A stretch of DNA of 64,000 nt from Nitrosopumilus sp. (GTDB taxonomy: Archaea; Thermoproteota; Nitrososphaeria; Nitrososphaerales; Nitrosopumilaceae), in NCBI GenBank assembly GCA_965249555.1, contig OZ252243.1, positions 2,080,001-2,144,000 on the forward strand. The letters are read 5' to 3'. The translations under genes and the position numbers were made by a program. Positions 1 to 64,000 of the stretch are shown here, in pieces. The notes under the pieces are model-generated. The model was not told the DNA's origin, did not search any database, and saw nothing but the letters and a program-made list of their open reading frames with translations. Every line of letters starts with the position of its first letter. Within the stretch, counting starts at the first letter, position 1.

Positions 1-17
1 AATATCCTGAATCTAAT

Positions 18-707
18 TTGTTGAAATCACTCTTTGTTACTGGGACCGACACGGATGTTGGAAAAACCTACATCACTGCAGGTCTCGGAGCCGTAATTCG
101 TAAAATGGGAATTGATGTAGGGGTAATGAAACCATTTGCAGCTGGGAGTGCTCAAAAAAAAGGGTACAAATCTAAAGATATTGTAATAATATCAAAGGCA
201 GCCCAAGCATGTGATCCTGAAAATTTGGTAAACCCGCAATTTTTTCCAATTCCTGCATCTCCGTACACTGCATGGAAAAATTTGAAAACCAAACCAAAAA
301 TATCTACAATATTGTCTAGTTTCAAAAAACTTTCAAAACTTCATGACATGATTCTTGTTGAAGGAATGGGGGGAATTATGACTCCAATTTTGAAAGACTA
401 TTACATTACAAATCTAATCAAAGAAATGAAAATTCCTGCAGTTATTGTAACAAGAAGTAAAATTGGAACTGTTAACCATACAATTATGACCGTAAAAATG
501 TGTAATGCATATAAAATTCCAATTAAAGGAATAATCATAAACGATTTTGATTCGGATGGTTATAAAATAAAAGAACTCACACGTGATTTCAAAAGTCTAA
601 CTAAGGTGCCTGTTCTAGGATCGATCCCATTTATCAACAACTTTACTAATGCCTCATTGTATAAAATTTTCAAAAAAAATATTAATTTTAAGTTATTACT
701 GCAATAA
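18..707 (+). CDS. bioD: dethiobiotin synthase
   Basis: FVTGTDTDVGKT P-loop, MKP motif, VEGMGG, GTVNHT motifs. Confidence 0.92.
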   Translation: MLKSLFVTGTDTDVGKTYITAGLGAVIRKMGIDVGVMKPFAAGSAQKKGYKSKDIVIISKAAQACDPENLVNPQFFPIPASPYTAWKNLKTKPKISTILSSFKKLSKLHDMILVEGMGGIMTPILKDYYITNLIKEMKIPAVIVTRSKIGTVNHTIMTVKMCNAYKIPIKGIIINDFDSDGYKIKELTRDFKSLTKVPVLGSIPFINNFTNASLYKIFKKNINFKLLLQ

Positions 708-712
708 TTTAT

Positions 713-1264
713 TTACACTCGTAAAATTTTGAATTTATTTGAGCCTCCAACATTACTAAATTGAGCAATCTCAAAGATAATTTTTGAAAATGAATTATTT
801 TCTTTGGATAGCACAAAATATTTTTGATTTATAGAAACATTTTCTGATAAAACTACCCAAATGTTCTCTTTTTCAGGTTGTATTTTCTCTAACTGAGAAA
901 TCTTCTCTTCAATGATATTCTTGTTTGATGATTTTGGAATACAAATTAACAGTGTTTTTTCAGGATCTTTTTCTAGTGTTTTAATGTCTGGAATTACGAT
1001 ATCTATTTCTGTTCCTTTATGTTCTACTTTTCTTTGACTGTTAATCAATGCATTAGTTAACAAATAATGCAACAATCCTGTTGCTAAAACCCCTACACTT
1101 TCATCTTTTTCTCCTAGTGTGATGATTTTATCATAACAATTTGCAATAACATCATCAATTATTTCTGAGAATTTTTTTTCAGAGATTAATTTTTGAATTG
1201 CCACTTCTGATTTTGACAGGTAATCAAAGAGATAATCTTTGATCGGATTTGGTTCTTCTTGCAT
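713..1264 (-). CDS. conserved hypothetical protein, possibly PD-(D/E)xK-like
   Basis: 183-aa ORF in core-gene context; EIDIVIP motif; no firm family assignment. Confidence 0.55.
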   Translation of the reverse strand: MQEEPNPIKDYLFDYLSKSEVAIQKLISEKKFSEIIDDVIANCYDKIITLGEKDESVGVLATGLLHYLLTNALINSQRKVEHKGTEIDIVIPDIKTLEKDPEKTLLICIPKSSNKNIIEEKISQLEKIQPEKENIWVVLSENVSINQKYFVLSKENNSFSKIIFEIAQFSNVGGSNKFKILRV

Positions 1265-1467
1265 TATTTTGAAGTAATTGGATTCCTAATATGAATAATT
1301 AACATACCTGAAAGAAGATATACTTGATTATTGATATTCTAATCATGAAACCTCAAGATATTGCTAACATCTGTTATGGCCTTCTTGGCATGGGAATTGT
1401 TGCATATGCAGTAAATCATTTTGTAACTACATAGTGATTTAATTATTAAAATTGATTTTTAGATATA

Positions 1468-2862
1468 TTATTCATTAAAGACGTAACGTCTTTCACCTTT
1501 AGATTCTGTTTCAGTTTTTACATCTATTAGGACAAATTCTTTTTTTGTATGAACCATAGATTCAGCAATGTCTACTTTGTTTTCATGTAGTTTTTCGTAT
1601 TCGTCCCATGTCAGTCTTTTTCTATTTCCTATTTCTGATTCCAAGTTCATATTCTTTACAATTTCTTTGTATTCTGGTTGAATGACTCCACTGAATACCA
1701 TTGCACTAGCGCCACTACCATATGATCCAAATCCAACTCTTTTTCCTTCTAAATCAATTCCTTTTTGATATTCAAATTCTAAACTACTTCTAAATCCTAA
1801 ATATAATGATGCTGTATACAGATTTCCAATCATACTAGATGCAATAAGTGAACTTGCAAGTTTTGATTCATACACTTCTTGGAATTCAGGAGTTTTTGAA
1901 AACAATTTTGTAAATTCATGGTCTTTTGCCATAAAGTCTGCATCACTTAACACTGATTCAATGGTACCACGTGGGTCTTGTGGTACTGGTTCATCTAATC
2001 CTATTTCTTGCAAAATTGTCCTCCATCGTGGAAGTTGACGCCATTCATGTCTAACCATATATGCTAAGGCCTTTTTCCCCATGTTACTATATGGTAAGTG
2101 CATGTTGATGTAGTCCATATGATCTAAGATTGTTTCTCCAGGTTCTATTTTGATTAGTCCTGTTGAGACTGCCTTTTTCTTATAGGCATCAAGTGCTTTT
2201 CTTACTTGAATCATGTAAAGTAAATTAGAATATTGACCATGGACTATTGGTGTCTCTTTTCCAAAAGGTCTGTAAAAGTCATATTCATCTTTAATTGAAG
2301 TAGATGTGACTTTAGGATCAAACTCCATTAATCTTGGATTCTCATTGAGAAGCATGACCACTGCTCCTGCTCCTTGGGTCATCTCCCCACTAGAACCCAT
2401 GTCGTATTTTGCAATATCTGATACTATTACTAGTGCAGACTTTCCATCTGCTTCGTCCGCCCTAATCCAGTTTGTATTGTCATAAAGAGCATACGAACCA
2501 CTGACACAAGCAAATTTGGTCTCAATGCCTCCACAGTGCTCAAATGCACCTTGACCATAAACTTGCTCTAGCATTCCAATAACATAAGAGTTCATTGCCT
2601 TTGATTCATCAAATGCAGATTCAGTTGAAACATATAATCTTCCAATATCTTCTGGAGATAGTTTGTTTTTTTGCATAATTCTCAAGCATGCATTTGCTGC
2701 AAGACATGCCGGGTCTTGGTTAGCATCAACAATTGCCATTTGAGAAACTCCAAGACCTTTTTGTAATTTTACTGGGTCTAAACCTCTGGCTTCTGCAAAA
2801 TCAGCTGCATCGATATACAATCTAGGGATGTATATTGCAATATCGTCTATACCAGCTGCCAT
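1468..2862 (-). CDS. mvaS: hydroxymethylglutaryl-CoA synthase
   Basis: GIDDIAIYIP start, TESAFDESK, KFACVSG catalytic Cys, E.TQGAGAV, DFYRP, HLPY, GNLYTASLY, SYGSG. Confidence 0.93.
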   Translation of the reverse strand: MAAGIDDIAIYIPRLYIDAADFAEARGLDPVKLQKGLGVSQMAIVDANQDPACLAANACLRIMQKNKLSPEDIGRLYVSTESAFDESKAMNSYVIGMLEQVYGQGAFEHCGGIETKFACVSGSYALYDNTNWIRADEADGKSALVIVSDIAKYDMGSSGEMTQGAGAVVMLLNENPRLMEFDPKVTSTSIKDEYDFYRPFGKETPIVHGQYSNLLYMIQVRKALDAYKKKAVSTGLIKIEPGETILDHMDYINMHLPYSNMGKKALAYMVRHEWRQLPRWRTILQEIGLDEPVPQDPRGTIESVLSDADFMAKDHEFTKLFSKTPEFQEVYESKLASSLIASSMIGNLYTASLYLGFRSSLEFEYQKGIDLEGKRVGFGSYGSGASAMVFSGVIQPEYKEIVKNMNLESEIGNRKRLTWDEYEKLHENKVDIAESMVHTKKEFVLIDVKTETESKGERRYVFNE

Positions 2863-2974
2863 AAGCTTGGCTCCGATGGTTCACTAATAAGGATATCCTG
2901 TTAATTCTATCTAACTAGGAAATGAAGTTTTAGCAGTTTCTTGTTCTTTTTTTGCTATTTGATCGCTAATTTTT

Positions 2975-3679
2975 TTATTTTTTTAGTTCTATTTCAAAAA
3001 TCTTTTCAAATGTCTCAAATGGCTGTGCTCCAAAAACTCGTGTAGTCTTACCATCAGGACCAATGACAAAAAATGCTGGTGTTCCTGTTATGCCGAGATT
3101 TTTTGCATCTTCATTACTTGCAAGAATCGTTTGTGAATGATGTTCATTTGTCACACATTCAGACCATTCATCCATGTCTAAACCAATCTCTTGAGCAAAC
3201 TTTACAAGGTTTTCAGAAGATGCCCATCCATTGTTTTCTCCAGTCCAATTTGAATACAAAATATCGTGATATTCCCAAAACAATCCCTGATCATTTGCAC
3301 AATGTGCGCCGTGTGATGCTCTTATCGAGTCAGGTCCAATTATGTTGTAATCTTTGAAAATCATTTTGACTTTTCCTGTTTCTACATAGTTTTTCAAAAT
3401 ATCATCTTCAGTTGAATGAAAGAAAACATTACAGAAATGACATTGATAATCTCCAAACTCCACTAAAGTGACTGGTGCATTGGGATCTCCCAGCATGGGT
3501 GAGCCATTTGCTAAAAATGTCTCCATGGTAATTTTTGCTGGTCCAAATTCTTGAATGGTTGGAGCTGGTTCTATTACAAGTTCTGTCTCATTTGAAATTC
3601 CATCAAACCCAATAAATGTTATAATTATTAGTATTGATGCAATTGTAGCACCTATTGCAAGAGATGGACCATGAATCAA
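2975..3679 (-). CDS. DsbA/thioredoxin-fold membrane-anchored oxidoreductase
   Basis: N-terminal TM segment, LGDPNAPVTLVEFGDYQCHFC (CxxC), GITGTPAF cis-Pro, GAQP. Confidence 0.88.
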   Translation of the reverse strand: MIHGPSLAIGATIASILIIITFIGFDGISNETELVIEPAPTIQEFGPAKITMETFLANGSPMLGDPNAPVTLVEFGDYQCHFCNVFFHSTEDDILKNYVETGKVKMIFKDYNIIGPDSIRASHGAHCANDQGLFWEYHDILYSNWTGENNGWASSENLVKFAQEIGLDMDEWSECVTNEHHSQTILASNEDAKNLGITGTPAFFVIGPDGKTTRVFGAQPFETFEKIFEIELKK

Positions 3680-3728
3680 TGAATATTAATTTTTTTTTAG
3701 TACATTTAGTCTTTTGTACTATAAACTA

Positions 3729-4232
3729 TTAATCAATAACTGATGTAGTCAAACTAACTATCTGTAATATTTTTGATGCTTTCGAATTTTCATTCTCTGC
3801 ATTTATGGTTACAGTAAATTCTCCTATAGTATATCTTGGAACAAAAAATTCAATTTCAAGTAATCCGTTATCATTAGTAATTCCATCTACAGAATAAAAT
3901 TCTTGATTTTCATCACCTATCACTAAAACTTTGATATTGGTATTTGGAATTAACCCATAATTTTGATAAAAATCATTTAATTTGTTTTGCTCTGTATCGT
4001 AAATTTTAACATCTATACGTGCAAAATTATTTTCATAAATTTTTTGTGTGTATTGAACTACAAATCAAATACCTTTCTAACAATTTGGATTCCGACTACA
4101 TATTCTAATGCTTGACACCATGTAATCCATTTTTTTTATTTCGAACCTTTATGTTTCCAGCTACTATGTTTTTTTCACTTTCAAAAATTTTAACAATTTC
4201 TGTTAATGAATTTTTGGATGCTAATGTATCTG
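3729..4232 (-). pseudogene. 3' remnant of an exported-protein gene truncated by IS DNA
   Basis: 64-aa terminal ORF with broken upstream frame; IS sequence starts abruptly at 4233. Confidence 0.4.
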
Positions 4233-4517
4233 GGCACAAATCAGACATCAAAAAGAATCACTTACCAATTGCAGGAATTGACACAAATGCCAAGTGGGGA
4301 TTCTCCAAATCAAGGGGTTGGGTGTATGGATACAAACTACACATGAGTTGCAGTACAGGAAAGACTAGTTGTTCCATTATCTGCCATGTGTAACTACTGC
4401 AAATGTTCATGATAGCAAGCCATATGAAAAATTGATTGGGTCACTTTCTGGATTGATGAATAACATATGGTGTGATCCGGCATATGATGATTCCAAACCA
4501 TACGAGTCAACTAAGAA
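4233..4517 (+). mobile_element. internal fragment of IS982/IS5-like DDE transposase
   Basis: near-identical to the central part of the intact 30204-31208 transposase (HKSDIKKNHLP...GWVYGYKLH...YESTKN). Confidence 0.85.
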
Positions 4518-5030
4518 CTTAGCAAGTCTGCCAATACGTCTGAATCAAGTTTGTCGTTTTTGAGCTTTGCCTGTGCAATTATCTTGGTCTTTGCAGGATG
4601 TGCAAGAATTGTATCAATTCCATGGTCCTCTAGTGTGTCATGTAGTCTGATCCAATAGTTTGCAGTTGATTCGCACATTGCCTGTATGTCATTACCATAT
4701 GTCTTTTTGATATGTTTGATAAAACCCATTATTCCATTTGTGGTATTATCAAAGCTTGTCTGCTCTAGATTCTTTCTGGATTCCTATTTTGTTGCAACAC
4801 ATTTTATTTTGTAGACATTAATTCCTATGCTGATCATACCATCACCTCCTTTTTGATCAAATTGCCTGATCTAGCGGAATGCTCCCATTTGCCATCTATG
4901 TGGTATTTTGTTTTCCGCTCACTTTGAGTTAGTCTGTGTAACGCCCTTGTACATGGCAGTAACCATTCAACTCTCAGGCCCAACAGTAGGTATACATCAC
5001 AAGATATGAAAAAGATTTCGTATAACGTCT
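4518..5030 (-). mobile_element. IS110-family left end plus 5' transposase remnant
   Basis: CESTANYW...LAHP...KNDKLDS DEDD-RuvC motifs; about 190-nt non-coding end shared with 12217, 28427, 29973 and 54081 copies. Confidence 0.85.
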
Positions 5031-5058
5031 ATAAAGTTATAGTGATGTAGAAATAATT

Positions 5059-8000
5059 TTACGGGGTTGAATCGGTGACAACTCTTACAAAGTTAGAATG
5101 CTCAGAATGGATAAAATCATTGATGGCTATGACACGAAAGACATAGGCAGTGTCAGGTGACAGATGCTCAACAACATGTGTAGTATCAGAGCTTCCAGTA
5201 TCAAAAATACAAATGTACAGATCATCTCTGCACAAAATAGTGTATCCGGTTGCTCTATCATCATTAGTATCATCCCAGCTTAGCGTGACAGAGTTATGGG
5301 TTGTACCAGTAACTAGAAGATTGGTAGGTGCAAGTAGAGTGGTACTAATCTGTACATAGTTAGACTGCGGGGACTCCTCAATGCCATTGATAGATATTAC
5401 ACGAAAGACATAGACAGCTCCTGATAGCAGGTTCTCAACAACATGTGTGGTATCAGTGCTTGCAGTATCCTCAACGCATGGCTGCAATGCATCTCCAGTA
5501 GATATGTCTCTGCACAGAATCTTGTATCCCGTTATGGAGTCATCATCAGTATCATCCCAGCTTAGCGTGACAGAGTTAATAGTTGTACCAGTAACTAGGA
5601 GATTTGTAGGGGCATGCGAAGTGGTAGGGGCATGCGAAGTGGTAGGGGCATGCGAAGTGGCAGTACCAAACCTTACAAAGTTAGAATGGGGGGATTGGCC
5701 AGTATCATTGATAGCTATGACACGAAAGACATAGACAGCTTCAGATGACAGGTTCTCAACAACATGTGTAGTATCAGAGCTTGCAGTATCCTCAACGCAT
5801 GGCTGCAATGCATCTCCAGTCGATATGTCTCTGCACAGAATCTTGTATCCCATTATTGAATCATCATCAGTATCATCCCAGCTTAGTGTGACAGAGTTGG
5901 TATTTGCACCAGTAACTAAAAGACGAGTGGGGGTAGAAGGAAGAACAGGAGGGGATGAAACACTAACAGATACAGTAAAACTTGTACTAGCTGAATTTCC
6001 AGAATCATCAGTAGCAGTACAGGTTACGATGGTAGTGCCAATGAAAAATGAATGGTCAGATGCATAGTCACAAGTGATAGTTACTGGGAAGATATCAGTA
6101 GCAACTGGTTCATTAAAATTTACAATAGCTGATGTACTGGCAGTTGAGATGGCAATGTCTGCAGGTGTAACAAATACGGGCTTTGTCGTATCATGAATTG
6201 TTACCATTTGGGCTGCACTTGATCTATTATTACCAGAGTCTGTCGCATACCATATCACTATGGTATCACCTAATGGGAAGGAATTTGGCGCATCATTTGT
6301 GATTATTGGATTTCTATCCACAGAATCAATAGATGTTGCCTGGCCAAGTTGAGACGAAGATACCCTGGTAAGTACATCAGTGGATTCCAATGTAACATCA
6401 GATGGCGCAGTGATGGTTGGCGCAGTCGTATCCTGGACTGTTATTGTATTTGCAGTTGTTGCAGTATTTCCATTAGAGTCAACTAGCGTCCAGTTAATTA
6501 CAGTATCACCTAGTGGGAACTGCATTGGTGCATCATTTGTGATTGTGACAGTAAAGTGATCAGTTGCAGAAGGAGTGCCATAGTCACTTTGAGATAGCGG
6601 TGTTGATAGTCCTGTTGCTTCAAATGTCATATCTTGTAGTATTATGAACTGTGGCGGGATTGTATCTGCAATTATTATATCTTGAGATGTACTAGCTGGA
6701 TTTCCCGAGGTGTCAATTGCGGTCCACGTTACTGTAGTGGTACCTAGTGGGAACTGCATTGGCACATCATTTGTGATAGTTGTTGGAAAGATGTCAGTTA
6801 CTGTAGGGTTTGATAAAGTCAGAACGGTAAAGTCAGACATTGCCTCTATTGTAATATTGCTTAAACTGCTAATTATTGGTGCAGTGGTATCTTGGATTGT
6901 AATTCTTTGTACAGCACTAGATTGATTGTCAGAATCATCAGTTGCAGTCCACGTAACTAGAGTAGTGCCAAGTGGGAATGTACTTGGAGCATTATTTGTT
7001 ATGTCGGGTTCTGCATCTCTGTTATCAGTAGCTGTTGCTTGACCTAACTGAGATGCACTAATTGGTGTGAGTTGTGATGTTGCTTCAAATGTTTTATCAC
7101 CAGGTAGAGTAATTACAGGATTTACATCATCAGAAGATAAAGTGACTGTAACATCAAATGATATGGTTGCAGGATTACCAGCACTGTCAGTTGCAGTACA
7201 GGTTACGATGGTAGTGCCAATGAAAAATGAATGGTCAGATGCATAGTCACAAGTGATAGTTACTGGGAAGATATCAGTAGCAACTGGTTCATTAAAATTT
7301 ACAATAGCTGATGTACTGTCAGTTGAGATGGCAATGTCTGCAGGTGTAACAAATACGGGCTTTGTCGTATCTTGTATTGTTACCATTTGGGTTGCACTTG
7401 ATCTATTATTACTAGAGTCTGTCGCATACCATATCACTATGGTATCGCCTAATGGGAAGGAATTTGGCGCATCATGTGTGATTATTGGATTTCTATCCAC
7501 AGAATCAATAGATGTTGCCTGGCCAAGTTGAGACGAAGATACCCTGGTAAGTACATCAGTGGATTCCAATGTAACATCAGATGGTGCAGTGATGGTTGGT
7601 GCAGTCGTATCCTGGACTGTTATTGTATTTGCAGTTGTTGCAGTATTTCCATTAGAGTCAACTAGCGTCCAGTTAATTACAGTATCACCTAGTGGGAACA
7701 GTTCAGGTGCATCATTTGTGATTGTGACTGTAAAGTGATCAGTTGCAGAAGGAGTGCCATAGTCACTTTGAGATAGCGGTGTTGATAGTCCTGTGGCTTC
7801 AAATGTCATATCCTGCAGTATTATGAACTGTGGCGGGATTGTATCTGCAATTATTATATCTTGAGATGTACTAGCTGGATTTCCCGAGGTGTCAACTGCG
7901 GTCCACGTTACTGTAGTGGTACCTAGTGGGAACTGCATTGGCACATCATTTGTGATAGTTGTTGGAAAGATGTCAGTTACTGTAGGGTTTGATAAAGTCA

Positions 8001-10773
8001 GAACGGTAAAGTCAGACATTGCCTCTATTGTAATATTGCCTAAACTGCCAATTATTGGTGCAGTGGTATCTTGTACTGTGATTGTTTGCGTGGCACCAGC
8101 TGAATTGCCTGAATCATCAGTTGCAGTCCAAGTAACTAGAGTAGTGCCAAGTGGGAATGTACTTGGAGCATTATTTGTTATGGCAGGCGACAAATCCCCA
8201 TCATCAATTGCCGTAGCAGTGCCAATTTGTGAATCAGTTATAGGTGTTAGTGCTGCTGTTGCCTCAAATGTTTTATCACTTGGTATGGTAAGGATGGGAG
8301 AAATATTATCCCGAAATACCAAATTTACATTAAATGTAATAGTTGCTAGATTGTTTGCAGAATCAATAGCAGTACATGTAACTATAGTATTGCCAGTTGA
8401 AAATACAGATCCACTAGGTGGATCACAAATAACTGCAACTATACCATCTGTATCATCAGTTGCAGTAGGTATGGTGTAATCAAATACTTTGGAATTTGCA
8501 TTATCTATAAAATCAAATTTGTCATTAACTGGTGAAAAAACTGGTGGCATATTATCAATAGGTGCAGCAGCGTCATAAACAGAGATACTATCTAACTCTG
8601 TATCCTCACTATTACTGTTAGATATAGCATCAAATCGTAGTTTGAATTGGGAAGAAGAATAACTACTCAGATCATACTCTGCAAAATGCCACTGGCCATC
8701 ATCGTATGCATTACCATCATCATCTGTTTGATCAGCTGTAAATGATTCTAATACTTGCCAAATATTCCCATCATTTTCTGAAACATATGTGACAATACCT
8801 TCCTGACTTCTAGCATCCGCTCCTGTTGCTACAAACCAGTTGAAGCTTAGTTTGGGGGTTGTCATTTGTGTCAAGTCAACATTATCAACCATTATCATAG
8901 TACATACATCATCACAGTCTTCAGTTCCTGCTACTTTATTGCCAGATATAGAATCAAGTACTGGAATAAGAGGGGAATTTCGTATACTCCAAAATTCATC
9001 ATCACCTGTAGTTAAAATCCAGTTTGACATGTCTGTCTCAAAGTTATCAATAAAAGAGGTTAATGTATTTGAAACAGGTACATTAACAGTTAAGGTAATA
9101 CTGGAACTAGCTCTTACTCCATCACCATTTTCTGCTGAAACTGTAATGGTATGCACACCATTTGTTAATCCAGTTAAAGTGGATTCAAAGTTTAGACTGA
9201 CATCTTCTGATATTACACGAGTCATTATTGGATCAATACTAGTAATACCATCAACTCTGATTGTAATATCTTCAATTCCCGATGACATTGACTCATAGAT
9301 AAATCCCTCAATTACTACAAATGAGGACATTATAGTAGTATTATCCCTTGGAGATTGTACAGTAATACTAGGAGGTGAAGTGTCTGGGATGTGGACATTT
9401 AAGATATTTGATGGAGTAGATGCACCAAAGTCATTGCTTGTAAAAATTCTAAAGAATTGATTGTATCCTTCGTGTCTCACATAATCAAAGCTAGTTGTAG
9501 TTTCACTATAACTATTATGATGTTGCCAATTTATAGAATCCCTAGATCTCTCAACTTCATAAAATGTAATCTCAGAACTACCCTCATCTGGATGACTCCA
9601 GGTAAAATGCAATGTTGTACCTGATAGGGTATAGGCAAAGTCATCTACAGCAGCAGGGATTGCCTGAATTGATCCTGGGCCAACAATTGATATTAATCCC
9701 TCTCTGGTATGTCCAAATCTTCCATCAGTTACAGAATATCTAATGGTGTCTGATTCAGGAGGAAAGATTGCAGGTGTGTATATTAATTGAGATGAATCTC
9801 CATCAGTGTTAGTTAGAGGGATAGTTTTATTGTCATGGGTTAAAAATCCATTAGTTGGAAAATCTACAAGTTTATAGGTTAAATAATCAAAATCAGTATC
9901 AACTGCATCTAAGTTAATAGTAACAGCATTATCATTGCTTACTATCTTATCTATATTTTGAGGGGTAGGAATTTGGTTTCTAACAGCTATAACATCGCAA
10001 TCAATTTTTGTTACACTTCCTGCAACAAAAGAGTTATCTCTACATTTTTTGCCCAAATATCCTTGATCTTCATCAACTGCAAAAACTACAGCACTACTTG
10101 GTAGATTTACCCAAACATTATTTTGTTTTATTTTCATATTTGTAAACTTGCTCATAGGAATGGATGAATATCCAAGAGGTGCAGGATCAGAAGCAGAAAC
10201 TGTTCCCTCTATTCCAATATTAGCATTAAAGACACTCTCAGGATGTAAGTTAACGCGTGCAGGGTGATCTAAAAAATATGGAGTACTAACAGTGACTGCA
10301 ACTCCAAGTCCATCTGTATCTTCTATAGTTACTTTAACATTCTCGCCAGGATCTACTCTGCCACCAGGAACTAAATATTCTATATAATTAGGTATATTAT
10401 CTTCATTAACATTGTTTACTGCATAATAGATACTTAGTTTTGTGACACATTCAGGGTCACCAACTCCACCTATCCTAAACTCTCCTTTTGTTACTCCAGA
10501 TTCAACCCACTCTACAAGTTCATTATCACCTATAGGATCAGCAATAAGCCAACCAGCAGATACAGCAATATTACTACAAGCATTTCTGTCAATGTAAAGA
10601 TCAGGAGAATCTAACTCATATTCAACTCCAGTAATTTTGGTAAATCCGTCAGTTCTGATTTGTGAATGACAACGGTCATCAAAAGTACATGGAGATGCAA
10701 AGGCATCTTCATGACTAATAGCTAGAACACACAGTGTAAAGACAATTGAAGATAACGCTATAGCTTTAATCAC
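5059..10773 (-). CDS. large secreted adhesin-like protein (Ig/cadherin-like, FN3, about 10 HYR-type repeats, 3 C-terminal FN3)
   Basis: signal peptide; repeated DTTAP...FPLGTT.VTWTATD HYR units with an internal duplication of about 1.18 kb; SVTLSW...YVFRVIAIN FN3 units. Confidence 0.85.
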   Translation of the reverse strand: MIKAIALSSIVFTLCVLAISHEDAFASPCTFDDRCHSQIRTDGFTKITGVEYELDSPDLYIDRNACSNIAVSAGWLIADPIGDNELVEWVESGVTKGEFRIGGVGDPECVTKLSIYYAVNNVNEDNIPNYIEYLVPGGRVDPGENVKVTIEDTDGLGVAVTVSTPYFLDHPARVNLHPESVFNANIGIEGTVSASDPAPLGYSSIPMSKFTNMKIKQNNVWVNLPSSAVVFAVDEDQGYLGKKCRDNSFVAGSVTKIDCDVIAVRNQIPTPQNIDKIVSNDNAVTINLDAVDTDFDYLTYKLVDFPTNGFLTHDNKTIPLTNTDGDSSQLIYTPAIFPPESDTIRYSVTDGRFGHTREGLISIVGPGSIQAIPAAVDDFAYTLSGTTLHFTWSHPDEGSSEITFYEVERSRDSINWQHHNSYSETTTSFDYVRHEGYNQFFRIFTSNDFGASTPSNILNVHIPDTSPPSITVQSPRDNTTIMSSFVVIEGFIYESMSSGIEDITIRVDGITSIDPIMTRVISEDVSLNFESTLTGLTNGVHTITVSAENGDGVRASSSITLTVNVPVSNTLTSFIDNFETDMSNWILTTGDDEFWSIRNSPLIPVLDSISGNKVAGTEDCDDVCTMIMVDNVDLTQMTTPKLSFNWFVATGADARSQEGIVTYVSENDGNIWQVLESFTADQTDDDGNAYDDGQWHFAEYDLSSYSSSQFKLRFDAISNSNSEDTELDSISVYDAAAPIDNMPPVFSPVNDKFDFIDNANSKVFDYTIPTATDDTDGIVAVICDPPSGSVFSTGNTIVTCTAIDSANNLATITFNVNLVFRDNISPILTIPSDKTFEATAALTPITDSQIGTATAIDDGDLSPAITNNAPSTFPLGTTLVTWTATDDSGNSAGATQTITVQDTTAPIIGSLGNITIEAMSDFTVLTLSNPTVTDIFPTTITNDVPMQFPLGTTTVTWTAVDTSGNPASTSQDIIIADTIPPQFIILQDMTFEATGLSTPLSQSDYGTPSATDHFTVTITNDAPELFPLGDTVINWTLVDSNGNTATTANTITVQDTTAPTITAPSDVTLESTDVLTRVSSSQLGQATSIDSVDRNPIITHDAPNSFPLGDTIVIWYATDSSNNRSSATQMVTIQDTTKPVFVTPADIAISTDSTSAIVNFNEPVATDIFPVTITCDYASDHSFFIGTTIVTCTATDSAGNPATISFDVTVTLSSDDVNPVITLPGDKTFEATSQLTPISASQLGQATATDNRDAEPDITNNAPSTFPLGTTLVTWTATDDSDNQSSAVQRITIQDTTAPIISSLSNITIEAMSDFTVLTLSNPTVTDIFPTTITNDVPMQFPLGTTTVTWTAIDTSGNPASTSQDIIIADTIPPQFIILQDMTFEATGLSTPLSQSDYGTPSATDHFTVTITNDAPMQFPLGDTVINWTLVDSNGNTATTANTITVQDTTAPTITAPSDVTLESTDVLTRVSSSQLGQATSIDSVDRNPIITNDAPNSFPLGDTIVIWYATDSGNNRSSAAQMVTIHDTTKPVFVTPADIAISTASTSAIVNFNEPVATDIFPVTITCDYASDHSFFIGTTIVTCTATDDSGNSASTSFTVSVSVSSPPVLPSTPTRLLVTGANTNSVTLSWDDTDDDSIMGYKILCRDISTGDALQPCVEDTASSDTTHVVENLSSEAVYVFRVIAINDTGQSPHSNFVRFGTATSHAPTTSHAPTTSHAPTNLLVTGTTINSVTLSWDDTDDDSITGYKILCRDISTGDALQPCVEDTASTDTTHVVENLLSGAVYVFRVISINGIEESPQSNYVQISTTLLAPTNLLVTGTTHNSVTLSWDDTNDDRATGYTILCRDDLYICIFDTGSSDTTHVVEHLSPDTAYVFRVIAINDFIHSEHSNFVRVVTDSTP
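5606..5659. repeat. in-frame 18-bp tandem repeat x3 (TSHAPT linker)
   Basis: gtaggggcatgcgaagtg repeated three times. Confidence 0.9.
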
Positions 10774-11822
10774 TTCATTACACTCTCAAACACTGGAATT
10801 AATTCATCTAGTGTATGATAATAAGAATTTACATATAAAATGGTATATTCATCAGGTGCAAAAGCAACATTAGCTATGTAATAATTTAAATCGTTTCCAC
10901 CGGCATAGGCACTTACAAATTTACCATCTCTAGTCATTTCTCTAAGTTCACCATAATTACCACGTTGAGAAGATCTTGATTCCCATAAACTCTCAGCAAT
11001 ATCCTCCTGTGAATTCCAAGGAACATCTGCAATTTTAACTACAATACCATATCCATTAGATTGTCTGTACAAACTAGTATCAGTTACATTTGGATATAGT
11101 ATAAAATCACTAGGAACAAAACGATACCCAACAGAGTGAACTTCATAAGCAGAATTGGGATCATAGTTACGCTGTAGTTGATAATTGTTAGAATACGCAT
11201 ATAGTAATTTGTAGCCGTCAAGAATGTATGTAGGCATCCAGTCTTCAATGTATAGTCCAACACCTTGGTTTTTTGAATATTTTTCATGTGGAGGAGAAGA
11301 TATTGAAGCTAAACCACTTACATCATTATTACCAATTACCAAATCATAGCCCATAATTTTATCAAATATTGGCCGAGGTCCTGGTCCTCTTTGTAAAACA
11401 CCCTTGTATTCTCTACCATCATCAACAAATTCTACAGGTGAGGCCACATTCAAAACTGTAATTTGTGGCTCATCATTTACATTATCAACTGTTAATTTTA
11501 CATTTGTAGAATCAGGTTCTTCTACATCCATATTTGTAGAATCAGGTTCTTCTACATCCATATTTGTAGAATCAACAGTAATTGCTATAACATTAAATCC
11601 AATTTGCAACAATCTATCTACCGAGTTTTCAGTTACACAAGCTGGAGTGTTTCGTGGTGATTCCATTAAAATTTTCGAACCATTACATTGAATTTCATTA
11701 ATTGGTATTCCCGAACTGTATTGTTTGAATGGTGATAAGATTTCTGTCTCTGCAAGTGCAGGTATTGCACTTAATCCGATAGCAATGACTGCAAGCAGTA
11801 TTGATGTTGTTATATTATTCAA
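10770..11822 (-). CDS. secreted protein with thaumarchaeal SPxKQ...CV N-terminal module
   Basis: signal peptide; SPFKQYSSGIPINEIQC...ACVTENSVDRL; 30-bp DSTNMDVEEP repeat; stop overlaps the adhesin start. Confidence 0.75.
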   Translation of the reverse strand: MNNITTSILLAVIAIGLSAIPALAETEILSPFKQYSSGIPINEIQCNGSKILMESPRNTPACVTENSVDRLLQIGFNVIAITVDSTNMDVEEPDSTNMDVEEPDSTNVKLTVDNVNDEPQITVLNVASPVEFVDDGREYKGVLQRGPGPRPIFDKIMGYDLVIGNNDVSGLASISSPPHEKYSKNQGVGLYIEDWMPTYILDGYKLLYAYSNNYQLQRNYDPNSAYEVHSVGYRFVPSDFILYPNVTDTSLYRQSNGYGIVVKIADVPWNSQEDIAESLWESRSSQRGNYGELREMTRDGKFVSAYAGGNDLNYYIANVAFAPDEYTILYVNSYYHTLDELIPVFESVMK

Positions 11823-12216
11823 TAATTTATAATAGTATAGAAGTATATTAGAGATTGGTAACTTAACTGGAGCTGTTTTCTCGTGGAAAGTGTCGGGAGC
11901 TGACGTTTTGAATCAGTGGTCTATTATAGTGACATAGGCATGAAATCACGATCTTATTCAGATTCAAAAATTAAAATGGAATAAAAAGAATCAAAAGACG
12001 GTTCAGAGCAAAGCCTAATCATCACGATTGGCTTCAGACTAACGCTTTCTTTATTCCGGGATGGGAAAATAGGCTAATCTATCATGTCCCGAATCAAACA
12101 CTTTTGGAAAATACCCATAATATCGAAATTGGGATTTTCCATGTCCCTAATCAAACAGCAGGTGGAAGTGTCCCAAAGTTTGAACAGTACCATATTCTAC
12201 CACTCGCAGATTACAC

Positions 12217-12729
12217 AGACGTTATACGAAATCTTTTTCCCATCTTGTGATGTATACCTACTGTTGGGCCTGAGAGTTGAATGAATACTGCCATGTACAA
12301 GGGCGTTACACAGACTAACTCAAAGTGAGCGGAAAACAAAATACCACATAGATGGTGAATGGGAGCATTCCGCTAGATCAGGCAATTTGATCAAAAAGGA
12401 GGTGATGGTATGATCAGCATAGGAATTGATGTTCACAAAATAAAATGTGTTGCAACAAAATAGGAATCCAGAAAGAAGCTAGAGCAGTCAAGCTTTGATA
12501 ATACAACAAATGGGATAATGGGTTTTATCAAACATATCAAAAGCACATATGGCAATGACATACAGGCAGTATGTGAGTCAACTGCAAACTATTGGATCAG
12601 ACTACATGACACGCTAGAAGACCATGGAATTGATACAACTCTTGCACATCCTGCAAAGACCAAGATAATTGCACAGGCAAAGCTAAAAAACGACAAACTT
12701 GATTCAGACGTATTGGCAGACTTGCTAAG
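12217..12729 (+). mobile_element. IS110-family left end plus 5' transposase pseudogene
   Basis: ATG at 12410 MISIGIDVHK then a premature stop; inverted copy of 4518-5030. Confidence 0.85.
12270..12375 (+). ncRNA. candidate IS110 bridge/seek RNA (two guide-loop domains)
   Basis: stems gagtt/aactc and gcggaa/ttccgc, each with an inner hairpin; loops contain TTACACA and ATGGGAGCA, which match the element's junction sequences. Confidence 0.55.
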
Positions 12730-13492
12730 TTCTTAGTTGACTCGTATGGTTTGGAATCATCATATGCCGGATCACACCATATGCTATTCATCAATCCAGA
12801 AAGTGACCCTATCAATTTTTCATATGGCTTGCTATCATGAACATTTGCAGTAGTTACACATGGCAGATAATGGAACTAGTCTTTCCCGTACTGTAACTCA
12901 TGTGTAGTTTGTATCCATACGCCCAACCCTTTGATTTGGAGAATCCCCACAATTGGTAAGTGATTCTTTTTGATGTCTGATTTGTGCCATACTGGACCTG
13001 AAGCTTTTAACATTGAACTATCAACTGATGCTGATTCACTATTCACCAATCCTTCTGAGACAAACAAATCGCCTACAGTGTCAATAATTTCATTGATTGG
13101 CAAACATTGAAATCTTTTGTCAATTGTCCTTCTGTCAGGGATTTAATCTGCAAACCTTGAGTAATTTGTCATTGGTACATTTGATTGAGAGAAAATAATG
13201 CAGTGTGCTGTCACTTGGAATTCTCATCCATGACTTTATGATGTATAATTACACCATCAGAACAGTCAAATGGACATATGGTAGTCCTCGTCTCATTGCA
13301 TTCTCGTACAGATATAGTGTTCCCGCCAGATACAAAACACCAATAAGAAATGACTCACATAGAATCCTGCTAGGGATTTTTATTTGTTTTGTAATCATTT
13401 CAATGAACAAAACATGATGAGATCCTTTGCTTTTTCTATTTGAATAATTTGAGAAATCGGTTAAAAATTAGAATGGATTATGCCCATGTCTC
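12730..13492 (-). mobile_element. IS982/IS5-like element, left end plus degraded 5' transposase
   Basis: terminal GAGACATGGGCATAAT ending at 13492; frameshifted copy of 30110-30900. Confidence 0.85.
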
Positions 13493-13676
13493 AGTAAACT
13501 GTGAATGTTTTTTTGGTGCTTTGATTTTGTTTTATTGGTATAACCGTACAATTTGTGGGCTGCAGACCTTACGTATACTTTGTAAGATCGCAAATTGCCA
13601 TAAATTTGTTTATTATTTTGAGGCATACCGCAAGTCATTATCAATTTTATTATAACAAGGTGCCGTGTATAGTACA
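13493..13676 (+). promoter_or_regulatory. conserved upstream cassette, copy 1 (TATA-like TTTTATTATAA about 30 nt before ATG)
   Basis: near-identical reverse-complement copies at 43974-44158 and 45854-46036. Confidence 0.7.
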
Positions 13677-14582
13677 ATGACATTGAAAATGACAATACCA
13701 TTGTTAATAGCGATGCTGTTAGTTCCGGCAGGGATTAATGGTATTACTGCACAAACAGTACAAAACGAATCTACGTTAGAACTAGAATTAACAGCATATG
13801 AGAAATCAATGTTGGAAAGCCCTAGTCTGAAAGATGTAAGTGAAGAAGTAAAAATTGATTTTATTAAAAATCTAAGAGAATTCAGAAATAATCTTTCTGG
13901 ATACGATGCAAAAATTGTAGAAAAATTAGATGAACTTGCAATTGCAGATCTCAAACTCAAAGAGGCCAATAATTCAAACAAAGATGAGAAAACAATACAA
14001 AAATATGAATCTCAAAAAGCATTAAAAATATTTGAATTAGAAGATTTGGGAGTACCATCACAAGAAAGATTGGAGGCAAATCCACAATACTGGACAGAAA
14101 AAGCAATTGAATCTAAAAAACGTATTGAAAGTAACAATACACAACCAGTAATTGGAACTGATAGAAATGATGACATTTATTTCATCCATTCTAGTGATTC
14201 AGCTCTGAAGAGAGTATCAATACTTTGGGTTCCTTGTTGGAATGAAGGATTCCAAGTTAGTTGTCCTAATCTTAATTGGGGTTGGAATGTAGGGACTACT
14301 ACAGCATTCTGGTGGATTCCTACTGATGGAATTATGAGTTTTGGAAGCCAAATTTGTAATGATAGTGATATCAATCATGACACGATTAACTACAATATGA
14401 GAATTGAACGTGAAATCATTAGTATTTTCCAAACAACTGTATATGATTTTGATAACACTACTAGTGAAAGTCTAGATGCTGATCGATACAATTGTGACAA
14501 TACTACATTTTACAAGTCTGTTAATGCAGGAAGCCGTACTGAATTAAGTACATCAATCAGTAACATTTTTGTTACTGGTTAA
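13677..14582 (+). CDS. secreted protein, helical N-half and beta-rich C-half; paralog of 44942-45853
   Basis: signal peptide; FELEDLGV...NPQYW and HSSDSALKR motifs shared with paralog; ATG 13677 aligns with the other cassette copies. Confidence 0.75.
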   Translation: MTLKMTIPLLIAMLLVPAGINGITAQTVQNESTLELELTAYEKSMLESPSLKDVSEEVKIDFIKNLREFRNNLSGYDAKIVEKLDELAIADLKLKEANNSNKDEKTIQKYESQKALKIFELEDLGVPSQERLEANPQYWTEKAIESKKRIESNNTQPVIGTDRNDDIYFIHSSDSALKRVSILWVPCWNEGFQVSCPNLNWGWNVGTTTAFWWIPTDGIMSFGSQICNDSDINHDTINYNMRIEREIISIFQTTVYDFDNTTSESLDADRYNCDNTTFYKSVNAGSRTELSTSISNIFVTG

Positions 14583-14599
14583 CTCTCTATTTTTTTATT

Positions 14600-14875
14600 A
14601 TGCAAATACAAAATTTTATCTTTGGTATAGGTATTTTTTTTATATTCATGTCAGGTACTTTTTACCATCCTTTATTGGGGGTAATTTTAGTAGAGTCTGT
14701 AGGAGCTAGATTACAACTAGACATAGAAAATTCTGAAAATATTGTTGATGTATCAAAACCATCAGATGTATTTTACTCTAATGCATATATTTCTGCAATA
14801 TATGGGCTGCCTTTTTTAATATTGGGTTTTTATTTCATATACAAATTTAAAAAATTACCAATTAAGAAAATTTAA
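14600..14875 (+). CDS. small two-TM membrane protein
   Basis: two hydrophobic segments; directly follows the secreted protein. Confidence 0.6.
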   Translation: MQIQNFIFGIGIFFIFMSGTFYHPLLGVILVESVGARLQLDIENSENIVDVSKPSDVFYSNAYISAIYGLPFLILGFYFIYKFKKLPIKKI

Positions 14876-15007
14876 AATATTTTTGGTTGTTAAATATAAA
14901 CAGTAATCAAAACATATGGTAAAACCAAATGGCCATCATAATGGGAGTAATTTTAGTATTCTTATCCTACTGAGAAAAGGGTTCTGTGAAGTTATAGAGA
15001 CCTAAGA

Positions 15008-15277
15008 CTAGATTGAATTTTCTTTGTGTAGTGAGGCGTTTTGAATGATAGTCTTCCATTTGTTAGCACCAACCATTTCTATCAGTGAGGCTTGAGCTGG
15101 TGTCTTACCTTTCAAGGCACTATGCTTTTTTGTGAAATTGTAATACACTTTCATGCCCTCAATTATTGAGGTATCCATCTTTTTGAGACCCCTAAAGGTT
15201 TTCTTTCTGTCTCTTATCTCACCGTTAAGACGTTCCATTTTGTTGTTGTTCATATTTAATACTTGTATCACTTTCAA
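15008..15277 (-). pseudogene. C-terminal remnant of IS6-like/integrase-core transposase
   Basis: NNKMERLNGEIRDR...RGLK...YYNF.K.H.ALKGKTPAQ. Confidence 0.7.
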
Positions 15278-15455
15278 TCATTTCAGCATAATTGCATATA
15301 AAATCATCAGGATTCTTTAACAAGCGTAAGTAATACTTCAAAGTGCCTAATATGCCATTAACGATTACTTGACACCCATGAGTTCGATTAATCTTTATAA
15401 TTTCATTAGTAATCTCAATATCATTTTTACAATCTTCATCAGTGCTTAAGAGATA

Positions 15456-16528
15456 TAGCGACGATCAAAAGTTCGTGAACATCTTTGCAGGATTTCTAAA
15501 AATATAATTAACAACATCAAGTTTGAATTTTTTTGTTCCAAAGTATTGTGACACTACATTATTCATTATTGTAAACATTGCATAATATTCTGATACCAAC
15601 AACACATGCTTATTTTCCAACACTGCTCTATCATGTTTAGATATGGTGGGTCCTTTTGGCAGCCAAATCAGTGTGACATCTGGATTATCTGTCAAAAAGT
15701 CCTTGACCTTCTTTGATTGCTGCACTGATGCCCTGTCAAGTATCAACGCAATTTTACCATATTTGTAGTGCAACTCAGATATTCTACAAATGTTATACCG
15801 TTGAATTTTTTATAAATTCTAAACAGTTGGCCCCCATTGATTGTAACTGTTCCATACACTGCCAAACTTTCATGGTTTCCCACATATGGAAGAAATATTC
15901 TTTTGGCAACTGGTGAGCAATATTTTCGTCCTGCTTTTATATCCCTAACAAAGAATGCCTCATCAAGCATTGCAATGGTGAATCCACTCTTTTTTAGGCG
16001 TGGAATTCTCTTTTTCATGCGTTGCTGCCCAGCTGCGCACGGCTGTTACACTTGCATGATTGACGTGATATTTGTGCAGTTTTAGCAGACATTCCATACT
16101 GGCGCATTATTCTTCTGACATGTGTTGTGTGAAATTTTATTCCAGTAGAATCAAATATTGCCTGCTGCAGCATTACAGGTGTAAATAGTGTCGACATAAT
16201 TTTGAGCATGATATAATTCATTTGCTTCTTTGGGATTACACATGGTCTTCCACTCCTTGGGTGATCGTAGAGGCCATCTACTTTAAAACGATCAACCCAT
16301 TTGCGTACCCAGTTTGTACAGCGGTATGGTGTTTGTGCGGTGTACTCTAATTCCTTGCCATCTTTGAGAACCATTAGTACTGCAAGCATCCTGACTATAT
16401 CTTTGGAGTTTTCCTTTTTGTATGCTGCTTCAAGCTGTTCTAACTTGTTCATGTGTTTCATTGTGTGTAGTGATCAAAAAGTCTTTTGTTTTGATGATTT
16501 TTAGTTCACGAACTTTGACTCTTCGCTA
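15456..16528 (-). mobile_element. IS630-family element, frameshifted
   Basis: imperfect TIRs tagcgacgatcaaaagttcgtgaac / gttcacgaactttgactcttcgcta, TA on both sides, HTH ORF plus DEA...LILDRAS DDE ORF. Confidence 0.88.
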
Positions 16529-16725
16529 TACAACATCATTAAAAATTCATAAAACTATATCCCCAATAGTTGAACATTATGAGAATGATGCGGCTACTAA
16601 ACTATTACTATATAATGAGATGATAAAATGATAGGTTAAATATTAACAAAATTCTTTGCATAACTAAACAAATTTTTAATGAATCGATGATCCGTTTTAT
16701 TATACAGTATATATTCAAATAACTA

Positions 16726-17317
16726 ATGACTATGAATTACGTAATAATGACAATATTAACTGTAGCAATACTTGCAGTTAGTATCAATCCGATATTTGCC
16801 GAACATGATTTACCAGAGGATAATCCATTCAATAGTGGAATTTAATCCATTTGTTATGATATTGGGACATTGAATTCTATAACTGTGAATGGATCCGATG
16901 ATAATGGATTGCTTTTAGCAAATGAAGCTGATGAATCCAGACAAATGATAGACGCTACAGATATGACAGTAAGCCATGATTCACAATGCAGTACGGGAGA
17001 TAACCGTGTTGGAGGTGGTAATCTTGGTTATTCTAGTAGACAAGGTGTAGAACTTGAATACAATATTGGTAACAATGATCAATATTCAAAAATCTACATC
17101 AATAATCTTAGAAATTGGTCTACATCTAGTACCTGTGGTTGGTTTCAAGATTTGAATCCGGAATATGTCTTTAATCATGAATTTGGACACTGCAGGATTA
17201 GATCACACAGAAAATTGGTGGACTAGTAATAGTCACAGTTTAATGAAACCAAGTTGTAATAGTGAATTTGATGACCTCAAACCTGACAACATTATACAAA
17301 TCAATGGAATTTATTAG
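16726..17317 (+). pseudogene. secreted matrixin-like zinc metalloprotease pseudogene
   Basis: signal peptide, early in-frame TAA, HEFGH followed by a frameshift; paralog of 36846-37379. Confidence 0.7.
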
Positions 17318-17323
17318 GAGATC

Positions 17324-17908
17324 ATGAAAATGAAATTTCTACTTCCAGTAATCTTTGCAAGTGTAATTGTTGCAGTTAGTATGGTAATGGTTAATGATGA
17401 TACATATAGTACATATGAATATGTACCATCAGATATTACAAAAGCAAATTCAAATATCAAACTCGCAAGTGGCAGTTCATCATTTGATACAATCAACCCT
17501 TCAGAAATAAAAGACAAAATTACTCACACTGTTATAGCCGAAGTAAAATCTGTAGATGATGTTATTCCTTGGCAAGATAAATGGGGCGAAACCTATGGTG
17601 CAGTTCCTGTAACTCTAAAAGTAATGGAAGTTGTAAAAGGTGACATATCCACAAAAAAAATAACCATTTATCTGCATGGAATGTATGAGCAAGATGAATT
17701 CTATCTTTTACCAAATGAACCACAATTTGAAATTAATGAAAAAGTTCTAGTTCATTTAAGCACACAAGATAAAAATGGGTTTGAAGAAGGAGTATTATAT
17801 GTTCAGATAGCTGAATATGGTAAATATAAGATTGTCAATGATCAAGCATACAACAAAAATAATCCAAACGGAAAAAGTTTAGATTCTGCAAAGAACGAAT
17901 CTAAATGA
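17324..17908 (+). CDS. membrane-anchored partner protein; paralog of 37393-37983
   Basis: N-terminal TM segment; identical C-terminus PNGKSLDSAKNESK. Confidence 0.75.
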   Translation: MKMKFLLPVIFASVIVAVSMVMVNDDTYSTYEYVPSDITKANSNIKLASGSSSFDTINPSEIKDKITHTVIAEVKSVDDVIPWQDKWGETYGAVPVTLKVMEVVKGDISTKKITIYLHGMYEQDEFYLLPNEPQFEINEKVLVHLSTQDKNGFEEGVLYVQIAEYGKYKIVNDQAYNKNNPNGKSLDSAKNESK

Positions 17909-17999
17909 TTTTTCTTTTTTTCTAATTATGGTATTTGCTCAGATATGAGGACCTAAAAGAATAACACTAAAGTCATACCTCATTACTATTGATAAAATA

Positions 18000-18126
18000 G
18001 GCTCTGGTCAGTTCTGGTGATCTAGCATAGATAGTGGTCAGAAGTGACAAATATGGATCTTCTCAAGATTGCCCGACCCCCTTGAAAAATCCTTGGTCAG
18101 AAGTGATATAAAAAATTCTTGAATAC
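18000..18126. repeat. dispersed repeat of about 127 bp, copy 1
   Basis: direct copy at 26049-26178; internal ggtca(g/a)aagtga sub-repeats. Confidence 0.8.
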
Positions 18127-18460
18127 TCCCATACGAAATCGTCTCCAACCCTACTGAGGACACTTACTAGCGTGCTTTGCTGAATCAGGACATCTCAGAT
18201 ATGCCTTGCATCTTATACTTTCGCTGTGTCAGTTCATGATTTTGTGTATAATACACTTTCAGAGTTAACATGTGCCCGGATTATTGCAAGCATCCGGTCT
18301 TGCAGCTGCCACCTTTGTTTTCACCTCTTTGCAATTCTGAAATAGAATGATCCCATTCTTTCATCAAATCGTACTGTAGTATTTGCAGCCTCTACCATTG
18401 CGTTACGTAACCATGCAGAACCCCTCTTTGTTATTCCGCCTCCTCGGTGCACATCTGCAC
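18126..18460 (-). mobile_element. IS110-family 3' remnant and right end
   Basis: ITKRGSAWLRNAMVEAA...FY.RIAKR; ends GATTTCGTATGGGAG, the inverse of ATACGAAATC in the left ends. Confidence 0.8.
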
Positions 18461-19053
18461 TATCCCTGTGCGATGGTGCAAATCGTAATCTTTTCACCAT
18501 CACGAATTTGTTGTGGTATTTCAATATGTCTAGAATTTGTTTGTAATGTGGATTGTAATGCAAAAGAATCATCCATTTGGTTAAACTCTGAATTTATTGC
18601 AGGTGGTATCTCCCAAGTATTTCCATATTGTGTGGGATCCATTTTTTTAATTATATGGGTAGTATCATTTATTGTAGTTATAACATAATTTTTATCAATT
18701 CCTCTCATTTCCATACGGATCATACTATCAATTACAACAATTGATACAGTACCATCTTCAATGATACCTTTGTATCTGTATTCGTCATCTGTTCTATAGT
18801 TAATTTTTTCTCGTGTAATTTCTATTATTTCACCAAAGATGTTTAATTGCATTTTTGGTTGATTTAGTGCATCCAGATTAATATTCACATATGCAGCATT
18901 GGAAACTGTAGGTGTTGTTATTTCAGGTGGACTCGCTATATTAGATGGTATTAATTCAACAAGATCTGGTACTTGCTGTGCAAATGAATCTTCCAATATG
19001 GGAGACAATAATACCAATACCAGAAAAGGAATTACATTTTTTACTAAAGTCAT
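18460..19053 (-). pseudogene. secreted protein (possible protease prodomain) truncated by IS110 DNA
   Basis: signal peptide; reading frame ends at the IS junction. Confidence 0.55.
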
Positions 19054-19118
19054 TAAATGGCAAAGTGCATAACCACGTTAAAAGATTGTCGATCAAACTA
19101 TTACTTGTTGGTTTTATA

Positions 19119-20516
19119 TTATTGCATTCTCTTTAGAATATCTATTGCTTTTTGCACATCATTATCAGCATCAATTAAAGCCTGTGTTGCATCGTGACGT
19201 GACACTATAGCTTCATTTGCCACATACCTAATATCATCAGCATCGATATGATAATCAACTGTTTCTCGTAGAGGTATGAATTCTTCAAATTCCCCTGTTT
19301 CATCATTAACTCTAGACCCGCCTGCACTTCCAGTTCTTTCTACATATAATAGATTTCCAGTTACTGCATCAAAAAATCCAAAATAGGTCAAAGATACACC
19401 ATCTGAGGATCTTGTAGGTGAAGGTATGCTACAATATACAAGTTGGAGTTTGTAAATAGGTCTCTCATCATATAGTTGCAATGAGGGTTTGGTCCATTGT
19501 TCGAAATATATACCATCTTCAACATGATTATCTTTACAACCAACGTTAAGAAATTTATCATGTTCTAAGACAAATCTTGTAGATGCTTCTTTAAGGTTTG
19601 TTGGGTCTGCAAGTTTCATCTCATTTAGATTGTCATTCCAATAACCAAAGAAGATCATAGTATAACCACCATGTAGATTTACATGAAGTGTATTAGTAGA
19701 TAAATGATAACCATGTGCATTCTGAAAATAACGCTTTTTATCAACGCTAGTAGGTCTAATAGCACTTTCATATGTTGCAAGTTTCAAATCAATTCCCATA
19801 TATTCAAAAAAATCTCTTGCTTGTTCGTGACCAGTTGATATTTCAAAACTATGTGGATGTACAAGTTGAATAGTTACTTTAAGATACCTCTGTGTGTATT
19901 TTTCAAGTTCTATATAACCCTCATTTTCTAAAAAATATCTGTATTTGTCATACATCTCTCTTTTGTCTATTATTCTAATACCAAAATAATCGGCAATCTT
20001 TTGTGCAAAAGCATCTGGATCATCAGGGGGTAATTTTATTACACTAGGGTAAAGAATATCTTGTGGAATTAATTCCGAGATATTTTTAGGGTTTAGAATA
20101 TACACTGGTTCCTCATGTGTGGTTTGAACCGTTGAATTTGTACTGGTTGATTTATCAACACTGGCATCCAATTCTTCAATAGGTGAAGCAATTACAGGAT
20201 TTACATTATCAACTGTTGATTTTACATTTGTAGAATCTTGTTTTTCTACATCCGTATTTGTAGAATCGACAGTAATTGCTATAACATTAAATCCAATTTG
20301 CAACAATCTATCTACCGAGTTTTCAGTTACACAAGCTGGAGTGTTTCGTGGCGATTCCATCAAAATTTTAGAATCACTGCATTGGATTTCATTAATGGGT
20401 ATTCCCGAACTGTATTGTTTGAATGGTGATAAGATTTCTGTCTCTGCAAGTGCAGGTATTGCACTTAATCCGATAGCAAAGACTGCAAGCAGTATTGATG
20501 TTGTTGTATTATTCAA
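19119..20516 (-). CDS. secreted SPxKQ-module protein with C-terminal UBA-like domain
   Basis: N-terminal about 100 aa nearly identical to 10770-11822; ends DDIRYVANEAIVSRHDATQALIDADNDVQKAIDIL. Confidence 0.7.
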   Translation of the reverse strand: MNNTTTSILLAVFAIGLSAIPALAETEILSPFKQYSSGIPINEIQCSDSKILMESPRNTPACVTENSVDRLLQIGFNVIAITVDSTNTDVEKQDSTNVKSTVDNVNPVIASPIEELDASVDKSTSTNSTVQTTHEEPVYILNPKNISELIPQDILYPSVIKLPPDDPDAFAQKIADYFGIRIIDKREMYDKYRYFLENEGYIELEKYTQRYLKVTIQLVHPHSFEISTGHEQARDFFEYMGIDLKLATYESAIRPTSVDKKRYFQNAHGYHLSTNTLHVNLHGGYTMIFFGYWNDNLNEMKLADPTNLKEASTRFVLEHDKFLNVGCKDNHVEDGIYFEQWTKPSLQLYDERPIYKLQLVYCSIPSPTRSSDGVSLTYFGFFDAVTGNLLYVERTGSAGGSRVNDETGEFEEFIPLRETVDYHIDADDIRYVANEAIVSRHDATQALIDADNDVQKAIDILKRMQ

Positions 20517-21299
20517 TAATTTATAATAGTATAGGATGTATATTAGTAATCTTTAAATTTATCTTCAGTATTTTTAAACACTCTTAAAATAATTCCTGCA
20601 ATCTTAACGAAATATTTGAAAATATCAAATCAGATGTGACTGTCATAAATAAAAATTTGAGAAAGTATATTTGATGCACTACTAGTTTGTCTGTAATTTT
20701 GCAGTTGGAACTCTGGTGTACCCCAAGATACTTTGCTTCAATTTTCACCTCTATGCCAATAATTATGGCAAACACTACACAAAGCCCTACTACCCATCCA
20801 ATCCATTCAGGTAAGATTTCTCCAATCTCAAATGGAATAATTACACCTGCGCCATATGCACTCTGTATATTTGTAAACAATAAGGTTTGTAAAGTGATGG
20901 ATCATCAGATATCTTTGCATAATTTCTTTGAATTAATGATTCTACTGATTTTTCAAATATACATATTAGTTTACCATTGAAAACTTTTTCCATTACAACA
21001 CAATCCCTAACAATACATGGTGAAAGTATTTTGGTATTATTCAAGTCCAAATCTCTTACACTGTTCAAACTTTGTGACATTTCCACCTGCTGTTTGATTC
21101 GGGACATGGGAGATTTGTATCCTAGTATTTAGTGTAATAGGCACGGACCGAAAATCTCTTGTGACAATTTTTACAGAAACTATCTGCATAATTAATAAAA
21201 GGCATCATATCCATATCTCCCAGAATATCATCTTGCATATGCTATCACTAAATCATACCTGATGTCAATTAATAATATATGAATCATTTAGAAATAATT

Positions 21300-24074
21300 T
21301 TACGGGGTTGAATCAGTGGCAACTCTTACAAAGTTAGAATGCTCAGAATGGATAAAATCATTGATGGCTATGACACGAAAGACATAGGCAGTGTCAGGTG
21401 ACAGATGCTCAACAACATGTGTAGTATCAGAGCTTCCAGTATCAAAAATACAAATGTACAGATCATCTCTGCACAAAATAGTGTATCCAGTTGCTCTATC
21501 ATCATTAGTATCATCCCAGCTTAGTGTGACAGAGTTATGGGTTGTACCAGTAACTAGAAGATTGGTAGGTGCAAGTAGAGTGGTACTAATCTGTACATAG
21601 TTAGACTGCGGGGACTCCTCAATGCCATTGATAGATATTACACGAAAGACATAGACAGCTCCTGATAGCAGGTTCTCAACAACATGTGTGGTATCAGTGC
21701 TTGCAGTATCCTCAATACATGGCTGCAATGCATCTCCAGTAGATATGTCTCTGCACAGAATCTTGTATCCCGTTATGGAGTCATCATCAGCATCATCCCA
21801 GCTTAGCGTGACAGAGTTGGTATTTGCACCAGTAACTAAAAGACGAGTGGGGGTAGAAGGAAGAACAGGAGGGGATGAAACACTAACAGATACAGTAAAA
21901 CTTGTACTAGCTGAATTTCCAGAATCATCAGTTGCAGTACAGGTTACGATGGTAGTGCCAATGAAAAATGAATGGTCAGATGTATAGTCACAAGTGATAG
22001 TTACTGGGAAGATATCAGTAGCAACTGGTTCATTAAAATTTACAATAGCTGATGTGCTGGCAGTTGAGATGGCAATGTCTGCTGATGTACTGTCAGTTGA
22101 GATGGCAATGTCTGCAGGTATGGCAAATACGGGCTTTGTCGTATCATGAATTGTTACCATTTGGGTTGCACTTGATCTATTATTACTAGAGTCTGTCGCA
22201 TACCATATCACTATGGTATCACCTAATGGGAAGGAATTTGGCGCATCATGTGTGATTATTGGATTTCTATCCACAGAATCAATAGATGTTGCCTGGCCAA
22301 GTTGAGACGAAGATACCTTGGTAAATACATCAGTGGATTCCAATGTAACATCAGATGGCGCAGTGATGGTTGGCGCAGTCGTATCCTGGATTGTGATTGT
22401 ATTTGCAGTTGTTGCAGCATTTCCATTAGAGTCAACTAGCGTCCAGTTAATTACAGTATCACCTAGTGGGAAGGAATTTGGCGCATCATGTGTGATTGTG
22501 ACAGTAAAGTGATCAGTTGCAGAAGGGGTGCCATAGTCACTTTGAGATAGTAGTGTTGATAGTCCTGTTGCTTCAAATGTCATATCCTGTAGTATTATGA
22601 ACTGTGGCGGGATTGTATCTGCAATTATTATATCTTGAGATGTACTAGCTGGATTTCCCGAGGTGTCAACTGCGGTCCACGTTACTGTAGTGGTACCTAG
22701 TGGGAACTGCATTGGAGCATCATGTGTGATAGTTGTTGGAAAGATGTCAGTTACTGTAGGGTTTGATAAAGTCAGAACGGTAAAGTCAGACATTGCCTCT
22801 ATTGTAATATTGCTTAAACTGCTAATTATTGGTGCAGTGGTATCCCGGATTGTAATTCTTTGTACAGCACTAGATTGATTCCCAGAATCATCAGTTGCAG
22901 TCCACGTAACTAGAGTAGTGCCAAGTGGGAATGTACTTGGTGCATTATTTGTTATGTCTGGTTCTGCATCTCTGTTATCAGTAGCTGTTGCCTGACCTAT
23001 TTGAGATGCACTAATTGGTGTGAGTTGTGATGTTGCTTCAAATGTTTTATCACCAGGTAGAGTAATTACAGGATTTACATCATCAGCAAATAAAGTGACA
23101 GTAACATCAAATGATATGGTTGCAGGATTTCCTGCACTATCAGTTGCAGTACAGGTTACGATGGTAGTGCCAATGAAAAATATACTACCAGATGATGGGT
23201 CACAAGTTACAGTACCACTCTCATTTATGAGAGGTGTTGGAAATGATACAACAATACCAGTACCATCTGTTTGAGCAAGTACATCAACAACAGTGGAAGT
23301 AAAAGTAGGTGGTGTAGTATCTGTAGGTCGTGGAGGAGATCCTCCGCCGCCACTACTTACACGAGATATTAAGAGATTATCAACTTCTATTTTTTCACTA
23401 CCATTACTAGATTTTGCAACAAAACGGAAATTAGCTGTATCTTCTCTAATGTTGAGAATAAGACGAGTACTCATCCATTGATCTGTGTGTTGATTGTTAT
23501 TTTCAGTGTAAGATACAAGTGTAATCCAAGTATTTCCATCAACAGAATATTGGACGTATAGTCCTTCGTCCCGATCTACATTATCAGCAACATATCTATC
23601 AAAAGAAACATTTAGTCGCCTCGATGTATCTAAAGGTTGATTTAATGTAACTATACATTCTCTATCACAATTCTCAGAGTGTATGACCATATTAGTACGA
23701 CTATTTTCATTTGGTACATTTTCTTGAGGTCTATCTACTATCCAATTTCTATCACCTGACAAAGTCCAATTATTCAAATCATCAAAGTCATCAGCATATG
23801 AATTAGTTGGTGGAAGAATAGGATTAATTGGTTGTGGAGGAGTTGTAGTAACAGCAAATGGGAATTTGTCAATTCCATGTGTGCTAGAAAGTACAAAGGG
23901 CTCACCAGATAAAGTTATCAAAGTTCCATCAGAGCTTACAGTGATAACATAGTTTCCTGTCTGTGATGCATCAAACACAATAAACTCGTTATTTTGAATA
24001 TCAGATGTACTGCGTTTTATTGTACCGTCAGGATAAACTATCTTTAGATCATAATTATGAAATTGGCTAGGCAA
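21300..24074 (-). pseudogene. C-terminal part of an exoprotein (PPC-like, HYR repeats, FN3)
   Basis: NYDLKIVYPDG...NNEFIVF...TGNYVITV PPC-like start, no signal peptide; last about 1.9 kb nearly identical to the C-terminal part of 5059-10773. Confidence 0.7.
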
Positions 24075-24109
24075 AGAAACAAAAGGACTATCAATAGGTA
24101 ACGTAGCAT

Positions 24110-24589
24110 TTATAATTGCAAATTTAGGATGTTACTAGCCCCAACAACCGACTTTGCTTGACTCATTGTAAGACTTTGATCTTGTTGGAGCTCTAATTCA
24201 GGCTCATCTCCTAACTTGTAAATAAAATTAAAAGATGCCAACTCTGAAATTCTATTTATAGGGATATCTGCAGATACAAAATCTAATAACGTTGATACAA
24301 AAATATTTTCAGCATTCATATCTTTTAAAATTCCTTGTAATTGATTCTCATAGCCATCAATCACATTGATTAAAACGTATTGTGTCGGGATTGCTTGTGG
24401 TTCTCTAGTATCTGATGGACTCTTTTCATTTTGCAAGTCCAATTGTAGTTGTTCAATTTTCTCATAAAATCCTACATCAAACTTGTAAAGATTCTCATCT
24501 ATTGTGGCATCAGCTTGTTGAGATGTAAATGCAATACTTGGAATTAAGAGTGAAAAAAATAACATGACTGCTAATTTTTGTGTGAACAT
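24110..24589 (-). pseudogene. N-terminal part (signal peptide plus propeptide-like region) of the same gene
   Basis: signal peptide; FVSADIPINRISELASFNFIYKL resembles a subtilase propeptide; out of frame with the downstream part. Confidence 0.55.
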
Positions 24590-24777
24590 ATATTTATGAT
24601 GTGGATATGCTTGTCTATAAGAAATAATCGTTTTACGTCAATCATAAAATAATCAATCAAATACCACTATCAGAGAAACCTAATTTTTATCAAAAAATAC
24701 ATGAGGAGGATTCTTTTATCATATTTTAAAAATGGCCAAGGCAAAGTTATTTTAGATACAAAGGCGTATTTGCATAA

Positions 24778-25884
24778 TTGGGAAAATCATGGTTTTGTGC
24801 AGTTACAATGCCAGTTATGGCGTTAATCATACTGGCAATACCTGAAGTCTATGCAGAATTAGAATGTGAGGATCGTGCACTTGAAGATGGATTCCAGTAT
24901 CGAACAATTGAGCCATTAGACTATTCAATTACAGGTGGCAAATTTCATGGTCTTTGTGCAGAGCCTGATTATTTATGGTATAATATTAGTCTTGAAACCC
25001 AGGATGCAGGAAGTTTGACTATAACAATTCCAAAAGATCAGCTTGATCTAAAACAGTTTGATTATGAATCCTGTTATGCTAATGATTTGCATACAAATCT
25101 TGCGTTTGACAGAAATACGGCAGTAACGCAAATTGCACAGACTGATAACTCGCGCACTTTAAAGTTTGTCTGGAGTGAGCCTATAGACTATATTGATTAT
25201 TTTGGCACTTATGCAATTATTGATGGTGTTGATTATTCAGAGCCTAATTGGTGTATTGGTTTAGTTGAGAGTGGACAAAAAAGTGCAGAAATTCACATCA
25301 AAACGTTGGATGAGTTGTATGATGAGTATTGTTCTGGAGCAGAGATCATGCTAAATCATACACTTGATCATGGCACAGTTAAAAGATTCTGTAGTCCTTA
25401 TCACGCCGGATTTTTGATACATACACAAAACATTGATGCCGATGCAATTTTTACTATTGATGTTCCATATACAGTATTGCCGCTGGCCACAAATGAAAAC
25501 ATACAGAAATTTCGTCTAAAGTTGGATGATACAAGTATTCCACAGAATGAAACTGGGAATCTGATAACTCACCAGTATTTAGAGTATCAGACTTTGGAAT
25601 TTAATATGCCTAAAAGTACCAGTTATTCGTACTTGAAGTTTGCAGCTATGTTTACAATTGAAGCAAAAGATGACGGTATTGATCATGAATACAATCTAAC
25701 AATACCCTTGCTAGAAATTGAAGATACAGACAAGGAATCGCCATCTCACACTGAGACAGAAAAAATAGAATGCAGGTCAGAGTTCGTATCCCTTATGAAA
25801 TATGATAAAAGCAAATCTGTTTGTGTGACCCCTGCAACTGCAGAAAAACTAGTCCAACGGGGATATGGTTTTTTTGAGAGTTGA
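24778..25884 (+). CDS. secreted protein with C-terminal CVxPxTAEKLxxRG motif
   Basis: signal peptide; motif shared with 29056-29637 and 35883-36686. Confidence 0.7.
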   Translation: MGKSWFCAVTMPVMALIILAIPEVYAELECEDRALEDGFQYRTIEPLDYSITGGKFHGLCAEPDYLWYNISLETQDAGSLTITIPKDQLDLKQFDYESCYANDLHTNLAFDRNTAVTQIAQTDNSRTLKFVWSEPIDYIDYFGTYAIIDGVDYSEPNWCIGLVESGQKSAEIHIKTLDELYDEYCSGAEIMLNHTLDHGTVKRFCSPYHAGFLIHTQNIDADAIFTIDVPYTVLPLATNENIQKFRLKLDDTSIPQNETGNLITHQYLEYQTLEFNMPKSTSYSYLKFAAMFTIEAKDDGIDHEYNLTIPLLEIEDTDKESPSHTETEKIECRSEFVSLMKYDKSKSVCVTPATAEKLVQRGYGFFES

Positions 25885-26048
25885 TGTTATGATTTTGAAA
25901 ACCTAGAGCCTTCAAGACTGATATCTCAGTCATGATCAGTGAACAGTTCCACCCAAAGCAGATTACAGCTTATGACCATTCTTTTGGTGAGCTGAATTTT
26001 GGTTCCGGTACTGAATAGTTGCCCGGTGTCTTGGCAGTTTGCTGTATG

Positions 26049-26178
26049 GGCTCTGGTCAGTTCTGGTGATCTAGCATAGTTAATGGTCAAAAGTGACAAA
26101 TATGGATCTTCTCAGGATTGCCCGACCCCCTTGAAAAAACCCCTGGTCAAAAGTGATATAAAAAAAATTCTTGAATAC
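26049..26178. repeat. dispersed repeat, copy 2
   Basis: copy of 18000-18126. Confidence 0.8.
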
Positions 26179-27624
26179 AAGTCAGAATTTCTAAAAATAT
26201 GACCTGTACAATTTTGGTGATCCGTACTCAGAATTCTAAACAGATGTTTCTGACCTTTCTTGATAGGCTTTTTGTTTTTACCAGTAGATTTTTTGGAATT
26301 TCTTAGCCTTCAAGACAAAATTGATGAAAATTCTTTTGATCTTTTAATGGAACTAAAAAGAAAGCGTAACAAGTTCTATCATAATGGAAAGCCTGTAGCA
26401 AAAGATTATGCCGATCGCTGTCTCAAATATGCCATGAGGCTACTTGTTGAGAAAATTCATCCGTACATTCATTTATCAGATAATCTGATGCTTACCAAGG
26501 TAGCATAGAGAATAAAGTTAAAATTCTCACTCTATTATTCTATTTAGAAAATATGTTGAGACCTGATGACCTGTTCTATCAAATTAAACTAATTTCGAAT
26601 TTTCAAATGAATTGAAAAAAATAAATTAATTTCCAAGTAAAATTTAATTTTCAAACAAGGGGGGCTTGTCCTGAAATGATTAATTTTAAATTAAAATAAA
26701 AAAATTAATTTCAATCTAGTTCAAAATATCTGAATCAGGATCAAATGATTTGCTAGTAAAAAATTAAATTTCAATAAAAGAGGGCTTGGTAAACTTAAAT
26801 TTACGATATCAAGAATTAAATTTAAAGATCAGAAATTAATTTTAATGTGAGACTATTGAAATGATTTTAGAAAACACAGAAACAGTTGGATTAATTTAAA
26901 GTTAGAAAATCAAATGTGTCACTCTCAAGTACGGGGATAGAAAAATAAAATGTATAGAAAAGAAGAAGGGTTAAAGTTAATTGGACGGAGACAGAAAATT
27001 ATATAATTTTGAGGACTGACAGACTTTGCTAATAATTTTATCGTCTTTCTGGCTTGATGATTAGAGTATCTTTTGTACAATAAACATAAAATGCTTGGTT
27101 CTTTGATAAATTAAGTTCTCTTATGAATTTGATTGGTATTGTTACTCTCGTAGAGTAATACCTTTGGTTCTTGTACGTTTTGGTAAGTTTGTGTCGTATC
27201 TTGACTTGTGTGGAATCTTTGAGTAGTTTCTTGCGGAGTCAAATGATTCTAGTCTTTTTTGATGTTGTAGCATGTAGAATCACATTATCTTGTAGTGCCA
27301 ATTCTTGGGATATTTTGTAGGGAATAATAATGGTGTAACTGTCATGTCTTTGTATTCCGTAGTTTTCTTTTTTTGTTTTTGAGAACACTTGGAGTTTTGG
27401 CATTATATGATAAAAAAAAATTTGAATTTAAAGGCAGAAATTATCTATCTTGATTATTTCTTTGTAACCTCTGTCAAATGTTTGGCACAGGTTGTTTTGT
27501 ACTTTTCTTAGATGATTTGTGTTGTTGGCATCAATTGATAGTAACTACGATGATGAACCAAACTATCGTGTTTGCAAATGCTGAGAGTATTTGGTATTTC
27601 ACTGTCTAGCCAGCAACGATTATT

Positions 27625-27792
27625 TTACAGCATTATGATTTGTGAGACTTGTGGGGTTATTCGTAATTTTACTCCACAACATTGACATCTTAGGTTTGTA
27701 GTTTTGATTGTTACCTGACATGTTGAGCAACGCTTGTATCCTTTCTCATAGGAATATACAAATTTTGATGGTGTGTTTGGCACATTGCACAT
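27625..27792 (-). CDS. small zinc-ribbon protein (55 aa, not in the ORF track)
   Basis: YEKGYKRCSTC...RCQCCGVKLR, same pattern as the divergent neighbour. Confidence 0.55.
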   Translation of the reverse strand: MCNVPNTPSKFVYSYEKGYKRCSTCQVTIKTTNLRCQCCGVKLRITPQVSQIIML

Positions 27793-27821
27793 TTAATTAG
27801 GCTTGGCAGGTTTTTTTAGAT

Positions 27822-28037
27822 ATGCCTTGCAAGGGGATTTGTATCCGATATCGTGTAAATGGTCCACTTTCTGATGGACGATACGCTAATGGCAAGAAGC
27901 GATGCCAGATATGTGATATTTTCATAGACTGGGATGGACTGTACTGCCCATGCTGCCATTGTAAGCTAAGAGTCAAACCAAAGGGAACCAAAACAAAACA
28001 CAATCTAATGATACAACAGAATGTGAAGCGAATTTAG
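27822..28037 (+). CDS. small thaumarchaeal zinc-ribbon protein
   Basis: CKGIC...GKKRCQIC...CPCCHCKLR. Confidence 0.7.
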   Translation: MPCKGICIRYRVNGPLSDGRYANGKKRCQICDIFIDWDGLYCPCCHCKLRVKPKGTKTKHNLMIQQNVKRI

Positions 28038-28199
28038 AATCTTCAAATACCCTGTTGTGTATTGTACTATCATGAAGACATATTGCAAGTGTGGATGTGA
28101 GACTCCACTAACTGACTATGAGTATCGCAAGTTCTCAGGATACAAGCGAGGACATGAGCCTCTTCCGTAATGCAATTGTGTAAATTTCCTAAAATGTGG

Positions 28200-28330
28200 T
28201 TTTGCAAGAATTGTATTTACTAATCTGAATCCACACAGCTAACGCTAGGGTATAAAGATGCCATTATACCACGATCAGAGAATGCATGACATATGTAATT
28301 ATGACATTATTTTTTCAGATAGTTGTATCT
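28200..28330. repeat. 131-bp direct repeat, copy 1
   Basis: copy at 54121-54251. Confidence 0.85.
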
Positions 28331-28505
28331 GAGACTTGGGCATAATGATTTACAAAAAAACCAAGACTTTTCTCTAACAACAAAGCATTCTTTTCACAAT
28401 CCTTGGATTCTCACTTCCAATTACACAGACGTTATACGAAATCTTTTTCATATCTTGTGATGTATACCTACTGTTGGGCCTGAGAGTTGAATGGATACTG
28501 CCATA
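28331..28505. mobile_element. hybrid remnant: IS982/IS5-like right end fused to IS110 left end
   Basis: GAGACTTGGGCATAAT...aattacaca|gacgttatacgaaatc; same junction at 29877-30109. Confidence 0.8.
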
Positions 28506-28530
28506 TCTATGAAGCAGACCCTTACACAAG

Positions 28531-28803
28531 TTACTTTTCAATAATTGTCAAGTCAACCAAATTGTTACCAAGTCTCTTTTCAATGTCATGTGATGATATG
28601 ATAGCATCTTCCCAACTTGAGAATGTTTTTACCGCAGTATGATCATAACTTTTATCCTTTACAGTTTTGTTTTTAAAATTATACATTGAGAGCCGAGTTT
28701 TCTTGCATGAATCCTCGTTCATACAAGTCAATCTAAATTCAAAGACAGGTATTGGAATTATTTCTTTAATTTCACATAATAATGTATGTTCAAGACAATA
28801 CAT
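28531..28803 (-). CDS. hypothetical protein
   Basis: 90-aa ATG ORF, no recognisable family. Confidence 0.4.
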   Translation of the reverse strand: MYCLEHTLLCEIKEIIPIPVFEFRLTCMNEDSCKKTRLSMYNFKNKTVKDKSYDHTAVKTFSSWEDAIISSHDIEKRLGNNLVDLTIIEK

Positions 28804-29055
28804 TCATCCCATAAGCCCTCTCTAATTCTGTTTGGAATTGTTTGTTCTATTAACTGCTTTTCTATGAATATAGTTTTCATGATACAAATCATCTGTTTCA
28901 TTTAGATAGGATGTGGTGTAGAAGATGCAATCTACAAAATATTTACTTCTTGGGAAGATGCAAAAACAGCACTCAATCTGAGATAATTTTTCACCTTTCT
29001 TTTTTTACTACAAATTAATGGCGATTCTTTAATACTCTAATTAAAAAATATATTA

Positions 29056-29637
29056 ATGTCAAAAGTAACCATTGCACTATTTTTTAGTATTTTGTTACTC
29101 ATGATAGTTCCGGGAAACGTGTATGGTGATTTTACCTACGAGTCATGCATGCCAGAATTTGGCAAAACAAAGATGATGAAAAACAATGATGATACAGGAA
29201 GAATATACTGCGTATCTGTTTCTACTGCTGAAAAACTAGAAGAGAGGGGATGGGGTACTTTAAATCATAATTATTTTTTTGTTAAATTACAAATTCATGG
29301 AGGTAATACACCTTTTAGAAATTTTGATGATGTTATTTTCTTAGTAGATTATAAAAAACAAAAAGATATTTTTGATAAATATGAAAAAGATTGCCAGATT
29401 CAGGAACAAGAGATGTTTAAATCAAGTAAAAATAAAATAGATTGTTTTGTTACTTTTTATAATAATACTGTATTTTACTCCCCATGGCTAGCAGGAGAAG
29501 ATTCAAAAATAGAAAATTTTTGGGCACAAGGAATTATAACAATAACAGATAATAAAATTACATATTATTTTGAAAACAATAATGGAACTTACTGGGAAGG
29601 AAAAACAACAAGTTTAGAAACTTTTTATAAAAAATAG
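29056..29637 (+). CDS. secreted protein with N-terminal CVSxSTAEKLEERGWG motif
   Basis: signal peptide plus shared thaumarchaeal motif. Confidence 0.7.
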   Translation: MSKVTIALFFSILLLMIVPGNVYGDFTYESCMPEFGKTKMMKNNDDTGRIYCVSVSTAEKLEERGWGTLNHNYFFVKLQIHGGNTPFRNFDDVIFLVDYKKQKDIFDKYEKDCQIQEQEMFKSSKNKIDCFVTFYNNTVFYSPWLAGEDSKIENFWAQGIITITDNKITYYFENNNGTYWEGKTTSLETFYKK

Positions 29638-29876
29638 ATATGTTTAGTGCAAGCTAAACTCGTTTTGTATTAGTTCCCAAGGTATGATTACAGTGTGTCT
29701 TTGTTGATATGTATTTGTAGGATGATTTATTGGATTTGTCTTCCAATTATCAAATGTGTAATCGCATATTTTGTGATTGTTTTGACCCAATGTTGATCTT
29801 ACATCAATTGATTCGTTTTCAGTATCAAGTGGTGATTCATATTGACATATGTGTCCACTATGCATTCCAATTAGTT

Positions 29877-30109
29877 GAGGCTTGGGCATAATGATTTACA
29901 AAAAAACCAAGACTTTTCTCTAACAGCAAAGCATTCTTTTCGCAGTCCTTGGATTTTCACTTTTAATTACACAGACGTTATACGAAATCTTTTTCATATC
30001 TTGTGATGTATACCTACTGTTGGGCCTGAGAGTTGAATGGATACTGCCATGTACAAGGGCGTTTAACAGACTAACTCAAAGTAAGCGGAAAACAAAATAC
30101 CACATAGAT
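29877..30109. mobile_element. second hybrid IS982/IS5-like + IS110 end remnant
   Basis: direct copy of 28331-28505, cut at 30109 by the intact IS. Confidence 0.8.
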
Positions 30110-31251
30110 GAGACATGAGCATAATCCATTCTAATTTTTAACCGATTTCTCAAATTATTCAAATAGAAAAAGCCAAGGATCTCATTATGTTTTGTTCATT
30201 GGAATGATTACAAAACAAATAAAAATCCCTGACAAGATTCTATGTGAGTCATTTCTTATTAGTATTTTGTATCTGGTTGGAACACTATATCTGTATGAGA
30301 ATGCAGTGAGACGAGGACGGCCATATGTCTATTCAACTGTTCTGATGGTTCAGTTATTCATCGTAAAGTCATGGATGAGAATTCCAAGTAACAACACACT
30401 GCATTATTTTCTCTCAATCAAATGTACCAATGACAAATTACTCAAGGTTTGCAGACTAAACCAAATCCCTGACAGAAGGACAATTGACAGAAGATTTCAA
30501 TGCTTGCCAATCAATGAAATTATTAGCACTGTAGGAAATTTGTTTGTCTCAGAAGGATTGGTGAATAGTGAATCAGCATCAGTTGATAGTTCAATGCTAA
30601 AAGCTTCAGGTCCAGTATGGCACAAATCAGACATCAAAAAGAATCACCTACCAATTGCAGGAATTGACACAAATGCCAGGTGGGGATTCTCCAAATCAAA
30701 GGGTTGGGTGTATGGATACAAACTACACATGAGGTATAGTACGGGAAGACTAGTTGTTCCATTATCTGCATGTGTAACTGCTGCAAATGTCCATGATAGT
30801 AAGCCATATGAGAAATTGATTGGGTCACTTTCTGGATTGATGAATAACATACTGTGTGATCCGGCATATGATGATTCCAAACTATACGAGTCAACTAAGA
30901 ATAATGCCATGAGATTAATCTGTCCGGTCAAAAAATACCCGTCTACGCCGCCAGCCAGAATAAAGTTGATAGGGTTTTACAATTCAGCAGTTGGTCGGAA
31001 ATTATATTCTCAGAGAAAAATATCAATTGAACCACTCTTTGAAATAATCAAGGATACGTTTAACATTAGAACAGTTCCGGTGAAAGGATTTGAGAACGTA
31101 CAATCATTCGTGCTGATTTGTGTGCTGGTGTATCAGTTGGCAGTGTATTATAATTGTGTAATTGGAAGTGGGAATCCAAGGATTGTGAAAAGAATGCTTT
31201 GTTGTTAGAGAAAAGTCTTGGTTTTTTTGTAAATCATTATGCCCAAGTCTC
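30110..31251 (+). mobile_element. apparently intact IS982/IS5-like element (transposase about 30204-31208)
   Basis: TIRs GAGACATGAGCATAAT / ATTATGCCCAAGTCTC; VDSS, GWVYGYKLH, ANVHDS, DPAYD, R..IEPLF..IK DDE motifs. Confidence 0.88.
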
Positions 31252-31372
31252 AGTTATACAATTAACGCATTGCAAACATATAATGTAGAAGAAGGGTTAG
31301 TTGAGTGTTATAAAATCTCTTAATGCATGATTTTTTTGTGTAACTTAAATATACAGTTAGAAATGATTTTTT

Positions 31373-33790
31373 ATGAATAAAGAATTTTCAAGTATTATTA
31401 TGTTATTATTAGTGGTATTAATTCCTCTTCAAGGTGTAGCAATTGCACAGACTGATAATTTCAATTCAGTTGATGATGACTCTGACTTTGATAATAATTC
31501 TAACAATTTTGATGGTTTAACTTCTGTTGATCCAATTCAGAATATTGGTGTAATTGAAAAAGGACATTCTGATATTACAAGTTTAATGATTGATGATTCA
31601 AATAATATCTTAGTAGATGAAAATTTACATGGAATTTTTTCAATGGTTTATGTTGATGAAGAAACTATGGAGTTAGTTGTTGTGTTGAATCAACTTCTGT
31701 TATTTAGTTCTGGAATTGATGCAGGAGACATTGAAGATATTTTAGGTGAAGACTTTCCATTTACTGTAAAATATGGTTATGTTGAATCTTATTCACATAC
31801 AACCCCTTATCCACAAAGTTATATCGATAGATGGTTAGTATGGTGGACTCTATACGATTGTGTTGCTGGTTCTAGTGGAATTTGTCATGCAGTTTATTAT
31901 AATTTACATAATGTTAATCATTATACTTTAGATTCAAATAACAATTGGCATTCACAATCTGATTCTTCAAGTGATGAAGACGAAGCAACTTCTTCATCAA
32001 TGAGTGTGATTTTTCAAGATGATTTTGATAATGGTCTAAGTCAATGGTTACAAAATTCTCATTGGCGTTCTCATTATCCAGATGAAAGAAGACAACCGTC
32101 AGGCAGTCCAAGTACAAATCATGTTTTAGAAGTTGATGGTTGTCCTAGTGACTGTGAGATTAGACTTCAAAATTCTATTGATTTCTCAGATGTTCAAAAT
32201 CCTAGAATAGAATTTGATAGATATATTGACAGGTCTTTGGATAGAGGTGAATATCTAAAATTATTTGCTTATGATGGTTCTAGTTGGAATCAACTAGCAA
32301 TATGGAATGATGAGAATGATGATGATGATGATATGTGGCATGAAGAGATAATTAGTTTGTCTGGTTATACCAACGATGATTTTAACATAAAGTTTGTAGC
32401 AAAGATGTCAAGGTCTAATGAAGATGTTGCAGTTGATAATGTTGTAATTACTGGAGGAGTTGAAGGTGATAGTCCATCAAGTATTGATTCAGATAATGAT
32501 GGTGTGAATGATTCAGATGATGATTGCCCTGAAGTATTAGGGTTAGTATCATTGAATGGGTGTCCAGATATGGAATCCCCAGTTTTTGATAACTTACCTT
32601 CTGATATGACTTTTGAGAGAAGGAGTGCTACTTTGGGAAAATATGTAACCATTCCTGTAGTTACTGCAACTGATAATATTGATGGTTTGTTGAATGTTTC
32701 TTGTGATGAATCTTCTGGATGGTTTGCAGTTGGAACGCATACTGTAACTTGTACTGTTTCAGATAATGCTGGAAATAGTATGATAGGTTCATTTAATATT
32801 GTAATTACTGAACCGATTCCTACTGATAGAGATCATGATGGCGTTCCAGATTATTCTGATAATTGTCCTGATGAAGTAGGTGTTCCTTATAATGATGGTT
32901 GTCCTCTTCCTTCTGATTCTGATATGGATGGTTTAGATGATTCAGGTAATAATTGCCCAGACTTGGTTGGGGCTGTTGAGAATTTAGATTGTCCTTTAGT
33001 TCTAGGTGGCCAAGCGATGGATAGTCATTTGGATGCTAGAATATCTGTTGGTGGTCTTATCGGTGATTTTGAGTCTACAGTTACACTTCCAGTTAGGTTG
33101 ATGGATGGTAGATATGGCATAGTTGTATCTGGTCATTCAGTTAATATTGTTGATACAAGTGTATCACCACACAATGTAATTTCTAATAATGATGCTGATT
33201 GGGATCATAGTGTTAGAAATTCAGCAGGTGATTTTGTTTCAATTAGCAGAAATGATCCATCTTTTAGTGTTTATCAAGTGGGAAATACTATGATTGCAGA
33301 TTTTGATTTTATTGAAGTTGATTCAAATTATTTGAGATTGAATACCATACTTAATTCTAATGATCATTATGTTGAAGTTTCATTTGGAGATATTGATGAT
33401 GTTTCAAATAATGGACATGTTACGATGAATGGTAGATACAGTGATTCTGTTGGCCAATTGTTGTATAGAAATGCTACAGTTTTTTCAGATAATGGAATAA
33501 CACTTGTTGATCAAGGAATTACAAATAATCAGGCCATAAGAGGGGATAGTGGAGCTCCATTAATTTATGATGATTCGATAGTTGGTTTACTTCATGGTGT
33601 TGCATGTGTTTTTGAATCACCTGATGAAAATAGGTCTAGATTAGACCTAAATCTCAGAGTTGATTTCCCTTGTGGAGGAAATGATGCTGAAAGTCTTGAT
33701 ATTTATCATTCAGATCATAACTATGATTATTATAAAGTATTTTCAGATTGGGATGAAGTTGTAAGAATGCTTGATATAACTCCTCCTTAA
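31373..33790 (+). CDS. secreted trypsin-like serine protease with HYR and thrombospondin type 3-like repeats
   Basis: signal peptide; DxDxDGVxDxxDxCP repeats; one HYR unit; VVSGH, ADFDFI and RGDSGAPL triad motifs. Confidence 0.7.
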   Translation: MNKEFSSIIMLLLVVLIPLQGVAIAQTDNFNSVDDDSDFDNNSNNFDGLTSVDPIQNIGVIEKGHSDITSLMIDDSNNILVDENLHGIFSMVYVDEETMELVVVLNQLLLFSSGIDAGDIEDILGEDFPFTVKYGYVESYSHTTPYPQSYIDRWLVWWTLYDCVAGSSGICHAVYYNLHNVNHYTLDSNNNWHSQSDSSSDEDEATSSSMSVIFQDDFDNGLSQWLQNSHWRSHYPDERRQPSGSPSTNHVLEVDGCPSDCEIRLQNSIDFSDVQNPRIEFDRYIDRSLDRGEYLKLFAYDGSSWNQLAIWNDENDDDDDMWHEEIISLSGYTNDDFNIKFVAKMSRSNEDVAVDNVVITGGVEGDSPSSIDSDNDGVNDSDDDCPEVLGLVSLNGCPDMESPVFDNLPSDMTFERRSATLGKYVTIPVVTATDNIDGLLNVSCDESSGWFAVGTHTVTCTVSDNAGNSMIGSFNIVITEPIPTDRDHDGVPDYSDNCPDEVGVPYNDGCPLPSDSDMDGLDDSGNNCPDLVGAVENLDCPLVLGGQAMDSHLDARISVGGLIGDFESTVTLPVRLMDGRYGIVVSGHSVNIVDTSVSPHNVISNNDADWDHSVRNSAGDFVSISRNDPSFSVYQVGNTMIADFDFIEVDSNYLRLNTILNSNDHYVEVSFGDIDDVSNNGHVTMNGRYSDSVGQLLYRNATVFSDNGITLVDQGITNNQAIRGDSGAPLIYDDSIVGLLHGVACVFESPDENRSRLDLNLRVDFPCGGNDAESLDIYHSDHNYDYYKVFSDWDEVVRMLDITPP

Positions 33791-33817
33791 TTTGTGTGAA
33801 ACTATTAATTTTAGATT

Positions 33818-34339
33818 ATGAATAAGATTTGGATTTTTTGTATCATATGCCTATTAATTTTTTCTTTAATAATAATTCTTTTGAACTATCAACAAGATCA
33901 AAAGACTGTTGAAGATGCAAATATCGTTGATAATAGAGTTATTATGGATGTAAGTAGTGTTTGTATAACTGGGAAAGAAAGTGTTTGTTCAATTTCTAAA
34001 AAATATGGATTTGATAAAATTAAGAAATCCATGATTCCAAAAAATAATAATTCAGTTTTTTATATTGATTGTAATAGATTAACTTTTGAAGATTTACCTA
34101 ATTATATTTTATCAGAAAGTTATTGTGAAGAATATGAAAAAAGAGTTTTCAGAGATTATAAAAAAGAGTTTTTTGAGTTAAGTGAATTTGGAATTGTATT
34201 TTGTAATCAAAGTATGTTATTAAATAATTATGGTTTTTTAATGTTTAATGAGAATGGAATTAGAATAATTGATGATTTAGGTTTGGATAGTAAATTATAC
34301 AAAAATAATTTAAATGTGTGTAATAAATTGAAAAACTAA
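33818..34339 (+). CDS. membrane-anchored hypothetical protein
   Basis: N-terminal TM segment; follows the protease gene. Confidence 0.55.
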   Translation: MNKIWIFCIICLLIFSLIIILLNYQQDQKTVEDANIVDNRVIMDVSSVCITGKESVCSISKKYGFDKIKKSMIPKNNNSVFYIDCNRLTFEDLPNYILSESYCEEYEKRVFRDYKKEFFELSEFGIVFCNQSMLLNNYGFLMFNENGIRIIDDLGLDSKLYKNNLNVCNKLKN

Positions 34340-34435
34340 CTTTTTATCTAAAATCAAACATTTTGTTGTTTGTAGTTATTATTTTAACATTGGTACACAG
34401 AATAGCTATGATTATTACAACAGAGAGCATGTCCT

Positions 34436-34487
34436 TGGTCCTAGACTGGTCCTAGACTGGTCCTAGACTGGTCCTAGACTGGTCCTA
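34436..34487. repeat. 11-bp tandem repeat, about 4.7 copies
   Basis: tggtcctagac repeated, abutting the IS630 end. Confidence 0.9.
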
Positions 34488-35561
34488 TAGCGACGATCAA
34501 AAGTTCGTGAACATCTTTGCAGGATTTCTAAAAATATAATTAACAACATCAAGTTTGAATTTTTCTGTTCCAAAGTATTGTGACACTGCATTATTCATTA
34601 TTGTAAACATTGCATAATATTCTGATACCAACAACACATGCTTATTTTCCAACACTGCTCTATCATGTTTAGATATGGTGAATCCTTTTGGTAGCCAAAT
34701 CAGTTTAACATCTGGATTATCTGTCAAAAAGTCCTTGACCTTCTTTGATTTGTGCACTGATGCCCTGTCAAGTATCAACGTAATTTTACCATATTTGTAG
34801 TGCAACTCTTTTAGATATTCTACAAATGTTATACCGTTGAATTTTTTATAAATTCTAAACAGCTGGTCTCCATTGATTGTAACTGTTCCATACACTGCCA
34901 AACTTTCATGGTTTCCCACATATGGAAGAAATATTCTTTTGGCAACTGGTGAGCAATATTTTCGTCCTGCTTTTACATCCCTAACAAAGAATGCCTCATC
35001 AAGCATTGCAATGGTGAATCCACTCTTTTTTAGGCGTGGAATTCTCTTTTTCATGCGTTGCTGCCCAGCTGCGCACGGCTGTTACACTTGCATGATTGAC
35101 GTGATATTTGTGCAGTTTTAGCAGACATTCCATACTGGCGCATTATTTTTCTGACATGTGTTATGTGAAATTTTATTCCAGTAGAATCAAATATTGTTTG
35201 CTGCAGCATTACAGGTGTAAATAGTGTCGACATAATTTTGAGCATGATATAATTCATTTGCTTCTTTGGGATTACACATGCTCTTTCACTCCTTGGGTGA
35301 TCGTAGAGGCCATCTACTTTAAAACGATCAACCCATTTGCGTACCCAGTTTGTACAGCGGTGTAGTGTTTGTGCGGTGTACTCTAATTTACCATCTTTGA
35401 GAACCATTAGTACTGCAAGCATCCTGACTATATCTTTGGAGTTTTCCTTTTTGTATGCTGCTTCAAGCTGTTCTAACTTGTTCATGTGTTTCATTGTGTG
35501 TGGTGATCAAAAAGTCTTTTGTTTTGATGATTTTTAGTTCACGAACTTTGACTCTTCGCTA
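34488..35561 (-). mobile_element. IS630-family element, copy 2
   Basis: same TIRs and TA flanks as 15456-16528; ORFs 35051-35494 and 34497-35054. Confidence 0.88.
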
Positions 35562-35641
35562 TATGATAATGATTTTCTCAGACTCAATTTTGCAGTGAGT
35601 TGCTTTGCAATGATCATCTTTTGTGTCCCTCCAACGTTTTT

Positions 35642-35835
35642 TTAAGTGTCATTGACGATGGTCAGCTCACCTACGATTCTTTTTAGAGTCTCATTTTCTT
35701 TTTGCAATGTCTTGCATGTATTGTCACCAGATCTTCTGTTTAATGCGGATTTGCCTCCATCCACAAACTTTTCTTTCCAAGAGTAGAATGTCTGCGGATG
35801 AATGTTGTGCTTTCTGCACAGTTCTGCAGTTCCAA
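35642..35835 (-). pseudogene. IS3-type transposase orfA (HTH) remnant
   Basis: AELCRKHNIHPQTFYSWKEKF...LQKENETLKRIVGEL. Confidence 0.7.
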
Positions 35836-35882
35836 TGATACCATAGTATATTATATTAAGACTAATTAGAATTTGATAATTA

Positions 35883-36686
35883 TTGAAAGTTTTAGGATTG
35901 TCTATAATTCTGATTTTATGTTTTAGTACAGTGCCATTATCCTTTAGTGAATATAAATCTGATAACACCCCATCATTAATACACGGGTTACCAGCTAGTG
36001 ATTATACAAAAATCTTAGATAGATACTGTTCATTTAATTTTATGACAGAAATTTATCTTAATCATACAATTACTAGCGGAAATTTAAAAAAAGTATGCAG
36101 TCAAGATTATTCTCATTTTTATTTTGAGCTTGATTCAGTTAATGATGATGGATTTTTAATTTTAGATATTCCTAAAGATATATTTGCACCTAGAGATATT
36201 TTTAATGCTTGGGTGTTCTCACCTTATTCTAATGATGAATCTGTTGGTCATTTATATATTAGATTTTATTTTTCTGTTGAACATTTGGAAAATAACCCGT
36301 TAACTGTTAAAGGAATACAAGATGGTTCATACTTGTTAATTACAAAAATAAAATCCTATGATACTTTTGATAGATACAAAATTCCTATTCTAAAGGGCGA
36401 TGTTTTTTTTGATATGGTATTTTCGGTTAATGGTACGCCTCATGATAATTATAATCCTCAGAAATATACTGAACCTATAACTGCAATTGATTTAGAATCT
36501 ATATCAATCCATAAAACAACATCATCAGAAATTCAAAAAATAGATCGCACGACTAAATCTGATGATGATCTTTCTTGTAAATCAAATTTTGTGCCAATTT
36601 TAAAACCTAGTAATGATAAAACTGTGTGCGTAAAACCTGCGACTGCTGAAAAATTAATCCAGCGTGGTTGGATTGATCTAAGATAG
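35883..36686 (+). CDS. secreted protein, paralog of 24778-25884
   Basis: signal peptide; YC...LNHT...C shared block; CVKPATAEKLIQRGW. Confidence 0.72.
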   Translation: MKVLGLSIILILCFSTVPLSFSEYKSDNTPSLIHGLPASDYTKILDRYCSFNFMTEIYLNHTITSGNLKKVCSQDYSHFYFELDSVNDDGFLILDIPKDIFAPRDIFNAWVFSPYSNDESVGHLYIRFYFSVEHLENNPLTVKGIQDGSYLLITKIKSYDTFDRYKIPILKGDVFFDMVFSVNGTPHDNYNPQKYTEPITAIDLESISIHKTTSSEIQKIDRTTKSDDDLSCKSNFVPILKPSNDKTVCVKPATAEKLIQRGWIDLR

Positions 36687-36719
36687 TATTGGATATCAGA
36701 TCAAAATCTCAGAAAATTA

Positions 36720-36845
36720 TAGGCGATTGGGTACCTACTACCCCTAGATTATTATTGAATATTTCACAAAAATAATGGGTGGATTTTGTATCATTTGCAA
36801 AAACAATCTCTGATGAATCATTGTTGGTGCAATTCCTGGAATCAA
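36720..36845 (+). mobile_element. IS-end-like remnant
   Basis: starts TAGGCGATTGGGTACCTACTACCCCTA; inverted homolog at 47102-47225. Confidence 0.6.
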
Positions 36846-37379
36846 GGTGCACTGAGGATCTTTCCTGCATTTTCTGTAATAGCTGGTGGTGGAACTCAGT
36901 CTATCTGTCTTGATATTGCAGAAATGGGTGATGTGAATGTAAATGGAAATACAGGTAACATGATAATCATATACAATGCTGCTTCTAATGCAGTAGACAT
37001 GTATGATGATGATACCGATATGGATCTCTCACATACATGGAGTTCAAATTGTGCTGATGGTGCCAACAAGATAGGTGCTGATCAGTTAAGAGCAGATGCT
37101 CAAGGTGTAGAATGGGATATTGATGAAAATACAAGTTCCCACCATATCATAATTGAACTCAATACAGTAAGAGATTATGACACATCTAGTACATGTGGAT
37201 GGTTTCAAGCTCTAAATCCAGAATACATCTATAATCATGAAATGGGTCACTTTGCTGGACTTGATCATGCTGAGCAATGGTGGACAAGTAACAGTCATAG
37301 TATAATGAAATCAAGTTGTAACAGCGAGTTTGACGATGTTAAAACAGACGACATCACACAAATAAATGGATTCTACTAG
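36846..37379 (+). pseudogene. matrixin-like (M10-type) zinc metalloprotease, 5' end replaced by IS-like DNA
   Basis: HEMGHFAGLDH plus SIM Met-turn; no signal peptide left. Confidence 0.72.
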
Positions 37380-37392
37380 GAGATTATGAAAA

Positions 37393-37983
37393 ATGAATAA
37401 AATAATCATCCCCGCAATTGTAGTAATAGTAGCAATTGTAGTATCCGGACTAGTATTTGTTAGTGAGTCAACTGAAAGTTCAACGTATGTGTATGTGCCA
37501 TCCGACATTTCAAAAGCAAATCCTGATGTAAAAGTTGCAGCAGGAAGTGCATCTCTCGATACATATGATCCTGCCGATGTAAAAGACAGAATTACTAATA
37601 CCGTAATTGGTTTTGTTCTATCTGTTGGCGATCCTATTGATTGGGTGAATGAAAATGATAGAACTCATGCTGCTGTACCAGTTACACTCAAAGTAACTGA
37701 AAACATCAAAGGTGAAATTGATAAGAAAGTAACTTTCTACTTACATGGAAAGTATTTCAGCGATCAACTTCTTTTAGTACCTTATGAAGCTCAATTTGAA
37801 ATAGGCGAACAAGTCCTAGTTCATTTGTATCCTGCAAGTGAGTTTGAGTTTCAAGATGGTGAGGCATTATATCCCATATTAGGGGAAAATGGCAAGTACA
37901 AAATCGGAGAAGATAACAAAGTATACAATAAAAACTATCCAAACGGAAAAAGTTTAGATTCTGCAAAGAACGAATCTAAATGA
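37393..37983 (+). CDS. membrane-anchored partner protein
   Basis: paralog of 17324-17908. Confidence 0.75.
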   Translation: MNKIIIPAIVVIVAIVVSGLVFVSESTESSTYVYVPSDISKANPDVKVAAGSASLDTYDPADVKDRITNTVIGFVLSVGDPIDWVNENDRTHAAVPVTLKVTENIKGEIDKKVTFYLHGKYFSDQLLLVPYEAQFEIGEQVLVHLYPASEFEFQDGEALYPILGENGKYKIGEDNKVYNKNYPNGKSLDSAKNESK

Positions 37984-38101
37984 TTTTTCTTTTTTTATTA
38001 TGTATAAAAACAAGGATATAGGTATGTATCCATGTGGGTTCTGTTAACTTAGCGGTTGATGAAATTTAAAATAGGAACTGGTAACTTTACGGTAGATAAT
38101 T

Positions 38102-39234
38102 CTACTTGGAAAGTGTCGGTAGATCAGACTTGACAGCACTTTGGATAATTGTTTTCCATTTATTGTCTCCTTGTATCTTGATTCCAGCTCTATCGGCTGG
38201 TGTATCACCATCTAGTCCTTGATGTGGTCTTATGTAGTTGTGGTGAATCTGCATACCGGATATAATTGCAGAATCAGTTTTTTTGATTCCTCTAACAACC
38301 TTTTCCCTCATTCTTAGAGTGTTTGAGTTAAATGACTCCATCTGATTGTTGTTTCTGTCATTTTTCATGTGGATATGTCTTATGTGTTCAGTTTCTTTGT
38401 GCAGAAAGTTTTTGGCTTTGTATTGTTTTTTCCAAGCATGGTGAAAGTTTGCAGCTCCGTTCAGAGATTAGTACAGTTGGAACTTTTTTTGCCTTTTGTT
38501 TAGCCTCTTTGAACATTGGAGATACATCATCATTTCCTTTGTGTGTAGATACCATTTGAGACAACCAGAATCTAGTTTCTGAATCAAGCATTGCAAAGAG
38601 ATATTTTTTATCGCCCTTGATTTTGAGATATAACTCGTCAGTTCTCCACTTTTCACCTACTTGTGGAGTTATTTTATCAAGATATTTTCCCATAAGATCA
38701 ACGTACTTTTTATTCCATTTTTGAATTGTAACGTGAGATACCTTGACACCTGTAAGGATTAGAGACTGGGAAACCTTGCGTGATGATTCACCATTAAAGT
38801 ATAGGTTCATTGCCATTGTTATCTGATCTGGTGTTGCCATCATCTTTTCAAAACCAAGATTGTGAGAACTTTCTTTTACAGTCATTACACTTGAATAACT
38901 GAATATTGTGTTGCTTGTTGTGTCGTATTCCCATTTTTATTATCTGTGTGGAATTACAATACTTGCATGAATCAAGTGTAATTTCAGAAATTATAACATC
39001 ATCTTTTACTTTCTGATGAAAGTTAATTGAGATTTATACTGCATGAATATGCTTACAACAAATTTTGTTAAAGTAATGATCCTCACAGGAACAAGACCAG
39101 CCATACTCTAAGGAGATAACGTCATGCTGTAATTTTCTTGATTGTGAGTTTACCTTGTAATGGGATTCATCAATTCTAATAATTTGGTTATTTTTCTCTG
39201 CAATTTGCTTTCCTCTAATCTCTCTTTGATTCAT
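38102..39234 (-). mobile_element. fragmented SWIM-domain IS6-like DDE transposase
   Basis: WSCSCED...CKHIHAV; WRTDELYLKIKG...YLFAMLDSETRFWL; NNNQMESFN...HHNYIRPH. Confidence 0.78.
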
Positions 39235-39237
39235 GTT

Positions 39238-39304
39238 TATAGGTAGATTGAGTGGTATATAAATTATAGGTAGACTTATCGGTATATGTAATAGTATAGG
39301 TAGA
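39238..39304. promoter_or_regulatory. three TATAGGTAGA direct repeats in a divergent promoter
   Basis: copies at 39238, 39265 and 39295. Confidence 0.55.
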
Positions 39305-39336
39305 TTGATACACATGAGGATTAATCTACTGATAGA

Positions 39337-39516
39337 ATGGCTAGAATGCTCCCAAATCAGTCAACAGTATCAAAAGCAAAACCTGACAGTATTTCTGTAA
39401 GAACTACAATTCCTATTTTTATTGCCAAACAAATGGAGCTAGAAATTGGTGATGTCTTGGACTGGAAACTAGACAAAGTGTCTAATCACTGGATAGTAAC
39501 CATTGAAAAGGATTGA
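39337..39516 (+). CDS. AbrB/MazE-like DNA-binding protein (59 aa, not in the ORF track)
   Basis: SVRTTIPIFIAKQMELEIGDVLDW. Confidence 0.65.
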   Translation: MARMLPNQSTVSKAKPDSISVRTTIPIFIAKQMELEIGDVLDWKLDKVSNHWIVTIEKD

Positions 39517-39522
39517 TCTATT

Positions 39523-40407
39523 ATGAATAGAGCAACTAATAACTCTGAAAAAAAACATACAAGTGTAGTGAGACACCACATAGTAGAGAAACCAATACCA
39601 AAACTAGATTTAATCAAACAGAGATTGGGCGATCCATATTATTCAGATGATAATGTTTTACTGTATAATATGGACTGTGTAGCACTTATGGATAAATTGG
39701 GATCAAACAAGGTAGATTTGACTATAACATCTCCGCCCTATAACATAGGTAAAGAATATGAAGAAATTCAGAAACCACAAGATTATTTATCCTGGTGTGA
39801 AAAATGGATGAATCTAATTTTTAATGCAACTGTTGATACTGGCACATTTTGGCTCAATCTTGGATATTTTGAATTACCAAATGGAAAGGCTGTACCTATT
39901 GCCTATTTGTTATGGGATAAAACAGACTTTTATTTTATGCAGGAAATTATTTGGTATTACAAAGCTGGTGTAGCAACAAAAAAATATTTTTCTCCAAGAA
40001 ATGAAAAATATTTGTGGTATGTAAAAAATCAATCAAGATACAAATTCAATCTAGATTCAATTAGAGATCCAGATGTAAAGTATCCCAATCAAAAGAAAAA
40101 TGGAAAACTAAAATGTAATCCATTAGGAAAAAACCCTACTAATGTTTGGGAAATACCAAAGATTACATCTGGTAAAAACAGATCATCCAAGGAACGTGTA
40201 AATCATCCAGCACAATTTCCAACCGCTGTTCTAGAGAGAATAATAAAAGCCTCCAGTAATCCGCATGATTTGGTTTTTGATCCCTTCTTGGGTTCTGGAA
40301 GTGTAGCTGTATCTGGTCTCAAAAACAATAGACAGGTGATGGGATGTGATATAAGCACAGATTATCTTGATATTGCTATTGATAGAATACAAAAATTAGA
40401 TGTTTAG
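39523..40407 (+). CDS. beta-class amino DNA methyltransferase (probably N4-cytosine)
   Basis: TSPPY motif IV precedes HPAQFP and DPFLGSGS motif I. Confidence 0.9.
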   Translation: MNRATNNSEKKHTSVVRHHIVEKPIPKLDLIKQRLGDPYYSDDNVLLYNMDCVALMDKLGSNKVDLTITSPPYNIGKEYEEIQKPQDYLSWCEKWMNLIFNATVDTGTFWLNLGYFELPNGKAVPIAYLLWDKTDFYFMQEIIWYYKAGVATKKYFSPRNEKYLWYVKNQSRYKFNLDSIRDPDVKYPNQKKNGKLKCNPLGKNPTNVWEIPKITSGKNRSSKERVNHPAQFPTAVLERIIKASSNPHDLVFDPFLGSGSVAVSGLKNNRQVMGCDISTDYLDIAIDRIQKLDV

Positions 40408-40602
40408 AAGTTTGTACCTTTCAACATTGATAGATAATCTTGATTGTTGTCCTGATTGTAATTTCTGACCTAGCCAATCCTTATGGTCTAACCAACCAAA
40501 CCTAACATTGATAATTTGAGGTATAATTTCTTTAGACACATATTTCTCAAAGTTTACTGCTATGTGATAGCCTGATTTGGATTTTTTGTATGAATCAAGC
40601 AC
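40396..40602 (-). pseudogene. C-terminal remnant of a type II restriction endonuclease (ScaI-like)
   Basis: KSKSGYHIAVNFEK...RFGWLDHKDW.GQ...GQQSRL recalled as ScaI-family; convergent with the MTase; cut by IS66. Confidence 0.55.
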
Positions 40603-41952
40603 TTAGATGTATTTTGCCATCTCAGAAAACATGTTCAATTCCCTTATTCTCCATGTCTCAAAGCATGTGAGAAAGACTGAGATCATCCTCATGCCCTGAT
40701 CACTCTTCATCTGCCCGCGAACATTCCTCTGCATCACGCACTTTCGAATGGAATTCTCTGCATCATTGTTAGTTGACGGGACATCACCATCCATGACAAA
40801 CGTAAACATGCTGTTCCTTGCAGTCTTTAGCTTCTTGCCAAACTGAACCATCTCCATATCACCTTTCAAATATCGTGCAATGATACGGTCTAGCTGTTTT
40901 AGTAAATCATCCCTGTACGTTTCCCGCCGTTTTGTATGACGATTACCTACACTCCAAACCCTGGCATGACCTAGCATATCTGAGAGTTTCTCGTATAGAA
41001 TCCTTGCCTTTTTGTCCTGTGATTTTATTGCCAGATATTTGGCATCGCGCTGCAGGTGTGCAGTGCATCTCTGCTTTGTGTTATCACAAAATACTGTCCT
41101 GTACGGAGCATATCCGTCAGACACTAGGGTTCCTTTGAATTTCTTCCAGTACTTTTTTAGAACATTGGCACCTCTGCTGTACTCCAAGGCATACTGTGCA
41201 CTAGTCTTGCTTCTTGCAACCCACATCCATCCAGTATTTCCATCAATTGAAAATCCTGTCTCATCGATTCCGAGAATCTTTTCAGTCACGATTTCGCTGT
41301 GGATTGTATTGTAAAATGACTCTAACATCACACTACCGTTGCGAAGAATGGATTGTACGGTTGTATTGCTGATTTCTAATCCATATCTTTCATAGAGTGT
41401 GGTTCTGATAGCATCGTATGTCAATCTCTTTGAGAACAGTGAGACGACCTCACGTATCACTGAACCATCAAAACATCCATGTGATGGAAGGTTTCCCGTG
41501 GTTTGAAAATTATCAGAACAGTCCATGCAGATGTATTGATTCAAAACATGCTCAGTTATACCGTAGGGTGTTGGTGGAGGAATCTCAACCATTATCCTTT
41601 TGCAGGTTTTGGTTTGATGAATATTTTCACTACCGCATTTGGGACATGCATCTGATCTGTGGTGTTTGGTGCTAGTTGGTCTGAATTTCTGTGTCTTGCC
41701 AACGTGTCCTGCTATTCCACCACGTCTTGATTTGTCTGGCTGTCTGTGTTGTCTTTTTTGCTTTCTCCATTCAAGGGAATTCTTTGATGGCGGAGAGTGA
41801 GCATTCTCATAATATGACAGCTTTTTTTGCAGTTCCTTGTTTGATTCTATGAGATTCTCTATGACTAGTTTTAGTTGTTTTATCACTTCGTCTTGTTGTT
41901 TTGTCTTTTTTTGTAGCTGTATGATGATTTTCTCATGACCACAACCTGACAT
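40603..41952 (-). mobile_element. IS66-family transposase, intact ORF
   Basis: leucine zipper, HSPPS, zinc finger, IDETG, LVSDGY..Y, QRCTAHL.R, TNNDAENSIR. Confidence 0.9.
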
Positions 41953-42082
41953 GTTTTGTATGATGATTTAGTTGATCTTAGATCTTTTTGTGTAATAGTG
42001 TTGATTTGTGCGTGAAGGTTGATACATACATCTTCATCCCTTTATTAGGACCTATTCGCAGTTATCAACCGAGGCTTGTCCC

Positions 42083-43196
42083 TCAACATCTAAAACGCGA
42101 CTTGCACAGTCCTAACTGTAATTCTGTACAAATTCTCTCTTTTAGCATCCAGTAAATAACTCGCAGGATCTTTGATGATGCGGCAACTGCGGCCTTTGAT
42201 GAGCCTCTCTTTTTCTTAATGCGATTGTAAAATTTTGTAATGTCACTGTTCTTGGCATGTATTGTATGGGCATGAACACATTGGGTAAGAACCCATCGTA
42301 GTGTCATGCTTCCCCTTTTGGTTATACGGCCATGGTGTAATCTGCAGAGTTTCTGACTGATGGCACGACTCGTGCATATGCGCATAACTTGTGAGAGTCA
42401 TTGAATCTGCTAATATCTGCAATTTCTGCTGCAATAACTAGTGATTAGTCACCAATTCCGGGTATTGATTTTATTATCATGGCATCAGGACTGGTCTTTA
42501 CGGCAGCATACACTCTTGAATTAATATCTTCAATTTGCAGATTAAGATGGCCTATCTGTCGTACAAATCCATCTATGCGATAGTCACCTAAGGGAGGTGA
42601 GTCTTCTGTTGTATGTTACAGTGAACGTGACTCCTGGTATCTTGATTCCCTCCTGTAACAAAATTCCATGAATAGAATTTTTGAGAGAGGTCCTCCACTG
42701 AACGAGTTTTTTTCTGTATCTTACCAGCTGGCGATGTTTTACTATCTTTTTGTTTGGAATATGGCATGTATCCCCAGCGCAAAAGATCTGCCCGTATTTT
42801 GGAATCAATCTTGCCTGTTTTTTTTGATGCGGCTATTGCCTTTGTAAGATACGGGTTTGAGAGTGTCACGTTTTGTATCCTAATTCATCTGTAAGAAATC
42901 TATACGTGTTATACTGATGATGACTCCATGACAATGTTTGCATGAATTGGTATGTCTGTAAAATGTTTCCTGATTGACTCATGAGTGTTCTCAACTTTTA
43001 TGTTTTGTAATATCTTTCCGTCATCATCCATTGTTGCTAGAAGAAATTCCTTGTGCAAGTCAATGCCAACATACATGCCCTTGTCTTTTTTTGCCCTAAT
43101 CTGTTTCTTTGGACTTTTCTTGGAATATGATGAATTACGAGCCCTGGACCTGGGTTCATTTTTCATGCTATCTGAATTCCTTCTTTTTGTATTCAC
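42083..43196 (-). mobile_element. second IS110-family transposase, multiply frameshifted
   Basis: YVGIDLHK, VMESS, LSNP...KTGKIDS, GRITKRGS..LRWVL. Confidence 0.82.
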
Positions 43197-43202
43197 ATAT
43201 AG

Positions 43203-43973
43203 TTATGTGGTTACAAATATGACCTGACTATCATCCATTATAGAGTTTAATTCTACCATGTCACAACTTGGAATTAAATCACATAGAACTCTATTTTCAA
43301 CTAATGACCAAAACTCAGGATCTATTTGGTGAACTTCCACACTAACATTTCCATAATTAGTCATCTTATTGACAGAAATTACTAATTGATCTACAAGTGT
43401 TCTATCTTGCGTTTTAACAATTTCTGTGATTCTATCAATTACTTCATCAAGTTCTTGTGGAATATCATATCTGAAAAATCCCCATTCATGAAGTTTTTTC
43501 TCTGCATTTGTTGGATTGTATGTGTTGTCAAGTTTTTCTAACTGGGAATAGAGAGTTGATAATTCATAACCATCAACATTCACACCAATTGCAGTTTCGA
43601 GGTTATAATTACGAATATTTTCTTTTAGCATATCTTGATTCCATTGATTATCCGACAGTTCAGATTTTGTAAAATTTAGAAAGATTTGGTGATTTATTAA
43701 ATCATCTGGACTAGTAGCCCATATTCTATCATTTACAACACCAATGTTTCCTACAGGTCCAACTGTATCTTCACTAGAAATAATATCTATTTCTTGATTT
43801 CCTGCTGAGGCATCATCTTCGTTTGTAGTTGTTTGTTCAAATGCCATCCTTGTCAGTTCTCCTTTATTTGATTTTTCTACATCAGCGTATGAATTATCTA
43901 CCATACCAAATGGCAGAATCATTGCAACAATCAGAGAGGCAAACAGTACTGTCTTTGCATTCTTGTACGTCAT
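43203..43973 (-). CDS. secreted protein with MTYKNAKTVLFASLIVAMILPF leader, probably truncated by IS110
   Basis: signal peptide identical to 44942-45853; ends at the IS boundary. Confidence 0.65.
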   Translation of the reverse strand: MTYKNAKTVLFASLIVAMILPFGMVDNSYADVEKSNKGELTRMAFEQTTTNEDDASAGNQEIDIISSEDTVGPVGNIGVVNDRIWATSPDDLINHQIFLNFTKSELSDNQWNQDMLKENIRNYNLETAIGVNVDGYELSTLYSQLEKLDNTYNPTNAEKKLHEWGFFRYDIPQELDEVIDRITEIVKTQDRTLVDQLVISVNKMTNYGNVSVEVHQIDPEFWSLVENRVLCDLIPSCDMVELNSIMDDSQVIFVTT

Positions 43974-44158
43974 TGTATCGTATACAACACCTTGTTATAA
44001 TACAGTTGATAATGACTTGCGGTATGCCTCAAAATAATAAAGCAGTTTATGGCAATTTGCTATCTTACAAAGTATACGTAAGGTCTGCAGCCCACAAATT
44101 GTACGGTTATACCAATAAAACAAAATCAAAGCACCAAAAAAACATTCACAATTTACTG
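43974..44158 (-). promoter_or_regulatory. conserved upstream cassette, copy 2
   Basis: reverse complement of 13493-13676, without the IS end. Confidence 0.7.
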
Positions 44159-44715
44159 CATATTTTGTTTACACATGGGACAAGCTCCACTTGGGATATG
44201 ATAAAACACGAATCACGCAAAATATCATTAATTCGAGAATAAGAAAAGATTTACAGACGCCTACTGATTGGCAGAACAGATAGAGGCATACATTCAGGGG
44301 GCATACTGGATCTTGGCCTAGTAATCAAAGAGCAAAGTGCACCACACACAAAGTACAGGCCGTCATTGTATGGCATACTATACTGTATTGATACGCAAGA
44401 TCCTACCAAAAAAGACATTGACAGTATGGCAAAAAACTATGCATTTTTGATTCCCAAAATATTTGGCATCTGGGGCCAGGGTAAAATCAGCATTTACTGT
44501 TATAATGGTATTTTTAACAATCCCATCAGATTTGAAACCAAATCCAAACGCTGCACTATGTGAAGAAATAGAAACAAACGCAGTTGATGTATTGCGTACG
44601 ATTGATGAAAGAAAAGATGAAGGTTCTGATTATTCTGTACAGGAACTAATCTATTGGGATTATGCAAAAAAATGAAAGATCTAAAATGCGTTAGATGGAT
44701 TTTTCATTCCTAAAA

Positions 44716-44925
44716 TCACCTATTTTTAAATAATAATATTAATCCAATAGATAATGGTACAAAAATAACTGCAAGTGTGTAAATTATAGATACAATTTTT
44801 CCAAGTGTATCGTCTTGATCTTCTATAATTACAAAGGATGGAAGGTAGAATATTAGTGAGATTACACCCATACCCCCATACAATATCAACACGTAACAAA
44901 TTATTTTTAATTTTTTAGAGGACAT
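44716..44925 (-). CDS. small two-TM membrane protein
   Basis: MSSKKLK start, two hydrophobic helices, follows the secreted paralog. Confidence 0.6.
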   Translation of the reverse strand: MSSKKLKIICYVLILYGGMGVISLIFYLPSFVIIEDQDDTLGKIVSIIYTLAVIFVPLSIGLILLFKNR

Positions 44926-44941
44926 AAAAAAGGAAACGGGG

Positions 44942-45853
44942 TTAGTTGAGAGATATGTCCGATATCGTTGTGGATAGTGTTGCGCTATATGTACTAGGTA
45001 TCTGTATGGTTTTTGTGAAAGATTCACAATCATTCACGTCAGAATGTGTGACTTCACTAGTCTCATCATAATTATATTGTATTTGTCCAAAAACATTTTT
45101 CGTGTTTCCAGTAGAAGTCATATCAAAGTCAACACTATCATGATGTGTAGCACTGTCAAGACACACAAGAGATTCATACGTAACTGTACCTCCAGTTGGA
45201 TTAACTATAAAGCCCCATGAAGAAGTACTAGTACCTTGATTCCATCCATATGATATCACTGGGAATGGAATTGTTGCAGGACCGTATCCGAAAAGAGGAA
45301 TAGTCATTATGGAGGTTCTCTTCAAAGCTAGATCTGATTGATGAACATAATACAAATTTGTATTCTCATCATCCACACCAACATTGTTTGTTTGAGGTGT
45401 CTCCATTTCTATTTTTGCGTTAATTACTCTTGTTTTCCAATACTCGGGGTTTGCATCAAATCTATCTTTAGTTGTAACTCCATATTCTTCCAATTCAAAA
45501 TATAGAGTAATACGCTTTATTTCAAGCTCTTGAATTGTTTGCTCTGATTTGTTTTGTTCCGTTGCCAGTTCTAATTGTTTTTCGGCTTCAGCAATATCAA
45601 CTATATGATCAAATATGAATTTCTCATACCCGCCAAGTGTGTCAACAAAAGATCTTAATTTTTCAATACTCTGTGCTTTTTCTATGTCTGACTGTTCTAA
45701 TAGCGTTTTTAAAACCCATTCTTCATATGCTGTCAGTTTTCCCATATCATTTACGTCTTGTTTTGCCTCTGCAGATTGCATACTACCAAATGGCAGAATC
45801 ATTGCAACAATCAGAGATGCAAACAGTACTGTCTTTGCGTTCTTATACGTCAT
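44942..45853 (-). CDS. secreted protein, paralog of 13677-14582
   Basis: signal peptide; FELEEYGV...NPEYW and HQSDLALKR. Confidence 0.75.
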   Translation of the reverse strand: MTYKNAKTVLFASLIVAMILPFGSMQSAEAKQDVNDMGKLTAYEEWVLKTLLEQSDIEKAQSIEKLRSFVDTLGGYEKFIFDHIVDIAEAEKQLELATEQNKSEQTIQELEIKRITLYFELEEYGVTTKDRFDANPEYWKTRVINAKIEMETPQTNNVGVDDENTNLYYVHQSDLALKRTSIMTIPLFGYGPATIPFPVISYGWNQGTSTSSWGFIVNPTGGTVTYESLVCLDSATHHDSVDFDMTSTGNTKNVFGQIQYNYDETSEVTHSDVNDCESFTKTIQIPSTYSATLSTTISDISLN

Positions 45854-46036
45854 TGTATTGTATACAACACCTTGTTATAATAAAATTGATAATGACTTGC
45901 GGTATGCCTCAAATAATAAACAAATTTATGGCAATTTGCTATCTTACAAAGTATACGTAAGGTCTGCAGCCCACAAATTGTACGGTTATACCAATAAAAC
46001 AAAATCAAAGCACCAAAAAAACATTCACAGTTTACT
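45854..46036 (-). promoter_or_regulatory. conserved upstream cassette, copy 3
   Basis: same cassette and same IS-end junction as copy 1. Confidence 0.7.
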
Positions 46037-46245
46037 GAGACATGGGCATAATCCATTCTAATTTTTAACTGATTTCTCAAATTATTCAAATAGAAAAAGC
46101 AAAGGATCTCATCATGTTTTGTTCATTGGAATGATTACAAAACAAATAAAAATCCCTAGCAAGATTCTATGTGAGTCATTTCTTATTGGTGTTTTGTATC
46201 TGGCTGGAACATTATCTGTACGAGAATGCAATGAGACGAGGACGC
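46037..46245 (+). mobile_element. IS982/IS5-like left-end remnant
   Basis: GAGACATGGGCATAAT plus the first codons of the transposase. Confidence 0.82.
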
Positions 46246-46267
46246 CCGTTCCATCAAAAATGAGGGA

Positions 46268-46846
46268 TTGCAGAATCCACCTATGGTCCAAAAGGAATCA
46301 AAAAACTCGTATTTGTTACTGTCTGGACAGAGAAGGCTTGCTGCCCTGAAAAGGTTGGGTGCAAAGAAGATACCAGTGTTATTGCTTACTCAGAGTACGA
46401 AATATGATGTACATGATGCAAAGGCTGCATCAGTGGTTGAGAATCTGCATCGAAACAAAATGAACACAAAGGACATGACGGCAGCATGTGTATTTTTGAC
46501 AGAATCAGTTGGAAAAAGTAAAGCTGCAAAATCACTAGGAATATCATCACAAACTCTCAAGAAATACCTTGGATTTGCAGCAGTTCCAGATAGATTGAGG
46601 CAGTTTGTACCAAAAGAGCTGTCTCGTGATGATTGTGTGAAATTATATCAGGTCATCCCAAATCTATCAAAGGCTGTATCTGTTGCAGAGAAGATCATTC
46701 CACTGGATCAGAAACTACGAAGAGAGTATCTCAAGGTTTTGAGTCGTAGTCCAAAAACATCTCAAGTTGCTCAAGAAAGCAAAGAGTGGATTACAACAGA
46801 GAGTTGTTATTTTGTTGAACAAGGGAAATGCCCGGAAACTGCGTAG
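46268..46846 (+). pseudogene. ParB/Srx-domain protein with HTH, 5'-truncated
   Basis: LLSGQRRLAALKRLG...IPV...ASVVENLHR...AAKSLGIS. Confidence 0.72.
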
Positions 46847-46946
46847 TTTGGCTGTGAGAAAAGATGTAAAAGTTGTAGAGATGGCAGATGATATACTTTC
46901 TGATTATTTGAAAAGAAAGTAAATCTGGGAACAGATCATAATAGTC

Positions 46947-47026
46947 CTCCCATACGAAATCGTCTCCAACCCTACTGCAGACACCTCCTAGCGTGCTTTG
47001 CTGAATCAGGACATCTCAGATATGCC
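46947..47026 (-). mobile_element. solo IS110 right end
   Basis: copy of 18126-18205. Confidence 0.75.
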
Positions 47027-47101
47027 ATCTCATTTTGTCTCTGCCTTTGGTACAGAGAGTTTTATTTTTGCAAAAAGTACGGGAAGGATTCTTGTCATAT
47101 T

Positions 47102-47225
47102 TTGATTCCAGGAATTGTATTAATAATTCATCAGGGATTGTTTTTGCAAATGATACAAAGTCAGTCCATTGTTTTTGTGAAATATTCCATAATAATCTTA
47201 GGGGTAGTAGGTACCCAATCGCCTA
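47102..47225 (-). mobile_element. IS-end-like remnant
   Basis: inverted homolog of 36720-36845. Confidence 0.6.
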
Positions 47226-47256
47226 ATTATATAATTCTCAAAAGATATGATGGAAC

Positions 47257-50200
47257 CTAGTCATTCCAGCTAAGATCAGAGTCATCATATATCATACAGT
47301 CACACAGCATCTCCTGGGCCAGCATCTCCTGTATGGATAGTGATTCCAGCAATGCGGGATCTGATACTCTGTCCAGCCTTAATGGCATGTCATATGAGAA
47401 TGATTCATCCAGAGTTCCCTGAATTGCCTTACTATCAAAGATTAGGGTTGCCCTGTCCTGCTCATCAATTACCAGATTTGCAAAGTTTGAATGAATTCTA
47501 GTCATTACGCTTGTTGGCAGATCATCTCTTTGTTGTATATCTGGTCTTGTAATCTGCAACCAGGTGCCATAGTCATTTTGTGACCATATGTATCCATATT
47601 GGTCCTCCCAGACCTGGTAACGTCTGTCCTGCTGGGTTAGTGATATGGTCTCAAACGGATTCTGGTTGCCATGCTTTTGTTTTAGTTCATGAGTTGCTGC
47701 TGCAAGTAATGCTTCTCCTGTAAACTCTACACCTTCGTTGATATATGTGGTAGTAGAATAACGTTGTTTGTCAACTGCATTAATTGCCAATACTTCATGG
47801 GATAATGGTGCCATTATTACAAATGATATGGTAACATCAAAGCACCTCTCTGCAGTATCTGATGATATGCATTTGACTTTGTCAATGGATGCACCAGTCA
47901 TCTTCTCATTTACTAGTTCCTCTTTTTGCTCATGGACTATATCTGCAATGTCATAGCCTGCAGGACTGGTATAGTTGCTATTTACATTTACTATAATGTG
48001 GGACTCTGCATTAGTTTTCAGGCCAATTTCTGGAACTCCAAGGGATAGAGATACCGACTTTAGACCATTTGTTGCATAGCCTTTGATGTGGACTGTATTG
48101 TTATCACCAATAATGCTGCTAGTCAGATTAAAGTCAGTGTGCCAGTTGTTTGTAATGGTTAATGGCATGCCATTAAAGACAAAGCCGTCATCAACTAGCT
48201 GTACTGCTTGATTATTCCAATGTTTGCCAAAGGTTGGCTTTGTTTTCCATTCATTAGAATCTCCACCTTTTTTCTTTGGTGTGTCAGTTCCAGTAATTAC
48301 ACCATCTCCACTATCGGAGTCATCAGGATTTTGAGCAGGTACTGTGTATGTTCTAGTTACAGATTCAGCTGCATTGTCTGATGCATCTACAGAATCATAA
48401 GTGATATCGTAATCGCCTTGTGTGTTAACATCAACATTTCCAGTTGTAGTAACTGTAGAGCCATCATCAGCTGAGACTCCTTTAAGCAAGTCAGGTTGTA
48501 ATGAGTCAGCTTGTAGTGTAACGGTAAGAGGATCAACTGTGATTACTGGTGGTGTTGTATCAGGTGGAGTTGGTGCTGCGGTAGCTGTAACTGTGACTGT
48601 TCTAGTTACTGTAACTGCATGGTTTCCGGCCGCATCAACTACATCAAAGGTAACATCATAGGTTCCAATCGTACTGGTATCAACTGTATCTCCAACAACT
48701 ACATCATCTGTGATAACTCCATCAGTGTTATCAGTTGCAGTAAAGGTGAATGGTGTGTATTCTTCTCCAAGTTCAACGGAGAATGATTCCTCATTGACTG
48801 TGATAGATGGTGCTGTTATATCAAATGCTTCAGGTACAGGTTCACATATTTCATTATCTACAGCAACACCCTTTATACAAACTCGATTAGCATCGTTTAG
48901 ATCGATGATATGAGTAATACGGATAGTATGTTGATTTGATCCGTCAGATGGAGTGAAAGTATCAAAATCACTACTACCGTCACTAATAATAAGAACATAG
49001 TTATTGGTGATACTAGTTTCTATATTACTCCAGGATACTGTAACGGAATTATCAGCATTTCTTACAGCATCTATTGTTGGTGGTGCTGCAACATCAGATG
49101 CTACTGTTACGGTTTCAGTGATGATAGCAAATAACCCATTGTTGTCAGTTACGGTATAAGTTACAGTATATTCTCCAGAAGTGTTGACATTTACCAAGTC
49201 ATCACCAACTACAATACTAGATGCAATTCCTGAGATATCAGATTCATTGGCAATTACACCTGGGGCGTATGTTCCGCCAAATGGTACTGTAGTTGTATAG
49301 TCAACTGTGTTACCATCAACATCAAAGGTTGGCGGTGTGGTATCAGATACGGTAATTGTAATTGATTGTTGGTCTGGCGTGTTACCTGCTGTATCAGCTG
49401 GCGCATCATACAATACGGTGTATACTCCTATAACACTGGAGTTAGGCGCATCATCTGTAATTGTTACTGTTCCAGAGTAGGCTGGGTCATTATCTTCTAC
49501 AGTAGCGTCAGGTATAGTGTAGGTGTCAGTTGTAGTTAACTCTATTGTTTCACTGGATCCTAATACCGTGATTACCGGTTTTTCGGTATCAAGTGTAATG
49601 ACTATAGCTGGTGATGCAGCAGATGTGTTGACTCCATCAGATGCTCTTGCAGTGAATGAGTTGGCACCCTCATCTAGTTCAACTCCTGCAAATGAGAAAT
49701 CACCTGATCCATCGGCAGTTACTGTACCAGCTGATGTCATTCCATTGAATAGTGTTATAGTTGCTCCGGCCTCAGTTGAACCGCCATCAATTGTGATTGG
49801 TGATGCGCCAACAGTTGCAGATGGTGTGGTAATTGCAGGAACTGGTGGTGGTGTGGTATCAACAGGTGGTACTTCTTCAGACGTTATATTATTATTATCT
49901 ACAGCACCACCAACGGGATTACCCTCAGAAAAACCAAATACACCAATTTCCTCAGCACTATTTGCTTTGTTAAAAGATGGATCATCTTTGGTAATAGTAT
50001 GTGGACTAGTGACAAGTTCAGCAATTGAATCAGGATCCTCACCTTCGTTAATTGCATAAATATTATAATCGGTACCAGGTATATTGCCCCAAGTTACTGT
50101 GATGGAGTCAGTAGTAGGTCTTGTAACTGTTACAAATGGTTCAGTTGGTGTAGTTGCTGCAAGTGTAGTTACAGACACGACACTAGAATCGGCACTGTCT

Positions 50201-53123
50201 CCAGCTGCTGCCACTGCCCTTATGGAATAGGTGTAAGTTGTTTCAGGTTCCAAGGTATCATCAGTGTATGATATCTCAGTCCCAGCGACGGGTATCTCAG
50301 TTGATCCTGTGCCACCTGTTCTGCTCAGTATGTAACCTGTTGCACTGGCAATTTTATTCCATGAGAGCGTTACACTGTTATGAGTAGGGGTTTCTGCCTC
50401 AAGTGTCGGGATGCCAGGTAGAGTCACTACTAATGGCCTCAGATATACATCGCCATTCAATAAAATGAGAATATCACTACTAAAACCATTGCCAAGGGAT
50501 AGTGGATCAGATGATACAGTGTTACCTATATCGCCAGTAGCAACAACTATGTCATCGCTGGCATCACCTGCCTCAACTAGAAATGTGCCTGCCCTTAACG
50601 GGACAAAGGATACAGTTACATCTCCAGCAGCATCTCCAGTATAACTAAATGTGCCTGCCCTGATTGCAAGTAGAGATGCAGGTGTGCTTGCAACTGTCGC
50701 ATCGTCAAATGAGAGGATTACATTGCCATCAAATTCATGGTTGACTGGTATCTGTTTACTTTTCACTATTTCATCTGTTACATCCGTATCTGTTACATCA
50801 ACAGTGTCAATCAACGTACCTGCCGTAATCGTAAATGTGCCTGCCTTTAAGGCTACAAACTCTACAAGTAAATCGTTTGTACCTATCGGAATAGTAACCT
50901 CAAAAGAGCCTGCCTCTATTGCCGGCTTAACCTCGGTCGTTACAGTCTGCCTTACAACGTCCTCACCGCCAAATGACAGGACGGCATTGCCGACATAGGA
51001 ATCCACATGATCAAATACGATGGTTACTCTGTCATCTATATTGTCGTTCGTAACAGCTATAGTTTTGGTCACTCCGTCCAACACAACACTGTATTCGCCT
51101 AGATGGCGGGGGTCAAATTCTACAAATACCTGGTCAAGAGAAAGAACTACGTAAACACTAAAAGAGTCTGCCTCTATTGCCGTCTGGTCAGATGTGTAAG
51201 TTGTTGTTGTGGCAACAAGAGTAGTTGCAGTGACCTCGTTAGAATCTACGCTTGTCCCGGCAGTATTTGTTGCCGTAATGGTATACTTGTAATTTGTTTC
51301 AGGTTCCAAGTTCTCATCATCGTAGAATGTATCAGTAATGTCCGGTATCTCTGATGTCTCTGTGCCAACAATTCTGGTCAAAGTGTAACTGTTGGCATTA
51401 TCCACTGCACCCCAGAAAAGCGTTATACGTGTGTCAGTGAATGATGCTAGTGTAAGTGCGGGAGTTTCAAGTGGAGCTGCAGTTACTTTGTATATTCTGG
51501 TTTTATCAACAGCTGGGTTTGTACCATCAGTTGAGGAATAAGTGATAGTGTAATCGCCTACTGTACCAACATCAACAGTTCCAGATATAGTAATTTCAGA
51601 GCCATCATCAGTTCTGACTCCAGTAGTAAGTTCTGGTGCAGGTGAGTTTAGTTCAAGAGTGATCTCTTCTGGAGTTACTGTGATTACTGGGGGAGTAGTA
51701 TCAGGTGCTGTTCCAGTTGTAGTTGTAGTAACCGTATTAGAACGAACACTTTCCCCAAAAGTATTTGTTGCTGTAACGAAATACTTGTACGCTGTACCAG
51801 AAAGCAGACCAGTATCACCGGTACTGAGTCCGCTGGTGCCTGACAACACTATTACATCATTACCGCCATCAACAATTCTGGTTAGAGTGTAACTGTCGGC
51901 ATTACTCACTGCAGTCCATGAAAGTAATATAATTGCATCAAGAGTTCTGTCTACAGAAAGTACGGGTGCGGCTGGTGGTGTAGTTAATGCTGTTCCAGTT
52001 GAAGTTGCAGACTCAACATTAGAAGTGGTAATTACCCCATCACCATCAAATGCTATGACATGATATTTGTAGGTTGTTCCAGGAAACACAGTATCCGTGT
52101 ATGTTGTCCCTGCAATATTTCCTCCTTGCTGACGGTTATCTCTATACACCTTATAGTATGTGGCATCAGTCACTGTATTCCATGAAAGTGATATAGTTGT
52201 ATCAGTAACTGCTCCTACAGAAATTACAAATGGATCTTCTACTGGTGGAGTTGTATCAGGTGCTGTGGTATCTGTAACTGTAACTGTTCTAGTTACTGTT
52301 TCTGCAAGGTTTCCAGCCGCATCAGCTACATCAAAGGTAACAGTGTAAGTATTAGCTACATTGATATCAACTGTATCTCCGTCAACAATTACACCACCTG
52401 TGATATCTCCATCAGTATCATCAGTTGCAAAATAGGTGAATGGCGTGTATGTTTCTCCAAGCTCGATGGAGAATGATTCTTCATTAACTGTGATTACTGG
52501 TTTTTCTGTATCTGGTGCACTAGTCGTTACAATCAAAGTATTAGAGTTAACTCTCGAGAGAGGATTATCGTAAAGTGCTCCGACATAATATTCGTAGGTC
52601 GTTCCAGGAGTCAGACCAGTATTAATGACGCTGGTGCGGGGGTCGCTGTAGGTGAGGTGGCGATTTGCTTGTAGTTCATCATTTCTATACACACTATAGT
52701 CAAAGGCATTATCTCGCGTCTTCCATAAAATCTCAATGCTTGTACTAGTGACGTCTCCCACACTAATTGTAGTTGGATTACGCGTTACAGTCTGCCTTGC
52801 AACTTCCTCACCGCCATATGACAAGATGACAGTATTAACAGAAGAACTCGCAATATTAAAGGAAATAGTTACTTCGTCATTAAGGTCATCTGATACAACA
52901 GTTCTAGTTTTGGTCTGTCCGCCCGCCGTAGCAGTGTATACGCCTTCCTTGAGGGGGTCAAAGTTTACCACTGTTTGGGTTGGAAGTGATCTAGTCTCAA
53001 AAGAGTCTCCATCGATTGCCGTCTGGCCAGGTGCGTAAGTTTGAGCCTCTGCACTTGCAAGAAGTGATATGGCAAACAGGACAACCCCCCCCCCACTAAC
53101 GCATTAAATAACATTTTATTCAT
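47257..53123 (-). CDS. large surface protein (FN3 and DUF5011/Ig-like repeats), frameshifted at a G10 tract in the signal peptide
   Basis: open frame 47257-53085; ATG at 53123 is out of frame; G8 or G11 gives MNKMLFNALVGG(G)VVLFAISLLASAEA-QTY. Confidence 0.8.
53085..53094 (-). repeat. G10 homopolymer, candidate phase-variation tract
   Basis: ten consecutive C on the plus strand in AT-rich DNA, at the frameshift. Confidence 0.75.
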
Positions 53124-53309
53124 ATTGTATCAAAAATAATTTGCGGTTATAAAAGGTTTACAGGTTGATTTTTTAAGCTTGTAATTTGACAATCGTGAGC
53201 AATTTGGGATATCTCAGATATGGAGATGTGTAAAGTTTTGTAAAATGAGATTCAGGGGATCTCATTTTGATCGTATTTTTCAGTGGAATGCCAATGCCTA
53301 AAAATGGTG

Positions 53310-54081
53310 ATTGGGCATCATACCCCCATACATCTATGCTGTCAAGATATGCATCCATTGCCATTCTATCAGATTAATTTCATGCAACCATCTGACTCCT
53401 TTCTGCGAGAATGTCTTTGTGGGCGTAATCATATTTTGCAAGTATTGCATAAATCATGTTTTTGTGTCTTGATACATTTCGCACGCGATTCAATTCATGT
53501 ACCTTACCAGACTGTATAGTCTATATGGTATTTTTCTGGTACGAATGATTCATACACCATGTCTGCTCTTAGCAAGTCCTGCCAATACGTCTGAATCAAG
53601 TTTGTCGTTTTTTAGCTTTGCCTGTGCAATTATCTTGGTCTTTGCAGGATGTGCAAGAATTGTATCAATTCCATGGTTCTTCTAGCGTGTCATGTAGTCT
53701 GATCCAATAGTTTGCAGTTGATTCGCACACTGCCTGTATGTCATTACCATATGTCTTTTTGACGTGTTTGATAAAACCCATTATTCCATTTGTTGTATTA
53801 TCAAAGCTTGTCTGCTCTAGCTTCTTTCTGGATTCCTATTTTGTTGCAACACATCTCTTTGTGAATATTAATTCCTATGCTGATCATACCATCACCCTCC
53901 TTTTTGATCAAATTGCCTGATCTAGCGGAATGCTCCCATTTGCCATCTATGTGGTATTTTGTTTTCCGCTCACTTTGAGTTAGTCTGTGTAACGCCCTTG
54001 TACATGGCAGTAACCTTTCAACTCTCAGGCCCAACAGTGGGTATACATCACAAGATATGAAAAAGATTTCGTATAACGTCT
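53310..54081 (-). mobile_element. IS110-family left end plus longer transposase remnant
   Basis: same family as 4518-5030; continues past the truncation point (LLRADMVYESFVPEK); left boundary approximate. Confidence 0.8.
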
Positions 54082-54120
54082 GTGAAATCAAATCATTGAA
54101 AACCACGTATTAAATGTAAA

Positions 54121-54251
54121 TTTTGCAAGAACTGTATTTACTAATCTGAATCCACACAGCTAACGCTAGGGTATAAAGATGCCATTATATCACGATCAGA
54201 GAATGCATGACATAGGTAATTATGACATTATTTTTTCAGATAGTTGTATCT
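54121..54251. repeat. 131-bp direct repeat, copy 2
   Basis: copy of 28200-28330. Confidence 0.85.
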
Positions 54252-54595
54252 ATCAGATGAGAACTTTTTTGCCAAAAATTTGGCAGGCATATCAAAGATT
54301 TATCGTCTTTGATAAGGGTAAGAGTCGTTTTATTTTGTTATTTTGATTTTTCCCCAACCATGATTCGCAACAATGTACGATGTGCTGTACAGTGTTGTAT
54401 GGTATCATTGTGCAATGATACGATTTCATGGTTTCGGCAATGCCCGGTGGACAAAGCCAACCCAATCACAATTCTTCAAGAATAATAATTGAGCATCAAT
54501 GATATCTAACACCTCGTTGTATGAGGATCATTTGAGATATCACTGAATCATCAGGGGGATTCCCTTGAATTTTTTGAGGATTAGATATGATGGTT

Positions 54596-54958
54596 TTACG
54601 TATTGACTAATCCTAATTTTTGTATTTTGTTCTGTGTTTTTTTATTGCAGAATTTGTATGCCTTTTTTGATGGTCCTCCAATTTTGATGTAGAGTTGTTC
54701 TAGCAGACCAAGGCAGTTGTTTTTTGCCAGTTCATTAAACACTAGTACTGCAGTCATTGGTTGTAATTTATCATGTTTGCAGTCCTTGCACTTTGGCACT
54801 ATATCATCTAGTCTTTTTCTGGTAGAGCCATTTACAAACCTGTATGCCTTTCTTGCTGGATGGCCAGATTCACAAAACAGACGTCGAAATATTTTGGGCT
54901 TTGTGTTGCTCTTGGCAAACATCTCAAAGATCTTGACTAGAAGATTTGTTCCAATCAT
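54596..54958 (-). CDS. hypothetical protein with an internal repeat (G.P.+KAY+F.N..T) and CxxC
   Basis: 120-aa ORF, overlaps upstream small ORF 54955-55140. Confidence 0.5.
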   Translation of the reverse strand: MIGTNLLVKIFEMFAKSNTKPKIFRRLFCESGHPARKAYRFVNGSTRKRLDDIVPKCKDCKHDKLQPMTAVLVFNELAKNNCLGLLEQLYIKIGGPSKKAYKFCNKKTQNKIQKLGLVNT

Positions 54959-55243
54959 TGTACCATCAATGTTTTGTGGAATTCTTCTAGCTGTGTATCT
55001 GTGATGCTTACAGTACCTTGAGACAAGATGTCATATACTACCACCTCTTTTGTTTTCGGAGAATTTATTGTGTGATTGTATAGTGCTTTGCAGAAACTCT
55101 CTGGTCTGACTTTGTGATATGTAGCATATTTTACAATCAACTACTATTCTGAAATCCAGTCCACATTCGCACTTTTGTCTGTCTTGTGTAACTCTTGGAT
55201 TTTTGCACCTGCATGTGAGGTATGGCTTGTCTGTCTCACTCCG

Positions 55244-55675
55244 CTAAATCAATCCTGGAACATCTGTGAATGGCTGGTAGTTGCAGTTTCTGCAGATCCA
55301 CAGCTCAAATGTATCATCTGTCAGTGTAGGATCTCCTCTCTTTATGAATTGGTATCCGTACTGTTGTGAATTGCATTTTGGGCATCCGTTGTCTGGACGG
55401 ACTATCTTTAGAGCGTCTCTGAATGGCATTGCAGGTGAGAGAATCAGCTTGGCGCCATTCCTCTTGATGTCTGGTATGTCAATATAGCCCCATTCGGCCA
55501 TCTCATCATTGTTCAGGTTGGCGTATCCGAATGCCTCATTTGTCTTTTCATCCAGTTCTGCCACACACCAGATGAAATTTACAGATGATACCATCCATAT
55601 CTGATGAATTATTTTTTCTGCAAACGGTGTTCCGTCTGTCTCGGATAGTCTTGGGATTATACTCTCGGAACTCAT
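55244..55675 (-). CDS. DUF2958-like protein with C-terminal zinc ribbon
   Basis: W.VAELD....AFGYANL....AEWGYIDI; CPKC...CRNC. Confidence 0.62.
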   Translation of the reverse strand: MSSESIIPRLSETDGTPFAEKIIHQIWMVSSVNFIWCVAELDEKTNEAFGYANLNNDEMAEWGYIDIPDIKRNGAKLILSPAMPFRDALKIVRPDNGCPKCNSQQYGYQFIKRGDPTLTDDTFELWICRNCNYQPFTDVPGLI

Positions 55676-56112
55676 TGTACTATTCTCACAAAGTCTGCCA
55701 TGAATCTTCCAAGGTCCTCTGTATTGCAGTAGTCATTTGATCCGCCCGTATAGTCCTCAAAGTTTTCAGCAGTTCTGATCAGGAAACATTTGTCCCATCT
55801 GAGATCACCAATGCTGAAATAATAGATGTTTCCATTTCTTATCTCAAAGAATCCGTGTTGATCAAAGTGGTTTGGTTTTGCTATCTCTATCTTTGTTATC
55901 TCGAAATTATCATGCAATAATTTCGTGAACTGTTTTTTGAAGACTTTGCAGAATGTCAAGTATTGTGTGGTTATTGAACTTGATGACTTGTATTCTGCAT
56001 TTAGGAGAGCAAACCAATTCTTTGATGCTTCCTTGAAATTATCTTCCTTGATTGCACCTAGCTTGTCTTGCAACTCTCTTATCTGTTGCTCTATCTCTAT
56101 TTGTTGGACCAT
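55672..56112 (-). CDS. hypothetical MGE protein
   Basis: GGAGG upstream of ATG (MVQQ); YFSIGDLRW...LIRTA....DYTGGSN phage/plasmid-type motif. Confidence 0.6.
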   Translation of the reverse strand: MVQQIEIEQQIRELQDKLGAIKEDNFKEASKNWFALLNAEYKSSSSITTQYLTFCKVFKKQFTKLLHDNFEITKIEIAKPNHFDQHGFFEIRNGNIYYFSIGDLRWDKCFLIRTAENFEDYTGGSNDYCNTEDLGRFMADFVRIVQ

Positions 56113-56340
56113 TCGGTTCAACCTCCTATTTCTGAAATAACGTTTCCAGTGGTACGATTCCTGTATGTGAAGTTACTTTCTGGGCATCTCTTTGAGATAT
56201 CATATTTGCAACTTCAAGGAATAATTTTCATTGAAACCGTCTGTGATTTCAATTATACAATCTCACACCCATCCGCTGAGTCGGTTCTGAAATTATATCT
56301 CAGAATAAAACGGGTTTGGATGATATGGCTCAGTCAAAAA
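56101..56340. repeat. 240-bp leader repeat, copy 1 (copy 2 at 57729-57968)
   Basis: near-identical sequence including structured motif, RBS and first four codons. Confidence 0.9.
56262..56336 (-). ncRNA. pseudoknot leader motif, copy A
   Basis: CTGAG/CTCAG, ACCCGT/ATGGGT (one mismatch) and a 9-bp hairpin. Confidence 0.6.
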
Positions 56341-56354
56341 AAGATGCTGTATGT

Positions 56355-56819
56355 CTACAGCTTGTCTTCGATTTTCTTTAAGATACCTGTCATATCTTTG
56401 AGAGAATTTGATGTCTCTTTCTGAGATGATGCTATCTCTTTGAGAGAATTTGATGTCTCTTTCTGAGATGATGCTGTCTCTTTCTGAGATGATGCTATCT
56501 CTTTGAGAATTCCAGATATCTCTATATGGTTTTCTTTGAGAATTTTTGTATGGCTCTCAAGGATTTCATTTTGCTCGTTGAATCGCCTGTACAGCTTGTG
56601 TGCCACATCTCTTGTTGCAAGCATCATATAGACACCTACGACGCCGGCAATAATAAAGGCAGCTCCCAAGGCAATCAGCATTTCATTATATGGGGGCGTG
56701 ATTCCAAGTGCCAGAATACCTGCTCCCAGACACATTATAACAAACAACCAGTGGTTGCCTTTTGTGGTATCTTGTATTTGGGATGAAATCCTTCTTATCT
56801 GGTTTTTGGTATCTACCAC
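56355..56819 (-). CDS. two-TM protein with heptad-repeat coiled-coil tail
   Basis: two TM helices; 21-bp SQKETAS/LKEIASS repeats. Confidence 0.65.
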   Translation of the reverse strand: MVDTKNQIRRISSQIQDTTKGNHWLFVIMCLGAGILALGITPPYNEMLIALGAAFIIAGVVGVYMMLATRDVAHKLYRRFNEQNEILESHTKILKENHIEISGILKEIASSQKETASSQKETSNSLKEIASSQKETSNSLKDMTGILKKIEDKL

Positions 56820-56893
56820 TTGTAATTTTTATCTCCGTTGTTATCCCACATTATCCCAGTCATGTGTCTCATCTGTATGCTCCTCTTAAAAAA

Positions 56894-57181
56894 CTAAGAG
56901 GCATGTACAAGCTCTGATTCTGCAGATAGTTTCTGCAACATTTTTACTGCAATGACATGCGAGCATTCACCTCGAAACTTGAATCCCATACATTCGCATA
57001 TCTCATCATTTATGATGTATGATCTTCCAGGAGTGGATGCGTTTACCTGGTAGGTATCATCATCAATCTGAATGATGCATTTTGTGTCTATGAGATTCTG
57101 TGCCTTTTTCTCCGTGAATTCAGACATTACCCACATTGGATGAAGACGTATCAAGGTGGATTTCTGTCGTATCACTCTCAT
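56894..57181 (-). CDS. SWIM zinc-finger protein
   Basis: CECMGFKFRGECSHVIAV. Confidence 0.72.
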   Translation of the reverse strand: MRVIRQKSTLIRLHPMWVMSEFTEKKAQNLIDTKCIIQIDDDTYQVNASTPGRSYIINDEICECMGFKFRGECSHVIAVKMLQKLSAESELVHAS

Positions 57182-57531
57182 AGAGTTGTATAATCTCCAT
57201 CACACACTCGGGTTTCTAATGTTGCTCCTGCAAACCAATTACTTTTAGTTAGTTCTTGCAGCTGCTGTCCTACCTTGTTTTCAGATACTCCAGATGCTGA
57301 TTTGGCAGACCATGTGATTCCAAGTTCTCTTTGTGTGTGTCCGCATTTCTCCGGTCCGTTGAATCTGATTTCAGTTGGAGCAATTGTCGGATAGTTCGTA
57401 CCCATTCCGTCTGCAAGAACTACTCCAAGATGTCTTAGTGGTGTTACCATCTTTTTGAAATCCGTTGCAACTTTTGAGAATTTTCCCGCATCAAACTCTG
57501 GTGATACGTAATAGTAGTGAGTGTAACCCAT
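57178..57531 (-). CDS. hypothetical MGE protein (MGYTHY start), possibly truncated
   Basis: MGYTHYY...EIRFNG pattern seen in phage/plasmid hypotheticals. Confidence 0.5.
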   Translation of the reverse strand: MGYTHYYYVSPEFDAGKFSKVATDFKKMVTPLRHLGVVLADGMGTNYPTIAPTEIRFNGPEKCGHTQRELGITWSAKSASGVSENKVGQQLQELTKSNWFAGATLETRVCDGDYTTL

Positions 57532-57740
57532 TAGTTGCACTCTACACAGTTACATGACACTGCATGCTGTTCTGGTAATGAGGAATAGTATGCTTCATTT
57601 ACAATCTTTTCCTCATGACACTGTTGCAGGATTTCAAGTTGTTCTGAACTCCACCCCATGCTAACTATACACTTTGTATGAGAGAGGGGATTTTGTGAAT
57701 TGATTTCTGTGCTCTCACTTGCACTGTTTTGTTGGACCAT
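57531..57740 (-). CDS. small hypothetical protein
   Basis: same RBS and MVQQ start as 55672-56112; ends HAVSCNCVEC. Confidence 0.5.
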   Translation of the reverse strand: MVQQNSASESTEINSQNPLSHTKCIVSMGWSSEQLEILQQCHEEKIVNEAYYSSLPEQHAVSCNCVECN

Positions 57741-57889
57741 TCGGTTCAACCTCCTATTTCTGAAATAACGTTTCCAGTGGTACGATTCCTGTATGTGAAA
57801 TTACTTTTTGAGCATCTCTTTGAGATGTCATATTTGCAACTTCAAGGAATAATTTTCATTGAAACCGTCTGTGATTTCAATTATGTCAT

Positions 57890-57964
57890 CTCACACCCGT
57901 CCACTGAGTCGGTTCTGAAACTATGTTTCAAAATAAAACGGGTTTGGATGGTATGGCTCAGTCA
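57890..57964 (-). ncRNA. pseudoknot leader motif, copy B
   Basis: ACCCGT/ACGGGT; hairpin closing pair C-G versus T-A in copy A. Confidence 0.6.
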
Positions 57965-57985
57965 AAAAATGTGGTGTTTGAAAAC

Positions 57986-58381
57986 TCAGTCTTTGCTTTG
58001 TAGAATGTCTTTTATCTCGTTCTGAGATTTTGCCATCTCGTTCTGAGATTTTGCCATCTCGTTCTGAGATTTTACTATCTCGTTCAGAGATTCTGTAATG
58101 GATTGCAATGCCTTTATGATACTTGTGCCAATATTCATGTTTTCTTTGCCGACATCATATATTGCCTCTTTGATACTTGTGCCAATATCCATCGTAGTCC
58201 AAGACATTAACATACCTACGAACCCAACTATAATAAAGGCTATGCCTTCACTTAGCAGTCGTTTGTCTGTCAGTTGGCTTGTGATGGTTAGGAATGACCC
58301 AACTACTACCATTGCCACAAATATCATGTTTTGACGTCGTGTAAGACTGGTTCTTATTCTGTCTGTGGTTATTTTTTCCAT
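57986..58381 (-). CDS. two-TM protein with heptad-repeat tail
   Basis: two TM helices; SQNEMAK 21-bp repeats; same architecture as 56355-56819. Confidence 0.65.
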   Translation of the reverse strand: MEKITTDRIRTSLTRRQNMIFVAMVVVGSFLTITSQLTDKRLLSEGIAFIIVGFVGMLMSWTTMDIGTSIKEAIYDVGKENMNIGTSIIKALQSITESLNEIVKSQNEMAKSQNEMAKSQNEIKDILQSKD

Positions 58382-58415
58382 TTTCTTTTTTGTAATGCTG
58401 CAAGCATCATACCTT

Positions 58416-58482
58416 CTCCACATCCAATCTGCCTGTCAGGTGCATTTGCACTGATATTGGATTTGAGAGGATTGTCAGGTCA
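58416..58482 (-). ncRNA. pseudoknot leader motif, copy E
   Basis: CCTG/CAGG, ATCCAAT/ATTGGAT, GTGC-AAAT-GCAC. Confidence 0.55.
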
Positions 58483-58527
58483 CAAAAAAAGGATTGTATG
58501 GTGTAAAAATCACCATTTAACATTTGG

Positions 58528-59100
58528 TTATACCAAATATTTTGAGTGAGCCCTTAATTGCATGAAAGCACAGTGCAGAATGTTATACATTGTGTTCTGG
58601 TCTCGCGTGTGTTGGTTTGAGGATACATGTAAAAGAATGGCTTGTAGTGTTTCAACTTTCTCATTTCTTTCAAACTCCCACAAATGCCTGAGGTCGGCTT
58701 TGAACAGATTTCTATAAAATCCTTCACCATTATCAAGTGTCTGATGGGCAGTCTCTATGTTGTTAAAGTCACCAGTGTCCATATATCCAGACCTTTTGGT
58801 TATCCCATCTGACCTTGCAATGATAAATCTGTTAAAGTCTGTATCCGGCTCTAACTGATCCCATGCAAATGCCTCAAACACTTTTATCCCATATGAAAGA
58901 CTGGATTCATCCCCTACGATTATGTTATCATAGTTGTAGAATTTTCTTATCTCTTCCAGACTGGATTTGTCTGGTTTTGATCCTGTTGCTATTAGTATTT
59001 TCCCACATCTCAAAGTCAACTCATCTTTGTTAGATATGTCTCTTAATGTCAATACTAAATCAAGGTTCTCACTGTATTCTGATTTGTTCATTTTTTTCAC
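58528..59100 (-). CDS. hypothetical protein
   Basis: 190-aa ORF directly downstream of motif copy F. Confidence 0.6.
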   Translation of the reverse strand: MKKMNKSEYSENLDLVLTLRDISNKDELTLRCGKILIATGSKPDKSSLEEIRKFYNYDNIIVGDESSLSYGIKVFEAFAWDQLEPDTDFNRFIIARSDGITKRSGYMDTGDFNNIETAHQTLDNGEGFYRNLFKADLRHLWEFERNEKVETLQAILLHVSSNQHTRDQNTMYNILHCAFMQLRAHSKYLV

Positions 59101-59114
59101 TTTTTATCTTCCTT

Positions 59115-59180
59115 CTCCACACTTGCCTGCCTGTCAGGTACTTTCGTACTGTTGCAAGATTTGAGAGGATTGTCAGGTCA
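59115..59180 (-). ncRNA. pseudoknot leader motif, copy F
   Basis: CCTG/CAGG, CTTGC/GCAAG, GTAC-GAAA-GTAC (GNRA loop on the minus strand). Confidence 0.55.
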
Positions 59181-59345
59181 GTCCCTAGGATGTGCTGAAT
59201 TGTGGTCGCATACGCAAAGTAAACCCACAACTCAATACACCTTCGGGTATTATGGAGCCTTTCTGTCGTTGTAAGATGAGTTCTGCATCATTTGGGAGAT
59301 GTCATAACTTTATCTTTGTAATTGTTCCAAAGTCTTCAGTAGACA

Positions 59346-60152
59346 TTAGTTCTCTATCTCTATTGGCGGGTTTTCTTTAGTGATATTTTCAGCATCACTT
59401 AACATTGCAGTTATTGCCTTTTGTACTCTGCTGAGAACCTTAAAGCATGCCCGTCCAACTTCTTCTGGAGAGTCAGTTTTTGCATATGTTGCGATATAAT
59501 TCCAGGTGTAGTTTTCTGAATCATATCCGTACATCTTTGCAAGTACACAAGCTCCCAACTGTGCGACTGTTTCTTGTTCTGGGTCTTGTTTTAGCTTTAG
59601 TTTGATATTTTTGTTATCATACCAGTGAACTAATTCGTGTAGAAATGTATCAGGAGCTTCGGTACTCAGTACAATCTCTTTTCTTTTTGGATCAATTGAA
59701 CCGTATTCTCCATGACGTGTGTTTTCCCATTTCACATCAATTCCATTTTTTGCTGCCAAGTCAAACAACGGAGGCAGAACTTTTGGGGCATATTCTTGCA
59801 GAGGTTCACCTTCTGTATCCTCATATCGAAATACAGGCATTCCCCTGAATCCAATCACTATTGTTTTGTCCTCTTCATTTTTGTCTTTGATTCTTTTTTG
59901 CATTGGAATCAATATGTATATTGCCTTGGAACCTTTTTTGACATGTCTTCTTACCTGCTCCCACTGCCTGTATCCTCTTGCATCAGTTGTTCCAGAGAAG
60001 AGCATTAGTACTTGGTTTCCCAAAGACCATGAGGATGATGGAATTTCTTCTGCACTGATGAATGCCTTTGCACATGTTTCTGCAAACTCTTTGTTGGAAA
60101 AGTGTTCTACAATGTCATTTAGAATAGCTGTTGCCTTTTCAGAATTCTTCAT
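59346..60152 (-). CDS. ardC: ArdC-family ssDNA-binding/antirestriction protein with metallopeptidase domain
   Basis: WSLGNQVL...ARGYRQW....RHVKKGSKAI.I..P, VF..EDTEG, LHELVH, EQETVAQL. Confidence 0.78.
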   Translation of the reverse strand: MKNSEKATAILNDIVEHFSNKEFAETCAKAFISAEEIPSSSWSLGNQVLMLFSGTTDARGYRQWEQVRRHVKKGSKAIYILIPMQKRIKDKNEEDKTIVIGFRGMPVFRYEDTEGEPLQEYAPKVLPPLFDLAAKNGIDVKWENTRHGEYGSIDPKRKEIVLSTEAPDTFLHELVHWYDNKNIKLKLKQDPEQETVAQLGACVLAKMYGYDSENYTWNYIATYAKTDSPEEVGRACFKVLSRVQKAITAMLSDAENITKENPPIEIEN

Positions 60153-60445
60153 TGTGATGTGTATATTTGATAGCTTCGAATTGAAGACCGGCTGTTTGTG
60201 TTATGCTCTATGAGATTGTCTTTGAGATCATATCCTAGACTCTGATTCTGTTTTGCATTGCAAAACAAAGTAGCGTCACAATCTTCTTCAAGGTACACAT
60301 ATTTGTCGTTTGTGTAACTGTATTTTGAGATTTTCTCGGCAATTCCCAAGGACTCTAGTTCAGATTGTAAGACTTTGAGCCATCCGTGACTTTGGTCTGA
60401 AAAGAAATGGTACTTTTCGTTTGTTTCTATTACTTTTTGTTTCAT
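60149..60445 (-). CDS. conserved MGE/phage-type hypothetical protein
   Basis: SDQSHGWLKV...IS.YSY.....YLEEDCDA; AGGAGG RBS. Confidence 0.62.
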   Translation of the reverse strand: MKQKVIETNEKYHFFSDQSHGWLKVLQSELESLGIAEKISKYSYTNDKYVYLEEDCDATLFCNAKQNQSLGYDLKDNLIEHNTNSRSSIRSYQIYTSQ

Positions 60446-60469
60446 GTTTTTCCTCCTTAAAGGGACCAT

Positions 60470-60544
60470 CTCACACATCCGTTCTGCTGAGTCAGCTGGT
60501 ATTATTATACCAGGATAACGGAGTTGGAGTGGTAGTCTCAGTCA
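60470..60544 (-). ncRNA. pseudoknot leader motif, copy D
   Basis: CTGAG/CTCAG, TCCGTT/AACGGA, CTGGTAT/ATACCAG. Confidence 0.6.
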
Positions 60545-60613
60545 AGAAAAAAATTGGGGTTGTGGATAGATGTTCTGGTGTGTTTGTAACTACACACCGT
60601 CTCATCTGGTTTG

Positions 60614-61651
60614 TTATATTTTCTGACTCGCTGTTGGGACAGGAAGCGAGCTTGCAAAGGATTGTACTATATGCTGGTTCTTTTCTTTGTGGTCTTTTTT
60701 GGTTGGTAGATTACCATATTTGTAGTCCAGTCTCCTCAGTTCTGTACCGTCCCATTTCTTCTCAAGAGAGTCTGCCTTTCTTTTGTACACCTTGGACTGT
60801 CTTTTGGATGTATGATTCCATGAATCAATCATCTCTGCAGATAGGACTGGTGTTGTGTGGATGATGAATGCTTTTGTCTCTGCGTTGAACTGTCTGTCTT
60901 TGGCATCATCTGTTGGCTCTCGATTGTATTTTTTGAGAATCTCTAGTTTGTCAGAGTCTGTCAATGGTCTGTCTCCTTCACTGATTGCAGCAACAAAAAT
61001 CAGACTGCATGATAGTATGGGTCTGACCTGAACAGTCTTTACCTCATCACCGCTTGGAATTAATAGTAATTCCTCACTGTGTGTTTTTCCTGTTGTCTGT
61101 ATGGATGATATTCCAGATAACTTTGGAGTGATTCCGGTACTCTGGTATCTCCTTGGTCGGTGTGATAGAATTCTGTCAGTCCTTTCAGCTGCTCTGATGT
61201 CTTTTTTTGCAAATTCTATCTCCAGGAATTGCTCATCCCATGATGGTACGATACCAGTAGAGAATCTCTTTCTTTGTACAAGGTATCCTCCACAGACACA
61301 ACGAGTTATGTCTGCTGGTTGTTTCCAGGAATGGCATCTCTTGCAACAAGTTGCCTTTTCAGTTTTTATGGAATCCATGTCAACTGGCTGTACTTCCAAT
61401 GGATATGCTCCCTTGAATTTCTTCATTGGAATCTCAAATAAACAGAGTTTGCCGTCTTGAAGAACTGCTACTACACCCTCTTTGGCTCTGAATTGAATCA
61501 AAGCCTTGTTGGTACGGTCATATTTGACATGACCTCTGTACCCTTGGGATTCTAGTTTCTGCTCAAGGTAGTTCTTTACCAAAAGCAATTTTTGACTACT
61601 TGGTACATTTTTGATACTTGTACTGGTATTGTTTGAATTTTTGAAAACCAT
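60614..61651 (-). CDS. basic hypothetical protein with zinc ribbon
   Basis: 345-aa ORF; CKRC...C.CGG; GGAGA upstream. Confidence 0.6.
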   Translation of the reverse strand: MVFKNSNNTSTSIKNVPSSQKLLLVKNYLEQKLESQGYRGHVKYDRTNKALIQFRAKEGVVAVLQDGKLCLFEIPMKKFKGAYPLEVQPVDMDSIKTEKATCCKRCHSWKQPADITRCVCGGYLVQRKRFSTGIVPSWDEQFLEIEFAKKDIRAAERTDRILSHRPRRYQSTGITPKLSGISSIQTTGKTHSEELLLIPSGDEVKTVQVRPILSCSLIFVAAISEGDRPLTDSDKLEILKKYNREPTDDAKDRQFNAETKAFIIHTTPVLSAEMIDSWNHTSKRQSKVYKRKADSLEKKWDGTELRRLDYKYGNLPTKKDHKEKNQHIVQSFASSLPVPTASQKI

Positions 61652-61966
61652 TTGGCTTCATCTCCTTTTGCAAAAAACATACCGAAGTTGTAACATATGA
61701 TGTCTGGTTTCTAGTAGATGTTGTCATCCAGCTTAGCCTAGGCTAAGATTAAAAAAATACATGGATGTGATTGAATATCAATCTACTGTCTGTTATCTGA
61801 CAGACTGTGTTGCACTGAAAAAAGATTTCACGTGTCTGTAGTCTTTGTATGCTTTTGCTAGTTTGGTTGTATTTCTGTCAGATTTTATCCTGCCAGAACA
61901 GACGTCATTTCTGAAAATATCGTTTTTCATCTGGACGATTCTCATATGAGAATTTTTTTTACCAGT

Positions 61967-62041
61967 CGCACACCCATCCGCTGAGTCGGTTCTGAAACTG
62001 TGTTTCAAAATAAAATGGGTTTGGACTGTATGGCTCAGTCA
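61967..62041 (-). ncRNA. pseudoknot leader motif, copy C
   Basis: ACCCAT/ATGGGT, compensatory to copy B. Confidence 0.6.
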
Positions 62042-62082
62042 AGAAAAAAATTGGATTTCTGTAAATTTCTTTACAGTTGGTT

Positions 62083-62796
62083 TTAGCACCCAGATTGTTT
62101 TGCCCATGGTTCATCACCGAATTCACTGATATTACAGAATCGATGAATGATCTCCGCATGGCTGTTTGATACGAGTAATGAGTTGATAGATGCAGTTGGA
62201 GTGTGTGCTGGATATCCCATACACCACACCTTGGCAATCATCCTACCATGTGAGCCGCCTTTCTGCCCGTCGTCTGCATCATAGAGTACCGCGGTTCCAA
62301 CAGGGCATTGCTTTATTGTAAATGCAGTCGCATTAGAATAGCCTTGCTCGTTACGCTCTGGAGTGTTCACCAGGGATAGTCGTATTCGAATACCATCAAT
62401 GTCTATGGTATCACCGTCGACAATCTTTGTGACTTTTCCACTCTTAACCGTTCCATATGGTATGACATCAGGGATTTGCTGTTTTGCAATATTTGTTGAT
62501 GCAATATCATTTGGCGTATCTGCCGGTTCTGATATCTGGGTGTCATTGTGAACTTTTTCAAGTTCGTTTGTGGTGTTTGCAAAGACTGCACTTATGCCCT
62601 CTGTTTTTTCCTCAACTGATGATATCATTCCGGGAATGTCTGCTGCAAGCAGTGCTGGAACAACATAGGCGTATGTGAGGGATGCAATGCTGACAATAAA
62701 TACAGTCATGCAAACAGCCACTGTTATTTTTTTGATAAATTGTTTTTTTGACATGGACTCGTATGTGAGTTTCGGAAACTTATTCCTCATCAGCAT
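62083..62796 (-). CDS. membrane-anchored thermonuclease (SNase family)
   Basis: TM helix; VTKIVDGDTI...IRLSLVNTPE...HGRMIAKV...IN..LV. Confidence 0.85.
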   Translation of the reverse strand: MLMRNKFPKLTYESMSKKQFIKKITVAVCMTVFIVSIASLTYAYVVPALLAADIPGMISSVEEKTEGISAVFANTTNELEKVHNDTQISEPADTPNDIASTNIAKQQIPDVIPYGTVKSGKVTKIVDGDTIDIDGIRIRLSLVNTPERNEQGYSNATAFTIKQCPVGTAVLYDADDGQKGGSHGRMIAKVWCMGYPAHTPTASINSLLVSNSHAEIIHRFCNISEFGDEPWAKQSGC

Positions 62797-62838
62797 GTCT
62801 TCTAGTTGAGTTATATTGATGAAATGATATGAGAATAG

Positions 62839-62906
62839 TGAGGGTCAGAACTTTTGCTGTCATCATTACTGATGTTCAGATCAACGCCGCTCTCATCATC
62901 CCCTCA
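62839..62906 (-). ncRNA. box C/D-like sRNA 1
   Basis: TGAGGGG-ATGATGA-GAGCGGCGTTGAT-CTGA-ACATCAGTA-ATGATGA-CAGCAAAAGTT-CTGA-CCCTCA. Confidence 0.75.
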
Positions 62907-63072
62907 TTATCAATCTAGAATGTTTTGAAATGTGTAAATTGGAGTTTTGTAGACTGCACTTGTACCCTCTGTCTGCTCCTCAACTGATGATATCATTCCG
63001 GGAATGTCTGCTGCAAGCAGTGCCGTAACACTTCTGGTTATGAGTTATATTGATGAAATGATATGAGAATAG

Positions 63073-63140
63073 TGAGGGTCAGAATATGGGGCTGTCATCA
63101 TTACTGATGTTCAGATCAACGCCGTTCTCATATCCCCTCA
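63073..63140 (-). ncRNA. box C/D-like sRNA 2 (box C has a 1-nt deletion)
   Basis: TGAGGGG-ATATGA-GAACGGCGTTGAT-CTGA-ACATCAGTA-ATGATGA-CAGCCCCATATT-CTGA-CCCTCA. Confidence 0.65.
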
Positions 63141-63306
63141 TTATCAATCTAGAATGTTTTGAAATGTGTAAATTGGAGTTTTGTAGACTGCACTTGTACC
63201 CTCTGTCTGCTCCTCAACTGATGATATCATTCCGGGAATGTCTGCTGCAAGCAGTGCCGTAACACTTCTGGTTATGAGTTATATTGATGGAATGATATGA
63301 GAATAG

Positions 63307-63374
63307 TGAGGGTCAGAATATTGGCTGTCATCATTACTGATGTTCAGATCAACGCCGTTCTCATCATCCCCTCA
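63307..63374 (-). ncRNA. box C/D-like sRNA 3
   Basis: TGAGGGG-ATGATGA-GAACGGCGTTGAT-CTGA-ACATCAGTA-ATGATGA-CAGCCAATATT-CTGA-CCCTCA. Confidence 0.75.
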
Positions 63375-63540
63375 TTATCAATCTAGAATGTTTTGAAATG
63401 TGTAAATTGGAGTTTTGTAGACTGCACTTGTACCCTCTGTCTGCTCCTCAACTGATGATATCATTCCGGGAATGTCTGCTGCAAGCAGTGCCGTAACACT
63501 TCTGGTTATGAGTTATATTGATGGAATGATATGAGAATAG

Positions 63541-63608
63541 TGAGGGTCAGAACGGTTTTCTGTCATCATATTGATGTTCAGCTCAACGCCGCTCTCATCA
63601 TCCCCTCA
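63541..63608 (-). ncRNA. box C/D-like sRNA 4
   Basis: TGAGGGG-ATGATGA-GAGCGGCGTTGAG-CTGA-ACATCAAT-ATGATGA-CAGAAAACCGTT-CTGA-CCCTCA. Confidence 0.75.
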
Positions 63609-64000
63609 TTATCAATCTAGAATGTTTTGAAATGTGTAAATTGGAGTTTTGTAAAATTTTAGGATATTTGGAAAATTGTATTGGGTTTTGTAAAGTTTTA
63701 GGATTTTGGAAAATTGTAAAGTTTGGAGTTTTGCAGAGTTGTAAATGGTTTTGGAAAAAAGTCAGTTTCTTGTAATGATTTTGTGGTTTTTGATTTTGTT
63801 GTCTGTTTTTTTGGTTTTAGTTTTGGGTTGTAAAGCGTTGCAATATTCTGCAACGCCAAAACATCCTGAAAATTCAATCAAAATATTTTCTTGTACCGTT
63901 TTTCTGCAGATACTAGAATTCAGGCTCTCCGTCATCTGCAATTCCCGGTTTTGTATCAGAGATGGTATCTTTTTTTGGATCTGGATTGATTGTTCCCATA

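Follow-up and report, generated by a model that had tools for sequence, protein, structure and literature searches.

A repeated, covarying pseudoknot in the gene array of a Nitrosopumilus element, tentatively proposed as a cistron-start RNA

The window analysed, a stretch of 64,000 nucleotides from Nitrosopumilus sp., contains a run of small minus-strand genes punctuated by copies of a structured motif (Table 1). Two ORFs of this run were assigned, one as SNase/endonuclease-like and the other as ArdC-like; a match of the latter to Pfam ArdcN (E = 5e-4) was below the cut-off. The other minus-strand ORFs of the run had no family match. The host element carries TraG-, ArdC-, TBP- and ParM-like genes, the TBP-like protein being its own (Pfam TBP, E = 3.6e-8), and is best read as an integrated, conjugative-type element with one long one-directional gene array. 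The modules between motif copies are tandemly duplicated, from which it was deduced that recombination happens there.

Table 1. Features of the locus in window coordinates (minus-strand features are read from high to low numbers; x joins the two strands of a helix)
Feature	Coordinates	Strand	Details
Co-directional small genes punctuated by motif copies	55672..62796	-	minus-strand ORFs
SNase/endonuclease-like ORF	62083-62796	-	PHROG 452, E = 4.3e-10
Copy c6 with T tract	61963..62050	-	R2 score 94.8 bits; T7 62050-62044; TGA 62041-62039; P1 62038-62034 (CTGAG) x 61985-61981; P4 62028-62024 (CAGTC) x 61967-61963 (GACTG); P2 62020-62015 x 61977-61972; P3 9-bp hairpin 62010-61990; CCGA 61989-61986; CGG 61980-61978
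Copy c5 with T tract	60465..60553	-	R2 score 67.8 bits; T7 60553-60547; TGA 60544-60542; P1 60541-60537 x 60491-60487; P2 60522-60517 (TCCGTT) x 60483-60478; P3 7-bp hairpin 60513-60496; P4 from linker 60533-60525 to tail ending 60465; SD and start codon downstream (AAGGAGG 60458-60452; ATG at 60445)
ArdC-like ORF	59346-60152	-	PHROG 7245, E = 2.3e-11
Copy c4, type B, without T tract	59110..59180	-	R2 score 35.7 bits, E = 6.3e-6; TGA 59180-59178; P1 59177-59174 (CCTG) x 59133-59130 (CAGG); P2 59158-59154 (CTTGC) x 59126-59122; P3 GTAC-GAAA-GTAC 59149-59138; P4 3' strand 59117-59110
Copy c3, type B, with T tract	58412..58490	-	R2 score 54 bits; T7 58490-58484; TGA 58482-58480; P1 58479-58476 x 58435-58432; P2 58462-58456 (ATCCAAT) x 58428-58422; P3 58451-58440; P4 3' strand within 58419-58412, overlapping GGAG directly 5' of ATGATG
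Copy c2 with T tract	57887..57969	-	R2 score 101.2 bits; T6 57969-57964; TGA 57964-57962; P1 57961-57957 x 57908-57904; P4 57950-57947 (CATC) x 57890-57887 (GATG); P2 57943-57938 (ACCCGT) x 57900-57895 (ACGGGT); P3 57933-57913
Copy c1 with T tract	56258..56342	-	R2 score 98 bits; T7 56342-56336; TGA 56336-56334; P1 56333-56329 x 56280-56276; P2 56315-56310 x 56272-56267, one G.U; P3 56305-56285, one G.U

Six copies were found in the window, all on the minus strand and where the earlier note had placed them, each listed there by its 3' (low) end. Re-read copy by copy, they kept the proposed layout TGA-P1-linker-CAA-P2-hairpin-CYGA-P1'-3 nt-P2'-GTG. P1 is CTGAG/CTCAG in four copies and CCTG/CAGG in two, the linker has 13 to 15 nt with CAA at its end, the five complementary versions of P2 that had been listed are all present, the P3 hairpin has 4 to 9 bp before CYGA, and the 3-nt joiner between P1' and P2' is CGG, CAG or TGG. 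The oligo-T tract reported before five copies was recovered as T6-7, the exception being c4. The claim that the hairpin keeps its pairing, with wobbles, held, but the GAAA loop was found in c4 only. Similarly, while several copies had been said to sit just before an RBS, a strong SD directly follows c5 only, and c2 and c1 have leaders of ~150 nt. The linker is C/A-rich as described, but its 3' half is not a loop: together with the tail after GTG it makes up a fourth helix, P4.

The six copies are real but are not the full set in the element, which holds 16, ten of them past the window end. This count was obtained with a covariance model, all 16 lying on the minus strand at C1:2136258-2157618 of the genome, and the next-best match in the genome had E = 0.43. 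A strict descriptor scanned over the 2.23-Mb genome returned 11 sites, none of them outside the host element or on the other strand; three Markov random genomes gave 1, 1 and 0 sites. Within the element, copies recur every 0.5 to 2.5 kb on one strand, and none lies outside the gene array. Beyond this genome, the motif turned up in metagenome contigs, in 18 of 150 further genomes of the genus, and in four additional genera and another family; its copies form clusters in every case and share a single strand within each source (52/52 sources).

The motif is a real, conserved, pseudoknotted structure of ~80 nt. C-G and A-U pairs plus an A.G mismatch join P4 and P2 into one long irregular stem around a junction loop. 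The loop consists of P3, the variable hairpin, and of a conserved strand with which UGA and then P1, immediately 3' of the U tract, pair to make the pseudoknot. P1 and P2 therefore cross, as had been proposed, and the larger alignment showed compensatory changes in every helix. For P2 and P3, 95.2% of 1267 cells were paired, compared to 66.2 ± 0.9% when shuffled (0/500 reached the observed value) and 35 to 48% when slid, and both sides vary in all 15 pairs. For all 27 pairs, including P1 and P4, which the model that made this alignment did not treat as pairs, 87.9% of cells were paired against 67.9% when shuffled (0/500) and 36 to 44% when slid. With fixed anchors, P1 was paired in 85.5% of cells over 134 distinct sequences (64.4 ± 1.9% shuffled), its pair sets being CTGAG/CTCAG, CCGAG/CTCGG, CTGGG/CCCAG, CCTG/CAGG and CTGG/CCAG. 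P4 was supported by the linker-tail duplexes of 42 families, for which cognate pairs gave -6.34 and noncognate pairs -3.75 kcal/mol, a result reached in 0 of 20,000 permutations. MFE folding recovered P4-P2-P3 in 6/6 sense copies, with z = -2.83 for c6.

About 20 junction bases are nearly invariant, each in at least 92 of 104 sequences (UGAC, CAA, the A before P3, CYGAC, GCRG and GUG). The P3 loop, in contrast, varies in sequence and length, and first copies lack P3 altogether; the T tract has no paired partner in the fold. On the sense strand P3 contains 48 G.U (G.T) and 0 A.C cells, which assigns the fold to the non-template strand. This wobble excess is clear in P3 only, as P2 has 14 G.U and 15 A.C cells and P4 has 58 and 35. 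Where P4 is long, linkers of 4 to 6 nt between it and P1 may not allow the two helices to coexist, and if P1 and P4 are not formed together, the motif would look more like a switch than a static block.

The folded motif is previously undescribed. Rfam 15 (4227 models, among them those for every known ribozyme and riboswitch class in the database) gave no match at gathering score over the whole window, four weak and unrelated matches at E up to 10 over 55500-62600, and none at E up to 10 over 12 short loci with 12 copies, so that the earlier impression of no fit to a ribozyme or riboswitch consensus was borne out by covariance-model comparison. The literature search returned no description of the motif and no structured RNA from mobile elements of ammonia-oxidising archaea; to our knowledge, archaeal mobile elements as a whole have yielded few structured RNAs.

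The possibility that the repeats act as folded single-stranded DNA rather than RNA was considered for transfer or replication, as a priming site or an attC- or REP-type recombination site, and was judged very improbable. attC sites and Frpo-type promoters are strand-specific repeats between cassettes or early genes, conserved in structure and variable in sequence, and the motif recalls attC in this respect. The conjugation-type genes of the element (TraG-like and ArdC-like among them), the regular one-strand spacing and the recombination between copies that the duplicated modules indicate are also consistent with such a signal. However, attC and Frpo are imperfect ssDNA hairpins, whereas the motif is a sense-strand pseudoknot; pseudoknot and SD coupling are both foreign to attC, and the confinement of every copy to the gene array argues in the same direction. 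An integron attC, a simple imperfect hairpin with R and L boxes beside an integron integrase, was rejected on its features, since the fold is knotted through P1 and no tyrosine recombinase was found within 590 kb, the genome's five Phage_integrase matches all lying elsewhere. In Frpo, the transferred template strand folds and so restores a duplex promoter; a promoter of this type was rejected because of the sense-strand wobbles of P3 and the T tract, which stays unpaired. The ssDNA promoter that the earlier note had offered is further disfavoured by PMC6563490, in which no relaxase is detected in thaumarchaeal ICEs and dsDNA transfer is proposed.

The gene context is RNA-like. A same-strand ORF starts within 320 nt downstream in 158 of 173 copies, and of 125 distinct contexts, 97 have T6 or longer immediately 5' of the motif, typically T6-8. 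In one subgroup of ~16 copies the motif end is followed by 6 to 10 nt, GGAGG, 6 to 8 nt and ATG, with unrelated proteins downstream, and this spacing leaves no room for a promoter. These GGAGG sites were deduced to be true SD partners because the 16S 3' end reads ...GGAUCACCUCCU. The SD coupling, the position between co-directional ORFs and the gene co-orientation in 52/52 sources agree with the cis-acting RNA that had been suspected. They could also reflect a translational leader, the predicted role of the fold being to set or gate ribosome access to the following SD or to insulate the start region from sequence further 5'. This was considered quite improbable, as was its variant in which P4 or the tail masks the SD in type B, where the P4 3' strand (GGAG/GGGAAAGG) lies 5 to 8 nt 5' of a conserved ATG/GTG-CTT-GC start. 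GGAGG or AGGAG occurs within 50 nt downstream in only 21 of 148 distinct contexts, the start codon is ~150 nt away in many copies, including c1 and c2, and P1 and the T tract would have no role.

The first copy of the array has lost UGA, P3 and GUG but keeps the helices, and in three genomes this hairpin-less copy lies 22 to 25 nt 3' of a TATA-like box, so the primary transcript would start at its edge. The T tract itself could instead be a TATA-like box, in which case P1 and P4 would be without their 5' strands in the RNAs. Its distance of ~22 to 24 nt from the conserved CCAAA has promoter geometry, but the covariation of P1 and P4 would be left unexplained.

The reading that we prefer, at a probability of roughly 0.3 and from sequence comparison, is that the motif acts in cis as a new structured RNA of the minus strand, which occupies the opening ~80 nt of the leader of each cistron and defines or shields the cistron's 5' end. 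The array would be transcribed into long RNAs, and these would be cut or ended at the U6-8 tracts, possibly by a U-specific beta-CASP nuclease of the host, which probably has two beta-CASP nucleases. As the pseudoknot would hold the new 5' end, it would block both 5'-to-3' exonucleases and decay that depends on the 5' end, and every downstream message would thereby gain stability and insulation from what precedes it. Type B copies, in which the P4 3' strand would also cover the SD-like GGAG, may in addition gate translation. PMC11616081 describes FttA/aCPSF1 as binding U-rich RNA, cutting it and then digesting 5' to 3', and PMC8716108 describes a thaumarchaeal aCPSF1 ortholog as cooperating with U tracts.

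This proposed shield resembles the class 1 (flavivirus) xrRNAs, in topology only, as in both a 5' flank (their PK1, the motif's P1) pairs into a stem-enclosed junction loop. Conserved junction bases with variable helices are common to both, and by analogy the motif would likewise stand at the 5' border of the RNA to be protected. Unlike xrRNAs, it has one internal hairpin (P3) and no true three-way junction, it shows neither the second hairpin nor the latch pseudoknot that the flaviviral fold has, and it occurs in an archaeal DNA mobile element in 16 copies, each after a U tract (c4 excepted). Rfam holds xrRNA families, and the motif matched no family there at E up to 10. Both enclosed loops are small, with ~19 nt in the motif and 15 to 16 nt in the xrRNAs of PMC8374639, where the 5' flank paired into the junction is presented as a blocking ring.

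Several points count against the shield. T6-8 should terminate archaeal transcription, and read-through RNA with the whole motif may therefore be scarce. The first copy would bear a 5' triphosphate and yet keeps its helices. Furthermore, as the FttA cut site is placed ~22 nt from the RNA 3' end in PMC11616081, the pseudoknot would fold too late to stop termination at its own U tract, and only later decay could be blocked.

Self-cleavage was weighed as a second way to make such an end. It was thought rather unlikely that the motif represents a new small self-cleaving ribozyme class. Its predicted cut site would be the 5' edge of the motif, at the invariant UGA that follows the U tract or beside it; the polycistronic RNA would then be split and a structured 5'-OH leader left on each message. 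Variable helices around ~20 nearly invariant junction bases have the usual look of a catalytic core, and a first copy that retains only the helices would fit one no longer needing cleavage. Known ribozymes in phages likewise occur in many copies between co-directional genes, as the motif does in this mobile element. HDV-like ribozymes cut at their 5' edge and are frequent in mobile elements, and the motif shares their strand order (P1, P2, P3 hairpin, P1', P2') with the 5'-most helix knotted into the core. HDV-like ribozymes have a conserved catalytic C in the joiner before P2'; in the motif the first base of the 3-nt joiner is C in 101 of 104 distinct sequences, and any catalytic role for this base would be conjectural. 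The HDV-like nested double pseudoknot was nevertheless rejected, as the P3 loops are unrelated (ATA, AATA, GAAA, AAAT and others), so that P1.1, which is built from conserved L3 bases, cannot form. In addition, only 3 nt (CRG) and no P4 hairpin separate P1' from P2', P1 has 4 to 5 bp rather than 7, and there is an extra outer helix (the motif's P4). No Rfam ribozyme family matched even at E 10, and the conserved T tract would have no role.

It is possible, although short of probable, that the motif is the first prokaryotic cistron-start RNA, as either a new self-cleaving ribozyme class or the first cellular or archaeal xrRNA-like exonuclease-blocking fold. Such an RNA, together with the U tracts, would let conjugative-type elements of ammonia-oxidising archaea divide their long transcripts into messages that are stabilised one by one, a punctuation of operon RNA. 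A self-cleaving motif would add a ribozyme class, and an exonuclease-blocking one would place the xrRNA strategy outside RNA viruses and tie it to archaeal U-tract/beta-CASP termination and decay; either outcome would explain how long one-directional arrays of small, possibly anti-defence, genes are expressed. With ~80 nt, four covarying helices, an invariant core and ~170 natural variants, the motif is suited to biochemistry and structure determination. It could serve archaeal genetics as a compact insulator part, and it marks its element family in genomes and metagenomes.

In phage HK022 and lambda, the structured RNAs put and nut act in cis on the mobile element's own operons, at points where terminators must be passed. 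A comparable nascent-RNA site for RNA polymerase or an element factor, conferring resistance to the T-tract terminators, or else an operator for a regulatory protein, is predicted as an unlikely alternative to the cistron-start RNA. A copy at the predicted array start and after nearly every T tract is where a re-arming signal would be needed, and the conserved junction bases could be a contact surface for a protein or RNA polymerase. Against this, put and nut are simple bacterial stem-loops, one or two per operon, that are neither pseudoknotted nor abutted to a T tract, and the tight T tract-UGAC abutment is not required by the model. We know of no RNA-based antitermination in archaea. Among the downstream genes, which fall into 71 clusters, no candidate binding protein travels with the motif. 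In favour of this reading, the element encodes a TBP-like protein, and thaumarchaeal ICEs carry TFIIB homologues (PMC6563490).

On the upstream side, 163 of 173 copies have a same-strand ORF whose end lies within 160 nt, the median distance being 23 nt. This ORF stops before the T tract, and a programmed -1 frameshift signal, which needs a slippery run and a pseudoknot within a reading frame, was rejected on this basis. In c1, a small hairpin lies 5' of the T tract, with the upstream stop codon inside it.

Strand reading of 56000-62300, together with a simple anchor search, located the six minus-strand copies where the earlier note had placed them, with the T of TGA at 62041, 60544, 59180, 58482, 57964, and 56336. 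P1 was CTGAG/CTCAG in four of the six copies and CCTG/CAGG in the other two, as claimed, and all five of the complementary P2 versions were found, with the three closest copies forming a G-C, G-U, A-U series. The internal hairpin (P3) kept 4 to 9 bp of pairing through its changes of sequence, with unrelated loops, and the oligo-T run was confirmed as T6-7 before five of the six copies. When the 2.23-Mb genome was scanned with a strict descriptor (TGAC, P1, P2, GA ahead of P1', and GTG behind P2'), 11 sites matched, which shared one strand and fell within a single region; three Markov random genomes yielded 1, 1, and 0 sites. This descriptor and covariance models replaced a loose pseudoknot scan, which gave hundreds of chance matches in the AT-rich genome. 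A first covariance model, built on three near-identical copies, was too narrow (E = 2.5 for c3, with c4 missed; both belong to the type B subtype). When the six copies were aligned with MAFFT, the two subtypes were not matched up correctly, and model-based alignments were used in its place. The model R2, built from 11 copies, detected 16 copies in the genome, all on the minus strand at C1:2136258-2157618, that is, from window position 56258 to about 13.6 kb beyond the window end; the next match had an E value of 0.43.

The fold was refined on 104 distinct sequences (134 with other genera added) and contains four helices. P2 and P3 were paired in 95.2% of cells versus 66.2 ± 0.9% in shuffles (0/500) and 35-48% when slid, with both-side changes in 15 of 15 pairs, values that are biased towards these two helices since the alignment was fitted to them. 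The support for P1 and P4 is independent of the fit because neither was a pair in the model. With fixed anchors, P1 was 85.5% paired versus 64.4 ± 1.9%, in five complementary pair sets; mismatched variants were also seen (CCGAG/CTCAG in five sequences and CAGAG 5' strands in seven). P4 was found in what had been described as a C/A-rich linker, the 3' half of which pairs with the tail after GUG. In different genomes it took the form of perfect duplexes (8, 8, 7, 7, and 6 bp) whose sequences were unrelated, and in the window it occurred as CAGTC/GACTG and CATC/GATG. Over 42 families, the cognate P4 duplexes averaged -6.34 kcal/mol versus -3.75 for non-cognate ones, and none of 20000 permutations was as low. 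P4 and P2 are joined by a conserved CAA opposite GUG, which form a C-G pair, an A-U pair, and an A.G mismatch (helix 3, 88% paired), and the RNA was therefore deduced to be a long irregular P4-P2 stem closing a loop of about 19 nt. P3 and the strand CYGA-P1'-CRG lie in this loop, and the bases that immediately follow the U tract, first UGA and then P1, form pairs within it. Around 20 bases of the junction were conserved in at least 92 of the 104 sequences. Taken together, the 27 pairs were 87.9% paired versus 67.9% in shuffles (0/500) and 36-44% when slid. MFE folding recovered P4-P2-P3 in all six sense copies, with z-scores of -1.3 to -2.8 (antisense, -0.15 to -1.8). The paired fractions relative to shuffles bear out the covarying pseudoknot claimed for P1, P2, and the hairpin, and there is very little doubt that the structure is real and conserved.

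P3 contained 48 G.T cells and no A.C cells, while the corresponding counts were 14 versus 15 for P2 and 58 versus 35 for P4. Since this excess is uneven across the helices, the strand call rests mainly on P3 and context. A same-strand ORF precedes 163 of 173 copies, its stop codon lying a median 23 nt ahead of the motif, and one follows 158 of 173; the proteins encoded downstream fall into 71 clusters. G.T pairs cannot tell RNA from single-stranded DNA, and it is the gene context that favors action as RNA; a single-stranded DNA signal was considered very improbable. A position just before a ribosome binding site was found for a subgroup of about 16 copies, in which GGAGG lies 6-10 nt past the motif and ATG follows 6-8 nt on. 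The 16S 3' end confirms GGAGG as the Shine-Dalgarno partner. Such copies occur in metagenome contigs and other genomes as well as in the window, and the proteins downstream of them are unrelated. Translational gating, the reading to which this subgroup is relevant, was judged improbable for the motif. Behind the type B copies, in the window and in other genomes, a short ORF begins with the conserved start ATG/GTG-CTT-GC and may encode a leader peptide; in the window this ORF has 13 codons and overlaps the start of a membrane-protein gene.

Among 125 distinct contexts directly upstream of UGAC, at least four T residues were present in 112 and at least six in 97, and the 10 nt ahead of the tract were A/C-rich and G-poor. 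In the host at large, T6+ occurred within 120 nt past the stop codon in only 270 of 1194 long ORFs versus about 19% expected. From this comparison, the T tract was deduced to be part of the motif unit. Alternatively, the tract could be a TATA box, with transcription starting at CCAAA. In the first copy of the array, P3 is missing and UGA is replaced by AAA. This copy lies 22-25 nt downstream of a TATA-like box in three genomes; from this spacing, the transcript is predicted to start at the motif edge. A sigma-70 promoter scan was at shuffle level (20 sites versus 21.3 expected), and such a scan does not apply to archaea. Another conserved block, about 40 nt long, precedes five of the 13 copies that have no T tract. 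It contains a 7-bp hairpin, has GACTGAC at its end, and could represent a promoter-proximal element or, alternatively, a second RNA element.

That the motif fits no known family was upheld, as no Rfam family matched it, and no description of it was found in the literature searched. Among the nearest likenesses, HDV-like ribozymes have a similar strand order. The PK1 pairing of xrRNAs also resembles the motif topology (PMC8374639). Both likenesses are topological, and the motif lacks defining features of both classes; self-cleavage was regarded as a doubtful reading. Inspection by eye rejected a kink-turn (no GA after the 3-nt bulge) and a C/D box RNA (no C box in the motif), and a -1 frameshift site was rejected since the ORFs end ahead of the T tract.

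We favored the hypothesis, with a probability of only about 0.3, that the motif is a cistron-start element. Long transcripts would be cut, or would end, at the U tracts; by tying in the new 5' end, the knot would shield the downstream message. FttA/aCPSF1 binds U-rich RNA, cuts it, and then digests 5' to 3' (PMC11616081), its thaumarchaeal ortholog works with U tracts (PMC8716108), and archaeal operons are tuned by internal terminators (PMC10450193). The host genome, which has an archaeal AmoA, encodes two beta-CASP nucleases. The distance between the FttA cut and the RNA 3' end is about 22 nt (PMC11616081), which means that the knot is unable to stop termination at its own tract, and an anti-torpedo block of FttA there was rejected because the cut falls before the knot can fold. 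Antitermination, or a protein site, was considered rather unlikely.

Among 150 other genomes of the genus, 18 gave R2 matches (1-23 copies each), as did 6 of 141 genomes from other genera of the family; none occurred in nine same-genus genomes included in the family draw. The order-wide draw gave a convincing copy in one of 23 genomes of a second family and none in 104 genomes across 18 further families. Of 80 loci picked out in metagenome contigs by a pattern scan, 10 held true model matches and 70 were chance hits; two patterns gave no match in viral contigs. Copies were confined to a single strand in 52 of 52 sources.

In the source genome and in all five other genomes tested, a TraG/VirD4-like gene lies upstream of the array and in the same orientation. 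Other element genes are TBP-like, actin/ParM-like, ArdC-like, and SNase-like, and the TBP-domain protein may serve element-specific transcription. No tyrosine recombinase was found within 590 kb, and ARAGORN found no tRNA-like genes in 46000-64000. Thaumarchaeal ICEs of this kind are described as having transcription factors of their own and no relaxases (PMC6563490), and the text of that paper makes no mention of "secondary structure," "stem-loop," or "ArdC."

Features of the array and its surroundings (L021, region starting after the window end)
Feature	Location	Strand	Remarks
TBP-domain protein, 202 aa	L021:16411-17019	-	One TBP match, E = 3.6e-8, above cut-off; near TraG-like gene
Partial motif copy	L021:13740-13790	-	5' half of first-copy variant; upstream of C/D box RNA
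C/D box sRNA-like gene	L021:13677-13735 (C1:2157677-2157735), past window end	-	Directly upstream of first motif copy
Tandem module, ~7 repeats	L021:400-11500 and window 55600-58500	-	
~40-nt upstream block	Window 59185-59225; L021:11500-11545	-	
Type B short ORF start	Window 58400-58412	-	
1904-aa protein	Window 47257-52971	- (array strand)	Five bacterial-surface Ig-like and two fibronectin type III stretches
ParB-N-like ORF	Window 46268-46846		Weak match
N6/N4 DNA methylase and IS66-family transposase	Window 39523-41952		E = 1.2e-55 and 6.3e-41; edge of GC-richer block

The 1904-aa protein sits in a GC-richer block (~39-43% versus ~33% for the host). Each tandem module contains the motif, a leader (about 150 nt) in which mini-ORFs and a further hairpin lie, and ORFs of 69 aa, 120 aa, and 77-99 aa, of which the last is Cys/His-rich; it also encodes a membrane protein that carries SQKE/SQNE repeats. 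The tandem array includes one exact 2557-bp duplication. The C/D box sRNA-like gene has a terminal stem, C box ATGATGA, D' CTGA, C' TGATGA, and D CTGA and occupies the same position in two other genomes. It matched about 25 C/D families in Rfam weakly, the best being sR1 (25.1 bits, E = 1.7e-4; gathering score, 45). It would be a mobile-element-encoded guide RNA, and it looks as if it lies inside or beside a decayed motif copy.

What the first reader, a model, noticed from the sequence alone, without database searches (positions are those of the whole stretch)
62880..62945. Constant D' guide is antisense to the archaeal 16S helix-31 (P-site) region
Seen: guide core CGGCGTTGA next to box D', and ACTCCAATT about 30 nt upstream of every sRNA (62937-62945, minus). 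Knowledge: the archaeal 16S primer Arch958R is YCCGGCGTTGAMTCCAATT, so both pieces are complementary to one contiguous 16S segment. The N+5 rule would point to about A969 (E. coli numbering), next to the modified 966/967 P-site loop. Inference: the element may modify or bind host small subunits; a fixed rRNA arm plus a variable arm could tether ribosomes to chosen RNAs. The match is only 8-9 nt and the second piece lies in a low-complexity promoter-like tract, so chance is possible.
Basis: partly seen in the sequence, partly recalled or inferred. Interest (0 to 1): 0.72.

Follow-up and report, generated by a model that had tools for sequence, protein, structure and literature searches.

The report
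Tandem archaeal C/D guide-RNA array
The flagged stretch is one arm of four tandem copies of an ordinary-looking archaeal methylation-guide RNA whose match to this organism's own 16S rRNA is short and not unique, but the array sits in front of a conserved self-cleaving hammerhead RNA that would cut the transcript one base before a nuclease gene's start codon, which is unusual.

Summary
The sequence facts hold. Four 66-nt box C/D sRNAs lie on the minus strand in a 234-bp tandem array. Their D' guide is nearly constant, their D guide is hypervariable, and ACTCCAATT lies 31 nt upstream of each.

- This genome's 16S reads ...CAACGCCAGA..., so the D' guide pairs by 8 Watson-Crick pairs plus one G-U. 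15-19% of shuffled guides do as well.
- The D' guide pairs equally well with 23S (helix 68 region).
- ACTCCAATT lies outside the sRNA, on the wrong side for co-linear pairing, and is absent upstream of the homologues read in G054 and G150.

Relatives rescue part of the idea. The sRNA belongs to an accessory family (13 of 151 genus genomes), often in arrays. Some members carry 9-10 nt Watson-Crick guides to the same 16S strand.

I read it as an ordinary fibrillarin guide lineage, eroded here, not a ribosome tether.

Unexpected: directly downstream lies a type I hammerhead. It is unique in the genome and shows covariation. Its predicted cleavage site is 1-2 nt before a start codon in all 17 copies examined (8 genomes). 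That suggests a ribozyme-made leaderless mRNA at the head of a plasmid-like island.

The parts
62807..63653 (.). Tandem array, period 234 bp, 3.6 copies. Each unit holds a promoter-like tract, a C/D sRNA and a copied fragment of the downstream gene's 5' coding region.
   Evidence: Tandem Repeats Finder; four-unit alignment A1.
63542..63607 (-). C/D sRNA copy A. D' guide GAGCGGCGTTGAG; D guide CAGAAAACCGTT.
   Evidence: Box parse; model R1 80.6 bits; Rfam RF00095 21.8 bits, below the gathering score of 45.
63308..63373 (-). C/D sRNA copy B. D' guide GAACGGCGTTGAT; D guide CAGCCAATATT.
   Evidence: RF00095 29 bits, E = 0.0017.
63074..63139 (-). C/D sRNA copy C. D' guide GAACGGCGTTGAT; D guide CAGCCCCATATT. 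Box C carries a 1-nt deletion (GATATGA), so the copy may be defective.
   Evidence: RF00095 18.2 bits.
62840..62905 (-). C/D sRNA copy D, nearest the gene. This is the copy in the finding's coordinates.
   Evidence: RF00095 26.9 bits; the fold keeps the terminal stem.
62880..62892 (-). D' guide of copy D (GAGCGGCGTTGAT), followed by box D' CTGA at 62876-62879. It pairs with own 16S 904-912 (8 WC + 1 G-U; N+5 = A908) or own 23S 2002-2011 (8 WC + 2 G-U; N+5 = A2006).
62849..62859 (-). D guide of copy D (CAGCAAAAGTT). This is the hypervariable arm. Its best rRNA match is 23S 1129 (9 WC + 1 G-U in a low-complexity tract).
62937..62945 (-). ACTCCAATT motif, also at 63171-63179, 63405-63413 and 63639-63647. 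It lies 31 nt upstream of each sRNA, next to a TATA-like TTTACA, and is not part of the sRNA.
   Evidence: and the sequence. Reading it as promoter DNA is inference.
62750..62799 (-). Type I hammerhead ribozyme motif. Stem I GACATG/CATGTC; core CTGATGA; stem II GGAA/TTCC; GAAA; stem III ACTC/GAGT. Predicted cleavage is after C62756, one base before the ATG at 62754.
   Evidence: Only descriptor hit in the 2.23-Mb genome, 0 in 3 shuffles. MFE equals the hammerhead fold. 98.6% of cells paired and 5 of 14 pairs with double changes. No Rfam hammerhead family listed at E <= 10.
62083..62754 (-). Gene for a 223-aa secreted or membrane-anchored thermonuclease (SNase)-like protein. Its first codons form the 3' strand of hammerhead stem I.
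   Evidence: PDB thermonuclease E = 2e-6; phrog_452 endonuclease 4e-10; Pfam SNase 17.3 bits, below the cut-off of 21. Those protein calls used 62757 as the start, one codon too long. Orthologues are in G036, G150 (x2) and G066.
62980..63023 (-). Copy of part of the nuclease gene's 5' coding region inside the repeat unit. It is also at 63214-63257 and 63448-63491; the genuine copy is at 62612-62655. This shows the array arose by duplication of an sRNA-plus-gene-start segment with an internal deletion.
   Evidence: Exact 44-nt match, 4 of 4; alignment A1.
63640..63745 (-). A/C-rich low-complexity repeats upstream of the array (periods 18, 25 and 39). They contain further CTCCAA-like words.
   Evidence: sequence.
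60614..61651 (-). 345-aa ORF of unknown family. It is the conserved neighbour of this sRNA family.
   Evidence: No Pfam or PHROG hit. 86% identical paralogue about 400 nt downstream of the fifth sRNA 'X'. Found in 10 of 151 genus genomes, 6 of them sRNA-positive.

Best explanation
The flagged bases are the D' guide of four tandem copies of a canonical archaeal box C/D sRNA. Such RNAs guide fibrillarin/Nop5/L7Ae to 2'-O-methylate RNA.

The sRNA belongs to an accessory family with a shared GAGGGC/GCCCTC terminal stem. The family is scattered through this genus and family, often in arrays, and is linked to a plasmid-like island.

Within the family, one guide per sRNA falls into recurrent types. 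Several types are clearly rRNA-directed. The CGGCGTTGA type descends from, or toggles with, a guide that pairs with 16S 904-914 (the 3' strand next to the 966 loop of helix 31). In this genome it has eroded to 8 WC + 1 G-U and pairs just as well with 23S 2002-2011 (helix 68 region). If it still acts, it acts as an ordinary weak methylation or folding guide on nascent rRNA (N+5 = 16S A908 or 23S A2006), not as a tether.

The other arm is an orphan that turns over very fast. ACTCCAATT is promoter-region DNA and its 16S match is coincidence.

The array is probably transcribed into the downstream operon. The sRNPs would protect their 66-nt pieces, and a hammerhead ribozyme would cut the transcript one base before the AUG of a secreted nuclease gene, releasing a leaderless mRNA.

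Shown: sequence anatomy, family distribution, pairing statistics, hammerhead covariation and position.
Inferred: expression, methylation, co-transcription, self-cleavage, leaderless translation.
For: - C/D anatomy: 4 of 4 copies have boxes D', C' and D, spacers of 13 and 11-12 nt and a 5-bp terminal stem; box C is intact in 3 of 4, and copy C has a 1-nt deletion in box C. Sub-threshold hits to RF00095.
- Fibrillarin and Nop5 genes are present.
- Family: model R1 hits 13 of 151 genus genomes and 7 of 151 family-sample genomes in 5 of 27 genera, G000 included in both. Arrays occur in G150 (two), G066, G137 and G226.
- rRNA-directed guides in the family (shuffles reaching the observed run): GTTCCATTCATT gives 11 WC on 23S 2071-2081 (18 of 5000). 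GTGAAACGACGT gives 10 WC on 16S h44 (32 of 5000). The G226 D guide gives 10 WC and the G150 insertion variant 10 WC + G-U on 16S 904-914 (48 and 66 of 5000). G066 gives 9 WC on 16S 907-915.
- The rRNA sites are identical in all 9 relatives checked.
- Variable arm: 7 of 8 core columns vary against 6 of 138 outside. No rRNA, tRNA or genome target above chance.
- Hammerhead: unique in the genome, covariation, conserved after arrays in G054 (x2) and G150 (x2), and 3 copies after the array in G066; a C/D sRNA 3' end lies within 90 nt upstream in G165 and in 3 G189 copies.
- A start codon lies 1-2 nt after the cleavage site in 16 of 16 copies parsed by script, plus 1 read by eye.
- Island: gene order is conserved in G150, G036 and G066. 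ArdC-like protein, thermonuclease, actin/ParM-like protein and a TBP paralogue are present.
Against: - In this genome the D' guide's rRNA pairing is not better than chance and is below the 9-WC criterion. The guide could therefore be functionless.
- As a set, D' guides beat the reverse-complement control (14 of 29 score >= 9, against 2) but barely beat the reversed-rRNA control (10 of 29).
- The three 16S-directed variants predict three different N+5 nucleotides (A908, C909, C911). That is odd for a conserved methylation site.
- The commonest relatives' variant (GACCGGCGTTGAT, in G054 and 4 G150 copies) favours 23S (-19.0) over 16S (-15.3 kcal/mol).
- No covariation test is possible, because the rRNA sites do not vary among the relatives.
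- No hammerhead family of Rfam matched even at E <= 10. The hammerhead's folding energy z-score is only -1.29.
Confidence: 0.55

Rival explanations
1. The constant D' arm is a 23S rRNA guide, not a 16S guide. It pairs with 23S 2002-2012, immediately 5' of helix 69 (my assignment, from comparison with recalled bacterial numbering), and would methylate A2006. On this reading the 16S h31 match is a look-alike site.
For: G000 guides pair with 23S by 8 WC + 2 G-U over 10 contiguous positions, at -15.5 to -15.7 kcal/mol, against -15.3 for 16S. The most widespread variant, GACCGGCGTTGAT (G054 plus 4 G150 copies), gives 9 WC + 2 G-U at -19.0, against -15.3. The C at guide position 10, which pairs only with the 23S site, is kept in 10 of the 11 copies that carry the uninterrupted GGCGTTGA core without the T insertion.
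Against: It needs two G-U pairs, at positions 1 and 3, next to the target nucleotide. The guides of G007, G066 and G226 favour 16S (-15.3, -16.7 and -17.8, against -13.1, -12.8 and -14.2). An 8-WC run is within chance (973 of 5000 shuffles for this variant).
Confidence: 0.2
2. Neither arm guides anything. The sRNA-like units are selfish or structural repeats: k-turn/L7Ae-binding modules that multiply by tandem duplication, as do the MITE-like sRNA look-alikes of Pyrobaculum. At most they stabilise, process or regulate the leader of the nuclease operon.
For: The array arose by crude duplication that dragged a gene fragment along. One copy has a damaged box C. Relatives hold decayed copies with degenerate boxes. 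rRNA pairing in this genome is at chance level. D guides show no enrichment over controls (5 of 31, against 8 and 2). The distribution is patchy. Pyrobaculum has MITE-like elements classified as C/D sRNAs with orphan guides (PMC6009581, passage read).
Against: Box and stem sequences are kept across genera while the guides change. Several guide types recur between genomes and have 10-11 WC rRNA matches. The protein machinery is present.
Confidence: 0.15
3. The hypervariable arm is the business end. An island-borne array diversifies A/C-rich guides against G/U-rich targets outside the genome (rival plasmids, viruses) or against host mRNAs, while the constant arm serves as scaffold or rRNA anchor.
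For: Divergence is extreme and localised between otherwise 96-100% identical units. The same behaviour is seen between the two G150 arrays and, in the D' position, in 3 G226 copies. 22 of 26 variable-core bases are A or C (my count). The array sits in a plasmid-like island beside an anti-restriction-like gene and a nuclease gene.
Against: No target was found. Genome-wide matches are at chance level and the exact hits are the sRNA genes themselves. The variable cores are only 6-7 nt. A low-complexity A/C composition also fits slippage in non-functional spacer. No foreign sequences were searched.
Confidence: 0.06
4. One reading: a fixed 16S h31 arm plus the upstream ACTCCAATT piece bind small subunits, and the variable arm tethers them to chosen RNAs.
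For: Both 9-mers are present, and ACTCCAATT is exactly antisense to own 16S 897-905. One arm is fixed and one is variable.
Against: ACTCCAATT lies outside the sRNA and 5' of the guide, so the two cannot pair co-linearly. It occurs at about chance frequency (2 independent sites, against 1.15 expected). It is missing upstream of the homologues read in G054 and G150. The guide pairs by only 8 WC with own 16S. No partner was found for the variable arm.
Confidence: 0.03

Closest known systems
Archaeal box C/D sRNAs (fibrillarin methylation guides; for example the Pyrococcus family RF00095 and the 110 Pyrobaculum families of PMC6009581)
   Same: Size about 66 nt. Boxes C/D'/C'/D, terminal stem, two spacers of about 12 nt, N+5 geometry. 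One guide has rRNA complementarity and the other is orphan; 28% of Pyrobaculum guides are orphan (passage read).
   Different: - Found in a low-GC (34%) genome with very few canonical sRNAs: a strict pattern finds only this family.
- Arranged in tandem arrays with near-identical scaffolds.
- Accessory and patchy rather than core (13 of 151 genomes).
- The guide match here is below the usual 9-WC threshold.
- Below the Rfam gathering score.
MITE-like sRNA look-alike elements of Pyrobaculum (PMC6009581, passage read)
   Same: Multicopy C/D-like units with orphan or non-conserved guides in unstable genome regions.
   Different: Here the copies are head-to-tail arrays tied to one gene cluster, not dispersed insertions. 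The boxes are mostly intact.
Polycistronic snoRNA gene clusters of plants and trypanosomatids (recalled, no call)
   Same: Several C/D guide RNAs in tandem, processed from one precursor.
   Different: Those are eukaryotic housekeeping clusters. In archaea most sRNAs are said to be transcribed singly, with few polycistronic cases (PMC6009581, passage read). No hammerhead is involved there.
Hammerhead ribozymes, in particular HHphage of haloarchaeal viruses HF1/HF2 (PMC3088659, passages read)
   Same: A hammerhead just upstream of the first ORF of a polycistronic unit in an archaeal mobile genome. There the mapped transcript 5' end lay within 3 nt of the cleavage site.
   Different: HHphage lies 13 nt upstream of the start codon and has core insertions. 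Here the core is canonical and the start codon is inside stem I, 1-2 nt after the cut, so the product would be leaderless. It follows a guide-RNA array. That paper reported at least three archaeal representatives (passage read).
Virus-encoded C/D RNA (v-snoRNA1 of Epstein-Barr virus; recalled, no call)
   Same: A mobile genome that carries its own C/D guide RNA.
   Different: It is eukaryotic and a single gene. Whether the archaeal island here is truly mobile was not shown.

Membership tests
Archaeal box C/D sRNA | Box C (RUGAUGA) near the 5' end and box D (CUGA) near the 3' end, joined by a terminal stem (k-turn) | tested here: met
   3 of 4 copies are exact; copy C has a 1-nt deletion in box C. 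GAGGG/CCCTC stem in 4 of 4.
Archaeal box C/D sRNA | Internal D' (CUGA) and C' (UGAUGA) boxes with a short loop, and two spacers of about 12 nt | tested here: met
   4 of 4 copies: D' spacer 13 nt, loop 9-10 nt, D spacer 11-12 nt.
Archaeal box C/D sRNA | Match to a curated family model at its gathering score | tested here: not met
   RF00095 scores 18.2-29 bits against a gathering score of 45; nothing in the window at gathering. The curated models come from distant thermophiles.
Archaeal box C/D sRNA | Partner proteins encoded in the genome | tested here: met
   Fibrillarin 298 bits and Nop5 231.6 bits, adjacent genes. L7Ae was not searched.
Archaeal box C/D sRNA | Guide with at least 9 continuous WC pairs to rRNA or tRNA around N+5 (criterion of PMC6009581) | tested here: not met
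   The D' guide gives 8 WC to 16S 905-912; the longest continuous WC run to 23S is 7 (8 WC in all, interrupted by a G-U). D guides give <= 8 WC, except copy D (9 WC + 1 G-U in a low-complexity 23S tract). The criterion is met by homologous guides in G150, G226, G066 and G137.
Archaeal box C/D sRNA | Stable RNA of about 60-70 nt and a target-site 2'-O-methyl group | not testable with these tools
   No RNA run is listed for this sequence.
Hammerhead ribozyme, type I | Conserved core CUGANGA ... GAAA ... UH at a three-way junction | tested here: met
   Single descriptor hit in G000, 0 in 3 shuffled genomes. The core is invariant in 5 aligned sequences.
Hammerhead ribozyme, type I | Three helices supported by covariation | tested here: met
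   98.6% of 69 cells paired; 5 of 14 pairs changed on both sides; 0 of 500 shuffles reach the covariation score (only 5 sequences, kin). Further divergent copies in G189, G177 and G165 keep the fold (read by eye).
Hammerhead ribozyme, type I | Match to Rfam hammerhead models | tested here: not met
   No hammerhead family is listed for 62000-64000 even at E <= 10.
Hammerhead ribozyme, type I | Self-cleavage; tertiary contact between stems I and II | not testable with these tools
   No assay was possible. Stem I is open and only 6 bp long, so fast cleavage in vivo is not assured.
Integrated plasmid-like or conjugative element | Partition, anti-restriction and nuclease genes; patchy distribution; duplication | tested here: met
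   ArdC-like phrog_7245 2e-11; thermonuclease; actin/ParM-like protein and TBP paralogue; weak ParB_N. The cluster is conserved in G150 (x2) and G036. The 345-aa marker is in 10 of 151 genomes.
Integrated plasmid-like or conjugative element | Integrase, attachment sites, transfer ATPases | not tested
   No integrase or att site was searched for. Only IS-type transposases were seen.

The most novel reading that the evidence does not exclude
In this archaeal family, plasmid-like islands carry arrays of their own C/D guide RNAs, each with one conserved rRNA-directed arm and one hypervariable A/C-rich arm. The arrays are transcribed as the leader of the island's operon. A dedicated hammerhead ribozyme, whose stem I contains the start codon, cuts the guide-RNA precursor away and in the same stroke creates a leaderless mRNA with a 5'-hydroxyl end. 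That would be a ribozyme used as a general device for making leaderless messages (five unrelated ORF families in four genera). It would also be a mobile element that edits its host's ribosome modification pattern.
Probability: 0.3. Interest if true: 0.85.

Novelty: new variant of a known kind. Interest (0 to 1): 0.62.

Why it matters
The rRNA-arm idea as posed would matter little even if true, because a C/D sRNA guiding methylation near the 16S P-site loop is ordinary biology. Three other points make the locus worth a look.

- Guide RNAs appear here as accessory, island-linked, tandemly amplified cargo in an archaeon whose genome has a low GC content and few canonical C/D sRNAs. That raises the question whether mobile elements tune host ribosome modification.
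- One guide arm turns over far faster than its surroundings. No explanation here accounts for that.
- The hammerhead's start-codon-in-stem-I design recurs in 17 of 17 copies in front of unrelated ORFs. It offers a directly testable natural role for a self-cleaving ribozyme: making leaderless mRNAs and separating them from upstream non-coding RNAs. My searches of the held library found no description of this.

Tried and rejected
- Rfam at gathering scores: 0 matches in the window.
- tRNA scan: 0 in the window.
- RNA evidence: no RNA holder listed for 61600-63900. The five holders are contigs from 3 studies. Laying four of them gave only short fragments over the repeats and no joints, which is uninformative on expression or copy number.
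- Covariation between guide and target: impossible, because the 16S and 23S sites are identical in all 9 relatives checked. G242 gave no rRNA match (76% complete).
- Targets of the variable D guides. rRNA and 56 tRNAs gave nothing with at least 9 continuous WC except copy D on a low-complexity 23S tract. A whole-genome search with 0-1 mismatch was at or near the uniform-composition expectation for most guides (two A/T-rich D guides gave 62 against 36 and 115 against 36), and the exact hits were mostly the sRNA genes themselves.
- Another G000 sRNA with the same 16S guide: none. The five 9-mer hits next to CTGA have no box C. A guide-first scan gave 30 antisense against 22 sense hits, so no enrichment.
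- A pairing score that counts G-U as half proved too permissive, since 80-519 of 1000 shuffles reached the observed values. I replaced it with the Watson-Crick-run statistic.
- Weak R2 hits in G058, G083, G241 and G165:C89 (E 0.003-0.01) lack the core on inspection. I do not count them as hammerheads.
- Literature. Two searches failed on syntax. The following searches found nothing relevant: 'hammerhead ribozyme'+Thaumarchaeota (2 irrelevant papers); 'box sRNA'+Nitrosopumilus (0); hammerhead+Nitrosopumilus (0); 'box sRNAs'+tandem+archaea+orphan (2 not relevant); hammerhead ribozymes+archaeal+leaderless (0); 'C D box sRNA'+polycistronic+archaea (0, where the slash may defeat the search); hammerhead+'leaderless mRNA'+self-cleaving (1 review, listing only).
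- PMC7994747 has no mention of Thaumarchaeota, h31 or H68.
- Supplements of these papers were not seen. Their target tables could list a 16S site equivalent to A908.
Full report
**What is there.**
The window is G000:C1:2080001-2144000 of a complete, single-contig, 2.23-Mb archaeal genome with 34% G+C. From the 16S sequence I take it to be a Nitrosopumilaceae-like ammonia oxidiser. That is my own reading; no tool named the organism.

At 62807-63653 there is a 234-bp tandem repeat with 3.6 copies and 96% matches. On the minus strand each unit holds a 66-nt RNA gene with the full archaeal box C/D layout:
- terminal stem GAGGG/CCCTC
- box C ATGATGA
- a 13-nt D' spacer
- box D' CTGA
- a 9-10-nt loop
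- box C' TGATGA
- an 11-12-nt D spacer
- box D CTGA

Copy C has lost one base of box C. Rfam's Pyrococcus C/D model matches all four copies below threshold (18-29 bits, gathering score 45). Fibrillarin and Nop5 genes are present.

The motif CGGCGTTGA is indeed the core of the D' spacer in 4 of 4 copies. ACTCCAATT indeed lies 31 nt upstream of each sRNA.

**Does the D' guide match this organism's 16S?**
The genome's only 16S reads AATTGGAGTCAACGCCAGAAATC from position 897. The pairing then breaks. The N+5 nucleotide is A908, about 969 in E. coli numbering if the primer's name sets the register (recalled).

The same guides pair with 23S 2002-2011 by 8 WC + 2 G-U. Duplex energies are -15.3 kcal/mol for 16S and -15.5 to -15.7 for 23S.

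An 8-nt WC run covering N+5 somewhere in 16S+23S is reached by 732-934 of 5000 shuffled guides. The 16S score is reached by 153-305 of 1000 shuffles. The Pyrobaculum study required nine continuous WC pairs (PMC6009581, passage read). Taken alone, the match in this genome is not evidence of targeting.

**The second piece.**
ACTCCAATT is exactly antisense to 16S 897-905. Four things argue against any role:
- It lies outside the sRNA, in an A/C-rich low-complexity tract next to a TATA-like TTTACA.
- It lies 5' of the guide, whereas a contiguous antisense would need it 3' of the guide.
- It has two independent occurrences in the window against 1.15 expected.
- It is absent upstream of the homologous sRNAs read in G054 and G150.

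I treat it as coincidence.

**Relatives change the picture.**
A covariance model of the sRNA (R1) finds the family in 13 of 151 genomes of the genus. It also finds it in 7 of 151 sampled genomes of the family, in 5 of 27 genera; both counts include G000. Members share the terminal stem GAGGGC/GCCCTC. They often form arrays: two arrays of at least 7 units in G150, at least 13 units in G066, 10 in G226, and several in G137.

G000 has a fifth member, 'X', 14 kb beyond the window.

In most of these sRNAs (the D' guide in most, the D guide in three G226 copies) one guide falls into types that recur between genomes, while the other guide varies. Some recurrent guides have long rRNA matches (shuffles reaching the observed run):
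- GTTCCATTCATT, present in two genera: 11 WC on 23S 2071-2081 (18 of 5000).
- GTGAAACGACGT: 10 WC on 16S 1345-1354 in helix 44 (32 of 5000).

- GACCTGGCGTTGAT in G150: 10 WC + G-U (66 of 5000).
- ATCTGGCGTTGT, a D guide in three G226 copies: 10 WC (48 of 5000).
- GGTATCTGGCGTT in G066: 9 WC.

So helix-31-side pairing is real for part of the family.

Four points count against a simple story:
- The commonest variant (GACCGGCGTTGAT) prefers the 23S site (-19.0 against -15.3 kcal/mol).
- The three 16S-directed guides point to three different nucleotides (A908, C909, C911).
- As a set, the D' guides only weakly exceed one of two controls (14 of 29, against 2 and 10).
- The rRNA sites are identical in all 9 relatives examined, so no compensatory test exists.

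My reading is that the G000 guide is an eroded or toggled member of an rRNA-guide lineage. A one-base indel switches the best fit between two look-alike sites, one in 16S and one in 23S.

**The variable arm.**
Among the four units, 7 of 8 columns of the D-guide core differ. Only 6 of 138 other shared columns differ, and 0 of 89 in the distal part of units A-C.

The cores are AAAACCG, CCAATA, CCCCATA and CAAAAG. They are 22 of 26 A or C. The same A/C-only turnover appears in the D' position of three G226 copies and between the duplicated G150 arrays.

No rRNA, tRNA or genomic complement stands out. I cannot say whether this is slippage in a functionless spacer or diversification. It remains unexplained.

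**Context.**
The array units also contain a 44-nt exact copy of part of the downstream gene's 5' coding region. The array therefore grew by duplication of an 'sRNA plus gene start' segment that then lost about 150 nt.

The downstream gene (62754-62083) encodes a signal-anchored thermonuclease-like protein. Behind it come a 345-aa ORF of unknown family, an ArdC-like anti-restriction protein (phrog_7245, 2e-11) and families of small paralogous ORFs. These ORFs are repeated many times just beyond the window.

The order nuclease / 345-aa ORF / ArdC-like is conserved at 65-77% amino-acid identity in both G150 loci; G036 keeps the nuclease (69%) and several of the small ORFs, and G066 the nuclease in part (55%). 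The 345-aa ORF occurs in 10 of 151 genus genomes, 6 of which are among the 13 sRNA-positive ones. It lies about 400 nt downstream of a family sRNA in G000 (at sRNA X), G007 and G077; behind the window's array the nuclease gene lies between.

Next to sRNA X lie an actin/ParM-like gene and a TBP paralogue. Transposases and a DNA methylase are nearby.

This looks like an integrated plasmid-like island, though I did not look for an integrase or attachment sites.

**The hammerhead.**
Between sRNA D and the nuclease ATG, at 62799-62750 on the minus strand, lies a textbook type I hammerhead:
- stem I GACATG/CATGTC
- core CTGATGA
- stem II GGAA/TTCC
- GAAA
- stem III ACTC/GAGT
- cleavage after the C at 62756

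A descriptor search finds it as the only hit in the whole genome and none in three shuffled genomes. The minimum-energy fold is exactly this junction, although the energy z-score is only -1.29. Five aligned homologues pair in 98.6% of cells, with double changes in 5 of 14 pairs. Rfam's hammerhead families did not report it.

Model R2 finds credible copies in 5 of 151 genus genomes and, in the family sample, in 3 further genomes of 2 other genera. I discount four weak hits after inspection.

In G000, G054 (two loci), G150 (two loci), G066, G165 and three G189 copies, the hammerhead directly follows C/D sRNAs.

In 16 of 16 copies parsed by script, and one more read by eye, a start codon begins 1 nt after the predicted cut (2 nt in three G189 copies). 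It is ATG in all but one, which has GTG. The start codon lies inside the 3' strand of stem I. The base before it varies (C, U, A, G) and the 5' strand co-varies.

The ORFs behind the hammerheads belong to at least five unrelated families: the nuclease, and ORFs of 34, 56, 62 and 189-198 aa. Three of the ORFs are short or truncated (G054 x2, G177_b).

The simplest reading is that self-cleavage frees a leaderless mRNA from a precursor that begins with guide RNAs.

The nearest precedent I could read is HHphage of haloviruses HF1/HF2. It lies 13 nt upstream of a start codon, and a mapped 5' end lies within 3 nt of the cleavage site (PMC3088659, passages).

**Verdict.**
The specific 16S claim is weak in this genome but has a kernel of truth at the family level. 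The tether model is not supported.

The locus is a new variant of known things: C/D guide RNAs and a hammerhead ribozyme. The arrangement is an island-borne guide-RNA array with one hypervariable arm, joined to its operon by a ribozyme that would make a leaderless message. I did not find this described in the searches listed.

No expression or modification data were available. All functional steps are inference.

Noticed in passing
window 62750-62799 (-); also L009, L010, L028, L057, L074, L113-L122: Canonical type I hammerhead whose stem I holds the start codon of the next ORF. The cut is 1-2 nt before ATG/GTG in 17 of 17 copies across 8 genomes. It usually lies right after a C/D sRNA array.
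   Followed up: yes
G000:C1:2157671-2157740 (-) = L039:13671-13740: Fifth family sRNA, 'X' (D' guide GTCTCTGGCAAT, D guide CAGCCATCTAT). It lies upstream of an 86% identical paralogue of the 345-aa ORF and next to an actin/ParM-like gene and a TBP paralogue. Its D' guide type recurs in G009, G075, G077 and G066, but no rRNA or tRNA target with at least 9 WC was found.
   Followed up: partly
window 56101-58192 and G000:C1:2144272-2154986: A module of about 1.7-2.5 kb encoding small ORFs (120, 145 and 154 aa) is repeated at least five times at 87-97% identity just beyond the window. The function is unknown.
   Followed up: partly
window 5059-10773 (-) and 47257-52971 (-): Two ORFs of exactly 1904 aa. 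The second has Ig-like surface and fibronectin type III domains. I did not check whether they are duplicates.
   Followed up: no
window 30192-31208, 38388-38885, 40603-41952, 42083-42385; 39523-40407: IS4-, IS240/rve-, IS66- and IS110-type transposase genes, and an N6/N4 DNA methylase. This marks a variable, mobile-DNA-rich chromosome region.
   Followed up: no
G000:C1 about 1628045-1628110 (+): A likely housekeeping C/D sRNA outside the family. Its 13-nt guide GCGGAAAAGCCGT has at least a 9-nt match antisense to 23S at about 2609. Box D looks degenerate.
   Followed up: no
L110 (G066:C2:118950-119800, -): Three 297-bp tandem units, each a hammerhead followed by an identical 34-aa ORF. They sit between a C/D array of at least 13 units and a membrane-protein gene.
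   Followed up: partly
That is one mismatch to the primer.
   Followed up: yes
window 63640-63745: A/C-rich degenerate repeats (periods 18, 25 and 39) upstream of the array. They carry repeated TTTACAAAAC-CCAA-like words and may be reiterated promoter elements.
   Followed up: no

Follow-up and report, generated by a model that had tools for sequence, protein, structure and literature searches.

A tandem array of four putative box C/D guide RNA genes

The DNA analysed here, referred to below as the window, is a 64,000-nt stretch of a Nitrosopumilus genome (contig OZ252243.1, positions 2,080,001–2,144,000). It contains a tandem repeat with a period of 234 bp (Tandem Repeats Finder: 62807–63653, 3.6 copies, 96% matches, 0% indels), in which four 68-nt elements lie on the minus strand, one per unit (c1–c4; Table 1). 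Each element consists of (i) the stem strand TGAGGG and a single G, (ii) box C (ATGATGA), (iii) a 13-nt D′ guide, (iv) box D′ (CTGA), (v) a loop of 8–9 nt, (vi) box C′ (ATGATGA), (vii) a D guide of 11–12 nt, (viii) box D (CTGA), and (ix) the closing stem strand CCCTCA. Boxes D′, C′ and D and the 6-bp terminal stem are intact in all four copies, and box C is intact in three; as the initial annotation had pointed out, box C of c2 is damaged, with one G missing. The D′ guides are GAGCGGCGTTGAT, GAACGGCGTTGAT (twice) and GAGCGGCGTTGAG; the D guides are CAGCAAAAGTT (c1), CAGCCCCATATT (c2), CAGCCAATATT (c3) and CAGAAAACCGTT (c4).

Table 1. Positions of the array elements and adjoining features in the window.
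Feature	Position	Strand	Remarks
ArdC-N-like protein gene	59346–60152	−	HExxH motif; PF08401 E 5.2e-4, 20.7 bits (cut-off 22.6)
345-aa protein gene	60614–61651	−	Paralogue at genome positions 2156246–2157289; homologues adjoin sRNAs in other genomes
SNase/thermonuclease-domain gene, 237 aa	62083–62796	−	PDB thermonuclease match, E 2.4e-6, residues 122–195
Predicted C/D sRNA c1	62839–62906	−	Nearest the nuclease gene; model R1 48.8 bits; RF00095 26.9 bits; strict pattern match; 6-bp terminal stem
c1 box C	62893–62899	−
c1 D′ guide	62880–62892	−
c1 box D′	62876–62879	−
c1 box C′	62860–62866	−
c1 D guide	62849–62859	−	CAGCAAAAGTT
c1 box D	62845–62848	−
166-nt spacer, three copies	62907–63072; 63141–63306; 63375–63540	−	Near-identical
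Predicted C/D sRNA c2	63073–63140	−	Model R1 39.4 bits; missed by strict pattern
c2 box C	63128–63133	−	ATATGA
c2 D′ guide	63115–63127	−
c2 D guide	63083–63094	−	CAGCCCCATATT
Predicted C/D sRNA c3	63307–63374	−	Model R1 52.4 bits; RF00095 29 bits
c3 box C	63361–63367	−
c3 D′ guide	63348–63360	−
c3 D guide	63317–63327	−	CAGCCAATATT
Predicted C/D sRNA c4	63541–63608	−	First copy of the array; model R1 42.1 bits; 8-nt loop
c4 box C	63595–63601	−
c4 D′ guide	63582–63594	−	Final base G, not T
c4 D guide	63551–63562	−	CAGAAAACCGTT
AT-rich degenerate direct repeats	63640–63745	−	Periods 18, 25 and 39; motif TTTACAA; upstream of the array

When the 2.23-Mb genome is scanned with a strict C/D regular expression, there are four matches: c1, c3, c4 and a relative 14 kb from the array (genome positions 2157679–2157731). 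None of ten first-order Markov genomes gives a match. A loose scan adds three candidates outside the island region and one more inside the window; covariance model R1, run with filters off, finds no further copies in the window. Boxes, spacing and stems thus confirm, at the level of sequence, the canonical archaeal C/D layout that had been proposed for the four elements. All four copies are covered, with no differences, by Logan contigs from a run of another study (X6), and hence the array is not an assembly artefact. The contigs from four DNA runs, which are short-read assemblies, break inside the repeat; a few low-depth contigs in X1 are variants. A search for sequencing runs that contain the stretch returned no RNA run.

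The four elements are separated by spacers in which 80 nt (62951–63030 in the first) are 91% identical to the nuclease gene over its codons for residues ~45–71. Each spacer also carries the motif TTTACA, 31–36 nt upstream of the following sRNA, and the degenerate repeats ahead of the array are possibly a promoter or protein-binding region. A caveat raised earlier, that a CATCA/TGATG hairpin might sequester box C′, holds for part of the array: the CAUCA/UGAUG hairpin occurs in the predicted minimum-free-energy folds of c1, c2, c4 and the fifth copy, but is absent from that of c3. Where predicted, it could compete with the C′/D′ K-loop.

The array adjoins a nuclease gene in an island with conjugation genes

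In agreement with the initial annotation, the array immediately precedes a nuclease gene of the same orientation, which starts 42 nt after c1. Its product is of the SNase type; the Pfam SNase score (17.2 bits) lies below the cut-off, and a reading of the translation reveals an N-terminal hydrophobic stretch. There are no T runs of five or more in the 864-nt array or between the array and the nuclease gene, and a T7 run follows the nuclease stop codon (62044–62050). The same arrangement, with a nuclease homologue directly downstream of an sRNA, is found again in G274 and at L042 (a locus from a named Nitrosopumilus MAG record).

The neighbouring 345-aa protein has 34 homologues that carry neither names nor Pfam domains, and it has no match itself in Pfam or NCBIfam. 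Foldseek, run with an AlphaFold2 model of pLDDT 60, returned no match at E ≤0.001, and the best VIA-align fold match from the same model has a Z of 4.8; a fold search from a prediction of this quality is uninformative, and gives no sign of a new fold.

The wider surroundings bear out the mobile-element setting claimed for the array. ArdC-N-like proteins are markers of conjugative elements, and a weak ArdC-N match lies 2.7 kb from the array. At a distance of 14–22 kb are genes for TraG/VirD4-like and VirB4-like ATPases, one product having 858 aa (TraG-D_C/T4SS-DNA_transf domains) and the other 617 aa (P-loop_TraG/AAA_10). The same region encodes a TBP paralogue and an actin-like partition protein, whose gene is followed by that of a 92-aa protein. 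The integrase family PF00589 has no match between 2.08 and 2.19 Mb (the five matches in the genome lie elsewhere), and the window contains no tRNA genes.

Relatives of the array in other genomes

Model R1 detects relatives of the array sRNAs in 16 of 151 Nitrosopumilus genomes, the source genome included. Several of these relatives form arrays, usually divergent from an actin-like gene; arrays comprise between two and nine or more units, and no fewer than three further genomes have them (G274, G394 and G388). Some relatives in other genomes have degenerate boxes. In the family alignment, which was fitted to model R1 and takes in a few reverse-strand matches, 95.4% of terminal-helix cells are paired (at most 68.5% when the helix is slid), four of the eight pairs change on both sides, and none of 500 shuffles reaches the covariation score.

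Searched at the DNA level, 17 of 301 genomes in the family gave matches, most of them short, AT-rich and confined to the spacer; the sRNA part was matched only in G274, G041 and G010. The unpublished genome G206 was not used as a basis for any conclusion. The pattern of D′ guide plus boxes was found in five stretches of genome contigs: three Nitrosopumilus MAG records and two bacteria. The bacterial matches are taken as chance, because a stem-plus-box pattern finds no sRNA-like element at either locus. Two GC-rich matches in metagenome contigs, which lack the C′/D boxes, were likewise rejected as chance, and no match was obtained in viral contigs.

In seven of the nine genomes with a close homologue of the actin-like gene, that gene has the sRNA or array within 1.3 kb on its upstream side, in divergent orientation. 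This recurrent position, the near-identity of spacers within an array and the short TTTACAA repeats ahead of the array would all fit repeats that act mainly as DNA: centromere-like or regulatory iterons for an actin-like (ParM/MreB-type) partition system or for the TBP of the element, with the RNA genes as passengers. ParMRC-type partition loci, such as that of plasmid R1, have a repeat-built centromere upstream of an actin-like gene. The likeness extends to the order of parts (repeats just ahead of a divergently oriented actin-like ATPase gene, then a small ORF), but the repeats considered here are 130–234 bp long and contain complete RNA genes, and binding by a ParR-like protein is hypothetical. 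Furthermore, the array in the source genome is 14 kb from the actin-like gene and adjoins the nuclease gene instead, and action as DNA would leave the full box layout, the 11–13-nt guide spacing and the rRNA complementarity of the D′ guide unexplained. We consider a mainly DNA-level role very unlikely, while noting that DNA and RNA roles are compatible with each other.

One guide is conserved and the other is variable

Alignment of units c4, c3 and c2 yields 13 variable columns. Twelve of these fall within the 70-nt sRNA part, seven of them in the D guide, and a single one falls within the 166-nt spacer (Fisher tests: sRNA against spacer, p = 2e-6; D-guide core against everything else, p = 8e-9). 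The D guide is thus the mutational hot spot of the unit. D guides differ in length as well as in sequence, being either 11 or 12 nt long.

The same division between a constant and a variable guide, first claimed for the array, is borne out at homologous loci. Ten distinct type-C sequences were compared, from loci of G000, G274, G389, G395 and L042 (the L042 copy is identical to the G395 copy, and was counted once). Among them are nine different D guides, while positions 1–9 of the D′ guide (GGCGTTGAT) are kept in nine of the ten, c4 deviating at position 1, and the core of this guide is common to all ten; the stem, loop and box C′ also vary. In G274, two arrays likewise have D guides that differ between otherwise near-identical units, although the D-guide share is only moderate there (5 of ~18 differences). 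A diversity-generating retroelement was considered as the source of guide variation and rejected: the genome has no reverse transcriptase (RVT_1), and the D guides are not of fixed length.

The uneven distribution of changes bears on a second alternative, according to which the array is a recent, functionless tandem duplication with decaying extra copies, the D guide being the only part that is free to vary. Decay would account for the base lost from box C of c2, the non-coding fragment of the nuclease gene in every unit, a D guide that has no recognisable target (see below) and the degenerate-box copies elsewhere in the family. Drift, however, should change the spacer at least as much as the guide, and the observed ratio is one column to seven (p = 8e-9); moreover, none of the four copies has a defect in the stem or in box D′, C′ or D, and arrays recur in the three or more further genomes mentioned above. 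In light of this, simple decay seems quite unlikely.

Candidate targets of the guides

Complementarity between guides and host RNAs, which the initial annotation had left to be searched for, differs between the two guides: as a family, the D′ guides are enriched for matches to rRNA, but the D guides show no excess for rRNA or tRNA. For 31 distinct D′ guides, the mean rRNA score is 8.50 versus 8.04 ± 0.19 for shuffled guides, and 1 of 200 shuffled sets scores as high; since guides within a family are related, this test overstates their independence.

A C/D guide is expected to form at least 8 bp with its target around the fifth base upstream of box D or D′. Within the array, the best rRNA duplexes of the D′ guide are (i) 8 Watson-Crick and 2 GU pairs with LSU 2002–2011, and (ii) 8 Watson-Crick pairs and 1 GU pair with SSU 904–912. 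These duplexes point to LSU A2006 (guide positions 1–10) and SSU A908 (guide positions 1–9) as candidate sites, in our own numbering. Shuffled guides equal the best duplex of the array D′ guides in 536, 396 and 728 of 2000 cases, such that neither target is statistically secure, and the two sites compete. Both sites are identical in all five of the other sRNA-bearing genomes checked. A sister D′ guide, GTTCCATTCATT, forms 11 Watson-Crick pairs with LSU 2071–2081 (equalled by 30 of 2000 shuffles). For type-A copies, the predicted site is LSU A2074. We take the candidate LSU sites to lie in domain IV, helices 68–71, on the basis of general rRNA maps. These helices are an archaeal methylation hot spot according to PMC7994747.

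For the D guides, family-wide complementarity to rRNA is no higher than in shuffled guides (7.59 vs 7.62), and there is no excess complementarity to tRNA. Only c1 stands out among the array D guides, with 9 Watson-Crick pairs and 1 GU pair at LSU 1129 (70 of 2000 shuffles are equal). No tRNA target of at least 8 bp and good quality was found for the array guides, and no convincing D-guide site near the D′ target (LSU 1751–2300). Genome-wide, each guide has 0–15 perfect complements of at least 10 nt besides its own sRNA locus; these are scattered, with no concentration on the island, and their number is, by our judgement rather than by a shuffle control, consistent with chance.

These results allow a third alternative to be weighed, namely that the D guides are a selected, fast-changing repertoire against targets other than rRNA and tRNA, turning the host methylation particle into a programmable tool. 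Possible targets would be host mRNAs, mRNAs of the element, or the RNAs of viruses and rival elements. In that case, the constant D′ guide would only keep the particle assembled, or would act on the ribosome. A selected repertoire would fit the seven variable columns concentrated in a D-guide core of 7–9 nt (against one in the spacer), the nine D guides of the ten type-C sequences, the D-guide differences between near-identical G274 units, the lack of excess rRNA or tRNA complementarity, and the persistence of the four variants, unchanged, in the contigs of another study. Against it stand the absence of a D-guide target among the sequences searched (the genome matches being scattered rather than island-concentrated), the little specificity that a variable core of 8–9 nt affords beyond a small target space, and the presence of only four copies in the array. 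Furthermore, orphan guides are frequent in ordinary archaeal sRNAs (PMC6009581). On balance, a selected repertoire is unlikely.

The host particle and the search for an effector

The genes of the C/D particle, expected from the initial annotation, are present in the host genome: fibrillarin (PF01269, 298 bits), Nop5 (PF01798, 231.6 bits) and L7Ae (PF01248, 90.8 bits). Across the whole genome there is a single Nop-domain protein match (1375959–1376615), which is Nop5, beside fibrillarin; none of the 20 neighbouring proteins scanned contains a Nop domain.

Hence there is no Tas-like effector, and the earlier suggestion of a link to TIGR-Tas systems, or of an effector of the element's own, finds no support. 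In Faure et al. 2025 (PMC12045711), TIGR arrays are described as two alternating 8–12-nt repeats with ~9-nt spacers, processed into 36-nt tigRNAs, and an evolutionary link to C/D RNAs is proposed. The resemblance to the array lies in tandem dual-guide organisation, a mostly mobile-element-borne distribution, a constant scaffold and variable guides; TIGR-Tas boxes are, however, UG/CCA motifs and not K-turn boxes (same source). A TIGR-Tas-like or other RNA-guided nuclease system, with the nuclease or the 345-aa protein as a nearby effector, would make sense of a dual-guide RNA array beside a nuclease gene on a mobile element, and of a conserved neighbour with an unknown fold. Yet the only Nop-domain gene is that of the host, at 1.376 Mb, the nuclease is homologous to SNases and, judged from its translation, has a hydrophobic stretch at its N terminus, and K-turn boxes, a 68-nt RNA and a 234-bp unit do not correspond to the TIGR architecture. 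Membership of TIGR-Tas itself was rejected for want of a Tas protein and on these features of unit, RNA and boxes, and the broader class of RNA-guided nuclease systems is highly improbable.

A model for the origin and action of the array

The explanation that we favour, with moderate confidence, is that the array consists of four tandem, genuine archaeal box C/D genes carried as cargo by the conjugation-gene island. Its steps would be as follows. The array would have arisen by tandem duplication of a piece comprising an sRNA and part of the nuclease gene. Since then, either selection for different D guides would have kept the copies distinct, or an exchange of guide cassettes would have renewed them, with the spacers remaining homogenised. 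Transcription would take in the array and the downstream SNase-type nuclease gene as one unit, or would start at a weak TTTACA promoter within every repeat unit. The L7Ae, Nop5 and fibrillarin of the host would bind the RNAs, which would be trimmed to ~68 nt, and the conserved D′ guide would direct 2′-O-methylation of host rRNA, with LSU A2006 and SSU A908 as the candidate sites. Taken together, the data suggest that a mobile element comes equipped with RNA-modification guides of its own.

A bolder extension can be imagined, in which a conjugative element of ammonia-oxidising archaea carries a programmable guide array and borrows the fibrillarin particle of its host. The fixed guide would re-write a ribosomal site, in the SSU P-site loop or at the LSU subunit interface, and the second guide would methylate a changing set of non-ribosomal RNAs; methylation could shield these from 2′-OH-dependent ribonuclease toxins, or could mark or tune transcripts of the host or of rival elements. 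Such an array would amount to an effector-less, CRISPR/TIGR-like repertoire made from ordinary C/D RNAs. We regard this extension as unlikely.

Box C/D guide RNAs are regarded as housekeeping genes of the core genome. In the literature outside subscription journals, we found no report that archaeal plasmids, viruses or conjugative elements carry C/D guide genes, nor of such C/D genes in Thaumarchaeota; a term search of a 2019 survey of thaumarchaeal integrated elements (PMC6563490) found neither sRNA, snoRNA nor fibrillarin. Should the RNAs prove active, the ribose methylation of host ribosomes in an abundant marine nitrifier would be open to change by an element acquired through horizontal transfer. 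Fast guide turnover has a natural case in the array, and the family found with model R1 offers a testable set for studying the origin of new guides.

Comparison with known systems

The closest counterparts are the archaeal box C/D sRNAs, such as RF00095 (snoPyro_CD) and the Sulfolobus sR families, with which the array shares the C/D′/C′/D order (the consensus of box C being RUGAUGA), two guides of ~12 nt (10–14 nt is the expected range), the terminal stem, a length of ~68 nt and a host that encodes L7Ae, Nop5 and fibrillarin. The array differs from them in (i) its location on a conjugation-gene island, with relatives in no more than 16 of the 151 Nitrosopumilus genomes, (ii) its tandem structure, with near-identical 166-nt spacers and one hypervariable guide, (iii) its mesophilic host, in which the loose scan finds few further candidates, and (iv) scores below every Rfam gathering threshold. 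Indeed, Rfam gives no match in the window at gathering thresholds, and its nearest families all belong to the C/D box class, led by RF00095 (29 bits against a gathering score of 45; E 0.0017). The curated archaeal Rfam models are genus-specific, and so the missed gathering score weighs little.

A second counterpart is provided by the MITE-like C/D sRNA elements of Pyrobaculum calidifontis, which Lui et al. 2018 (PMC6009581) propose as a means of generating and spreading sRNAs. By the same account, these elements are multi-copy and sRNA-like, with highly conserved flanks and poorly conserved guides that are orphan or have non-conserved targets; they are also dispersed in the chromosome of a hyperthermophile, with flanking inverted repeats and degenerate C′/D′ boxes. 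The array, in contrast, is tandem and located on a conjugative island, has canonical internal boxes, and conserves one of its two guides.

Clustered or polycistronic snoRNA genes are found in plants and yeast, and clusters of archaeal C/D RNA genes were reportedly described by Tripp et al. in 2017. The array resembles such clusters in that several guide RNAs occur in a row, probably within one precursor that includes the neighbouring gene. The known clusters, however, bring together different RNAs of the core genome, whereas the units of the array are near-identical, belong to a mobile element and differ chiefly in a single guide.

A tandem array of box C/D guide RNA elements

The array is a tandem repeat at window positions 62807–63653 (period 234 bp, 3.6 copies, 96% matches, no indels). 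As the initial annotation had described, each of the four units carries on its minus strand a 68-nt element (c1–c4; see table) with the order stem TGAGGG, G, box C ATGATGA, 13-nt guide, box D' CTGA, 8–9-nt loop, box C' ATGATGA, 11–12-nt guide, box D CTGA, stem CCCTCA. The damage that it reported in box C of c2 is also present: one G is missing. A strict C/D pattern (RTGATGA, 10–14 nt, CTGA, 2–14 nt, NTGATGA, 10–14 nt, CTGA) has four matches in the entire host genome (a single contig of 2,230,439 bp, 34.4% G+C, with the window at 2080001–2144000), namely c1, c3, c4 and a fifth element at 2157679–2157731, and none in ten first-order Markov genomes. At permissive Rfam thresholds, C/D-box families account for 40 of the 44 hits in the array stretch (top hit RF00095, 29 bits, E 0.0017); no hit there reaches the gathering score. 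No other instance of the 234-bp unit exists in the genome, and a covariance model of the sRNA family (R1, built from 11 related elements of the host and two other genomes) finds no additional copy inside the window with filters off. In boxes, guide spacing and terminal stem, the array elements show the layout of archaeal C/D sRNAs.

The host possesses proteins able to use such RNAs: adjacent fibrillarin and Nop5 genes (1.375–1.377 Mb) and two L7Ae-family proteins. Further Nop-domain genes, which the initial annotation suggested seeking beyond the window, did not emerge from a whole-genome search (host Nop5 was the sole hit). A loose C/D scan gave four further candidates (three outside the island region, one in the window at 19237–19306) and R1 two more chromosomal matches, so the array's four copies make up a sizeable part of all candidate guide RNAs of the cell. 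One chromosomal candidate (180178–180255) has a guide core, GCCGTGAC, in common with the island-borne type-B sRNAs of genome G274; island and core-genome guides may therefore be related. In the fifth sRNA, the stem measures 8 bp and the guides are GTCTCTGGCAAT and CAGCCATCTAT; an actin-like gene in divergent orientation is 205 nt away.

Features of the array, its surroundings and the host chromosome
Feature	Position	Strand	Description
c1	window 62839–62906	minus	68-nt C/D element
c2	window 63073–63140	minus	68-nt C/D element; box C short of one G
c3	window 63307–63374	minus	68-nt C/D element
c4	window 63541–63608	minus	68-nt C/D element
Nuclease gene	window 62083–62796	minus	237-aa product; co-oriented with array
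345-aa protein gene	window 60614–61651		86% identical to paralogue
347-aa paralogue	genome 2156246–2157289		86% identical to 345-aa protein
Small-ORF cassettes	window 56355–57740; genome 2144500–2154600 (L012, host DNA just beyond the window, 500–10600)	minus	extend about 10 kb beyond window
Giant surface proteins	window 5059–10155, 21300–23690, 31373–33790, 47257–49740		HYR, fn3 or Ig-like
IS66 and IS4-type transposase genes	window 40603–41952 and 30204–31208		interspersed with surface proteins
Fifth C/D sRNA	genome 2157671–2157740 (L012 13671–13740)	minus	13.7 kb past window end; related to array
TBP paralogue	genome 2160411–2160992 (L012 16414–16992)	minus	PF00352, E 3.2e-8
Candidate chromosomal C/D sRNAs	genome 180178–180255, 2013706–2013780	plus
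Candidate chromosomal C/D sRNAs	genome 401496–401545, 902438–902484	minus
137-bp tandem repeats (three)	genome 1134645–1134918	minus	~45-nt conserved core with hairpin ATTGCC-AGA-GGCAAT

One guide is nearly constant, the other variable

Aligned with one another, units c4, c3 and c2 differ in 13 columns: the 70-nt sRNA part accounts for 12, seven of these in the guide preceding box D (D guide), and the 166-nt spacer for one (Fisher p = 2e-6 for sRNA against spacer and 8e-9 for the D-guide core against the rest). The near-fixed guide preceding box D' (D' guide) and variable D guide of the initial annotation are thus borne out within the array. All four variants recur without a single difference in contigs from another study's run; hence, the variation did not arise in assembly.

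The pattern extends to homologous loci, where the initial annotation had suggested testing it. Ten distinct sRNAs of the array's subtype (type C) were compared, from the host, G274, G389, G395 and L042 (a locus in a Nitrosopumilus MAG, whose copy is that of G395 and was counted once). D' positions 1–9 (GGCGTTGAT) are the same in nine, with c4 deviating at position 1, and there are nine different D guides; stem, loop and box C' also vary. Support from the two G274 arrays is moderate: 5 of ~18 differences lie in D guides, and three of five unit pairs are without any.

Neutral drift after duplication cannot account for the surplus of D-guide changes. A DGR-type mechanism is excluded, since the host genome has no reverse transcriptase gene and the guides are unequal in length. 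The change may instead reflect (i) selection for new targets, (ii) homogenization of spacers while selection holds guides apart, or (iii) exchange of guide cassettes between elements. In one G274 array the spacers are almost identical and the guide cassettes are of three types; in G394 the spacers have diverged too. Possibly, the repeats also act as DNA (a centromere or iterons) alongside their RNA role. The array is a real and unusual feature; the initial observation is confirmed, and its interpretation partly supported.

Candidate targets lie in ribosomal RNA

The host has one rRNA operon. The array D' guide pairs through positions 1–10 with LSU 2002–2011 (8 Watson-Crick [WC] and 2 G-U [GU] pairs; predicted methylation at A2006) and through positions 1–9 with SSU 904–912 (8 WC, 1 GU; predicted methylation at A908). 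Shuffled guides equalled these pairings in 536, 396 and 728 of 2000 trials, and neither site is statistically secure. An rRNA target is favoured by the conserved D' core, by the identity of both candidate sites in all five other carriers checked, and by the better pairing of G274 type-C versions with both. Also in its favour, a sister guide, GTTCCATTCATT, makes a duplex of 11 Watson-Crick pairs at LSU 2071–2081, 70 nt from the LSU site (matched by 30 of 2000 shuffles), and the 31 distinct D' guides score higher against rRNA than shuffles (mean 8.50 versus 8.04 ± 0.19; 1 of 200 shuffled sets reached the guides' mean), a test that overstates the case because related guides are not independent. 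The LSU candidate sites presumably lie around helices 68–71, and the SSU site in the helix-31 loop. Helices 68–71 are an archaeal methylation hot spot, according to PMC7994747.

In G274 array a (L035 4040–4241), neighbouring type-C copies are a one-base D' guide insertion apart. Without the insertion, the guide pairs with LSU 2002–2012 (9 WC, 2 GU); with it, the best match moves to SSU 904–914 (10 WC, 1 GU). On these pairings, the two copies look like target migration between similar sites.

For the D guides, no convincing match emerged from rRNA, from tRNA, from the vicinity of the D' site or from the genome as a whole. As a set of 37 distinct guides they show no excess against rRNA (7.59 versus 7.62 shuffled), and the best single one, c1 with LSU 1129–1138 (9 WC, 1 GU), is equalled by 70 of 2000 shuffles. 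A target search with the fifth sRNA's guides gave nothing convincing; the core of the 137-bp chromosomal repeats contains a 10-nt complement of its D' guide, probably by chance. Elsewhere in the family, D' guide GCCGCGTGCAAT (L051 1501–1570, L054 1501–1571) matches the anticodon-loop region of host tRNA-Ala(UGC) through 10 Watson-Crick pairs.

The array adjoins a nuclease gene within a conjugation-gene island

The co-oriented nuclease gene that the initial annotation placed directly downstream is indeed there, beginning 42 nt after c1. Its product has an SNase/thermonuclease domain (PDB thermonuclease E 2.4e-6; Pfam SNase under cut-off) and, judged by reading the translation, an N-terminal hydrophobic stretch. 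The minus strand of the 864-nt array is free of T runs of five or more, and a T7 run (62044–62050) follows the nuclease stop codon, which fits a single transcription unit; we infer that array and nuclease gene form one. A TTTACA motif lies 31–36 nt upstream of the sRNA in every unit. In every spacer, 80 nt are a copy, at 91% identity, of an internal 5' segment of the nuclease gene, from which we read that the unit would have been born by duplication of the sRNA plus gene start, followed by internal deletion.

Downstream of or near the array are the 345-aa protein gene (function unassigned) and the gene for a protein with weak ArdC-N similarity and an HExxH motif. The 345/347-aa paralogues have an invariant CC..C...C.C cysteine cluster, always lie close to sRNAs and have 34 homologues, none named; a fold search with the 345-aa protein gave no match. 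Beyond the window, a second module comprises the fifth sRNA, the 347-aa paralogue and the divergent actin-like (MreB/ParM-type) gene. TraG/VirD4-like and VirB4/TraG-P-loop ATPases are also encoded there, as is a TBP paralogue, a hint that the element may have transcription of its own. The two sRNA modules are separated by about 5–6 tandem small-ORF cassettes of ~2.5 kb (ORFs of 66, 117, 95 or 77, and 126, 112 or 147 aa); the four ORFs scanned, those in the window, have no Pfam match above cut-off. HMG-CoA synthase is encoded in the window's first 50 kb, as are giant HYR/fn3 surface proteins interspersed with IS66 and IS4 transposases; these surface-protein and transposase genes form a variable island adjoining the conjugation genes. 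No tyrosine integrase was found within 2.08–2.19 Mb, and we therefore speak of a conjugation-gene island, with no claim to mapped ends.

Relatives in the genus

R1 matches 16 of 151 genus genomes including the host (13 of 98 good-quality ones); 13 of the 16 measure about 1.9–2.8 Mb, which puts them at the upper end of the genus's listed sizes. Outside the host, arrays were found in G274 (two; 130-bp period, 6–7 units, three sRNA types), G394 (four units of about 234 bp) and G388 (at least nine units). The family's terminal helix is 95.4% paired versus at most 68.5% when slid, with two-sided changes in 4 of 8 pairs, in an alignment that was fitted to R1. Scans for the pattern of D' guide plus boxes returned no genuine match from JGI metagenome contigs and no match at all from IMG/VR.

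In G274, an actin-like gene is followed by a divergent sRNA array, nuclease, 345-aa protein and small proteins; L042 has two sRNAs upstream of a nuclease homologue with an identical start of the reading frame. Nine genomes carry a close actin-like homologue (E 1e-50 or better); in seven of them the sRNA or array is divergent from it at 205–1289 nt; in G291 the two are not adjacent, and G264 offers contig-end fragments only. The sRNAs, with their patchy distribution and conserved place beside partition-like and nuclease genes, are probably cargo of a mobile island.

Comparison with known systems

In the literature covered (main texts outside subscription journals), C/D sRNAs are reported neither from a plasmid, virus or ICE nor from Thaumarchaeota; earlier reports of either are possible. 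The accessible text of a 2019 survey of thaumarchaeal integrated elements (PMC6563490) makes no mention of sRNA, snoRNA, box C, fibrillarin, methylation guide or ParM. Dispersed MITE-like sRNA elements are described in one Pyrobaculum species by Lui et al. 2018 (PMC6009581). The link to TIGR-Tas drawn in the initial annotation is not supported, and membership fails on defining features: TIGR-Tas systems have a Tas protein and a repeat architecture of their own, whereas the present array, without Tas and differently organized, is built from K-turn boxes.
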